A stretch of DNA of 64,000 bases, taken from assembly GCA_964016885.1 (NCBI GenBank), contig OZ024742.1, positions 278,318,001-278,382,000 on the forward strand, in the 5' to 3' direction. The DNA is from Eledone cirrhosa. Lineage: Eukaryota. The notes below the pieces were generated by a model that was given only the letters and a program-made list of their open reading frames with translations, had not been told where the DNA came from and did not search any database. The stretch's first letter is position 1, and every line of letters starts with the position of its first letter. The position numbers were made by a program, and so were the translations under genes. Shown here one piece after another: positions 1-64,000 of the stretch.

Positions 1-1460
1 GGTGGTGGTGCTGGGTGTGATGTGGTGGTGGTGGCGGTGCTGGTGGTGGAGTTGGTGATGTGGTGGTGGTGGTGTTGGTGGTGCTGTTGGAGCTGGTGGT
101 GCTGATGGTGTGATGTGGTGGTGTTGGTGGTGCTGGTGTTGGTGATGTGATGATGGTGGTGGTGTGATGGTTGTGGTGGTGGTGTGGTGGTGTTGGTGGT
201 GCTGGTGTTTGTGGTGGTGGTGCTGGGTGTGATGTGGTGGTGGTGGTGCTGGTGGTGGAGTTGGTGATGTGGTGGTGGTGGTGTTGGTGGTGCTGTTTGA
301 GCTGGTGGTGCTGATGCTGGTGTGATGTAGTGGTGTTGGTGGTGCTGGTGTTGGTGATGTGATGATGGTGGTGGTGGTGCTGGTGTTGGTGATGTGGTGG
401 TGGTGGTGGTGTGATGGTTGTGGTGGTGGTGTGGTGGTGTTGGTGGTGCTGGTGTTGGTGATGTGATGATGGTGGTGGTGGTGCTGGTGTTGGTGATGTG
501 GTGGTGGTGGTGGTGGTGTGATGGTTGTGGTGTGGTGGTGTTGGTGGTGCTGGTGTTGGTGATGTGATGGTGGTGGGGGTGGTGCTGGTGTTGGTGATGT
601 GGTGATGGTGTGGTTGTGCTGGTGGTGTTGGTGGTGTGATATGGTGGTGCTGGTGGTGTTGGTGATGTGGTGATGGTGGTGGTGGTGGTGGTGCTGGTGT
701 TGGTGATGTGGTGATGGTGGCGGTGGTGTTTCTGGTGTTGGTGGTGTGATATGGTGGTGCTGGTGGTGTTGGTGATGTGGTGATGGTGGTGGTGGTGGTG
801 GTGCTGGTGTTGGTGATGTGGTGATGGTGGCGGTGGTGTTTCTGGTGTTGGTGATGCGGTGCTGGTGGTGTTGGTGGTGTGATGTGGTGGTGCTGGTGCT
901 GGTGCTGGTGTTGGTGATGTGGTGATGGTGCTGGTGTTGGTGATGTGGTGATGGTGCTGGTGTTGGTGATGTGGTGATGGTGGTAGTGGTGTGGTGGTTG
1001 TGGTGGTGGTGCTGGTGTTGGTGATGTGGTGATGGTGGTGGTGTGGTGGTTGTGGTGGTGGTTTGGTGGTGCTGGTGCTGGTGTTGGTGATGTGGTGATG
1101 TTGCTGGTGTTGGTGATGTGGTGATGGTGGTGGTGTGGTGGTTGTGGTGCTGGTGTTGGTGATGTGGTGATGGTGGTGGTGCTGGTGTTGGTGATGTGGT
1201 GATGGTGGTGGTGTGGTGGTTGTGGTGGTGGTTTGGTGGTGCTGGTGCTGGTGTTGGTGATATGGTGATGTTGCTGGTGTTGGTGATGTGGTGATGGTGG
1301 TGGTGTGGTGGTTGTGGTGCTGGTGTTGGTGATATGGTGATGTTGCTGGTGTTGGTGATGTGGTGATGGTGGTGGTGTGGTGGTTGTGGTGCTGGTGTTG
1401 GTGATGTGGTGATGGTGGTGGTGCTGGTGTTGGTGATGTGGTGATGGTGGTGCTAGTGGT
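1..1460. repeat. GGT-rich compound mini/microsatellite
   Basis: Recurrent units such as gctggtgttggtgatgtggtgatggt interspersed with (GGT)n; decays into degenerate GGT/GTA sequence to ~2860. Confidence 0.95.
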
Positions 1461-2551
1461 ATGGCTGATGACGATAATTGGTGGTGTAGGTGATGGTGTT
1501 AATTAATGCTGGACGCTGGCCTGGTGATATATGTCAATACTTTTAGTGATGGTGTTGGTGGTGATAATAAAGACGATGGTTGTTGTGATGTGCATTGCTG
1601 GCTGTGGTGGTGGTGTTGGTGGTAGTGTGTGTGTAGTTGAATGGTGGTGGTGTTGGTGGTGCTTTTGGTCATGTTGTTTGGTGGCAGTGTTTTTATCTAT
1701 GGTAGCGGTGGTGGTTTTAGAGGTTGGAGTATTGGTGGTGGTTGTAGTACAGTTAGCGCTATTGCTAGATGCTGTAGTGTTGATACGTTTGTGGTGGTGG
1801 TGGTAGTGGTAGTGGTGTCCGTTCTGGTGGATTGGCGGCTGTAGTATTGGTGTTGGTACCATGAATGGAAGTTATGGTGGTGCTGATGGTACTAAGTGGT
1901 GCTGTTTATATTGTTGTTAGTAATTTCGGGTGGCGCTGAGAGTGTTATTGGCAATGCTGGTGGTGGGGTTGGTTGTTCTGGTGTTGGTGGTGGTGTTGCT
2001 GGAGAGGTTGTTGTTGGTGGTGTTGCTGGTGAAAAGAAAAAAAGATTTATTTCAGTTTCTACGAATCTAACCGTAATAGTAATGTTTCGTTGGCTAGTAG
2101 TGGCAGTGGTGCAAGTGGTTATGGTTTTAGTGTTGCTGATGACGCTGGTGATAATGGAGGCGGCGATGTTGGTGCTGGTGGCTTCAATGATGTTAGGGTG
2201 TGCTGAGGGTGTTATTGGTAAAAGAGTTGTGTGTTAGTGCTTGTGGTTTCAATGGTTGCCGTGTTGCTGGTGGTGATGGTGTGGGTAACCTCAGTGGTTG
2301 TGGTGTCGTTGGTGGTAATGGTTGTGGTTATCTTGGTGTTGCTGGCTTCAATGGTGAATCTGGCGGTGGTGGCGGTGTTGGAATGGGTAATGAGTGGTGT
2401 TGATGGTGTTGGTGGTAATGGCAGCTTCAATATATTTATATATATATATCTCAGACTTTACGAATCTAAAATAAAACAGCTATGTTTTGTTGGTTCATTG
2501 AACATAGATGTACACAGATGTTGTATGAGAAGAGGGGAGTGTTGTGAGTTT

Positions 2552-2615
<64 letters not shown>

Positions 2616-2620
2616 TAGTG

Positions 2621-2663
<43 letters not shown>

Positions 2664-2787
2664 CAGTAGTAGTGGTGGTTGTATTGGTGGCGTTGGTGGT
2701 TGTGTTGGTGGCGTTGGTGGTGCAAGTGGTGGTGATAGTAATAGTAGTAATTATGATGGTGGTGGTGACATTAATGGTGTGGTGATG

Positions 2788-2840
<53 letters not shown>

Positions 2841-2862
2841 CGCAGCAGCAGCAGCAGTAGCA
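2552..2862. repeat. (GTA)n/(GCA)n microsatellites
   Basis: Long perfect gta runs at ~2552-2662 and ~2788-2840. Confidence 0.95.
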
Positions 2863-3208
2863 TTAACTGTTGTTTATCTTCATATAAAAAAAAATTCCAG
2901 ACTGGCCAACTCTTCTCTTTTTTACTATTTCATTCTTGTAACTTAGTGTATCTATGGCAAAGTCATCCGATATGCCCTTCCTCTTTAAGATGCCAAGGGC
3001 AGTGATCTAAGGAAGATTTTGTTTTACTAGTTTTAGCAGGTGAAGCGACCAAATACAGTCATTCATATTGATTCGGGCATTTCTATTGTCTGTTGGTTTT
3101 TAGACCCAAGTCAAACCTAATCAAGCAAAATTATGATCGAATCTCTTTCTGTCGTGATCATCCCGACACTATGACATTACCAACTCACACAGCTAATACT
3201 CGAAACAA

Positions 3209-3335
3209 TTCTTCTTCTTCTTCTTCTTCTTCTTCTTCTTCTTCTTCTTCTTCTTCTTCTTCTTCCTGAGAAGGTCGGGGGAGCAGAGTCTTCAAACGCT
3301 CCTTCCAGAGGGTGCTGTTAGAAGCAACTGTCTCC
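3209..3335 (-). mobile_element. RTE-clade LINE 3' end with (GAA)n tail
   Basis: Minus strand reads ETVASNSTLWKERLKTLLPRPS, resembling the RTE ORF C-terminus, followed directly by (GAA)n. Confidence 0.6.
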
Positions 3336-3505
3336 TTGTTTGGCAGATATCCTTCTCATAGTCGACTGTCATGACAGAAACTACCCTTGTATACAAACAC
3401 AAACTCCAACACAATCTCTCATACACAAATACACTCACATATTGAAGTAGATGAATTCACAGGCAGGAACACAGTCGCACTCCGAGGTATGTATATATGT
3501 ATGTA
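3336..3505. repeat. Interspersed repeat X, copy 1
   Basis: tggcagatatccttct...tattgaagtagatgaattcacaggcagg is shared with 22886-23045. Confidence 0.85.
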
Positions 3506-3524
3506 TGAACTCGGCATCGTGTAC

Positions 3525-3745
3525 TTGAAAATCTCTACATACTTCTTAGGATTTGCACTCACATGTAGAGAGTACTGTGCAAGCTTCTTTGGGAGGATGA
3601 GTGTCTCAGTCTTCACAGCACTGATTTTAATTTCAGCCGTGCAGCCCTCGGCAGCAAACCTATCAAGTGCATGTCGGAGACCACCTTTCAACGCATTAAG
3701 TAGCAGCATGTCGTCTGCAAATTCAGCCGATTGATCTTATACCAA
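3525..3745 (-). mobile_element. RTE-clade LINE reverse transcriptase fragment
   Basis: SAEFADDMLLLNALKGGLRHALDRFAAEG...IKISAVKTE...VEIFKY; FADD catalytic motif. Confidence 0.85.
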
Positions 3746-3964
3746 CCAGTAGTGATGCCGCTTTTATCTCAGCTGCGTATGCCACAAATTTTGACCAACA
3801 GATGTGACAGATACTCGGTCAAATCTGTATTTTAAAATCCAGTATGAATTATTGTGGACGAGTATTGATTTTTGGTCGTGCAGGTTCAATTCTATATCTA
3901 CATTTTCACTACAGTACGCGATTTAGCAACGTTTGATGCTTTAATGGCAGATTGTATGCTGTTC

Positions 3965-4198
3965 CAAAGAGGATCGTGGGGACAGAGGATCCAATTGGAT
4001 CCCCAAGCCAGACCAACCATCTTGGTCGTGGTCTAAATATGGATCTGTTGCCAGTTGGCTTCGCTTGTAAAATTTAACCAGTGATTCTTTTCTTAGACAT
4101 TCTAACCATATGTCCGTAGAAGGAAACCTGTGACCTTTCTATTCGGAGAAGTAGCAGCTCTAGCAGAAACGAGTTCTTGGTCTCTGAGCAACGCTTTC
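3965..4198 (-). mobile_element. RTE-clade LINE post-RT C-terminal fragment
   Basis: LLLLRIERSQVSFYGHMVRMSKKRITG*ILQAKPTGNRSIFRPRPRW matches the RTE pattern LR.ERSQLRW.GH..RM...G.RP.GRPR.RW. Confidence 0.8.
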
Positions 4199-4229
4199 TA
4201 TTGAGCTACGCACAATATCGAGTAGATGT

Positions 4230-4390
4230 ATGAATAGAAAGCCCTGACATTTATATTACCCATCAAACTTGCTGTTAATATGGAAAATAACATCATAATC
4301 ATAAGACTAGAGGAACAAAAAAGGTGTATGATAAAGTAATGTGAGGGTATAAAGAAAAGGTATTGATAAATAGAGATAGTTGTATTTATG
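4230..4390 (+). mobile_element. R4/Dong-like LINE RT fragment
   Basis: KALTFILPIKLAVNMENNII then an EEQKRC-like segment; homologous to 5884-6310 and 9430-9660. Confidence 0.55.
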
Positions 4391-4800
4391 CTGCAAAAAC
4401 CACATCGTATACTATACATAATTCCCGTCTGACATTGTGAGACACAAGGTAAGCTATACAGAAAATGGGAAACATAAGAAAAACAAATGTGACCACAGCA
4501 AAGTATTCTAGTCGAAGTTGGCATTGAAACACACACACACCACACACACACACACACACGCACGCACGCACACACACGACAACACACACAAACACACACA
4601 CACACACACACACACATGCATGCACACATACAAGCACACGCACACAAACACACACCAGAAACAGACGCACACAAACAACACACAACAGAAACAGACACAC
4701 ACAAACGCACATACATCCACACACACACACATAATCACACGCACACACATACACATACACACAAATATATATATATATATGTATGTATTGATAATATGAC

Positions 4801-4860
<60 letters not shown>

Positions 4861-4869
4861 TGATAATCT

Positions 4870-5180
4870 GGGTTAGTTGTTGAAGTTTTCGGGTCACTCT
4901 AGTTTGGTAGTAACTTTGATTCCCGACATGGATGATGCATTGTGTCATTGTACAAACGCCATTTATTTCATATTGTTCCACTCCACTTGACTGACAAGCA
5001 TGAGTTGTACTTATAATCCAAAAGACTATCCTTGTCACTCACTGTTTTACTCTGAATCTACACGAGAACTATATTACATCTCTGTGGAATGCTCAGACAC
5101 TTACACGTCAACTTCAGGAGCTGTCTGTTCCGTTTGTTAAACAACTGGAACAATAGTCGTCGAAATTGACAGAGGTACGT
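4870..5180 (+). mobile_element. Old SINE, family B
   Basis: Degenerate CORE-like segment (tgtgtcattgtacaaacgccatttatttcatattgttcca) plus a tail similar to 40440-40670 and 39205-39300. Confidence 0.6.
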
Positions 5181-5290
5181 TCCATTCCAAACACACACAC
5201 ACACATTCACACACACACACTCACATATATATATATGTATGTATGTATATAGTATGTATGTATGTATATGTATGTATGCATGTATGTATG

Positions 5291-5825
5291 TCGGGTCACT
5301 CTTGAGTGCTACTGGTAACATGTAACCCAGTACAACCTGTCGCATGTTCAGGTCCTTGGCGACTAAACCGGCAATCCCACCAAGTTTACTTGGTGAGGAG
5401 GGTGATTTTGGACACCCTGCAGGACAAAAAACTAACCTGACAAAGAGCGGAAGAACTCATAAGAGTCAACGGCCATCCAAAATTTGTAAATATGTATATA
5501 CACATGTTCCGCGCGGTTAAACCACTGGGAGTGAAGGACCCATAGTTTTTGTCAGGGCATTCTTCTAGGAGAAGGCAACTCAAGAAACTGGGATAACTCC
5601 GATATAAAACCTGCGGCTCAGTAGTTACCGATGATGTTGATCTTTTCTTCTTTTCGGGTTATAGCTACTGTCGTTCAGAGAGTGGGATTGGCTCAGTGCA
5701 CAGTCTTTCCTCACTTTAAAAAATATCTTCACGCACAGGCATTGCACGATAGAATTAATTAATAATTATTAATAATGGTATATCATGCAAGGGCCATACT
5801 CGATAACGAGGGGGCAGCCATCATG
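5291..5825 (+). mobile_element. Interspersed element Y, copy 1 (~530 bp, (TATG)n flanks)
   Basis: Collinear with 23056-23580 (gagtgctact...ggcgactaaacc...cagagagtgggattgg...gcagccaycatgtatg). Orientation inferred from the 3' tatg repeat. Confidence 0.75.
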
Positions 5826-5883
5826 TATGCATGTATACATATATGTATGTATGTATGTACGTACGTATGGATGGATGGATGTT

Positions 5884-6310
5884 TAGAAAGCCCTGACATT
5901 TATATTCTCCATCAGACTGGCTGTTCATCTAGAAAATAACATAATATTATTAATAATTGTTTCTACTTTTGGCACAAGGCCAGCAATTACTCAGTACATT
6001 ACTGGTACTTTATTTTATCGACCCCGTAAGGATGAAAGGCAAAGTTAACCTTGGCGGGATTTGAACGCAGACCATAAAGGGCCATAACTCTTTGCTGCAA
6101 AGCATGGCGTCCGACTCTCTACTGATACTGCTAATCCGCCGCTGTGAAACAGAAAAGGCGTATCATAAAGTAATATATGGTTATAAAGAAGAGTTATTGA
6201 TAAGTACAGAGAGTTGTTATTAAAGATGGGAAAAGGGAAACGATAATGTAAGCATGGTAAAGAGAGATTGCCGGAATGGGGATATTATGACAGTATATAA
6301 AGCTTGGAAA
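5884..6310 (+). mobile_element. R4/Dong-like RT fragment interrupted by a SINE
   Basis: Homologous to 4230-4390 on both sides of the SINE at 5952-6143; includes YGYKEELLIS. Confidence 0.55.
5952..6143 (-). mobile_element. tRNA-derived SINE, family A
   Basis: Reverse complement of 34333-34520: A box, B box, then ctttgcctttcatccttacggggtcgataaaataaagtaccag and an (AAT)-type tail. Confidence 0.92.
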
Positions 6311-6362
6311 TATCAATATAGCAATATGATAGAGAGGGTTAAAAACTAACCTTATTCCCTCA

Positions 6363-6690
6363 AGGCGGCGAAATGGTTGGTTCTTTATAGCATCGAGATA
6401 AACGCTCTGCTGTATTTATTCCAAGTCTCTACATTCTGAGATCAAATCACGTCGTGGTTAACTTTGCCTTTCATCTTTCAGGGTTGATAAATAATGATTT
6501 CTACTATAGGCACAAGGTCAGCAAAAATAGTTGATTAATAAGGCTCTTGTTGAGGTGACATACTGGCAGAATCGTAAAAGCATCGGCCGGGCTGTACTGC
6601 ACTATTTCCTTCGGATACTTGCTTTCTGAGTTCAAAGCCCACCGAAGTCAGCTTTACCTTTTATCTGTCCTTGGTCAATAAAAAAACATC
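6363..6690 (+). mobile_element. Two diverged family A-like SINEs
   Basis: Degenerate A/B boxes and ctttgcctttcatc...gataaa core. Confidence 0.7.
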
Positions 6691-7949
6691 TTGCTAGGAC
6701 GATAGACTGGCAGAGCACCGATCGGATTATAATGTAGCATTCGTTTTGGCTTTTCGTTAAAATCCAGTCATGATGTACTTGGATGTTAGACATAATCAGT
6801 CATCTAGTTTAGCACTATCCCCATACACGGGAGTGCATTAAACAGATTACTGTACTAGGACACATTTCTATCTCCCTCTCACATGTGAGGGTCCTGCGCA
6901 CTGCTCTCTCTACCTACTATGCAATAAAATAGAAGAATCTTTGAGAGAAACCTTTTATAATGACTGGATTTCTTTCATTAACAAATATGAGGGTTCAAAT
7001 CAGCAATAGATACAAATTACACTATATAGATGATTTTAAATGATATATCAGACAACATATTTAGCGGGAGAACCAGTGAGGGCGCATGAAAGGGATTCCT
7101 TATTCTGTAAGAAATACAGCTAAATCCAAGTGGGCTTTTATATCAGAGGAAATAGAATCAGTACAAACACCGCAAGGCATTTGTTATTCGACCAGTTCAA
7201 TGATTGATTTTAGCAACAATATAGATCGATACATCACAGCTGTGGAAAATACCCATTAATATTGGTGAAACGATAACCACTAAAAAGAAAGCAAAAAAAA
7301 AATAGCTGAAAAATACATATAAAAAATGTTGATGGATATCCGTGTAAGTAATACATTAACTTATTTTAAAATGTCATTACTCTGTGTCCAATATAAATTA
7401 TGTATTTCTAACGTTGGTAGCAACAACCGACTAGACACCACGTATAAATCACCGACTGGACTTAACATGTAAAGACATCTACATTGTTCAAATGAAATCA
7501 GTGCCAGACAAATCCAACTCCTTGTTACTTGAAGAAGGAAGATGTAAAGGTGACGTAATGACAGAGTTGTTAGAAAATTGGATAAAATGCTTTATATTAG
7601 CTGGTCCGGCTCTCTTCGTTCTGAAGTCAAATGTCACCGAGGTCACCTTTAAATCTCGACCTTTCGAGGATCAATTAAATAAAGTACAATATGGGCTTGT
7701 GAAATTGTTATATTTGAAGATTAATCTATAGTTAGATAGTATTCTCGAATAGATTATTTACTTAAATACTGTCAATATTGAGTACTTTCAACATAGCTAT
7801 ATATTGTTCAGTTAGACACACACACAGGCACTTACGCTCATATATATATATATATATATATCACACTGGATCCGGGGAAGCTCGACCTCATGATGATACA
7901 CATAAATACATACATGGATATAAACATACATACATACATACATATATAC

Positions 7950-8026
<77 letters not shown>

Positions 8027-8866
8027 CATACATCAGTTATTTCCTTAATTCATTGACAGAAAACAGTAAAAACAATTTTTTTTTCTATATCGTAAAACTA
8101 TAGATATGATTTAATTGTATGCACAGTTTTAATTTTATTTAAAGCTGTAAAAAGGAAATATCGTATTTATTATAAAACATCTTCACTTCAATTTCATTGT
8201 AAAATATTTTATAACATAGTCTGTAAACGCTAAGAAATATTATATTTCGTCACCGCAGAAATTACAGTTTTAATTTTATTACAAAGATATATTTTTAGTA
8301 GGATTTAGTTATAATTTAATGATAAACCTTTTAAAAATACTTTGTAACAATATCTATAGTTATATTTTATTTCGGTGTATAAGCATTAAAGTATATTATA
8401 TTACATTGGGCGTTGTTAAATTATACTGACATGGCGTTTCTTTTTTCTGGATTACTTTTTAAAAACTACGTGTCGTATCTTTGATCAAGTGCTATCGCAT
8501 TCTGGTTTGGCTGCTGTTGCACTCTTTGAAAGTGATGTATACTCACAATTGTTTTATCTGCTCTTAGTTGAACAAAATCCCAATGAGTTCAAATATGACT
8601 TGCGTTATTTTGATGTCGATAAAATAACGCACTTGTCATGTTCTTTGTGGTTTACTAGGCCCCTGACTAATCTAGTGTGATGATGTTTTCCACTGACTGA
8701 GCATATGGTATTAAATCGTGGGCATATGTTAAAGACATCTAATTTTGAAAACGTTATTAGAGTTTGTAAATGTTATCAAGATATGAAGCTTGTAGCGTCC
8801 ATTCAGTTTCTGATTTCCTCTTAAAATTCATAGTCATTGTATTCAAAGACCAGGTAACAAAAATAA

Positions 8867-9010
8867 AAGGTGACGATTTGGCAGAATCGGTAAAGCGTCG
8901 GATTATATGGCGTGTGGTATTTGATCCGGTACCCTGCGTTGTGAGTTTAAATCTCGCCCCACATCAACTTCACCTTCTCTCCTTTGGCTCGATAAATAAA
9001 ATACCAATCA
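8867..9010 (+). mobile_element. Diverged family A-like SINE
   Basis: tggcagaatcggtaaagcgtcgga...gagtttaaatctcgcc...tcgataaataaaatacca. Confidence 0.7.
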
Positions 9011-9429
9011 AGAGCAGCGGATTGCTAATGCGTCGAAGAGGATGCCTTGTGGTGTCTTTTTCGACTCCTTAAGTTCTGAGTTCGCGTGCTACGGTACGTA
9101 TGTTAATATGTACTGATTATTAATTTTCCTTTGGTTATTATTAGGAACGCGGAGAAGGGAGACATGCAAGCATGGGCGATAGTTGGTCTTCTGAAAAACA
9201 AAATCTCACCTAGGCCAGCATATTGGAGGCCATTCCAGATGTAGCTCCTTGGTTTTATGAGACGTACGTAGGTTCGCCCAGCAGAGCCACGAGAAGCAAT
9301 AAATAGCTACACAATCAAAATAACCCCCTACAGTATCACTTAAGAAGACAAAATTAATACCTCGAAAAAAAAAACAAAAAAAAAACAAACGAACAAGATA
9401 AAAAAAAAACAAAAAAACAACAACATTTA

Positions 9430-9660
9430 TCAAAGACATTCTAAAGCTACAAAGAAATGTCTTGTTTGCCAACAATATACAAAGACCCAACATGCTGGTT
9501 TTTCATCTGGAAAATAATAACATCTTACTGAAAGAACAGGAAGAAAGATGTTTCGGAAGTAATGTATGGATGTAACAGACAGTTATTGGTAAATCGAGCA
9601 ATTATTGAAGTCAGCCCCAAAAAGGAGAAACGAATGAAAAATCGAAGCATAGCATAGATT
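9430..9660 (+). mobile_element. R4/Dong-like LINE RT fragment
   Basis: SCLPTIYK...HLENNNILLKEQ...YGCNRQLLVNRAIIE resembles RT domains 1-2 (CLPTIYK, EQKGC, GCKDQLLI). Confidence 0.7.
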
Positions 9661-10437
9661 TATTTCTGAATATCCTTTGACAGAATCTCATACTATTGAA
9701 TATTTGAGACACTGTACATAAACAAATCTCCTCTAATAAAAGCAGTATATCAAACGTCACCATGTCAAAATTGAAATATTCAATAACACGGCAAGATAAA
9801 GCGGTGACAAAAGGAAGCCATATTTATATTGGAAGAGACAAGTAGGATTCACCTAATCCCTCATTACGGTTTTGTTTAGCTCTGGCATCATTAACACATT
9901 TTCTGAATCAAATCACCAATAATTATTACACTTAGTCTGAACAAACTATAAACAATTTTTGATATTCTTTCTCTTTTATTCTATTACTGGTTTTCTTCAT
10001 TGAAATGTGGCCATATTGAGACATCGACTGAAAGTAATTTAGTCAATTCAATAGAGCACATGACTTATTCATTTCAGATCTGGTACGTAGGATATCGATC
10101 TCTTTTGTCGAACAGTTAATTTACAGGGCATAAACACGCACACAAACACACACATGCACACACACACATACACACACACACACACATATATACATATATA
10201 TATATATATATAGACCTGGTGGTCACTGATCTGTCCAGTTATTTTGTCTACCAGCATATCAGGAAAAAAGTATACATTTTCTATATATTTTGTCCGAGGA
10301 GAACCTGTTTTGCTTTATGTTATACATAAAAATTTGTATCTTCGAAATCTAAACTATAAAAAAGGAAGGTCTGCGGGATTGTGTACGGTTTATTTTTTTT
10401 TTATCCCGTTAGTAAAATAAGTTGGATTACTTTGAAT

Positions 10438-10542
10438 AAATAATTGTTTCTACTTTTGGCACAAGGCCAGCAATTACCCAGTGTATTACTGGTACTTTAT
10501 TTTATCGACCCCGTAAGGATGAAAGGCAAAGTTAACCTCGGC
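10438..10542 (-). mobile_element. SINE family A, 3' half
   Basis: Near-identical to the family A core and tail. Confidence 0.9.
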
Positions 10543-11029
10543 AGATAATAATGAATGAATATTACATAACTTATCTACTAAATTTCGTAAACAAAAATAA
10601 TTTCGTAAAAATAAATAATTTAAAATTGACTTCTCAAAGTTGCACTTCCGGTATATCGTTGCCATCACCACCACCACTTCAACTACCATATATATAGAAA
10701 GAGAGTGTGTGATGTCAGCACTTCCGGTGGCGATCACTTAAATAAACGTACTAGTTTTCTGTCAGTAATTTTCTCCTAATGCAGTTTATATATAATATCG
10801 TCTTTTTTTAATATATCATGGATTACGTTACAGATTACATAAGACAGTGTAAATTTCTGTTTATATTGTGTCAATTTCTGTTTATATTGACAATTACGAT
10901 TTTATGTGATGTATCATATCTACATGTATATATACATGCGTATAATATCAATACATGCGTATAATATCAATATACACACTCCACATGCTAGCAGAAAACC
11001 ACCCAAAAGGTGGTTTTTCTGCTAGTATA

Positions 11030-11221
11030 TATAATTGTTGTCTACTTTTGGCACAAGACCAGCAATTGCCCGGTTTATTACTGGTACTTTATTTTATCGA
11101 CCCCTTAAGGATGAAAGGCAAAGCTAACCTCGGCGCGATTTGAACTCAGATCATAAAGGGACGTAAATCTATGCGTCAAAACATGGCGTCCGACTCTCTA
11201 CCGATACTGCCAATCCACTGC
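11030..11221 (-). mobile_element. SINE family A, full length
   Basis: Matches other copies from tail to tRNA head. Confidence 0.92.
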
Positions 11222-11376
11222 TAGTATATATAATGAAATAAAGAGAGATAATATAAAATATATATCTTTCGAATATTACTATTAATTACTATTATATATA
11301 TATATATATAATAGTAATTAATAGTAATATTCGAAAGATATATACTTTATATCATCTCTCTTTATTTTATTATATA
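11222..11376. repeat. AT-rich palindrome centred on a (TA)n run
   Basis: aaataaagagagat...tatctttcgaatattactattaattactatta mirrored by taatagtaattaatagtaatattcgaaagata...atctctctttattt. Confidence 0.85.
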
Positions 11377-11377
11377 T

Positions 11378-11502
11378 GCCGAGGTTAACTCTGCCTTTCA
11401 TCATTACCGGGTCGATAAAATAAAGTACCAGTCACGCACTGGCGTCAATTGCATCGACCCCCCGCCCCCAATTTCTGGCCTTGTGCCTAAATAAGAAACC
11501 AT
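11378..11502 (+). mobile_element. SINE family A, partial
   Basis: gccgaggttaactctgcctttcatc...ggccttgtgcctaaa. Confidence 0.85.
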
Positions 11503-11586
11503 TATATATACATGCCTACATGCATACATACATTTAAGTAACTGCCGAACTAAGAGTGAGAAATGAAATTTCGTTTCATTCTATTC

Positions 11587-11659
<73 letters not shown>

Positions 11660-11855
11660 TTTAGTACAGCATAGACGAAGCACTAGTATACGGCCAAGCT
11701 AGCGTGTATGCATATTCGGTCTGTAGCTTTAGCACTCGGATGAGGTAAGACCCCAGAGTAATAACATTATGTTCAGACAGCTTAGCAAATCAGATATAGC
11801 AGTCGGCAGTCCGACCGCATTACCAGAGCAACGAAAATACAGGACCCAGGAAAAG

Positions 11856-11860
<5 letters not shown>
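11660..11860. repeat. (TA)n-flanked insert, family Z (diverged)
   Basis: Shares acgaagcact, agagtaataa and accagagcaacg..aaatac in the same order with 20377-20610. Confidence 0.5.
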
Positions 11861-11901
<41 letters not shown>

Positions 11902-11948
11902 AAGGAAAAGCGAAGTAGTTTCAGATGTTCAAGTCTTTTAATAATAAT

Positions 11949-12024
11949 GCTGTGATATATATATTTCAATGACGACACTGGCCACACTGTTCTGTATGCG
12001 AGTGCCGCGACATCGTCAGACAGC
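11949..12024 (-). ncRNA. Type I hammerhead ribozyme (inverted copy)
   Basis: Reverse complement of 12075-12148 with intact CTGACGA, GAAA and TC; one extra TA in loop 3. Confidence 0.8.
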
Positions 12025-12074
12025 TTGTTACATAATAAGGTTATGTTTCCGTTATGTAACCTTATTATGTAACA

Positions 12075-12148
12075 GCTGTCTGACGATGTCGCGACACTCG
12101 CACACAGAACAGTGTGGCTAGTGTCGTCATTGAAATATATATCACAGC
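12075..12148 (+). ncRNA. Type I hammerhead ribozyme
   Basis: Stem I gctgt/acagc; core CTGACGA at 12080-12086; stem II gcgacact..cacac/gtgtg..agtgtcgt; GAAA-tatata-TC. Predicted cleavage after 12143. Confidence 0.85.
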
Positions 12149-12291
12149 ATTATTGTTAAAAGACTTGAACATCTGAAACTACTTCGCTTTTCCTTATTCG
12201 ATATTTACTCCGTCACTCCTATGTGGAAAAAGTACGTTGAGTGCTTGAATTGAATTGCATCAATATTTACCCTAAGTATATATATATATAT

Positions 12292-12996
<705 letters not shown>

Positions 12997-13028
12997 AGAT
13001 CAAAAGATGGTTATAAGAGTTCCATGTA

Positions 13029-13095
13029 TTTTATTATGCGCATTTCAAAAACAAATATCATAATGCAATAACATTTGTGTTTTCATCAGATAAAA
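13029..13095 (-). ncRNA. Type I hammerhead ribozyme (inverted copy)
   Basis: Reverse complement of 13226-13290 with a 6-bp stem I ttttat/ataaaa and intact core. Confidence 0.8.
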
Positions 13096-13225
13096 TAGGA
13101 AGACATGATATGAAGGTTAAAAAGCACTTGTGAATAGTGCAGTTTTAAATCAACATATATGATATGTTGATTTAAAACTGCACTATTCACAAGTGCTTTT
13201 TAACCTTAATATCATGTCTTCCTAT

Positions 13226-13290
13226 TTTATCTGATGAAAACGCAAATGTTATTGCATGATGATATTTGTTTTTGAAATGCGCATAATAAA
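13226..13290 (+). ncRNA. Type I hammerhead ribozyme
   Basis: Stem I tttat/ataaa; CTGATGA at 13231-13237; AU-rich stem II caaatgttat/gatatttg; GAAA-tgcgca-TA. Confidence 0.8.
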
Positions 13291-13416
13291 TTACATGGAA
13301 CTCTTTTAACCATCCTTTGATCTTATATATTATTTATACTCTAGTCCTACAAACTGTAGAGTGCTTCTTATCCGATATCTGCATTGCTTTATTGTACTAC
13401 AATAAAACTCACCTCC

Positions 13417-13559
<143 letters not shown>

Positions 13560-13621
13560 CATATATATATCTATCTATATATATATCTATATATATATCT
13601 ATATATATATATATATATATT

Positions 13622-13698
<77 letters not shown>

Positions 13699-13899
13699 GG
13701 TAAGCGCACTTGTGGCTGAGGGTACTGCTGTATTCCATCTCTTCAGACGGAAAAGTAACACTGTTAGTGTTAGCGTTTCGGTCTATTCCACCGCGACACC
13801 AGAGCTATTCAGAGTCAGTCTTTGATGTAGGCGACGAAACTCCTACAGAACACCACAATGGTAGATGTGTCTGATGTTGTTACTCCGTACATTTCAACT

Positions 13900-14490
13900 C
13901 GCCAGAACTGCATGACATTCGATAAGTATGATGTGGCTCCGAGTGTTGTTTCAAGGGAACTATTCATCTTTGCTTTTGAGCTAGATATAGCAACAGTCAT
14001 TCAAACTCATCTCTATAGAGAAGAAATGCTTCCCATCAGTTGGATTTAACCACCTCATTCTGTCTCCTCCCTTTCTAGTTAAATTTATCATTGATTGTAC
14101 CCCACCAAGAGATAGTAAGCTCCAATTTCTTAACGATGTTCCTTTCCATGCACCACAAAACGAAGCCGGGTCTGTTGGTGGTAAAAATGGGAAAGTATTA
14201 TTTGCCGTCCAGATCAAGTAAGTCCTTTCAAATCCTTCTCACTTCCTCCTTGTTCATCTAGTTAACTACAGCACTCTTTCTCGCCTCTGACACCATCCAT
14301 GTTCTTCCAATTAGGAGTCCAGTTCGTGAGACACGAATGTTATGATGGTCTCAATGGCACAGCGTCAAACTGGTCCGCACCTTAACCATATTTGTAAAGC
14401 TCGATTATTGATGGGATAGGTAATTCTAACGGGTCACCATTTGTACACAGCGCAGCATATGCAAAGGTTCGTGGAAATCCTAGCCACTTG
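13900..14490 (-). mobile_element. HERO/R2-superfamily (RLE) non-LTR retrotransposon fragment
   Basis: KWLGFPRTFAYAALCTNGDPLELPIPSIIELYKYG / KVRTSLTL...GRTWMVSEA, then DLDGK*YFPIFTTNRPGFVLWCMERNIVKKLELTISW (RPD..LW...ELT.PW restriction-like endonuclease pattern); stops and frameshifts present. Confidence 0.75.
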
Positions 14491-14812
14491 CGAATATATA
14501 TATATTGCATATATATATATAGAGTCAATTGATGAGGAATACTAATTACTACAAGTGATACACGTCTCGGGACTCAATGCCTTTATGTGAATCGGGTACT
14601 CAGTATTAACATATAACTACCGACATCCCTTGTTGTTAAAGTAAGCTGTAGACTTTTGTATTAAGAAAGAGAGATCAAAGTTTCAATTCAAAATACTTTC
14701 TCTATTTGTAATCATAAATACCACGTATTTCGCAAATAATAAGTTTAGCGATAAGCAGTTACATAATAGTTCAGTATCATGCAGCGCGTACATTTCTAAT
14801 TGTAATCTTCAT

Positions 14813-14915
14813 TGCGTCAGATGAGGAAACTGTTCCTGTAGTCGAGCTACATGTTACCGAACTATTACGTAACTTCTAAGAGCACAGGGCCGGATATTTC
14901 TGAAACACGGGACAC
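14813..14915 (+). ncRNA. Decayed hammerhead motif
   Basis: gtCAGATGA ggaaa..cctgt...acagg..tttct GAAA cacg ggacac; U4 mutated and cleavage triplet lost. Confidence 0.4.
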
Positions 14916-14961
14916 ACTTGTTTGCAATTGTGGAATTAAAGCTTGGTTCTTTATACATATA

Positions 14962-14998
14962 TACTTACGTTTCGGACGCTAGCCTTTCATCAGCAAAG
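14962..14998 (-). ncRNA. Minimal hammerhead motif (Penelope type)
   Basis: CTGATGA aaggc tagc gtcc GAAA cg TA; weak stem I. Confidence 0.55.
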
Positions 14999-15448
14999 TG
15001 AATGAGAAATAAAAGATGAAATAGAAAAATAGAGAATGAGAAGAGGATGGAACTCTAGAGTAACAGGCCACTGACTCAAACTAAATATAGTTATTATTGT
15101 ACTTGAATACTAATTCTAGCAACCAAGAGTACAATACGTGTTCATATAAGCATACTAGTGATTAATACAAATCAGAACCGAAGCTTAAGACAGACAATAC
15201 GATTAGAAAGGAAGAAAACGCATGTGTGAGTAGGAGAGAGAGAGAGGGATAAGATGAGAGAGTGAGAGAGAGCGAAAGAGAGAGTGAGAGCGTGTGAGAT
15301 GTGACTGTGCGCTCTCTTTCCATCTCACTTCTCTCTTTAATATTCTCTATCTTGTTTATTGTTTTTACAACAGTCTTTAACATTTTTTCTTTCTTGTAAT
15401 AACATTCTAATTCTACAGCATCAACAACAACAACAATGATTGAAATTT

Positions 15449-15502
<54 letters not shown>

Positions 15503-15722
15503 ATAATAACAATAATCATGATAATAATACTAATAATATGTTCACAGAAAGCATACAATCGTTTAGAAATATTATCCCTATCAGTTAATTTGTGGAAAGT
15601 GGAGATTGAAATCTTTCAATTTCGAGAAAGTTCGAATGAATCAAATCCATTATTATTGGTAGAAATTTAATATATGAAGCCCGTTAAATAGCTAAATGAA
15701 CAAATAAATACACACTAATACG

Positions 15723-15789
<67 letters not shown>

Positions 15790-15839
15790 CATATATATAT
15801 ATAAATATATATAAATATATATATATACATACATACAAA

Positions 15840-15929
<90 letters not shown>

Positions 15930-17015
15930 TACATATGTATGTTTATATATATATAAACATGTAAACATGCCCCAGCATGGTATCAGCCAGATGGCTGGAA
16001 CAGGTAAAAAAGTTAAAGATATATGAAAAATCAAGAATAATGATTTATCTATAATGATATGAGATTGTATTACTATAATCTCTGTAATTGATAGAAGTTT
16101 TATGAAAGAAAAGAATCTGGAAGAATTTAGACAATGCAGGAATCGATTAAGTAGTGAATTTAATGCTATTAAATGAACAATATATTTCTTGTTATTTTGA
16201 ATTTTAAACAAAGCGTTGACAAGAATAAACTGGATAAATGTTAACGTGTTCAAGATGCACTCGAACACTTGACTAATTGTTAGAGTCATTAGAACGTTCG
16301 ATATTATTGTTGTAGCCAAAAAAGGCATCAACGTCACTTTGGGGACACAAAGTTTCCTTCGTTTTATCCTTTATCTGAAAGAGATGTATTTGACTGAGGA
16401 AAGGATTTGTTTTCATGCTCCTTACCCTTTCTTTAATATGTGATAGGCACCTCAGTGTCGCCATACAGACCAGGAATATAACTGAAGTAAAAAACAAAAA
16501 AAAAACAAACAAAAAATCATCGAAAATAAAGGTTCGCTTTTATCCTTTCCGGGTGGACAAAAAAAGTCCAGGAGCGGCCGATTGACGGAATTGTTTAGAG
16601 TAAAACGAGAGGCTTTGCGGTATCTGATCCAAATCTGTACGTTCAGAGTTCAAATCCCACTTCATTCTACTAAGGCATGCGACAAGCAGAACATTTATAT
16701 ACTTATAAAAATGTTTATATAAATATATAAATTTTTATTACCTGACCACCATAGAACATATTTACTATAACCTGATAACCTGATCTTCTCCACTGTTACA
16801 CTTAGCTGGCTTTAGCCAATATATATTCACACAGAATTTATTGATTCCACCTCTGTGGCTGTCGTCCGAATGAGGATCCTTAACGGCATGTTAGTATCTA
16901 TGACAACAAGATATATGTTACCACTTTACAAACGCACACCCATCTTGTTCACGCCTGTCAAATCCAAAATAACCTTGCATTGACGGGTTTGTTATTCGGA
17001 GATGGTCTGTAACAA

Positions 17016-17205
17016 CAATAATTGTTTCTATTTCTGGATCAAGGCCAGAAATTATTCCAGTACATTACCAGTACTTTATTTTATCGACCCCTTAAGGATG
17101 AAGGGCAAAGTTAACCTCGGTGGGATTTGAACTCAGACCGTAAAGGGGCGTAACTCTATGTTGAAAAGCATGCCATCCAAACGTCTACCGATACTGCCAA
17201 TACAG
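17016..17205 (-). mobile_element. SINE family A
   Basis: Full match to family A. Confidence 0.9.
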
Positions 17206-17554
17206 CAACAATAATACCGACTTCGCAGGCCATCTCAGAATCAAATATTTTCTCTTATCGAATTATAATAAACAAAGTAAAAAGTTCAAGTTACAATTTG
17301 GATTGTGGTTATACATGCACACACAAACACGCATATCCCCCCCCCACACTCACATACATACACACTGACATACACACATATACATATATATATATATCTG
17401 TGTCCGTGTGTATGAGGGAGTGTGTATGTATCTATGTATGTATTTTGACACGCTAACTAAAATATAACTGACGACGTGCAGACGTACACACCAAAAAGCA
17501 AATCACCAATATATGGAAGACTTCATATCGGAGTCACATCTATTTGGAACAGAT

Positions 17555-17757
<203 letters not shown>

Positions 17758-17798
17758 GCAATTATTGCTTCTGATACTCCAACTGCTACGAAGTATGT

Positions 17799-17887
<89 letters not shown>

Positions 17888-17900
17888 CATATATACATAT

Positions 17901-17974
<74 letters not shown>

Positions 17975-18010
17975 GTATATATACACCCATATATATATAT
18001 ATATACATAT

Positions 18011-18089
<79 letters not shown>

Positions 18090-18399
18090 TACACATAGTT
18101 CATTGATTCGTGTTTCTGTATTCCTGTGTACGTGCATGTATTTATGCTACATTGGGTAATGTTATGTCTACAGACATGCTTATATAGGTATATTTGTGTA
18201 TGCATGTGTATGTTTCCTTCTATTTCACGTTTCAATTACAAAACGTCTCCAACAAGCCACTACCCAACGGCTGTCTCGACCACCCGACTTTCTACTCCAT
18301 CTCATACGTCATATCTCATTATATTCATAATTAAAACTATTCCCTTGTCCCCTGATGCTATTATTATTATTACTATTTGCTCACCAACACCACATTAGG

Positions 18400-18661
18400 C
18401 AGTATCGCCAACAGCAGCAGTACCATCACCACTAACAACAACAACAACAGCAGCACCAATAGTGAAAACACTAATATGAACAAAAATGAGAACACCAACA
18501 ACAGCAGCAACAACGACAACAGCACGAACAACACGAACAGCATTGAAAACACAAATGTGAATAAGAATGACAGTAAAACCACCACCAACAACAACAACAA
18601 CAACAACACCAACAACAACAACAACAACAACACTAATAACAACAGCAACAACAACAACACC

Positions 18662-18695
<34 letters not shown>

Positions 18696-18850
18696 GCAAC
18701 AACCACATCACCAACAACAACAACAACACTAATAACAACAGCAACCACCACATCACCAACAACAACACTATCAGCAACGATGAAAAGCAGGAAAACAATA
18801 GCACCCAAAAGAAGAACAACAACAGTAGCAACAACAACGTAAACAGCAGT
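18400..18850. repeat. Degenerate (AAC)n tract
   Basis: Direct reading. Confidence 0.9.
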
Positions 18851-19145
18851 ACTTTCACAGCCACAGCGCCAGAGTCAAACGCTATACAATTTCGAATTAA
18901 AAGCAAAAGAATGAATGTTTGGCCAAGGTGGAAAAAGTTATAACGACAGAAAGGGCCTGGGCCAACATACACGCCCCGGTAGAGGTAATGGCGGCAAAGG
19001 AGAGGAGAACATTAAAATATATATCCCTTTCAGTGAAATCTCGAAAAGCCGAGGCAGCCTCCGAAGGACAGGTTAAGGCGGCACTGAAATGCATCTACAA
19101 TAATGATATAGATCATATATATAAATATATGAATTATGTACACAC

Positions 19146-19190
<45 letters not shown>

Positions 19191-19196
<6 letters not shown>

Positions 19197-19700
19197 TATG
19201 TATACGTCCATACATATTAGTGTACAGACGTACAGTAGTATGTATATATTATATACATACATGCACACATATATATATATGTACGTATGGGTTTACCGAA
19301 CATTTATTATAATGTTTGGTTTGTTTGTAAACAAACAGCCCGAATTACGCCGTGCAGTGCTCTGCAACAATCGTCGCCCTTTTGTTCAACACTGACACAG
19401 GAACGATGTACTAGTTTCAAGCTTATTAGCTATCGTCAGCATCGTATACCTTTCTGTCAGATGATTGAACGTTTGAAAGTATATACTTTCCCTATGCATA
19501 TTAACGGCTGAGCCGCCTAATTTGCATATCGAGTAAGTTAGTCGGCCGGGCGTACCGAGAACGATAAATGGAAAAGAATGAAACGAAATTTTATTTCTCA
19601 CTCTTAGTACGGCTGATACCTAAATATAAGTATGTATACGTACATACATATATGTATATAGACGTACAGTAGTATGTATACAGTAGTATGTATACAGTTG
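19191..19700 (-). mobile_element. Candidate non-LTR retrozyme: ~434-bp monomer plus terminal redundancy
   Basis: tataagtatgtatacgt...agacgtacagtagtatg occurs at 19191 and 19625 (period 434); contains an intact HHR; no coding capacity; (TA)n flanks. Confidence 0.7.
19403..19445 (-). ncRNA. Type I hammerhead ribozyme
   Basis: Minus strand: acgatg CTGACGA t agct aata agct t GAAA ctag TA catcgt. Perfect 6-bp stem I, palindromic stem III actagt, GUA cleavage triplet. Confidence 0.88.
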
Positions 19701-19719
19701 TATACATATATATATATAT

Positions 19720-19808
19720 GAGTGCTTCGTGCAAGCTTCGAATATTGTTTTTTCGTGGATGATGGCCGACCGCCGCAACTTCGATTTTACTAACTTCTTC
19801 CAATCTTT
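19720..19808. repeat. Family Z partial copy, inverted relative to 20377-20465
   Basis: agtgcttcgtgcaagc...aacttcttccaatct is the reverse complement of 20377-20463. Confidence 0.88.
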
Positions 19809-19835
19809 TATATATGTATATATAATATATATATG

Positions 19836-19920
<85 letters not shown>

Positions 19921-19963
19921 GATATATTAACAAATGGAAAGTATATTTATAAAACCATATTTA

Positions 19964-20024
19964 TTTCATTATACATATATCAAGGACACCAAGTTAAATT
20001 ATGGTGTGCTTTCATCAGATAAAA
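19964..20024 (-). ncRNA. Decayed hammerhead related to element 3
   Basis: ttttat CTGATGA aag-c-acacc...ggtgt-c-ctt GATA tatgta TA atgaaa; GAAA mutated to GATA. Confidence 0.6.
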
Positions 20025-20209
20025 TCTAATATAGATCAGTTTTATAAATAAATATTGACATACCCTTAAAGAATGCGACCATTTATGCTGGAAGCTCCCG
20101 GATAGTTTCCATTTGTTAATATAACGTATTTTTACTCCAATAATTTGTTGAGTGCTTTATAACAGTTATAAAAATATTTGCTTGTTTTATCCCAACAATT
20201 TAAGTAGAA

Positions 20210-20364
<155 letters not shown>

Positions 20365-20376
20365 CATATATATATA

Positions 20377-20610
20377 AGATTGGAAGAAGTTAGCAAAATC
20401 GAAGTTGCGGCGGTCGGCCATAATACACGAAAAAACAATATTCGGAGCTTGCACGAAGCACTCAATAAGAAGATATCGATAAATCGATAAGTTACATCTT
20501 AGAGTAATAAACATACGTTAAATAGCGTGACAAATTAAAAACTGTGGTTAAGGGGACAAAGCCACAGAAGCCACCAGAGCAACGGAAAAATACAATCAGT
20601 TTAAATACCT
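20377..20610. repeat. Family Z insert
   Basis: (TA)n-flanked ~230 bp; related to 11660-11860, 19720-19808 and 26787-27025. Confidence 0.7.
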
Positions 20611-20692
20611 ATTTATATATATAGAGAGAGAGAGAGGGGGGGGGGAATAAAGAAAGAGAAAGATAGATAGAGAGAGAGAGAGAGAGAGCGAG

Positions 20693-20754
<62 letters not shown>

Positions 20755-21069
20755 GATATAACGCATTTGAATGCAATTTTCCTTGCTAAAAAGGACGATA
20801 CCATTGAAAGCTCCATGGCGGGCTTTATAGTCACAATGGGGGCTATTTTGATGGGATTCTTAGTATTAAGTGTTTTAGTGTCCCCTGTTTGTGTATGTGT
20901 GTGAGAGTATTATCTTATTGTTACAGTGTAACATCTTTGTCTACGTTTTATTTTTTTCATTTAATTTATTATAAAGAAATAATTTTTACGGAATCGTTTT
21001 ACATATCTCTGTTCCTGTATTGACAATCTAAATATGATATATCTTTCTGGCTATCCATCTTGTATTTTT

Positions 21070-21107
21070 TCTTTCTTTCTGTCCTTCTTTGTTTTTGTTT
21101 GTTTGTT

Positions 21108-21139
<32 letters not shown>

Positions 21140-21189
21140 TCCTTCTTTCGCTCTCTCTCTCTCTTTCTTTCTTTCTTTCTCTCTCTCTG

Positions 21190-21286
<97 letters not shown>

Positions 21287-21360
21287 TTTCTTTCTTTCGC
21301 TCTTTCTTAGTTTCTTTCTTTCTTTCCTTCCTTCTTTCTTTCATTCTTTCATTCTTTCTT
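21070..21360. repeat. (CTTT)n microsatellite
   Basis: Direct reading. Confidence 0.95.
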
Positions 21361-21585
21361 TTTTTTTCTCCTTTTTTATTATTTTCGCTTTCTCCACTCT
21401 ATTTTTTTTATATTTCTCTCTTATTCTCTATCTTTTGCTTTTGGTGTATTTTCCAGTTTTATATTCATGTTTCAAAATGTCGTCTGTCTTAACGATCATT
21501 TTGGACTACGGGGAATAGTTATTAAATTTTACACTAAATTACCCCGATAGCCCCCGTGGGACAAACTTACCGATCACAGTGAATA

Positions 21586-21638
<53 letters not shown>

Positions 21639-22480
21639 ACACACACACAAACACATACATATACACTCTCTCACACACACACACTCTCTCACACACATAC
21701 ATATACATATATCTATATACATACATAAGCATATAAAGCATAAAAATACATATATGTATATATATATATATACATACATATATATATATATACATAAACT
21801 TATATGTATATGTAGATATATATATACACACATATATATTTATATACATGTACATATATTTATGTATGTATGTATGTACGTATGAATGTATGTAAGTATG
21901 TATGTATGCATATATTCACACAGCAGACGTACATATAAATATAGATACAGAGAGACAAATATATGCTCCATACAGTTGAACTTTCACCCACGTATATACA
22001 CACACAGCAAGACAAATATATACACTCTCAAATATATTTGTTCTGCCTTTGGCATTCCTCTATTTTCGGTGACTTTTCCTTTAGTAATTAACGTCAATGT
22101 GTGCGTATGTGTATATGTATGTATGTATATATGTATGTATGTATGTATTTATGTTCGTATGTAGGTATGTATGTATGAGTATGTATACAGGTTTGTATGT
22201 GTAAAATGTATGTGTGTATATATGTATGTGTATGTGTGTATGTATTTAAGTATGCATTTATATATGTAGGTATATGTGTGTGTTTCTGTGTGTGTGCGTG
22301 TCTTTCACTTGTCAGCTAAAAAACATTTGACAGTTAATTTAAAAATGAAAAGAGAATTACTTTCGTCCACCTTCGCACTCAACTTCTCGTTTCTTTTACA
22401 CCCAGCCCCTTTTTTCTTTCCTTCTATCTCTTCCACATATACGCAATTACACACACGCACAGACATATATATCTATATAC

Positions 22481-22557
<77 letters not shown>

Positions 22558-22823
22558 TATATAAATATATATATTTATATATGTACGTGTATATATATAT
22601 ATACACTTACATATATATATATTTATATATATGTATACATACATATATATATATATATGTGTGTGTGTGTATGTGTGTGTATCATACAATAATGAAATAT
22701 AAAGCGTTTGAATAGGTTAATATTTGGACTACTTACACCAACAAATAGAATATTTTATATAAAATTGGAAATAGGTTTCATATAATGCCAGACGATAACC
22801 TCCTCTTGCCCTCCCTCTCATCC

Positions 22824-22854
<31 letters not shown>

Positions 22855-22885
22855 CTTCTTCTTCTTCGTTTTAGTTATATTTCTC

Positions 22886-23045
22886 TTTGTCTGGCAGATA
22901 TCCTTCTAATAGTCGACTCTCATGACAGAAATTACCCAAATATACAAATATAAACCATACACAATCTCTGATATACAAACACACTCATATTGAAGTAGAT
23001 GAATTCACAGGCAGGCATAGACGAGGTATTTCTATATGTATGCAT
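22886..23045. repeat. Interspersed repeat X, copy 2
   Basis: Collinear with 3336-3505 and also preceded by (CTT)n. Confidence 0.85.
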
Positions 23046-23055
23046 GTAAATTTTA

Positions 23056-23580
23056 GGTCGCTATCGAGTGCTACTCGTAACATGTAACCCAGTACAATCT
23101 ATCTCATGGTCGGGCCGCCGGCGACTAAACCGGATACTTCACCAACCTTGCTTGGTGAAGAGGGTGATATTTGGACACACTGCGGGATGAAATACAAGAC
23201 CCGGTGAAGGGCGGAGGAACTCAGCAGAGTCAGCGGCCATCCAAACAGTACTTTTTTTCCACCTGGGAGTGAAAGAACCCCAGTTGTTGTCACAACACCT
23301 TTCTAGGAGAGGGAAACACTGAAAAAAAAAACACCTGCTGCTTCGGAAGCATCCGATGATGTTGACCAGTTCTCCATTTCGGGTAGTGTTTTCGATGCTC
23401 AGAGAGTGGGATTGGTCGAGTGCAAGGCCTTTCCCCACTTAAAAAAACCTTCAAAGCACAGGCCTTGTTTATTCAGGATCTGTTACAGGTTCATGCGGCT
23501 GGCTGTAGCCTAAAAGTGCACCATTTTCTGTAATCTGACAAACGATTGCATTACTCTTAGCAGAGATTGCAGCCACCATG
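23056..23580 (+). mobile_element. Interspersed element Y, copy 2
   Basis: Collinear with 5291-5825. Confidence 0.75.
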
Positions 23581-24401
23581 TATGTATGTAAAAATACACC
23601 TCCCCCCAACACATATATACGTAGGTTTCGGCGTCCAGTTATGGCCTCCAATGTACAGCGGAGGAGTTGTTTTAAGACCAGTTACTCTTGTCAGGACAAA
23701 TTTGAAGATAAAAACGTTACTTCACGAAAACTGGTCATTGTTCGTGTTGAGTTACAGTCAAAAACAAAAAGGCGGCACCCCACTCCACCAAATTATTGTA
23801 GATTATAATATTACATCACTATATGTGCAGAGAGTCCCGTAGAATTTGCTTTTAATCGAAGTGCATATATATAATATGATTGTAGCCTAATTTGTAAGTT
23901 AAAAACATAAAATCTTCAGATGAAACTGTTACAATACGAACAAAGCTCGTACATCGTAAACGGTTAGTTTTTAAAAAGCCAAGGGAGATAATTCCCATTT
24001 AAAAATGTTGGTGGGATGAGGGGACATGATGTGGTGTATATATATTTTGTATGTGCTTGGAAATCTGTTACATTTTCATTTCTGTGCCTTCTAGTAAATC
24101 TGAGGAAAGGGCATTTTGGGTTGTGGGCTTACAGTTTGAAAGGAGATGTATTTTCAGATGCAAAAAATGTATACAAACATCAGTTTTGGAATTAAGATAC
24201 TTGTTTAGAGAAAACATTCTTTGCAAAAAAAATCCTAAATTTACCACTGAAGATAGCACACACACATATATATAAATATACATATATATATATATATAAA
24301 GAAAAAATATTTTACTTCGATAGCGAAGCTAGCGTTATATTTATTGTATATAAACGTATATTATAAGCTTTTATATACACCTATATATTTATATATATAT
24401 C

Positions 24402-24474
<73 letters not shown>

Positions 24475-24481
24475 GTATATA

Positions 24482-24524
<43 letters not shown>

Positions 24525-24624
24525 ATGTGTGTGTGTGTATGAGTGCATATGTAAAAAGTAAACAGAAAGCACAAAGCAAACGACACAGTACATTGAAGAA
24601 ACGTATCTAACGTATCTAACGCTT

Positions 24625-24662
24625 GAAATAACGTTTCGAACAATACTCCTTCTTCAGAATCT
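24625..24662 (-). ncRNA. Decayed minimal hammerhead motif
   Basis: gatt CTGAAGA aggag tatt gttc GAAA cg TT; imperfect stems. Confidence 0.45.
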
Positions 24663-24771
24663 AAAGTTAGAAAAATAGAAATAGAAAAATAAATTGTGAG
24701 AACAGGAAGGAATGGAGAAAAAAAGGAGAAGATAATGGGGGTAAAAATTACACGTGCTTATTCAATCAGCC

Positions 24772-24862
<91 letters not shown>

Positions 24863-25862
24863 ATTAAAAAAAACAACATTTACATATACATGTATATATC
24901 AAACAAACAGGAGGTTAAATGTAAAGAATGCAAGAACATATAATTACAAAAGGCGGCATATCTAAAGTTAAGAAAAATCCAAATACCTGACATTAAATAA
25001 ATATTTATAACCTCTCATACATATTCTGTTATTGCTTAAGAATATGTTTCACCAATTAAATGGGGAAGTTTAATAGCCAATTTTTCATGGATCATCAGCG
25101 AAAGGAAAATCAAACCATGAACTTACACCTCTAATACAAATCCGGGAGTGACACAAAGAGCAAACAACTACGTCAAAACATTGTCTCGTTGACGGGAAAG
25201 CTATAGTGATAGCTAGAAATAGCAGCCAAAACCTTTCAACAAAGGATGTAGTGGTTTGATTTTTTAAGGGGCCAACTAGAATGCTTTCCAATATTCATTT
25301 CAGCTCTCTGATTTCGAATCCTGCCAAGCCCAATTTTAGTATCGATAAATGAATTACCAGTCAATCACTATAATCGACCCCCCCCCCCTCTCTCTCTCTC
25401 TCTATCTCCGATGGAGTATTCAAATACTGTCACAACTATCCTTTGACCACGCCCTTGTGGACATTAAAAAAAGTTTGAAATAACCGATAACAGAATATAT
25501 TAATTTTTATTCTGGGTTTATCTCCCTTTAGAACATATCTGACAGAGAGCCATGACATTGATGTTTTGAAATTGGGACATATCTCTAAGGCTGAGCATAG
25601 ACGTAACTAAATGGTTAAGAATTTCGTTTTACAATCATGTGAATCAGGATTCAATCCCATAGTGTGACTTGGGCAAATCTGTATTTACTTATAGCTTCCG
25701 ATCGAAATAAAGGTGTTAGTGAAACTTTGTTGACGGAAATGGTGTAAAGTAATGTGCGCATGTCCGATAGCGAATGTTCGTTGGCTTATTTCAATCAGAC
25801 TGACACTGACTCTAACAACACAGGGCCACCTAGACAAATCTCCCAAGTTCCTTCGGACACCA

Positions 25863-25900
25863 CCCACTGATGAATGATGCAAAATCCGAAATATAGTGAC
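25863..25900 (+). ncRNA. Decayed minimal hammerhead motif
   Basis: cca CTGATGA atgat gcaaa atcc GAAA ta TA gtg, followed by aataaa. Confidence 0.45.
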
Positions 25901-26379
25901 TAATAAATCGATTCCAAGTTATCTTCATCTCTGGTTTTCATTTCATTTTACATTTCATTTTCCTATTCCTCCATTCCTCCCCTGTCCCTTTTCTTCCTAC
26001 TGCCACCTGATTTATTTTACCTGGAGATTTATCCATCTGCATTGTAGAGGCTTCCAAAAGCGACCATGTTTCATATATATATATTATTTCAACCTTGTTT
26101 TGAAATACAATCTTCAAAAATCGCTGACTAATAGCACATGTTTTCGTCATAAATTGTTTCCCCTATTTTCTTATCTCAATCCCGTCTATCATATGAGTAT
26201 TTTTTTTTCATTTGTTTTCAAAAGATTCTTTATACTCTCTCGCACATTTTCCCGAGGTCTAACTTCCGAATGGTTAAGTCGTTTTTTTACTATATCAAAC
26301 GTTCCTCTAATATCCTGTATATTATAATTTTAATGCATTGCGCTCCCGCGTTGTTTCCGTTTTTGATATGTATTGTAAA

Positions 26380-26413
<34 letters not shown>

Positions 26414-26696
26414 AACACATACACTCACACACACATACATACATACACACAGACACACACAAACACACATGCACATAAACACGTGCATATATTGCTCTTG
26501 CTCAAGAAGGAAAAGTTAAGACTGAAAAATTATAGAAAGCAAGGATAATCCTTTTGTTTAACGCTTGAGATTGTAGGAAAAGAGTGTCAATACATAGGAT
26601 AGCAGATATTCAAGTGAATCTTCTTCTTCTTCTTCTTCTTCTTCTTCTTCTTCTTCTTCTTCTTCTTCTTCTTCTTCTTCTTCTTCTTCTTCTTCT

Positions 26697-26786
<90 letters not shown>

Positions 26787-27020
26787 GAAAGTATAGAAAT
26801 TATTGTGAGCGTGAAGCCAACAGTATTTCATTAACCTGTTTAGCTTGCTTCGTATTTTGGCTCAGGTGGCTGTTATCTCACGTCAACCGTTTTTATTTTG
26901 TCTGGCCTCTATAACGTATGTTAATTGCTCTAGACTTCTTTTAGTCCATTGAACACCTGCCGCATATCTCAAAATGGTGTTCCGCTTGGTTTTGACCACC
27001 GCCGAAATACGATCTCGCTG

Positions 27021-27025
<5 letters not shown>
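26787..27025. repeat. Family Z insert (diverged)
   Basis: ggctcaggtggct, aacgtatgttaattgctct and accgccgaaatacgat match the reverse complement of 20377-20610 in order; (TA)n on both sides. Confidence 0.5.
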
Positions 27026-27087
<62 letters not shown>

Positions 27088-27333
27088 TTAAACATAGATG
27101 CATACATACATGCATGCATACACACAAACACACACATTATATATATATATATATATACATAACAACCACAGACATAATGAAATATATATGTTTAGAATAA
27201 GACAAATGGATTTGTGAGAGATCGATAGAGAACTAGATCGATTGGGAGGACAAAGAGATTGCTGGACAAACTATAAAAGAAATAAAGGTAAACTAGAATT
27301 CAAACAAACAGATAGTCGGCTAGTTATATATAT

Positions 27334-27418
<85 letters not shown>

Positions 27419-27482
27419 AATATATATATATATATATACATGTAACTATATATATCTATTTATATATATATAACTATATATA

Positions 27483-27564
<82 letters not shown>

Positions 27565-27650
27565 TATATATAGTTATATATATATAGTTATATATATATA
27601 TAAATAGATATATATAGTTAAATGTATATATATATATAGTTAAATATAGT

Positions 27651-27701
<51 letters not shown>

Positions 27702-28019
27702 CGAGGTAGACTGAAAGAAATATCTAGAGAGGAGATGGGAGAAAGATCTATTAGTAGTGCAATGAATATATGAATAGTGATCGATTAATCAAAGGATAGA
27801 TATTTAAATAGACAACCAGTGTATATAGAGTAATAGAGAGAGAAAGAAAGTGTGTGATTGATAGATCGATCAATCGATAGGTAGATAGAAAGTCTAAAGA
27901 AATAGCTAAATAGCTTGGAAAAGTCATAGACTGGACGATAAACAAATCAGAAAGATAAATACACACAAACATACACGTACTCTGTCTCTTTCACGCTCTC
28001 ACATATGACACAGACGCCC

Positions 28020-28085
<66 letters not shown>

Positions 28086-28203
28086 TTTTTTTTAAAATAA
28101 ATATCTATATATATAATACATATGTATATATGAATATATATATATATATATATACATATATTTATGTATATATGTAAATATATATATATAAATATATATA
28201 CAT

Positions 28204-28237
<34 letters not shown>

Positions 28238-28371
28238 ATATGTATATAAATATATATACATACATATATTTATATATGTATATGTATATGTGTATACACA
28301 CACACACACATATGTATATATATATATATATACATACATATATATATATAAATATATACACACACACACAC

Positions 28372-28416
<45 letters not shown>

Positions 28417-28419
<3 letters not shown>

Positions 28420-28475
28420 CAGACCTCAAGCCGTCTAAACGGCTTGAGGTCTGTCGTCGGGGTCATACTTTTAAC
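28417..28475 (+). repeat. Short hairpin of the half-hammerhead family
   Basis: cagacctcaagccgt ctaa acggcttgaggtctg tcgtcggggtcatac; shares sequence with 41773-41973 and 45101-45279. Confidence 0.75.
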
Positions 28476-28551
28476 TATGTATATATATATATACGTAAAT
28501 ATATTTATATATATATATTTTTTTAAAAATATATATCTATATATATATATA

Positions 28552-28594
<43 letters not shown>

Positions 28595-28699
28595 TATACA
28601 TACATATATATACATACATATATTTATATATATACATGTAAATATATATATATATATATATATAATTATATATACATACATATATTTATATATATATAT

Positions 28700-28736
<37 letters not shown>

Positions 28737-29103
28737 TCTGGGACAAATAGACAGTCTTACAGATAGGACAAGCCTTCGTAATGGTGGTGATGTGTCTGGT
28801 GAATTTATAGGAAAAGAAAGAATATTGTCATACACAAAATGTAGGTTGTATGATTGATACGATGAGTGGGACACTGTCATTGGTTCGATGTAACCGAGGT
28901 TTCAAGGTAAAATAATCTTGTTACCAGCAACAATGGAGGATAAATCACTTTGGTATTTTTCAATCGAGAAACTCGCCAAACATCAATATTGGAAGAGAAT
29001 AAGATCAAAGTGGCTTTAGATATCGTATTGTGTTTACAACAACCACATCACATGACACCTCACCCCTTGTTTATTTCTCTCTCTCTCTCTGTCACTCCCT
29101 CTC

Positions 29104-29206
<103 letters not shown>

Positions 29207-29226
29207 CATATACACATACATACATA

Positions 29227-29268
<42 letters not shown>

Positions 29269-29299
29269 TATATGTATATACATTTATATATATATATAC

Positions 29300-29332
<33 letters not shown>

Positions 29333-29333
29333 C

Positions 29334-29394
<61 letters not shown>

Positions 29395-29419
29395 TATATA
29401 TATATATATATATATACAC

Positions 29420-29454
<35 letters not shown>

Positions 29455-29604
29455 CATATATATATACATATACACATACATACATATATATGTATATATA
29501 TATATATATATATATACATATATATATGTATATACATTTATATATATATATACATATAAATATATATATATATATACATATACACATACATACATACATA
29601 TATA

Positions 29605-29674
<70 letters not shown>

Positions 29675-30068
29675 CATACATATATATATATACGTACTAC
29701 GAACATATATACACATATATACATATATATATATATCATATATATAATATATATAGTACAAACAGAAGAAAAAATATTATTGTATCAGCAGAACTAATAA
29801 TACAAATAACTAGAGCTGAACTGGAATAACATACACCAGCAGCAACAGCAGCAGCAGCAGTAGCAGCAGTAACAACAACAATAACAACAATAACAAGATG
29901 TACAACAACAATACCAATATTACTAATAACAAGAACAATAGGAACAATGACTACGAAACAAGTCAAACAATGAATATAGCAACAACAATAACCAGTTACC
30001 TACACAACAACATAGATAGCAACACCGCAACTACAGAACATTTTAATGAAATATAAACGACATAGAAA

Positions 30069-30427
30069 ATAATAATTGTTTCTACGTTAGGCACAAGGCC
30101 AGCAATTACCCAGTGCATTACTGGTACTTTATTTTATCGACCCCGTAAGGATGAAAGGCAAAGTCAACCGCGGCGGGATTTGAACTCAGATCGTAAAGGG
30201 ACGTAACTATGCTGGAAAGCATGGCGTCCGACCTTCTACCGATACTGCCAATCCACAATAATAATTGTTTCTACTTTTGGCACAAGGCCAGAAACCCACC
30301 AGTGTATTACTGGTACTTTATTATATCGACCCCGTAAGGATGAAAGGCAAAGTTAACCTTGGTGGGATTTGAACTCAGAATGGTAAGGGCAGTAACTCTA
30401 TGCGTCAAAGCATGGGGTCCGACCCTC
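30069..30427 (-). mobile_element. Two tandem SINE family A copies
   Basis: Both match family A (30069-30255 and 30257-30427). Confidence 0.92.
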
Positions 30428-30764
30428 AATAATAATAACGAAAAGAAACAGTAGTAAAGAAGAGAAAGGAGAATAACAAGTGCAATTTCACAAATCTACA
30501 AATTTACAAAGTAGAAAAAAAAAAAAAAATCTACAATTAATCAATAATAAGAACCATAACATCTACAAGAATATCGACAACAAGGATAACAACAATGATA
30601 GCAATTATAACAAGTACTGCAAAATTGCTACTTAACATCTCAAGGGTGATAGAGACAAACAGTCACATAAACCTTCTCTCTCACCTTAAAAATGTCACCT
30701 ATATAATGACCAACAATTACAGCTTTCCTAAAGCCAGATGACTGGATACCTATCTATTTATCTG

Positions 30765-30885
30765 TATTGGGGATTTCGATTGTTATATTTTCATGTTAAA
30801 ACTCTTTTTACACGACTGTATGTAAAATCCCCGCCATATGTCTTTTGTATTGTCCCCTTTTCTTGTGCACCCTTGTGGCAAATAA

Positions 30886-30960
<75 letters not shown>
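30765..30960 (+). mobile_element. Tx1/L1 family 3' UTR fragment with (TATC)n tail
   Basis: tgtatgtaaa...tgtcccctt...cccttgtggcaaataaa then (tatc)n, as at 35460-35600. Confidence 0.8.
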
Positions 30961-30964
30961 GATC

Positions 30965-31232
30965 TAAAGTCTGTCTCATGACAGAAGGCTCGTTAGGCCG
31001 ATGCTTATCCCACTTTTGTGGCGTGAAGCGACTGAGAGTAGAAGACTTCCTCCTCGACATGACGCTAGTCCATCGCAGGGTTAAAGCCCTGTTATTGCTT
31101 GTACTCATTTTCAGCTGAGTATACTGGAGCAAAGTGAAATGGAGTGTTTTGCTCAAGAACCCAGCCCAGCAATTGAACCTACGACATTATGATCCTAAGT
31201 CCATACCCTTTCCACTAGGCCCCGTTCCTCCA
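30965..31232 (-). mobile_element. tRNA-derived SINE with CORE-like and V-like segments
   Basis: Minus strand: tRNA-like head, ttcttgagcaaaacactccatttcactttgctccag, then aaccctgcgatggactagcgtc. Confidence 0.7.
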
Positions 31233-31244
31233 CATCATATTATT

Positions 31245-31600
31245 TATCAGCGAGCTCTCGCCCTCAGGGAGTTTGGTAGATGTTGTGTTGATATTCTCGA
31301 TAAAAATAAAGCTGTGTTAGTACGTAATTCTCCTGTGAAAACTGCCTGCTGAGGGGCCTCATAAGCTTCTCATCTCTTGGATCGGTAATTTCCTGTCAAA
31401 TCACAATATCATGGATTGTGTTGATGGAAACATGCTGTATCATCTCTGATATTCTCAAGTGATCGATCTGGCCCCCACATATACGTCATATACATCAATG
31501 ATCTACCTGTCGTAGCTTTTAGGAAACGTCCACTCCCATGCAGACGATACTGTCCATTTTATTCTTCTGTACCCTTCTTCATGAAAACGTCATCTACCCA
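31245..31600 (+). mobile_element. CR1/Jockey-like LINE RT fragment
   Basis: ALREFGRCCVDILDKNKA...SWIGNFLSN..CVDG...YVIYINDLP...HADDT with frameshifts. Confidence 0.7.
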
Positions 31601-31757
31601 CAACCCTGTCACCCCATGCCGAATCTGCACTGGCTATACAGAAACTCATTAAAATGGAATAATGGAATAGTGCCGATCGTGTCTCCTTCAAGCTTGTCTA
31701 GCAAAAAAAAAAAAAAAAAAATGCTTGAGGAAATGTTATTACATATAATTCCCTTAG

Positions 31758-31975
31758 CCCTTTAGCATTTAAACCGGCCATATCCGGTCAGAATTCTTTC
31801 ACCTCTTTCTGTTCAAAATGTCTGTAGGCCACTCATACTGATGTCAGGGTATTTTTCTGAAAATATATAATATCAAAATTTTATAGATTCGATATTATGT
31901 GAGATAAATTATGTGAGGTAAAGCATCTGCCGTAAAAAATAATAGTAAATATAATGTAATGTAAATGCTAAAGGG
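31758..31975. mobile_element. piggyBac-type MITE
   Basis: TIR ccctttagcattta / taaatgctaaaggg; flanked by ttag (left) and ttaa (right). Confidence 0.8.
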
Positions 31976-32149
31976 TTAAATATGAGCAGCGCGCCACAAC
32001 TTCCTTACGATCGCTTTAAATGATAGTCTTCACAACCATTGAGTATTTCATTTAGAAAACGTATGTGATTTAACACAAAAAAATCTTGACTTTCAAAGAC
32101 TTTTCTCTTCAAAGCAAGTAAATACTAATTATTTTCAAAGTTCATGTGG

Positions 32150-32297
32150 CCCTCACAACAACATCATCAACAACAACAGTATCACAACCATCACTGTCAG
32201 AAGAACCACCTCCACTTCCACTAAAACCAGCAACAACAACAACAGAATCACAACCCGCCATCACTGTCATAAAAACAACCTCCACTTCCACTATAAG

Positions 32298-32335
<38 letters not shown>

Positions 32336-32388
32336 GAATCACAACCATCACTGTCAGCAGAACCACCTCCACTTCCACTATAACCAGT

Positions 32389-32419
<31 letters not shown>

Positions 32420-32592
32420 GCAACAACAACAACAGCAACAACAACAACAACAACAACAACAACAACCACAACAGAATCACAACCGCCATCACTGTCAGAA
32501 AAACAACCTCCACTTCCACTATAAGCAACAACAACAACAGAATCACAACCATCACTGTCAGCAGAACCACCTTCACTTCCACTATAACCAGT

Positions 32593-32647
<55 letters not shown>

Positions 32648-32702
32648 GAATCACAACGCCATCACTGTCAGCAGAACCACCTTCACTTCCACTATAACCA
32701 GT

Positions 32703-32757
<55 letters not shown>

Positions 32758-32820
32758 GAATCACAACGCCATCACTGTCAGCAGAACCACCTTCACTTCC
32801 ACTATAACCAGTAACAACAA

Positions 32821-32856
<36 letters not shown>

Positions 32857-32918
32857 ACACAGAATCACAACCGCCATCACTGTCAGGTAGAACCACCTCC
32901 ACTTCCACTATAACCAGT

Positions 32919-32954
<36 letters not shown>

Positions 32955-33014
32955 AACAGAATCACAACCGCCATCACTGTCAGCAGAACCACCTCCACTT
33001 CCACTATAACCAGT

Positions 33015-33050
<36 letters not shown>

Positions 33051-33195
33051 AACAGAATCACAACCGCCATCACTGTCAGCAGAACCACCTCCACTTCCAC
33101 TATAACCAGTAACAACAACAACAACAACAAGATCAACAACATCAACAACAACAGAATCACAACCGCCATCACTGTCAGAAGAACAGCCAACATCA
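32150..33195. repeat. Minisatellite: ~55-bp core plus variable (AAC)n
   Basis: agaatcacaaccgccatcactgtcagcagaaccacctccacttccactataaccagt repeated about 12-13 times. Confidence 0.95.
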
Positions 33196-33944
33196 TATTT
33201 CAGCAGGGTACTGTTATGCCTGCTTTCTGTATAGCTGCCATGTTTCGTATTCTTGAACGAATTCGAAATTTAAGAGGTAAAGTCGAGGGTACGATAGTTC
33301 AATGGTATGATGGTGCGATGCTTGTGATGGTTGAGATAGTCCGGTGGTCGATTCCACCTGAGAATGATGGCATCGGTAAAGCCATGTTGAACGTTGCAGA
33401 GAGATTAATTAATTGTCACTGACACATCGAAAACTTTTAATGATATTATGAATATCCCAAATGTGGTTTCATATATCCATTAATGTCAATCTATGAACAG
33501 CCGAAATCTCCTCCTCCTCCTCCTCCTCCTCCTCCTCCTTCTCCTTCTCTTTCTCTTTGCCTCTGCTTCTCTAAACTTACTGCTGCCATATATTATGTGA
33601 TGTTTCTACCTCTCTTCTTTTTATTGTATCTTTGTTGCTTCACCTCCCTCTCTCTCCCCCACTCTCTTTCCCCTCTCCCTATCCACCACCTCTCTCTCTC
33701 TCCGTTTTTCTCTTTATCAGGTCTCTTTTTCTCTCTTCCACTCGTAATGTATATAATGTTTGCGTCTTAATAATTCCCTCCGCCTTCTCACATACAAATT
33801 CAATTGCGCGTTCTCCCCCTCCCCCTCCCCTCTCGCTCTCACACACCCACACACATTCAAACACAACTCTCACTCTCTCCCATGCTTCATTAGCTCGTCT
33901 CTCTGTATTTTATGTCTATATGTTTGCGTCTTCTACGTCTCCCC

Positions 33945-34031
<87 letters not shown>

Positions 34032-34067
34032 TATATATATTATATAAACATATACATATATATATCC

Positions 34068-34236
<169 letters not shown>

Positions 34237-34332
34237 TGTATATATATATATACATATATACGTACCTATATATATGTGTATATATATATATGCATACATT
34301 ATATATATATATAATGTATATATATATAATGA

Positions 34333-34520
34333 AGGCGGTGGATTGGCAGTATCGGTAGAGGGTCGGACGCCATGCTTTGAAGCATAGTTACCTCCCTGTA
34401 TGATCTGAGTTCAAATCCCGCCGAGGTTAACTTTGCCTTTCATCCTTACGGGGTCGATAAAATAAAGTACCAGTAATGCACTGGGATAATTGCTGGCCTT
34501 GTGCCAAAAGTAGAAACAAT
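34333..34520 (+). mobile_element. SINE family A, full length (reference copy)
   Basis: A box tggcagtatcgg, B box gagttcaaatccc, core ctttgcctttcatccttacggggtcgataaaataaagtaccag, tail ggccttgtgccaaaagtagaaacaatt. Confidence 0.93.
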
Positions 34521-34946
34521 TATATATATATCACTTCTCAACGATATAAATTGTAAACTAAATGACATGCTTCAGTTTAAGCAATGTATTCTACTCTTCT
34601 CTCTTCCTTTACCTAGCCCCACTTCAAATGTTATACACACACAACACACACACGCACACACACACACGCACACACGCATACTCAACACACACATGCACAG
34701 ACAACACACGCAACATACACACAACACACACACAAACACACACACATATACACAACACACAACAATCAACAGAAACGCACACATACGTGCACCTATATAT
34801 AATTACACGATTTAAATTCTCTCAGTAAGTCTCCGCCATTTTACATCTTATATTCAGTCCTTCTACTTTCCTTTTCTCCCTCCTTTTTTTAATTCATATA
34901 AATCGTTTACCAAAACATCTATCTAACTATTTATCTATGTATTTAC

Positions 34947-35528
34947 CGACCTGTGGGGCTATGTACAACGACTATTGTCGCGGGTGGGATCAACCCAGTT
35001 GACCACCGAGTCCATTGTCATGATCAAACCGCCACCCTCCTTCAAAAACGAGGGAGAGGCGGTTTTCCTATATGTTATGGCTATGGTGAAAGAGGTTATA
35101 TGGTGGACGAGGTTAAAAGGGCTGAGGTCAGACACCTTTCTCTCCGGCGAGCAACTGATTCGTTTTTTCAAATATCATTTTGGAAGAAGAATCAGGATGG
35201 AGAGAGAGGTGCTGTACCCAGCACATTTTATAAAAGGTGGGTGAATGTGGCAAAGATGGCCGAGTGGTTGGGCCTTCTCTCTATATAAGCCTGTAGGTTG
35301 AGGAAAAAGAGGAAGAGAGGAAGGGAGTACTCACTCTTGGTGCTGGTGGAGATGAGGGTTGTACATTTTTTCGGGGTGTGTACACCCCTGTGTAACACCT
35401 CTCCCCTATTGGGGATTTCAATTGTTATTTGTTATTGTATTAATAGTTTTATTTTCATATACCTGTATGTAAACTCCCCATTTGTGTTTGTCCCCTTCTT
35501 TTGTGCCCTTGTGGCTAATGAATAAATG

Positions 35529-35595
<67 letters not shown>

Positions 35596-35600
35596 TTATC
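34947..35600 (+). mobile_element. 5'-truncated Tx1/L1 LINE
   Basis: LTTESIVMIKPPPSFKNEGEAVFL..KEVIWWTRLKGL is homologous to 44280-44580; 3' UTR, aataaa and (TATC)n tail. Confidence 0.88.
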
Positions 35601-35939
35601 TATCTATCTTCATATCTATCAGTCTCTCTATCTATCTACGTATTAATCTTTTCCTCTCTCCACATACATACAGGCTTACACCCACACATACACACACACA
35701 CATTCACACACACACTCACATACACATATACATCCACAGACACATCCAAACACACAAACACACATACATACACACACACAGGCACATCAAATTTCGATTA
35801 CTCAGAACGAGAATACGCTCTTACACTCATCATCTCAACCCGCAACATGCTCTCTTTCTTTCTCTCCCCTCTCACTGTGTATCACTTTACCTCTATCTCT
35901 TTCTCGTTGTGCTTATATATATACATACATATATATATA

Positions 35940-36021
35940 TTGGGTCATCAAGTATGAAATTTGTAGCAATTTTAAGAAAAGAAACGAAATTTCTACAAAT
36001 TTAATACTTGACGATCTCCAA
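35940..36021. mobile_element. ~80-bp hairpin element (MITE-like), copy 1
   Basis: ttgggtcatcaagtatgaaatttgtag...ctacaaatttaatacttgacgatctccaa in (TA)n. Confidence 0.8.
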
Positions 36022-36034
36022 TATATATATATAC

Positions 36035-36083
<49 letters not shown>

Positions 36084-36105
36084 CACATATATATATATAT
36101 ATATA

Positions 36106-36180
36106 TTGGATCGTCAAATATGAAATTTGTAGAAATTTGTTTTTTTTCTTGAAATTTCTACAAATTTCATACTTGATGAC

Positions 36181-36184
<4 letters not shown>
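36106..36184. mobile_element. ~80-bp hairpin element, copy 2
   Basis: Same arms; loop is the reverse complement of the copy 1 loop. Confidence 0.8.
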
Positions 36185-36214
<30 letters not shown>

Positions 36215-36218
<4 letters not shown>

Positions 36219-37002
36219 TAAAGTAGGTCCTTCATCAGTGATCTTCCCACCATCCTTGGTATTTCTTCTCTTTAAAGATCATATACCTCCGGTTGGTGCG
36301 AGTAACGGCTAAAGAAAGTCGTTGGAACACGTAAATAAAGGTAACAGCGAGAGTGTAAACAAACAAAGATGGTGAAGCAATGAAAAGTGAGGAAGAACGA
36401 GTCAAGTCCCAAATTTCCATGAATATAAGTTCGGTGAAATCGTGAACGAGAGAGAATAAAGACCATCAAACCTGGATGGAATGTGAGCAAGGAAGGAATT
36501 CCGCACAGGTCTAACGGGAGGAAGAAGGAATCTAGTCTGTGAATTCGGTGAACATAAGTTCTGTGAAATCGTAGACGAGAGAGAGAAAAAAGGCGAACCG
36601 ACCTGACGAAGCGTGCGAAAGAAAAGAATTACGCAGAGGTCAAACGGGAAGGAGGAGGAGGAGAGGTAGTAACAGAGAGTGAGTGAGTGAAGGGTGAGGA
36701 AGAGGCTAACAGAGAGAGTGACTGTTAGAGAGGGTAAAGATACAGAGAAAGAGGAAGCAGTAAGAACGAAATAGACGGGTCACAGCGGGGGAAGAAATAT
36801 GTGTAAATATGAGAATAAACGTGCTGCGTGGTTGCAAATGGGTTACATATGAATAAAGTTAGTCCTTCATCAGTGATCTTCCAACCATCATTGGTATTTC
36901 ATCGCTTTAAAGACCATATACCTCCGGTTGGTGCGAGCAACGGCTAAAGAAAATCGTTGGGACACGTAAATAAAGGGAACAGCGAGAGTCTAAACAAACA
37001 AA
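36215..37002. mobile_element. Non-coding element with ~150-bp terminal direct repeats (period 635 bp)
   Basis: 36215-36367 matches 36850-37002; internal ~130-bp tandem duplication at 36420-36660; (TA)n flanks. Confidence 0.85.
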
Positions 37003-37025
37003 TATATATATATATGTATGTATAT

Positions 37026-37094
37026 AAGTATGAAATTTGTAGAAATTTTAAGAAAAAACACAAATTTCTACAAATGTTATACTTGACGATCCAA
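37026..37094. mobile_element. ~80-bp hairpin element, copy 3 (left arm truncated)
   Basis: aagtatgaaatttgtagaaattt...ctacaaatgttatacttgacgatccaa. Confidence 0.78.
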
Positions 37095-37097
37095 TAT

Positions 37098-37167
<70 letters not shown>

Positions 37168-37170
<3 letters not shown>

Positions 37171-37247
37171 ACTCGTCAATTATGAAATTTGTAGAAATTT
37201 GTGTTTTTTTCTTCAAATTTCTACAAATTTCATACTTGACGATCCAA
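37168..37247. mobile_element. ~80-bp hairpin element, copy 4
   Basis: Same arms, oriented like copy 2. Confidence 0.8.
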
Positions 37248-37789
37248 TATATATATGTATATATGTATCTATATCCTAACTCAGAAGAGCCATTGCTTTC
37301 TCTCACTAGGTATATGTTTCTATCTCCTCAACTTCAGACAAACTACTGTCCTCGATTTCTCTATATCTTTTACTTTCCATATTTCTGCCTACCTCTCGCT
37401 ATGTATATGAGCTTATCTCTCTAATTCAGATACGCCACTGTCTTCCCTCGCTCCAACTCTCTCTCCCCCTCCCGCTCTCTCTCTCTCTCTCTCCCACCTT
37501 CTCTCTCTCACTCACTCTCTCTCTCTACTCAATATATTTATCTGTATTCCATCACCACTGCTATTGAGTGATTTATGACGTTAAACGGTACCAAACATGT
37601 TCCAGCCACATTAGATTCTTCAATAAAAGTCTTCTGGGGAAAGGAAACCTCTCAAAACAAGCCATAGCAGGAAGAGACACACACACACACACACTCACAC
37701 CCACATACACTCTCTCTCTGTCACACACACACACACGCACAAACAAACAAGCAAACAAGCAAACAAAGACACACACATATCCGTCCCCA

Positions 37790-37841
<52 letters not shown>

Positions 37842-38002
37842 GTATGCATGTATGTATGTATGCGTGTGTTTATATAGATATATAGGTTAGATTGTTTCAG
37901 GCCCCGAGTCTCATCAGTCATCAGGCCGGAGTTTAAACCAGTTTCATTAACATTAAGGACGTCAGTGTACCGCAGCATTACACCCTAATACGGACATACA
38001 TA

Positions 38003-38064
<62 letters not shown>

Positions 38065-38132
38065 CCTATCTATCTACCTATCTCTTTATATATATATACT
38101 TACCTATTTATCTCTATGTACATACAGCTATA

Positions 38133-38173
<41 letters not shown>

Positions 38174-38236
38174 TATATATATGCGTGTGTGTGTACGTAC
38201 ATAGAGATAAATAGGTAGGTAGATAGATAGTTAGAA

Positions 38237-38303
<67 letters not shown>

Positions 38304-39204
38304 TTCGGTTACATAAATATGTATATAGATAGACTAACAAACTGACAGAAAATTGCTCGAATAAGTTTGTAGAGTGAAAAGTCATTAAAGGAAGGTAATG
38401 GGAAGGGGGTTCCATGCTCTTGTTCTTACTGCTGCCCTTGCTTGTTTCCAGATGTATTTATATACACTTATTTATGCTCGGCTCTTTCCAGTTAAGTAAC
38501 CAAGTCGAACGGATTGCATGGAGTTTTAATGTACAAAAGTGATAAATTCAATTTTATGACTCTCCCGAAGATTATTTGTCATAAGAAATTTCGAGAAAGC
38601 TTGCTTGATATTAAATATGTTGCCCATATTTTCCGATTTATAGAATTCTCAAAAGAGCACACACATATAAAGGACCGATAGTAAGGATGGGAAATTATAA
38701 AACCATTTCACAAAGTTCAGAAACTCTCCTCCTCCATCTGCTCGCCTTTTACTCCACCTGCTCTCCTTTCCTCTACCTACTCCTCCCTATCTTCCCTCCT
38801 CCGTCCACTCCATTACTCCTTCCTTCTATCTTCATGGTTCTTGCGGAATATCGAATTTAGTTTAAATGGATTTATTCATATAATATAATCCTCAATCAAA
38901 TTTTCAGTTTGTTTATTATTGTTGTTATTATTGCTGTTGTGGTTGCTGCTGTTGTTGTTGTTGTCGTTTTTGTTGCGGTTACTGTTGTTGCTTTCATGGC
39001 TGATGCTGTTGTTGTTATTGTTGGTGTTGTTGCTTTCATGGCAGTTGCTGCTGCTGTTATTTGTGATGTTGCTGGTGTTGTTTTTATGGCTGTTGGTGTT
39101 GTCGGAGTTGACATCGCATAAGGAACGGGAAATGGGAAAAAGGAAAATTGTTGATATAACGAGAACAATAATGATAATACAAAAATATAATAAAAGTGAT
39201 TCAA

Positions 39205-39300
39205 AAGGAAGGATTGTCACATATAATGTGCTAGGAAGAATTTCTCCGAGAGTCACGCCAAGGGTGCAAGTGTCCGTAGATAGCCCAACAACTTGAAAAT
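39205..39300 (+). mobile_element. SINE family B tail fragment
   Basis: gattgtcaca..aatgtg..agaat.tc.ccgagagtcacgccaa matches 40510-40600. Confidence 0.65.
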
Positions 39301-39389
39301 TCTCCAATTGGAGGGGAAGACACCCATGAAGTAATTCCAGGCAAATCTCCTTCTCTTCCTCCTCCTCCTATTGAGAAACTGAGAAACGC

Positions 39390-40035
39390 TCGACTCCCGG
39401 TGTGCATTGCGCAGTTATCCATCGGAGGACGAATGTCACAGTCTTCGTAGTACTGGTTTTCATTCCTATCGTGTTGCACCCATCGGCAAACCTATTGTTT
39501 TACAACGAGTTCAATAGTATCATTGCGTCTCCAAATTCTAGTCAATTGATCCTATACCCAATGGCCTTAATACCACCTCTAGTCCGACTGCGCCTGTTAA
39601 TCATATTCATAAAGAAAGAGAACAGGAGAGGAGAGAGTACGCACCCCCGGGCGGATTCTAACATGCACATTGAATGGTTTCGAGGAAACACCATTTTTCG
39701 AACACAAATAATACAGAATTTGTATTGGGAATTCAAGTCAGCCAGAAGCTGTTCATCGATCTTATATTCCTACAGCATCTTCCACAACAGGTCCCGTGAA
39801 CGCAGTCATATGCTTTTTCGAGGTCCACGAAACAAGCATATCCCTCTTGGCAATACTCTCTCGATTTCTTGAAGACCTTCCACAAAGTGAATATTGGATC
39901 TGCTGTGTGACGGCCGGGACAAAAGACACACAGTTCAAGAGCTAGCTTGGACTCAACAATATCCCTAAAAACCTCCATCAAAATCTTTGGTCTACTCAAT
40001 GGCTTCAAGATAATTGAAAGTGTATTCTCACGGAT
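39390..40035 (-). mobile_element. RTE-clade LINE RT fragment
   Basis: PGRHTADPIFTL...CFVDLEKAYDCV...GCVLSPLLF...RFADGCNTIGMKTSTTKT with frameshifts. Confidence 0.9.
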
Positions 40036-40082
40036 TATTTCCCCTGCTGAGAAAAGTATAGTCAAAATATAGTCAAATAACA

Positions 40083-40300
40083 CTAATTGTTTCTGCTTTC
40101 GGCCCAAGGTCAGCAATTTGAAGAGAAGGGGGAAATAGATTAAATCGACTCCAGTGCGTGACTGGTACTTTATTTTATCGACCCCGTAAGAATGAAAGAC
40201 ACAGCTAACCTCATCCAGATTTGTACTTGGAACGTAAAGAGCCATAATTATACGTTACTTAGCATATTCACCGACACTATACGGATACTGCCAATCCACA
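40083..40300 (-). mobile_element. SINE family A (diverged)
   Basis: Family A core and tail. Confidence 0.85.
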
Positions 40301-40359
40301 GGCAGCACAATATAGCAATTATAATAGTGTATTACACACATAATAAATTATTCTTCGTG

Positions 40360-40670
40360 AAGGCCAGTGGCCTCGTGGTTGAATGAGAATAGTCTTTGGG
40401 CATAACCTTATATTTAATGTGGTTCCAGACCACTCAGCTGGATAAAAGAAGTTGTACCTGTGTTTCAAACATAACTGAATAAAGTGTTTGTAGGGGGTTA
40501 TTCAAATGGCACGATTGTCACACACAATGTGTCAGGTAGAATCTCCCCGAGAGTCACGCCAATTGTGCACGTCACTGTAGAATGCCCAACCACTTCAACG
40601 GTAATTTTACGAACAGTGTGTTACATTGGTCAAACAAGTGGAATACTCGTCATCGGAGGACCAGCACACA
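40360..40670 (+). mobile_element. Old SINE, family B
   Basis: tRNA-like start gtggcctcgtggtt, ccactcagctgg..aagttgtacctg, tail shared with 4870-5180. Confidence 0.65.
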
Positions 40671-40973
40671 TATATTAATAAATACACAGATCAATACGTA
40701 TGCCTCACATATGATCCAACAAATCCAATTATGCATTCTTACATGGAGCAGAATGTCGAAGCACTTTTTCATAATAATTAGATTAAATGAGATATTATTA
40801 GATAAGAAATTGAGCATGGTCTCTGAAAATATGGTCTGTCTTTATATATTATTTCCTCGGTACTAGATATATTATATAATCGAAACTATTACTATACACA
40901 GGAGCCTGTAATGCAAATATCTGTTAGAAAAACGAAATGCATCTCTTTATACGTACACACACAAATACACACG

Positions 40974-41110
<137 letters not shown>

Positions 41111-41167
41111 GTATGTATATATATATATTAATTTATATATATATATATATATGTATGCATATGTATA

Positions 41168-41258
<91 letters not shown>

Positions 41259-41268
41259 ATGTATATGC

Positions 41269-41402
<134 letters not shown>

Positions 41403-41772
41403 ATTCATATATGGAGATAAACAATGAAAAATAAGATTCGAATGTATTGCTTTACGATCGTTTCCGCTTTGTGTAAAATACGTTTTATACCACTAGCCCC
41501 CGGGACAAAATCTATTTGTTTCTCTAATCATTTAGTATATTATCTGTATGATTAAAGTTGTTGTTTCCGAAGATACCAGTGCAATGCAAGGCAACAATCG
41601 TAAAAGAATAAATTATCATATTGTTTCATTGTATAAATAACACTATCTCATCGTTGCTTGTGTCTAAGGAGCCTGCTATCAATACACACACGCACAGACA
41701 CAGACACACACACACACAGATACAAACACACACACACACACACACGCACGCACACCGCACACACACATATAT

Positions 41773-41973
41773 ATATAACGAAGGAAATGTGGTAAGGAAC
41801 CAGATGGACCACAACGCACCAAAGCACTCAATACTTAGGGTAGAAGAGTGGGTAATAGGACCGAGTAGGACCCCGACGGCTGAGCTCAAGCCGTTTCGAC
41901 GGCTAATTCTGGACGCCAGAATTAGCCGTTGAAACGGCTTGAGCTCAGCCGTCGGGGTCCTATTCGGTCCTAT
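41773..41973 (-). mobile_element. Fold-back insert carrying the 3' half of a hammerhead
   Basis: Palindrome 41855-41973 with loop acg at 41913-41915; minus strand gtc GAAA cggct..agccg TC gggg; homologous to 45101-45279. Confidence 0.8.
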
Positions 41974-42491
41974 ATATATATATATATATTTCTCCAATAA
42001 TTTGTGACCGAATCGGATGTTGTTTATTACAATTTTAGCTTAACTTTTAAAACTTATATAAGATGGTAATGAGCGGCTAGGTTCGCTCTGCTGTAATAGT
42101 TAAATTCTATGGGCCGGTACGCGGCAAAAATAGGCGTCTTTGTTCGCTTTTTACGTCTCTAGGGATTTTTAAGCGACATATTCAACTATAAGTATATGTA
42201 TTCAAACTGGCGGCTTTACAAATATATATATCATTACAGTTGCTACATAGTGGGACTAAAGTGCTTACACGAGATATGCATATATAAATAAGCATTTTTT
42301 TTATTCACTCCACTACCACAGGACAGAAATATTAATATCAGGAAAACTCTGTTTCAATATTACATTTATAATCAAGAGGAAGGAGCCTATAACATTTCAG
42401 TTCCTACTTTGCTTCATTTGCTTTCTAAAGTTTTGTATGCATAGCATTTGTTCAAAATACTTTCTTTCAGTACATCATTATAGTAAAATGC

Positions 42492-42592
42492 AGCCGAGGT
42501 TGACTTTGCCTTTCATCCTTACAGGGTCGATAAAATAAAGTACCAGTAATGCACTGGGTAATTTCTGGCCTTGTGCCTAAAGTAGAAACAAT
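42492..42592 (+). mobile_element. SINE family A, 3' half
   Basis: Family A core and tail. Confidence 0.88.
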
Positions 42593-42647
42593 TATAGTAA
42601 AAGGCAGCGCTATAAAATAATTTATATCTATATCTACATCTATCTAT

Positions 42648-43147
42648 CTCACCCTCTTTTAAAAACGAGGGCGAGGCGGTTTTCCTATGTTTTATGGCTA
42701 TAGTGAAAGAGGTTATATGGTGGACGAGGTTAAGAGGGCTGAGGTCAGACACCTTTCTCTCCGGCGAGCAACTGATTCGTTTTTTCAAATATCATTTTGG
42801 AAGAAGAATCAGGATGGAGAGAGAGGTGCTGTACCCCAGCAAATTTTATAAAAGGTGGGTGAATCTGACAAAGATGTCCCGAGTGGTTTGGCCTTCTCTC
42901 TATATAAGCCTGTAGGTTGAGGAAAAAGAGGAAAAGAGGAAGGGAGTACTCACTAGTGGTGCTCTTGGAGATGAGGGTTGTACATTTTTTCTGGGTGTGT
43001 ACAACCCCTGTGTAACACCTCCCCCTCTTGGGGATTTCAATTGTTATTTGTTATTGTATTAATAGTTTTATTTTCATATACCTGTATGTAAACTCCCCAT
43101 TTGTGTTTGTCCCCTTCTTTTGTGCCCTTGTGGCTAATAAATAAATG

Positions 43148-43182
<35 letters not shown>

Positions 43183-43446
43183 ATGGAGATGAGGGTTGCA
43201 CATTTTTTTCGGGGGTCTGTGTTACCCATATAAACTGTCTCCCTCTATTGGGGAAAATCGACTAACTTTTAAATTCCATCTGTGATAACATTTTACACGT
43301 TTTTATTGTATGTAAACTTCCCCCTTTGTATTTGTCCCCTTCTTTTGTGCCCCTGTGGCTAATAAAGAAATATATCTATCTATCTATCTATCTGTCTATC
43401 TATCTATCTATTTATCCATCTATCTATCTATTTATCTATCTATCTA
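42648..43446 (+). mobile_element. Two tandem 5'-truncated Tx1/L1 3' ends
   Basis: 42648-43182 (KEVIWWTRLRGL plus UTR plus TATC) and 43185-43446 (UTR plus TATC). Confidence 0.88.
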
Positions 43447-44830
43447 GAGGTAACAAACAGGGTGTTTGCACTGACCCAGAAGTGAGCCGAGTGCAAACTG
43501 TCCCTGAAAGGTCGGGCGGAGGTGGCGAACACTTATATAGCATCAGTCATCTACTACCGCCTGACCGTTGTGCCTTGACCAAGGGAAACGCTCGCCAAAA
43601 TGGAGCGTGCACTCTTCCAATTCCTTTGGTCGAAGCGGGCTCCTATGGAGAGGAGATCCATCTGCTGTCAACACCCTTCCAAAGGAGGGCTGGGGATGCC
43701 GTGGCTAATGATACCTAAACACGCATTAAGGCTACGGCATCTCCAGTTATTCCTCAACGGTCAACCGGTGTAGGCCCCATTTGTGAGGCGAGTCTTTCCC
43801 AGACTCGTCTCACTCACCGAGCTGCAATCCTGGGTCAAGCAAAGATCGAGAAAACTGGGCGCCTGGCACACCGAGTGTGCCCATGCGCTCACGGCTCTCT
43901 GGCAGGGGGACCCGGCTGTCAGTGGAGAATTCACCTCGTCATTCTATAGAGGGCTGGTGGTTAGCAGGTGCGACGACGTCCTCGGAGAGGCCCTAGGCAT
44001 GGAGGAAGACGAACTGGCCAACCTGTTCGGTAGGACATTCAGCCCGGGACCCATGGATAACTTCCAAATGTCTCTAGCCTGGCAGTGCTACCTAGGGGCT
44101 CTGTCCGTTCGAGAAAGGCTCTACAGACACGGGCGCCCGGGTAGGGACCCCTCGAAAAAGATCTGTCCCAAATGCGTGTGCAACGAGGAAACCGTTGCAC
44201 ACGCATTGGTACACTGCTCAGGCATTGCCGATCTGTGGGGCTATGTCGAACAACTGCTGTCAAGGGTGGGACCGATCCGGTTGACCACCGAGTCTATTGT
44301 AACGATCAAGCCGCCTCCCCTCTTCAAAAACGAAGGAGAGGCGGCGTTTCTGTGCATAATAGCCATGGCGAAAGAGGTTGTATGGTGGACGCGTCTGAAA
44401 GGACTGAGGTCAGACACCTTTCTCTCTGGCCAACAACTGGTCCGTTTCTTCCGATATCATTTCGGAAGAAGGATCAGGATGGAGAGAGAGGTGCTGCACC
44501 CCAGCCGTTTTTATGAAAGATGGGTGAAAGTGGCGAGAATGCTCTGTGTGAATGGGCCTTTACTCTACATCAGACTATAGGTGAGGAAGATGAAAGATCA
44601 AGGGAGCACCCCCCTCTCTGTGCTCCTGAGGAGAAGGGTTTCACACTTTTTTTCGGGTGTTGAAGATTTTGTTATTAAATTTATTTTTGTTATATTTTCT
44701 TTTATTTTTATATCTTGTTATTGCCTCCTCCTTATTGAGGACGCCTTTTTATGTAAACTCCCCCCATTGTACTTGTCCCACTTTTTTTATGCCCTGGTGG
44801 CAAATAAAAAGAAAGTTATCTATCTATTAT
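43447..44830 (+). mobile_element. 5'-truncated Tx1/L1-clade LINE (ORF2 C-terminal part and 3' UTR)
   Basis: KLSLKGRAEV...FLW...KGGLGMP with stops, then ORF 43783-44580; aataaa and a degenerate tatc tail. Confidence 0.9.
43783..44580 (+). pseudogene. Tx1/L1 ORF2 C-terminus with CCHC zinc knuckle
   Basis: AWQCYLGALSVRERL...CPKCVCNEETVAHALVHCSGIADLW; upstream part broken by stops. Confidence 0.85.
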
Positions 44831-44888
44831 CTATTTCTCTCTCTCTTTCTCTTTACATCTATATTGTTATATATATATATATATGAAT

Positions 44889-45036
44889 ATATAGTTATAT
44901 TTTCGGGAGGGGGGGTCAGAGTGCCAGTAAAAACACACGCACCAGTTGGTTTTTACTTCAATTTAAATATGTTGAAGCGAAAACCAACAGGTATGGGTGT
45001 TTTTACCCGACCCCCCTCCCCCAAGTATAACAATAT
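44889..45036. repeat. Imperfect ~145-bp palindrome
   Basis: gggagggggggtc..gtaaaaacac..gttggtttt..cttcaa mirrored by ttgaag..aaaaccaac..gtgtttttac..gacccccctccc. Confidence 0.85.
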
Positions 45037-45100
45037 TTGATTCAACACGCCTTTTCAGATAAGGAATAGAAATACAAAGACAAAGTATATATATATATAT

Positions 45101-45279
45101 ATAACGAAGGAATTGTGGTAAGGAACCAGGTGGACCATAACGCACCAGAGTACGCAATACTTAGGGTAGTAGAGTGGGTAATAGGAAAAGGTATGACCCC
45201 GACGGCAGAGCTCAAGCCGTTTCGACGCCTATTTCTGGACTAGTCCAGAAATAGCCGTCGAAACGGCTTGAGCTCTACT
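45101..45279 (-). mobile_element. Fold-back insert carrying the 3' half of a hammerhead, copy 2
   Basis: Palindrome 45207-45276 centred on ggactagtcc; same body as 41773-41912; (TA)n flanks. Confidence 0.8.
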
Positions 45280-45444
45280 ATATATATATATATAAGTAGT
45301 TCCACAACAGTTAGTTCACCATACCGAGAACAAATGTTTCTTGGTACGGTGAAATAACTGTTGTGGAACTACTTCTCCCAAACTCGTCCCATGGACAGAG
45401 TGCTCTACTACTACAGATATAACCCATCAGTCTTCTACTATTAC

Positions 45445-45518
<74 letters not shown>

Positions 45519-46176
45519 ATGTGTGTGTGTGTGTACGGAGAGAGAGAGTAAGAGAAAGAGAGAGAATATATGGAGAGGATCGTGAGGACTATGCGAATAA
45601 AGAAAGCACCTATTATAAATATGCATAACCCACGAATCAATAATAGATTTGAACTTTATGATGCAGAGTGATTATTGTAACTTCTCGGCGTCATACAGTC
45701 ACCGTGTGGAAAGTTCGTGACCACAGAGCGTTCCGTTTTTCTGCGTTCATCTCTCATTAGAAAGGGCCTTGTGGGCTGAGTCCTCTAGCAGGCCATGAAA
45801 TATCATGTAGAAATATATTGGCTAAAAACATTATTTTGTTTTTCTCTGTCATTCTCTTACACCAGTATCATCTTATATTTCTATCTACATTGTACCAGCT
45901 TTCTGAACACCCTATTATGTATTACATGTCATACACTACTTCACATAAACTATAGCGAATATATATATATACAGTATTTACGTATCGAGAAAGAGAAAAA
46001 AAGGGGAGGATAGGTGATGCATATAGTTATTTGCCAAGTAGCGTATGCCAAAGGTGCTTGATACTAGTGCCGGCAGTATTAAATATTCGAAGTGTTAATA
46101 TTTAGTGGGCTAGAGAGTTAGCAGAGCGTAAGCACGTGGGAAAGTAAAAAAATCGGAGAATAGACCGTTAAAACAG

Positions 46177-46216
46177 CACCTACGTACGTTTCGCCCAGTT
46201 GGGCTTCTCAAGGGTA
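46177..46216 (-). ncRNA. Type I hammerhead, U3-A8 core variant
   Basis: tacc c TTGAGAA gccc aact gggc GAAA cgtacg TA ggtg. Confidence 0.7.
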
Positions 46217-46506
46217 TAAAGAATCAAAAGTGTTCCCTATATTGCCCGGAAAGAGTTTTGGGGGTTAAATCCACATCAAGGTTCATTGCTCGCAAAAATA
46301 GCTTGTTTTGATTTTGCAGCAGGTCAAGGGAGGTAACTCTGGCCGGTGTTAGGGCAGTCTTTCCCGGACAATTTTTTTTTTTTTTTCGCCGCATCTGTTT
46401 GTCTGAGGCTGGGTCTGGTATGCAAGGATTCTTCCCTGGGTGTTATTTTGCAGCGCCTGCCCGCCGGGGTGTTAAGACTTGTTGCAGGGAGATCCGGTGT
46501 ACGGTT

Positions 46507-48480
46507 TCACTCCTCATCCTTAACACATCTGAAGAAGGATATTTTTAAGCGATGTGTCAAACTTATCGCTGTTTCAGCTCTGCTGTTGATGAGCTCGTGG
46601 GGTGCAGTTATGATGTGGTAGAGCTCCATGAGGCAAAGATCGCATTTCCTCTTGAAGTTGTACGGTGCAGCCCTACCGACAATCTCCCAGTGCGTGGAGA
46701 AGCTGATGTTTAAGTCCTTTAGTGATGTGATGTAGTCCGCGAGCGAAGTGGAGTGCCTTAGTTTTCTATTTGTGAAAGAGTGGAGATGTGTTCGAAACCT
46801 AATTTTGAACGGGCCGGAGGTAGCCCCTATATAATGTTTAACGCTATTGTGGCTAGTAATAGTGCATCTATATATAACCCTATCAGTCAAGCAGTATCCT
46901 CTAAGGAGGCAGCGTCCTCTGTCGCGGCAGTTGCAATTTCTGTCGCGGTTCCGTCTATTTCCCACGGTAAGGCTATCATTGTTGCTGCCTACGTTGTTAC
47001 CTACGCTACCGCAGCTGTCGTTAGCACCATTACAACCCACAGCACGCAGGGTGGTGCGATTGTTATTCCGCACGTCATGTCCTGCATGTTCTCCAGTCAT
47101 TTCGCGGTTATGCTGGTTGCGTCTACGGATGCCGTTGTCAACACTATTGGATGCTGCCAGGGAGTTGTTAAGGCCAATATAGTTATTGTCAGGTGTAAGT
47201 GCGTCTGTGTCGAGGTGCTGTGTCTTGGTGATCTTACTGTGGTTCGTTGTTCCTATGATGTCTGCTAGGTTAGGAGTAGTAGAGAAGGATATTTTTATAT
47301 TGTTCCTATTAAGAATTTTTCTATACCTTTGGTTGGGCGGGAAGTTCTTCTCTAAGGCTTCGAAAAACATCCGGTGTATGTTGGAGGCCACACTCCGAGA
47401 GTATGGGGGGGGGGCATAGTACGTTACGGTGGCGATTACGTGTCCTTGTACTTTTGCTACGGGTGGTTCCATCTAGGTGACCGCTCTTATGTGTGTTAAT
47501 GCGCAGTCACCCGTTCGGTGCCCCTTTCACTTTATGCTCGGGTGCACTCTTCCTACCTCTTCCATGTTTATGTACACGAAGATGTTGGTTGGAAGGCGTT
47601 GGTAGTAGGCCGTCGCCTTTGTTGGTTTTGTAATAGGGGAATAGTTCGAGTAATCTACAGTGTTCACCGTCGCCGGGGTCGTGATCTTTAGTGCGGTTAT
47701 CTATTCTATTATATCCGACTTCAACGAGGTCGCCGCGTAATCGGTTATAGGTATGGCTTACTATAACGTTCGTTTTATGAGGGGGGTGGTTTCTAGAGCT
47801 AGCGTTAGGGATGTAGGAAATTCCTCGGTTAAAGCCGATGCTTATCAAGGCCCTATTGTAGTAATCTGCCGCTTGGTTGAAGATATCCTCATTAGCGGAT
47901 AGCCTCAAGATTCTATGTGAGATACTATAGACTATGGAGTTGAGAATCTGCTTAGGGTGGTTGGAGGCATAATTAATATAAGAGAGGCACTCTCCAGGCT
48001 TATGGTATGGCTTGTATAAGCCCGTACTCAACTCCAGGGTCACGTCCAGGAAGTTGACAACCCTGTGGTTGAGGTCCATAGTTACGGATAGGCCGTATGA
48101 CTTGAAGAACCTGTGTATATGTTTGTTAAGGTTCTCTCTCCTACGGGGGCTATGGTTCCTAACGGTAAACAGGGCGTCGTCCCTATATACACCTCCTTGT
48201 AGGGCCGGTATCTCTTCCCTAAGCATATGTAGGAGGTATATCCCGACCAGGTCAGTTGCTTGCGCTGAGTCACTGGACCCCATCGTGACATCGAAGTTAT
48301 CAGGACGGTTGGTTCTGGTCCAGTGGGAGCCTTCGAACTGGATAATGGTTCTACGCGCCGCTAGAATTATGTCTATTTCTTTTTTAGTGAGGCTAGTGTT
48401 AGATCTAGCTAAGGTAAGTGCCTTATTTAAGAGTATGGGGGAGATAGAGGCGTAGTAACTATCTATATCAAACTGGATGA

Positions 48481-48486
<6 letters not shown>
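46507..48486 (-). pseudogene. Penelope RT-GIY-YIG ORF, disrupted
   Basis: One in-frame TGA at 47507-47509 (the frame continues LRINTH...RNRHRNVL) and a frameshift at the G-run near 47405-47414. Confidence 0.88.
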
Positions 48487-48516
<30 letters not shown>

Positions 48517-48528
48517 CACATACACACC

Positions 48529-50240
<1,712 letters not shown>

Positions 50241-50242
50241 AA

Positions 50243-50400
50243 TATTATTTTGCTTTCCATGCCCATGATTATTCCATTCAGGGCGAAACGTACGTAGGCG
50301 CACTATTATATAAACATGTTTTAACGGTTGTAAACTCTTTGTATTCATTTCCTTTATAATCGCTCTGCTTATTTTTTCTCGCCCACTAAATATTGACGCC
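50243..50400 (+). mobile_element. Inverted pseudo-LTR at the 5' end of Penelope copy 2
   Basis: ttgctttccatgccc and taaactctttgt.ttcatt are inverted matches to 48644-48710. Confidence 0.8.
50260..50300 (+). ncRNA. Type I hammerhead, A3-U8 core variant
   Basis: tgcc c ATGATTA ttcc attca gggc GAAA cgtacg TA ggcg; first stem II pair mismatched. Confidence 0.55.
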
Positions 50401-50489
50401 TGTAATATTTAACCCTGTAGGCACGAGTATTGAGCACATATGCATAAACTATTGGCAACTAAATATATGTATCGCCCATCTTTCCATTT

Positions 50490-50593
<104 letters not shown>

Positions 50594-50597
50594 TTAT

Positions 50598-51020
50598 TTA
50601 TTAAAATAACAGATTAAAGTTTAAGCAAAGAATCGCTGCTTTCACCCTTAACGGGATCTTCTGAAACTAACAAAGTCAATCTGTAAACGCAGAAGTGGAT
50701 ATTTCAAAAAACGTTGCAACCGGAGGAAGACAGGAAGACGATACTTTGGTTCGTTGAAACGTTCCCTGGCAAAGAACGGGAAAAAAACGAATATAATACG
50801 TCATTATTTGGAGCGGTGAAAAACAATTACACGCAAAGACAAAACCACGTTTATGGTATGAAAGAAGTCGTAGATCTCGTTAAGGGTGAAAGCAGCGGTT
50901 CTTTGCTTAAACTTTAATCTGTTATTTTAATAATATTTGCTCTACGGTTCTTATATATTTGATATATATTTATCCTTATCGAGCCCTCTTTGGATTATAG
51001 TCTTCAAATTTATTATTATT
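50598..51020 (+). mobile_element. (TA)n-flanked insert with a 62-bp 5' inverted arm
   Basis: 50598-50659 is the reverse complement of 50872-50933; body continues to the next (TA)n. Confidence 0.8.
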
Positions 51021-51115
51021 ACTATATATATATATATATATATACAGACATATATACACCTATATATGTATATATAAATATACAGACACATATACACCTA
51101 TATATGTATATACAA

Positions 51116-51175
<60 letters not shown>

Positions 51176-51434
51176 CACATAAACAGACCGCACAGCACAC
51201 ATAAAAATACCTATACACTTAAACACTCTTGTCTAGCGCTTATGTGTGAGATATTGTCCTCTAAATTATTGTCGTGTTGGGGTATTTTCACATCAATTAC
51301 AACTATTTTCAGAAGTTATATATTTATATTTAATACTTATATAAGAATTACTGACAGATGAACGCACACGTATGAATGTATGTAAGTATATATGTATATA
51401 TGTATATAAGCAACACACACACACATATATATAA

Positions 51435-51465
<31 letters not shown>

Positions 51466-51508
51466 GAAAAGGAGAAGCAACCGTGAATAAGGTGAAACAA
51501 TTGTTCTG

Positions 51509-51601
<93 letters not shown>

Positions 51602-52159
51602 TAATATACATTCATACATATATATTCTATTCTCATGTAGACCATTCTGTTACGTTAAATTGATCAGTTAATGAAAGTGATTCATGCGAAAACCTTGATT
51701 GATAATTCGAAGCTAGCTTTACATGAAGCAAATGAGTCCTTTGAGATGTGATATTTTGTCTATTATTAATTGTTACTCTCCTAGTAATTATGTTACTGAG
51801 AATTTGTGCAAATTACTGACTATGACATGGCTGTGTGGTTAAGAAATTAGATTCGCAACTGCTTGGTTACATGATCGATCTCATTGCGTAGCACCATTGT
51901 CAATTATTTTCTAGTGCAGGCTGTGAACAATATCAATACATGAACGACTTCTATATGAGTAGAACTGTTTGGCTCTTAATGATTTCATACGAATGAAACT
52001 GTTCTAGTTAGTTTTATTCGACCATGGAGTTCTGTGTATTTTGTTTGTTTTCAATTTTCAAAAGATTTTTTAAAGGGTTCCTTGATAAAAAAAATGTTTT
52101 CGTTCTTCCTTGCTTTCGTTCGTTGTCTTCTCTTTGTTAATCATCCTAATTTTATTATT

Positions 52160-52550
52160 AGAGCGTCAGACACCATGCTTTGTAGCATAGAGTTATGGAC
52201 GTTCTGAGTTCAAATCCCACAGCGGTTAGGTTTGCCTTTCATCCTTACGGGTTCGATAAAATAAAGTACCATGAGTTGATTTAATCGACTCCCCCCCCCT
52301 TCAAATTTCTGGTCTTGTGCCTAAAGTATTATTATTATTAATATTATATATATAAAGGGCGGTGGATTGGCAGTATCGGTAGAGGGTTGGACGCCATGCT
52401 TTGACGTATAGAGTTACGGCCCTTGCCATTCTGAGTTCAAATCCCGCCGAGGTTAACTTTGCCTTTCATCCTTACGGGGTCGATAAAATAAAGTACCAGT
52501 AATGCATTGGGTAATTGCTGGCCTTGTGCCAAATGTAGAAACAATTATTA
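52160..52550 (+). mobile_element. Two SINE family A copies
   Basis: Partial copy 52160-52330 and full copy 52357-52550. Confidence 0.9.
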
Positions 52551-53691
52551 TTATATATATATCTACTGCGGCCTCACTTTCGATTTAAACCGATTATATA
52601 TATATATATATATGATCATGATGAATATGTTTATTTGCTGAGAATTATATATGAGTAATGAGGGACAATGTATATGACTGCTAAATGGTTTCTTCTTTTA
52701 TTCTGTTACATATTCTGCTTTTGTCGATATTGCTTCTTAACCAACAACTGGCCAGCCCTCTTTCAACCATAACCAAATATACCATCGTTTCTTCTTCCAG
52801 AAACTTGAGGGAAATTTGGCAGTTATTCCTAGCATATCAAACTGCATAGAAACTCGCACAGCCTTTCTTTCAGCCCTAGAATGTTAGATAAAAAAATCAT
52901 ATTTTCTTTTTCTTATTGGCTTATTTCGTTTATTTTAAAACAACAGATCAGATCTTTTCCAGCAATGGATAATTATATCTTTTCTTTTCTTTTAACAAAG
53001 GAGTGGAATTTGAGGGTTATTAGGATACTATATCTAACAGGTCAAACAGCTACTCAGGAAGCTTCTCCTTGTCCCTTCACCCTCACTTTCTTCTCTTACC
53101 TACATGACGTATTCTCTTGCTCTAATATATACGGTTGTTTCATCGCAGGCTCCGATAAAATATGTTTCCGTTTGATGAGAATTACAGAGTCAACGAAACT
53201 GTGGCTAGGAATTAGAAGTCTATCTTTACAGGACACACAATCACATCCAGATACACACACACACACACACGCATACAGACACACACACACCCACGCACAC
53301 ATACACATATACACACACTATGTTTTTCCTCTAAGGTAGAATGTTTTATCTTGGTGCTGATAAATAATTCATGGTCTTCTTTCTCTTTTAACTTGATTTA
53401 TTCCGCTGCTATTTTCGGGGACAATTTTCCCCCATTGTTTCTTACGTACACACATCAACTTCAGCATCAACATCAGCATCAGCATCATTGTTCGATGATA
53501 TTTTCGTTTTCCGATTGTATAGGTGTTTATTTTAGCTGTATGTGTCTATATGTATGTTGAAGTGTTTATATTGTTGGTGTATGTGCTTATCTGTATGTGA
53601 CTGTGTGTGTGGGTGTTTGTATGTGTGTGTGTTTTGGATATGTGTGTATATCTGTTGTATGTGAGTATATCTGTGTATGTGTGTGTGTTGT

Positions 53692-53727
<36 letters not shown>

Positions 53728-53849
53728 ATACAAGTACACATTAACCTCTCTGTACAGCGTGTTTTTCTTTTACGTTTGTATAAGTGTCCATTTTGGTTGT
53801 ATGTCTTAATGAGTATGTGACTCTATCTGTTTCTCTTTCTCTCCCTTTC

Positions 53850-53892
<43 letters not shown>

Positions 53893-53973
53893 ATGTGTAC
53901 ATTTATATATGAGGCGTAAGTGAATAGATGTGTGTTTGTGTGTATGTGTGTGTGTGTATGTGTGTGTGTTTGT

Positions 53974-54034
<61 letters not shown>

Positions 54035-54384
54035 CGTGCGTGCATGTCAATGAGAAAATGTGTATGTATACGTACAACATCAACATCTCTGTACGGCATA
54101 TTATCGTTCTTCGTTTGTAAAGGTCTCCGTTTTGGCTCTGTGTTAAGTGTATCTGGTATTGCGTATGTGTGTATATGTGAGCTCGAGTGGATACCAACGT
54201 GCACAAACACATGCACACACATACATATACTGTATGTGCATGAGAGTGTGAGAACGTTCGTTAGTGTGTATTTGTTGGTGACTTTAATTCATCGAGTCGA
54301 TATTTCGGACGAGGGAACAAATGGAACAAATGGAAAATTCATCCCCGAAACCTACTTACTGTGTTACATGAAATAATTTCATAT

Positions 54385-54494
<110 letters not shown>

Positions 54495-54525
54495 ACACAC
54501 AGACACACATACCTATATTTAGTTA

Positions 54526-55350
54526 CGAAGTGTGTCAGAAATGTTCCAGGACTGATGTCACAAAAGATTTATTTCAAACCCAAACTACACACTAAGAGTT
54601 TTCCCCTTCAAAGTAATCCCCCTGGAGTCTAATGCACTTTTCCATCCTTTTCTGTCGAGCTTGCATGCACTCCTGGAAGGATTCTTCCGGGATTCTCCGC
54701 AGTTCCGTCGTCACGGCCTTTTTGATGTCGTCCACGTCTTCAAAACGGATCCCTCAGGGTCGTACTCGAAGATCCATAACTCATCACCGGTGATGACTGT
54801 CTCTAGCAAGTCTGGTTCAGTTTCAAGACGCTCGAGGATGTCCTGACACACTTGCATGCGTTGACCTTCTGGTCATCGTTCAGAAGTTGTGGCACCATCT
54901 TTGCGCAGACTTTCCGCATGTCCAAATCTTCAGTGAGAATCTTCCGGACGCTGTCCCAATTCATGCCCAGCTCATTTGCCATCAGTCGAACAGTCAACCG
55001 ACGATCGCTACGCACCATCTGCCTGACGCGCTCAACGTTGACCTCAGTCCTGGCTGTTGAGGGCCTCTCGCTCCTGGGGTCATCTTGCACCACTCAAAAA
55101 CACGCGAGCGTGACATCTCAGTGCTTCTGGCGGAGTTTTCCCAACTTCAAGTTTGTTCGTTGCTCTGTGCTCATTGCTTGACGACCTGAAACAGAGGACA
55201 TGTATATAAAATTATGAAGAAAAAAGTTTGATCGCTGCAGAGAGCTAAGATTACAGTTACATACTCCAGGGGGATTACTTTGAAGGAGAAAAGTCTTAGT
55301 GTGAAGTTTGGGTTTGAAATAAATCTTTTGAACTTTTCTGACACACTGCG
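54526..55350 (-). mobile_element. Internally deleted Tc1/mariner transposon
   Basis: TA-flanked TIRs cgaagtgtgtcagaaatgttc / gaacttttctgacacactgcg; DDPRSERPST..DRRLTVR..MRKVCAKMVPQLL..VITGDELWIFEYDPE fused to RFEDVDDIK..QGDYFEG, so most of the catalytic domain is lost. Confidence 0.92.
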
Positions 55351-55603
55351 TATATGCAATTACAGCCGAAAATTCGGAATTATTTCATTCAAAAATAATA
55401 TCTTTAGTCGGCTCTATGTATCGAGTACTCATTCAGTTAATGTTTAACTCTTTTAATTTTTTGTGTAGTTATACATAAAAACCGTATACACACACACACA
55501 CACTCACACACACACAAACTCACACACACACACACACACATATATATACGAATACTTACATGCATATATATATATATATATGTGTGTGAGTGCGTGTGTA
55601 CGT

Positions 55604-55684
<81 letters not shown>

Positions 55685-56716
55685 TGAATGTGTGTCTCTA
55701 TATATCTCGCTCTGATTTCCTCCTTTAAGAATTCAAGCCACGTTCTAGAATTTGTTACTCTTTGGACTGGAACTATCGACATTATCGTGAAATGTTTTGT
55801 TTTTGATAATGATGTCATTGGCACTGTTGTTCTTGTTATTGTTGTTGACATTGTTACTGCCTACATTGTTGTTGTTATTGTTATCATAGTCGTTGTCGAA
55901 GTCGTTAATTCTTTGATCATTCTACAGTTTCTTCTTCCATCCCTTCCCCTTATTATCATTATTATTGTTGCTGTTGTTGTTGTTCTTGTTGTTGTTTTTG
56001 TTGTTGTTGATGATGTTGTTGTTGTTGTTGTTGCTGCGGTTCATGTTCTTGTTGTTATTCTCTGCCAACTCTTTCAGTCGTTATGTTTATCTTGTGGTCT
56101 CTACAAGATCGGATATTGCTAAGTGGTTTGTTTTAAAGTGTGAAAAGTTTCAACTATATATATGTGGATCGTTGCAGAACGAAGATATTTATTTTGGTGC
56201 ACCTTTTTTATGGTTGCGTTGGTAGCGATCAAAATGTTCCCTAATCAGAATTGTCTTAGTTCATGTATTTTAACAACATGGTGACATTGAGTTACCCCCT
56301 CTCAATGAAAAATTACTGTTTATCTGCAAATGCTAAGCTAAAGAAGAGGAACATGAACACAAATTCTTTTCCCAAATACACACGTACCATTCGAATATAA
56401 AGAAAATAATAACTTTTCAGCACTACAGTTGATATTGCTCTCTTGATTGGCCATGGAAACAGTAGCAGTAGCGGGAGTAGTAGCAACAGCAATAAGAACA
56501 GCAACAACAACCACAATAACAACAACAAAAACAACAATGATGACGATGACGTTAGCGACTACGACGAAACAACTACAAAAAAACAACGGATACCACTAAG
56601 GTTAATTTCAAATTCATCGTTCTGACGTCGGTAAAATAAAGTACCAGATAAAGAACTGGGTTGATTTATCACTCTATACAAACTTGCTGGGGTTGTGACC
56701 TAATTAAAAGCACCGT

Positions 56717-56785
<69 letters not shown>

Positions 56786-56844
56786 CACCATCACCGACCC
56801 CCTACTACTACTACTACCACCACCACCACCACCACCGACCCACG

Positions 56845-56901
<57 letters not shown>

Positions 56902-56999
56902 GTTATACTACTACTGCTACTACACAGTGTAGTTGATGGAAGAATCGGTAGAGCGTCGGTGAAATTTATTAAAAGGATTTTTATAGGAACGGATATTAA

Positions 57000-57210
57000 T
57001 TTAGGCATAACACCAGCAATTTAAATGAAGGGAGTCGATTAATTAAACACTAGTATTGGACTGCTTCTTTATTTATGGAATCTGAAAGAATGAATGGCCA
57101 ATGTGAGAGTGGTGAGATTCGAACTCAAAACGTTAAAAGCCAGAACAAATACTGCGACACATTTATTCGGACGCTATCACATGTCAATCAATCTCCCCTC
57201 GCCGTTGGTA
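57000..57210 (-). mobile_element. Diverged family A-like SINE
   Basis: gattcgaactca B-box complement and degenerate core. Confidence 0.6.
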
Positions 57211-58047
57211 GTAACAATAAAGAAAGACAAAAAAGCAAGCAAGCAAGAAAGGAAGACAGAAAGAAACAAAAAGAAAGAATGAAAGGAGGGAAGAAAGAAA
57301 GAAGGGAAGAAAAAGAAAGAAAGAGAAGAAGAAAGAAAGAAAGAAAATAGAAGCCGGTCATCAGATCAGACCAAGGAGACATTGTTTCCATTGGTCTTTC
57401 CATTGCTTAAACTAGCTGTCGGTTGCAATATAGCTTCTATTTCTGGTAAAGGATTTTTTGATCAGCAGTGATGTTGATACGGCTATGTACTGTCACTACT
57501 ACTACCGCGGCTGTTAATGCGGTTGATACTGCTGCTGTTGTTGCTGTTATGCTAATGCAACTGACATTACTGATGATGACGTCCCTGAACTATCATGTTT
57601 GTTTGTTTGTTGCGGTTACTGGCTGTATTTGCATTTGCAGCGGTTGTTACGCAGATGTTTTGGGTATTAAATTACAAAAGATTACCCGAAACTATCATAC
57701 GCTTATTCGAAACCTGTCAGCGTTCTTGTCTCTTTAACCCTTGATGCTATAACATTTCTCATCGATATTCCTCGTTGTGTGTGGACGAGCAAATTCCACA
57801 AACATTGTGGAGCCAGTATTCCTCCTTTTCTCTTGGTCTGCTAGAGAATCGAAAGACAAGCGAAATAAATCTATCACTCTATGGCGAACAGATTCTGCAG
57901 ATTTTGCAAAGAGATTCGCCTTTCTCAAACTTGATGTTAAAATAAATAAACCTTGGAACTGAACATATAAACTCTCATTGGTTTAAAGAGCAAACGATTC
58001 AGCTCAAAATTGTACAGTACCAACATACATAATTATATTTTCGATAT

Positions 58048-58850
58048 AATAATTGTTTCTACTTTTGGCACAAGGCTAGCAATTATCCAGTACATTACTG
58101 GTACTTTATTTTATCAACCCCATAAGGATGAAAGGAAATGTTAACCTCGGCGGGATTTGAACTCAGATCGTAAAGGGACGTAACTATGCTGGAAAGGATA
58201 TCCGACCCTCTACCGATACTGCCAATTCTGGTTTCTTATATAGGCACAAGGCTAGTAATTTCAGGGGAGGGGAAAGTCGATTAAATCGACCCCGGTGCAT
58301 TACTGGTGCTTTATTTTATCGACCCCGTAAGGATAAAAGGCAAAGTTAACTTTGGCGGGATTTGAACTCAGATCATAAAGGGTCACAACTCTATGTTGCA
58401 AAGAATGGCGTCCGATGCTCTACCGATTACTGGCAATCCACCGCCATTAACAATAATAATTGTTTCTTCTTTTTGGCACAAGACCAGCAATTACCCAGTG
58501 CATTACTGGTACTTTATTTTATCGACCCTGATGAAAGGAGGGTGTTAGAAGGTTGAAGGAGAAGGAATGACCCTAAGGACCTTTGGCCATTGGCTATGGC
58601 TCGCTGCTTTGGTGTAGTATCGGTAGAACATCTGCTAGAGTAAAAGCGTTACGAATAATAATAATAAGAATAATACTTGTTTCTACGTTAGGCACAAGGC
58701 CAGCAATTACCCAGTGCATTACTGGTACTTTATTTTATCGACCCCGTAAGGATGAAAGCAAAGTCAACCTCGGCGGGATTTGAACTCAGATCGTAAAGGG
58801 ACGTAACTATGCTGGAAAGCATGGCGTCCGACCCTTTACCGATACTGCCA
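58048..58850 (-). mobile_element. Cluster of four SINE family A copies
   Basis: 58048-58225, 58228-58445, 58452-58530 (partial) and 58670-58850, all in the same orientation. Confidence 0.92.
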
Positions 58851-59123
58851 ATAATATTAATGATTTCTCATTTAGACCACAAGCCCAGAAACTTGGGAGA
58901 TTAAATTGACATCAATCATATTATTGGTGCTGAATTTTACTGTAGGATGAATATCAAAATTAATCCAGACCTAATTTGAACATAAAATCTAAATAATCGG
59001 AATAAAAACAGCAAAGTACTTTATCTGACACTCTAACAATTCTAACAGGAATTGTGAAATTCTATAAAAATTGACTTTTCTCACAATTCTAATTATATAT
59101 ATATACCACTATAATTCTTATTC

Positions 59124-59260
59124 CGGCGGTGAATTGGCAGAGTCGTTAGAACGTCGGATAGAATGCTTTGTGGTATTTGTTCCGGCTCTCTCAGTTCAAA
59201 TACCACCGCGATCAATTTTACCTTTCATCGATAAAGTATCAGTCTAGTACGGGGGTCGAT
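59124..59260 (+). mobile_element. Diverged family A-like SINE
   Basis: ggcggtgaattggcagagtcgttaga...agttcaaataccacc. Confidence 0.7.
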
Positions 59261-59761
59261 TCTTCCTCTATATCTCTTTCTCGTTTCTTCTCTCTCACTT
59301 TCTATTTTTCTCTGGAAGAAATCTGCTGTACTCAGGTCTGGAGAATGATGGGCTCCACGAGGCTTAAAATGCCCAAGGATTGCCGTATGTGAATACGGCG
59401 CCCCTACGACTCTATCAGGATTTACGGGGTCATACATACATACATATTTCTTATATACATAACCACTAACAAATCGATGTTCAATACTAAGTAATACCTG
59501 AAAACTATACACTACTTTTTGTAAATACTGTACTCAATATGGCCCCACATATGCAGGTAGTTGCAAGAAATTAATCACCAACACTTGCAACCACTCATAA
59601 GTAATTACCTGGCATGGGATTGTATAATATGACCCGAAGAACAAGTAACAATAATATTATTGTCTAATTCAGGCACAATACCAGCACTTACTTAACTGGT
59701 AAAATTGATCACAGAGCGGTCTGAACTCACAAAGTCAATGTAATGCCCTCGTACACACACA

Positions 59762-59840
<79 letters not shown>

Positions 59841-59981
59841 ACACACACACAGGTACACACCCAGGCACAGACACACAAATCCGTCTACCGCGAAGCTACA
59901 GTAAAAGACACTTCAGTGGGACTTAACTAGTAGGCACGTGGTTGCAAAACTGACTTGTGCGCCGATGAAAGAAGATGCAGG

Positions 59982-60095
<114 letters not shown>

Positions 60096-60319
60096 CAATA
60101 TGTGTCAATAATGGTAGCTATATAATAGAAACTGTGTCTATATGGCAATGATTATGAGATACTGTGAGGTGAGAGTATATAATCGAGTTTATATTTATAT
60201 GAGTGCATAGGTCTTTGAGCTTGTATATATATAATCACAAGGATATAATAGGATTAAGTATGCTTTTATAGATGTATTTATTTCATTGGTTTCAGTGAAT
60301 GTCTGGGCATCAGCATCAA

Positions 60320-60394
<75 letters not shown>

Positions 60395-60428
60395 TTGCAC
60401 CTCTCTCGCTCTTTCTCTTCTCCCTCTC

Positions 60429-60491
<63 letters not shown>

Positions 60492-60589
60492 TGAGAAAGA
60501 GAGAAACGGAAAAATGGACCGATATATTTGCACACACACACACACGCGCGCGCCGTGCATATATATATATATATATATACATGTAAACT

Positions 60590-60704
<115 letters not shown>

Positions 60705-60894
60705 GACTCTGTATGTAATGTCGCGCTCTTACTTTGATAATACACTATAGAGCAAGATAACTGCATTAAGTAATGCTATTTGATTATATAATTCAGTACA
60801 GTTAAGCTAGATTTTTCCTAACATTACCAGCACATTAATTCACTCTACTACATCCTCTTCTCCTCCTACTCATCCCTAATATAAATAATGCTTA

Positions 60895-61130
60895 TAATAA
60901 TAATAATGGTTTCTTTATTAACCACAAGGGTTGACATAAAACATAACATTAAGGATACCATAGGACGGTAGAAATGGTCATTTCTGCGTTAAAAACAAGT
61001 GTTACTCGTGGAGAAAGTGCACAAAAAAGCCACGGAGACCCTGAGTACCAGGGTAAGTTCCCTTTCCCAGTTTTTCACCTCCAATCTATAGACGCATACT
61101 CAGAGCAGGCCCAATAATATTGATAAACAA
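60895..61130 (-). mobile_element. Probable L1/Tx1-type 3' UTR with (TTA)n tail
   Basis: Minus strand cccttgtggttaataaagaaaccattattatt resembles the Tx1 end cccttgtggctaataa. Confidence 0.5.
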
Positions 61131-61289
61131 ACAAATCTCAGCATGGCATAGGTCGCCTACCAAAATGTGTTTGATGCTGTTCCCCATGCATGGATACTGA
61201 ACACACCTGCCAGCAGAACAAACAATAAGAACATTTATTGAGCATACCATGAGTAAGTGACAAACATTTCGGCAAATAGAAACGAAAGG

Positions 61290-62200
61290 TGAAAGGATAA
61301 AAAGCTGTGGCTACCCAATCAACAGAGGAATATTTCAAGGATTCCATATCACCGATGATCTTCTGCTTAACATTAGCACCATTAACTGCGACACTAAACG
61401 GAACTGGATTAGGGTATCAATCCTACAAGAAAATCATTCGTCTTCTGTATATGGATGTTCTAAAATTGTATGCTGCAAACAAAAGACATCTAAAACGCTT
61501 CTACTTACAGTATATGGATTCACAAAAGAAAGATGGAATTTAGACTAGAAACATATGCTAAAGCTACTATGAAGAGAGGAAACTAATGAAAAACACTTAT
61601 GACATTCTTGATAAAGAAATTGAGATAAGAGATTTAGATGAAAGACATACATATATTTAGGAATCAACGAATTAGATAGGGTTCAATATACATAAATGAA
61701 AGTGAAGATTAGAAAGGAATACTACAGATGGATTAGATTAGTACTTAAACCTGAATGCTTCAAGGAATAAGGTAATTAGCATCAATACCCTAGCGATCCC
61801 AGTAGTAAGCTACAATTTGAATATTCCGAACTGGTCACTAAAAGAACTAGCTGGAATATATAGAAAAAACACGAAAAACAATGACAGCATTTAGAATACA
61901 CCATCCAAAATCAGATGTCGAAAGGTTATGCTTACCACGAACTCACGCAGGAAGCGGTCTTAAGCAACTAGAAAACCTTTATAAAATAACTATTAGTGAA
62001 CTACAAAAATATCTAATGAACAACAAAGGAACGTTAATAGAAATAGCTACAAAACATGAACAAAACAAAACATTGTACTCAGTTTTCAAGGAGGCCAATA
62101 AATTAAAAGTAGAAACCCGATTAACAGATAGCTGTGCGGGAAATACAAACAAACAAGAAACAACAACAAAAACTATGAAAACCTTAAAATCCAAACTGAA
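61290..62200 (+). mobile_element. R4/Dong-like non-LTR retrotransposon fragment
   Basis: FQGDSISPMIFCLTLAPL-like segment, LLYMDVLKLYA, INTLAIPVVSY, HHPKSDVERLCLPRTHAGSGL. Confidence 0.85.
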
Positions 62201-62214
62201 GTAAAGGAACGTTC

Positions 62215-63560
62215 TTCGATTCATGAAATTGAAAGATTTTGCAAAACAGTATGGAGTACAGAGAAATCCCATAATGCGAATGCAGAATGAATAAAGAACA
62301 TGAAAGAAACACAATAATTGAGAAATGCAGACTTGGTAAGACATAACTATGGAACAACTGGAGATGGCCCTAAAAAATGGCAACAAATGGAAATCTAGCA
62401 TTGATTAAGTGCCAAACCTCTGATAATCTTTTTTAACTGTACCAGAGATACGTTAGTAAAATGAGCAGAAACGTTGTCGCCGTGGGACCAATTTCTCATT
62501 AACCGTATGATTCTGGAAAACTGTCAGAAGAAGCATAGAAGTTTGAGGAATCTCTTGGATTGAGTTTAAAATTGAATTTGATAGTGTTCCCCACTCATGG
62601 ATTTTGAAAACTTTGGATGTTGTGAAATGTTCTCCAGTAATATCAAACCTCCTGAAATACATGTGTGTATGGAATACAAACCTATCTCCACCACAGTGAT
62701 GGAACTATGAATTCCAGCAGCATAAGTATTAACTGTTTTATATTTCAAGGTGGTACGTTTCCTCCTCTGATATTTTTCATTGCACTCACACTGTTGTCTT
62801 TAACGCTCATCAAAGCAATAAATGGCTACAAAATAGAAAGAATAACCATAAATCACCTGTTTTATATACAAGCCAAAAATAAAAGTGAATACGAAGGATT
62901 GTTGAAAACAATTGAGGTGTTCAGTGGTGATGTAAGGATGGAATTTGGATTGAATAAATGCACCAAAGCAACAGTCAAGAAAGACAGAATAACAAGCACA
63001 AGTTCATTGGAAATAGATGTGAAGGAACTAGAAAAGGAACAAACCTACCGATATCTAAAGATCAATAACAACAGCAGAGTATACATCATGTCAGCCTGAA
63101 AGAGTGAATCAGAAAAGAATGCTATCGGAGAGTACGAGCTGACTTGAAAACAACTCATCCCAAATAATAAAACATCTAATATAAATGCGCTTGCAAGCCC
63201 AATTGCCACCCATAGTTTCAATATCAGAAATTGGAACGTTAATGAAATAAAGAAAATGGACACAAAATTAAGGAAATTTCTGACCTACATAACCCAAAAG
63301 CAGATATGCATATGTCTCTATCTCTCTAGACAAAACGAAGATAGAGGAATGATTCAATTTGAACTGTCATTCAAAATATGAACCATTGGCGTCGAACAAT
63401 ACCTTAAAACTACAGATGACTGGATGGTGAACATATGTTGCAGTTCATGAAATGAAAAAGAGGTTACACTTAATCACAAAGGAAAGTAGAAAGTTTGCGG
63501 AAGAATTGGCAATATATTCTGAAAATGATGGCGACTCTGCAATTAAAGCTGCAGAGGAGA
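62215..63560 (+). mobile_element. Second R4/Dong-like fragment
   Basis: FDSVPHSWI, IFQGGTFPPLIFFIAL, INHLFY, DVRMEFGLNKC, INALASPI, LYLSRQNEDRGMIQ; many stops. Confidence 0.85.
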
Positions 63561-63714
63561 TAAATATGTTAACAAAACACGAAGAGCAGCGGAAACTGTT
63601 CACTATCCACAATCGATCGACTTTCGTCAAATCGGACCGAGGAAACAATATTTTCGTTCGTCTTTCCAATTGCCAATACTATCTATCGGGCACAACTCCA
63701 GGTAGAACGAGCAA

Positions 63715-63822
63715 CGTGAAATAAAGTCTCTTGCTCAAGGACATAACGCATCATCCGGTCCAGGAATCGAACTCAGAACGTCACGATTGCTAATCCTATT
63801 TCTAACCACTCGACCACGCGCC
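63715..63822 (-). mobile_element. tRNA/CORE-like SINE head
   Basis: Minus strand ggcgcgtggtcgagtggttag...gagttcgattcctgg...gtccttgagcaagagactttatttcacgttgctc. Confidence 0.75.
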
Positions 63823-64000
63823 TTTACTAAATGGGAGCAAAATGGGAGTAAAATCCACTGTATGGGCAGTATGTTCTCCGAAGTAAAGAACTTGATGTAG
63901 ATCAACCTCTAAACTATCAACGGCCATGGAGTTCTGCAGAGAGTGAGGGCTTCATTATGACTGCACAACACCAGTGTCTTTCAATGCGCAAATTCCAAAC

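Follow-up and report, generated by a model that had tools for sequence, protein, structure and literature searches.

A 434-bp hammerhead-bearing repeat in the octopus Eledone cirrhosa as a probable non-autonomous derivative of Hydra-clade Penelope-like retroelements

A short repeat with a type I hammerhead motif, identified in Eledone cirrhosa, is probably a non-autonomous derivative of a Hydra-clade Penelope-like retroelement (PLE) that would be copied in trans into (TA)n, whether or not by way of RNA circles. The window in which it was analysed is a stretch of 64,000 nucleotides (GCA_964016885.1, contig OZ024742.1, positions 278,318,001 to 278,382,000, forward strand), and it holds three loci of the family, named here copy A, copy B and fragment C, which share a non-repetitive core at E values of 4e-48 to 4e-17. 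The copies terminate at one of two recurring places: end 1, at the 19191/19625 boundary (copy A and the right arm of copy B), and end 2, at 19564/19565 (the left arm of copy B and fragment C). The features, in window coordinates, are as follows.

11504..11593, plus strand: fragment C, about 90 nt across the monomer junction, running to end 2 before (TA)33
12292..12613, minus strand: left arm of copy B, spanning hammerhead core, junction and tail as far as end 2
12614..12829, plus strand: right arm of copy B, inverted, head to head at the CUGA of the core, running to end 1, without the tail
19158..19194, strand not given: (TA)n target into which copy A runs at its 3' end
19191..19624, minus strand: copy A, the ORF-less unit of 434 bp with 37% G+C, from alignment and run coverage
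19386..19471, minus strand: predicted extended helix I enclosing the hammerhead, from a fold of 19380-19480
19403..19445, minus strand: type I hammerhead motif with a predicted cut after 19409 (GUA), from a motif scan and comparison with the Hydra table
19565..19624, minus strand: 60-nt tail between the two recurring 3' ends, from the ends of four arms and run contigs
19625..19717, minus strand: partial upstream repeat of the 3' part of the unit, a partial tandem resembling a pseudo-LTR

The outline of copy A given in the initial annotation, a unit that restarts after 434 bp (19191 and 19625) and has no ORF, is borne out. At that offset 19621-19717 aligns with 19187-19280, 82 of the 94 aligned positions being identical, and the 5' end of the repeat piece merges into (TA)n. 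The piece scores 88 against the start of the unit and 91-96 against the arms of copy B, compared with 53 at most for unrelated TA-rich windows of 150 nt, and the match is therefore more than microsatellite likeness. Copy A measures about 1.2 units, with the partial tandem forming a pseudo-LTR as in Penelope-like insertions, and the head-to-tail monomer junction that marks non-LTR retrozymes is present in copies A, B and C. When the sense strand of the unit is read as a circle, its longest Met-started frame has 37 codons, and no stop-to-stop frame of at least 110 amino acids lies wholly within the unit on either strand. The unit lacks the RT plus GIY-YIG ORF of an autonomous PLE and is therefore non-autonomous; it is short, non-coding and low in G+C, as non-LTR retrozyme monomers are. 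An octamer motif, for which the variants listed show no change, lies at 19520-19527, 80 nt upstream of the hammerhead, and the octamer at 19527 occurs three times within the window. A possible role as an snRNA-type promoter element, as in newt satellite 2, gained no support from a literature search.

The hammerhead (19445-19403) comprises a helix I of 6 bp, CUGACGA, a 4-bp helix II with U on either side, GAAA, a palindromic helix III of 2 bp and the GUA triplet. A scan for type I-like hammerheads returned seven motifs in the window and none in any of 30 block-shuffled windows, and the motif in the copy A unit has an intact core, as is typical of non-LTR retrozymes. The fold of 19380-19480, which predicts the extended helix I, has a z-score of -3.4, with none of 200 shuffles as stable. 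The earlier description of a "perfect minimal" hammerhead is right as to the type I motif and loose as to the two adjectives: where a G10.1-C11.1 pair would stand there are flanking U residues, and the motif does have a short helix III. Rfam reported no hammerhead at the gathering score within the window and none at E ≤ 10 over 19150-19750, where its 57 matches fell below the gathering score and were mostly microRNA models on TA repeats. The 20-nt hammerhead motif had no match in metagenome, viral and prokaryote contigs. The lowest-energy fold of the monomer mispairs the hammerhead core with helix III, and co-folding of two hammerhead copies did not produce the canonical dimer fold. Because helix III is short and palindromic (PMC4209133), the hammerhead of the unit is likely to need a second copy to cut.

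Copy B is a head-to-head palindrome, its two arms starting from a common CUGA. It contains an inverted 5'-truncated copy at its 5' end, a hallmark of Penelope-like insertions. On the left, 12292-12417 matches 19564-19682 across the junction (110/118) and 12365-12610 matches 19196-19445 (219/240), while the inverted arm, 12614-12829, is identical to the unit at 192 of 216 positions. The left arm carries a duplication in helix II. Judged by their sequences, both arms would be dead as ribozymes in cis, because the 5' strand of helix I is missing, the GAAA of the core is changed to GCAA in the right arm, and the locus folds as a single hairpin. Fragment C, read from 11593 to 11504, is identical to the unit at 76 of 88 positions and to copy B at 95.7% over 92 nt; it may be a local copy of copy B, and hence perhaps not independent of it.

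All four arms end in (TA)n, the target expected of a Hydra-clade derivative, and they do so at end 1 or end 2, which lie 60 nt apart on the hammerhead strand. An optional tail between two fixed ends is a Penelope-like trait; end 1 is known from the window alone, while 40 contigs of sequencing run X1 also leave the unit into (TA)n at 19564. The initial annotation had described copy B as circularly permuted. Its start near 19565, its passage across the junction and its run to 19439 all stand, whereas the random permutation does not, since 19564/19565 recurs in copy B, fragment C and the X1 contigs, and the start of copy B is thus not of random phase. A start at a fixed end does not demonstrate an RNA circle as template, and the apparent permutation is best read as a Penelope tail, that is, as a second fixed start of reverse transcription. 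What survives of the proposed circular or multimeric template is its length: copy A, of about 1.2 units, and the family-wide junction point to a template longer than one unit, and random phase no longer serves as proof of a circle. The three arms that bear the hammerhead all continue across the predicted cut after 19409, so their templates would have been either uncut or re-joined there. The annotation had set its circular reading against copies with fixed ends attached to a long RT-coding Penelope body; the fixed ends were found, and the listed read data gave no sign of the long coding body.

The extent of the family was assessed in public sequencing data. Four of the 18 listed runs (X1, X4, X6 and X16, the last a RAD run; the list includes no RNA run) were compared with the exact monomer at 80% likeness, coverage being assessed over 19294-19624 with 19191-19293 skipped as repeat, and in 4/4 runs this interval is covered throughout. 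Of the 15 rows for runs containing the family, 12 had small shares, X4 and X6 being among these. In X1, 7,862 of 16.3 million contigs match the unit. Bins over 19296-19624 have summed depths of 0.13-2.1 million in this run, where the long single pieces have 5-13; the figure is 1.1-1.5 million upstream of the hammerhead (19476-19535) and up to 1.8 million in the tail. From these values we infer thousands to about 10^5 copies, an estimate that allows for up to 31-fold overcounting by overlapping contigs, summed depth not being copy number. The head-to-tail junction occurs in 1,235 X16 reads with an agreement of 0.98. Most X16 reads are less than 95% like copy A, which marks copy A as a diverged copy and makes the 13% difference between its own repeats uninformative on the template. 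The strand changes in 12 of the 15 joints listed (49 in all), some of which may be chimeras, as ligation can produce these in RAD data. Reads begin or stop at 19343, 19519-19522 and 19587-19590, the places of the three AATT sites of the unit, and these positions were set aside as library cuts. X4, which bears another organism label, has low depth and the same variants, and is not taken as a second host.

Among known systems, cited here from the accessible parts of the sources, Hydra-clade PLEs (Hydra-1_Obim, Hydra-2_aJap; Craig et al. 2021, PMC8557442) share with the unit (TA)n targets, a hammerhead near the 3' end, the U-flanked helix II, an ACU...AGU helix III, inverted truncated copies and partial tandems. 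By eye from File S2 of that study, U stands on both sides of helix II in 14/25 Hydra families, giving the unit a Hydra-like hammerhead geometry, and the ACU...AGU helix III is found in 16/25; (TA)n insertion is reported for 26/27 families (PMC8557442). The PLE anatomy described in the same source includes partial tandems, 5'-truncated copies in inverted orientation, (TA)n targets and a tail at just one of the ends, and copy B likewise carries a tail on one arm only. In contrast to Hydra-clade PLEs, the unit has no RT or endonuclease ORF, its helix III is shorter (2 bp), and it has no sequence match to a described Hydra family, in that six of its short motifs are absent from the PMC8557442 supplement as far as that was accessible. 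Two further points count against the Penelope reading: the tail of the unit is 60 nt long as opposed to the 30-40 reported, and the Hydra-1_Obim hammerhead lacks the U/U pattern (PMC8557442 File S2).

Two internal sites serve as starts of reverse transcription in Poseidon of Anolis carolinensis (Frangieh et al. 2024, PMC11167929), the interval between them being the genomic tail; each of the two target strands is cut and extended, and insertion does not depend on cleavage by the hammerhead. The unit resembles this element in its two fixed internal ends downstream of the hammerhead, its tail and its AT-rich targets, and insertion from uncut RNA appears to be a further likeness (PMC11167929). 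Unlike the unit, with its 60-nt tail, Poseidon is autonomous, with an ORF that begins within the hammerhead. Non-autonomous PLEs with pseudo-LTRs and head-to-tail insertions are exemplified by the Chlamys element MRC1 (PMC8557442), to which the unit is similar; however, the Chlamys elements belong to a green-algal clade with an N-terminal EN and have 3' similarity to a known partner, and no such likeness to a partner was found for the unit.

Animal non-LTR retrozymes measure 170-400 nt according to Cervera and de la Pena (2020, PMC7229834) and 51-972 bp according to the 2026 preprint of Li, Clavereau and Pollet (10.64898/2026.07.22.740005), in which solo monomers are counted. At 434 nt, the unit lies above the first range and within the second. 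It shares with these retrozymes its short ORF-less format, a G+C content under 45%, the type I hammerhead with a short palindromic helix III, the head-to-tail junction and co-occurrence with PLEs. It differs in that the copies here lie dispersed in (TA)n as 0.2- to 1.2-mers, have inverted arms and a fixed tail, and at none of the three loci in the window show two tandem hammerheads. The preprint argues that animal retrozymes are non-autonomous PLE derivatives (10.64898/2026.07.22.740005), so that the labels retrozyme and PLE derivative would largely coincide.

A broken Hydra-type PLE is present in the same window (46040-50500, minus strand). Its RT lies at 48487-47510 and its GIY-YIG endonuclease, which has the CxCx5C linker of Hydra, at 47472-46510; a further endonuclease piece, itself diverged, occupies 49868-49083. 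The 3' end has a degenerate hammerhead near 46200, and a related piece, inverted, lies at about 50280-50500. The broken RT plus GIY-YIG ORF as a whole occupies 46510-49868, and by eye the element resembles Hydra-1_Obim as described in the accessible material. Its identification as Penelope rests on 67 homologues and on motifs; Pfam matched none of the three Penelope frames, and one family appeared below cut-off in nine frames. The best local score between the unit and this ORF-bearing element is 22. Since their hammerheads and ends are unrelated, the element shows the kind of enzyme that the genome has rather than the parent of the unit. No parent emerged from the window or, by the six motifs, from the PMC8557442 supplement.

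These observations are consistent with the following pathway. Loss of the ORF would have fused the start of a Hydra-type element to its hammerhead-bearing 3' end. A partner protein would then bind a transcript longer than one unit, nick (TA)n, and begin cDNA synthesis at either of the two ends. Copying through more than one unit would yield copy A, and two cDNAs primed from opposite strands, one from each start site, would be joined head to head to yield copy B; with one arm assigned to each start site, copy B is explained without random phase. The hammerhead would probably require a second copy for cutting. The template of more than one unit could be either a tandem linear transcript or a circle.

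The latter choice leads to the rival that survives best, a working circular-RNA retrozyme, which we consider unlikely. Tandem loci would give multimers, dimeric hammerheads would cut them, circles of about 430 nt would be ligated, and a Penelope RT would copy round the circle from fixed start sites; the enzyme is the same as in the derivative reading, and the difference lies in the circle being the main template. The family-wide junction and the length of copy A beyond one unit are compatible with it, as is the passage of all three arms across the cut site, which a re-ligated circle would allow, and in size and G+C the unit resembles mussel retrozymes of 350-390 bp (PMC7229834). However, two same-strand hammerheads, the criterion used in the preprint (10.64898/2026.07.22.740005), occur at none of the three loci in the window, while the reads and contigs are too short to span the 434 nt between hammerheads; 8/9 of the dimer elements tested in that work did not cut; and cleavage is dispensable for insertion of the Anolis element (PMC11167929). 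In the 40 of 77 variants of the unit that are listed, the hammerhead is changed at N7, in loop II and at a single position of helix I and nowhere else, which agrees with a working ribozyme, but three variable positions of 43, all outside the core, are weak evidence. Similarly, the circularised unit folds at -129 kcal/mol with none of 60 shuffles as stable, a score that is inflated by self-complementary TA/CA repeats; of the 40 variants listed against this predicted fold, 18 lie at unpaired positions, 9 keep a pair and 13 break one, which would support the fold weakly at best. An octopus retrozyme whose 434-nt unit exists as an abundant circular RNA, copied by a Hydra-clade enzyme from two start sites, is possible though doubtful.

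It is improbable that the copies are 5'-truncated ends, or solo pseudo-LTRs, of a long ORF-bearing Penelope, with the closed 434-bp unit as a rare deletion product. Most PLE hammerheads are indeed single truncated pieces (PMC4209133), and copies B and C are truncated. Yet depth over 19446-19535 is as high as elsewhere in 4/4 runs, and contigs bridge the unit from the hammerhead to 19568 and from 19436 to 19577. The share of matches running on into unlike sequence is 0 in X1, 0.03 in X6, 0.07 in X4 and 0.65 in X16. By eye, five of the six X1 loose ends listed are diverged versions of the unit, and the sole exit is (TA)n at 19564. The six listed for X16 comprise three diverged versions of the unit, the junction, an AATT site and a heterogeneous row at 19496 (1,241 reads, agreement 0.54), which lies where a coding body would join and is partly unexplained; we read it as a variant AATT site, another source being possible. 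These statements concern 22 of 521 loose-end rows and 15 of 49 joints, and scattered ends or a rare coding body may be hidden among the remainder.

The readings as a tRNA-derived SINE or as chance patterning of TA-rich DNA are largely refuted: the window is rich in (TA)n and copy A has A-box-like (19515) and B-box-like (19470) stretches 45 nt apart, but loose A-box matches are many (18 within the unit), position 19514 of the A-box-like stretch differs in nearly every other copy, ARAGORN finds nothing and thus no tRNA-like head with A and B boxes, the hammerhead scan was empty in 30/30 shuffles, and the non-repetitive core is common to the three loci.

The window seems to hold several unrelated hammerhead families. 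At 11890-12207 a head-to-head palindrome of another family lies in (TA)n, with one type I hammerhead-like motif per arm (cores at 12019, minus, and 12080, plus) and a long helix II. A third family forms a head-to-head palindrome (95%) at 12982-13338, with type I hammerhead-like motifs at 13089 (minus) and 13231 (plus). The region 19719-20464, an inverted repeat (19720-19807 with 20376-20463, plus (TA)n), abuts the 5' end of copy A and encloses a decayed hammerhead-like motif at 20018 (minus), with GATA for GAAA. CUGANGA...GAAA motifs at 14993 and 25098 (minus) pass the type I scan, and others at 13746, 24657 and 37917 (minus) come from the motif listing. At 35941-37246, inverted repeats nested about (AT)n contain two CUGAUGA motifs (36238 and 36873, minus). 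A pyrimidine-rich end motif shared among the hammerhead families was considered and rejected, being found at 3/91 (TA)n junctions, two of them from the 434-bp family.

Other repeats in the window include a dispersed one of about 200 bp, in at least 10 copies at 85-95% identity (5941-6142, 10434-10542, 11023-11234, 17010-17215, 30062-30435, 34335-34528, 52150-52558, 58044-58892 and others), which may resemble the octopus OK SINE. LINE-like coding remnants lie at 43774-44580 (plus), 39733-40254 (minus) and 61851-63099 (plus), labelled by eye except for zf-RVT, which was found below cut-off at 43774. A mariner-like piece, also recognised by eye, extends over about 54560-55330 and is flanked by 68-bp inverted repeats (54561-54628 and 55263-55330).

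Judged by their listings, none of the papers returned by literature searches on octopus hammerhead ribozymes and cephalopod retrozymes describes such a family, PMC8557442 being the only relevant source. Ribozymes and retrozymes are not mentioned in the accessible text or supplement of the O. vulgaris repeat annotation (PMC13282606), nor ribozymes in the accessible part of PMC8967140. The family may be deposited in Repbase or Dfam under another name. The kind of element is already known, and its occurrence here is a moderate surprise.

The origin of Penelope copies that are tandem, inverted or of more than unit length is a standing question. RNA circles made by hammerheads have been proposed as the Penelope template (PMC4209133), but the one in vitro system did not need the hammerhead to cut (PMC11167929). 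A family that is short, abundant and ORF-less, and whose ends are mapped, offers a convenient test case for deciding between a circle and a tandem transcript. If the circular-retrozyme reading were true, this would be the first cephalopod retrozyme and a direct link between the PLE tail and a circular template. Unclassified octopus SINEs amount to 1,279 families and 249.7 Mb (PMC13282606), and by our own division from that source recent insertions average 391 bp. Under the circular-retrozyme reading, part of these 250 Mb would be ribozyme elements driven by Penelope. The present family suggests that octopus short repeats filed as unclassified SINEs merit screening for hammerheads.
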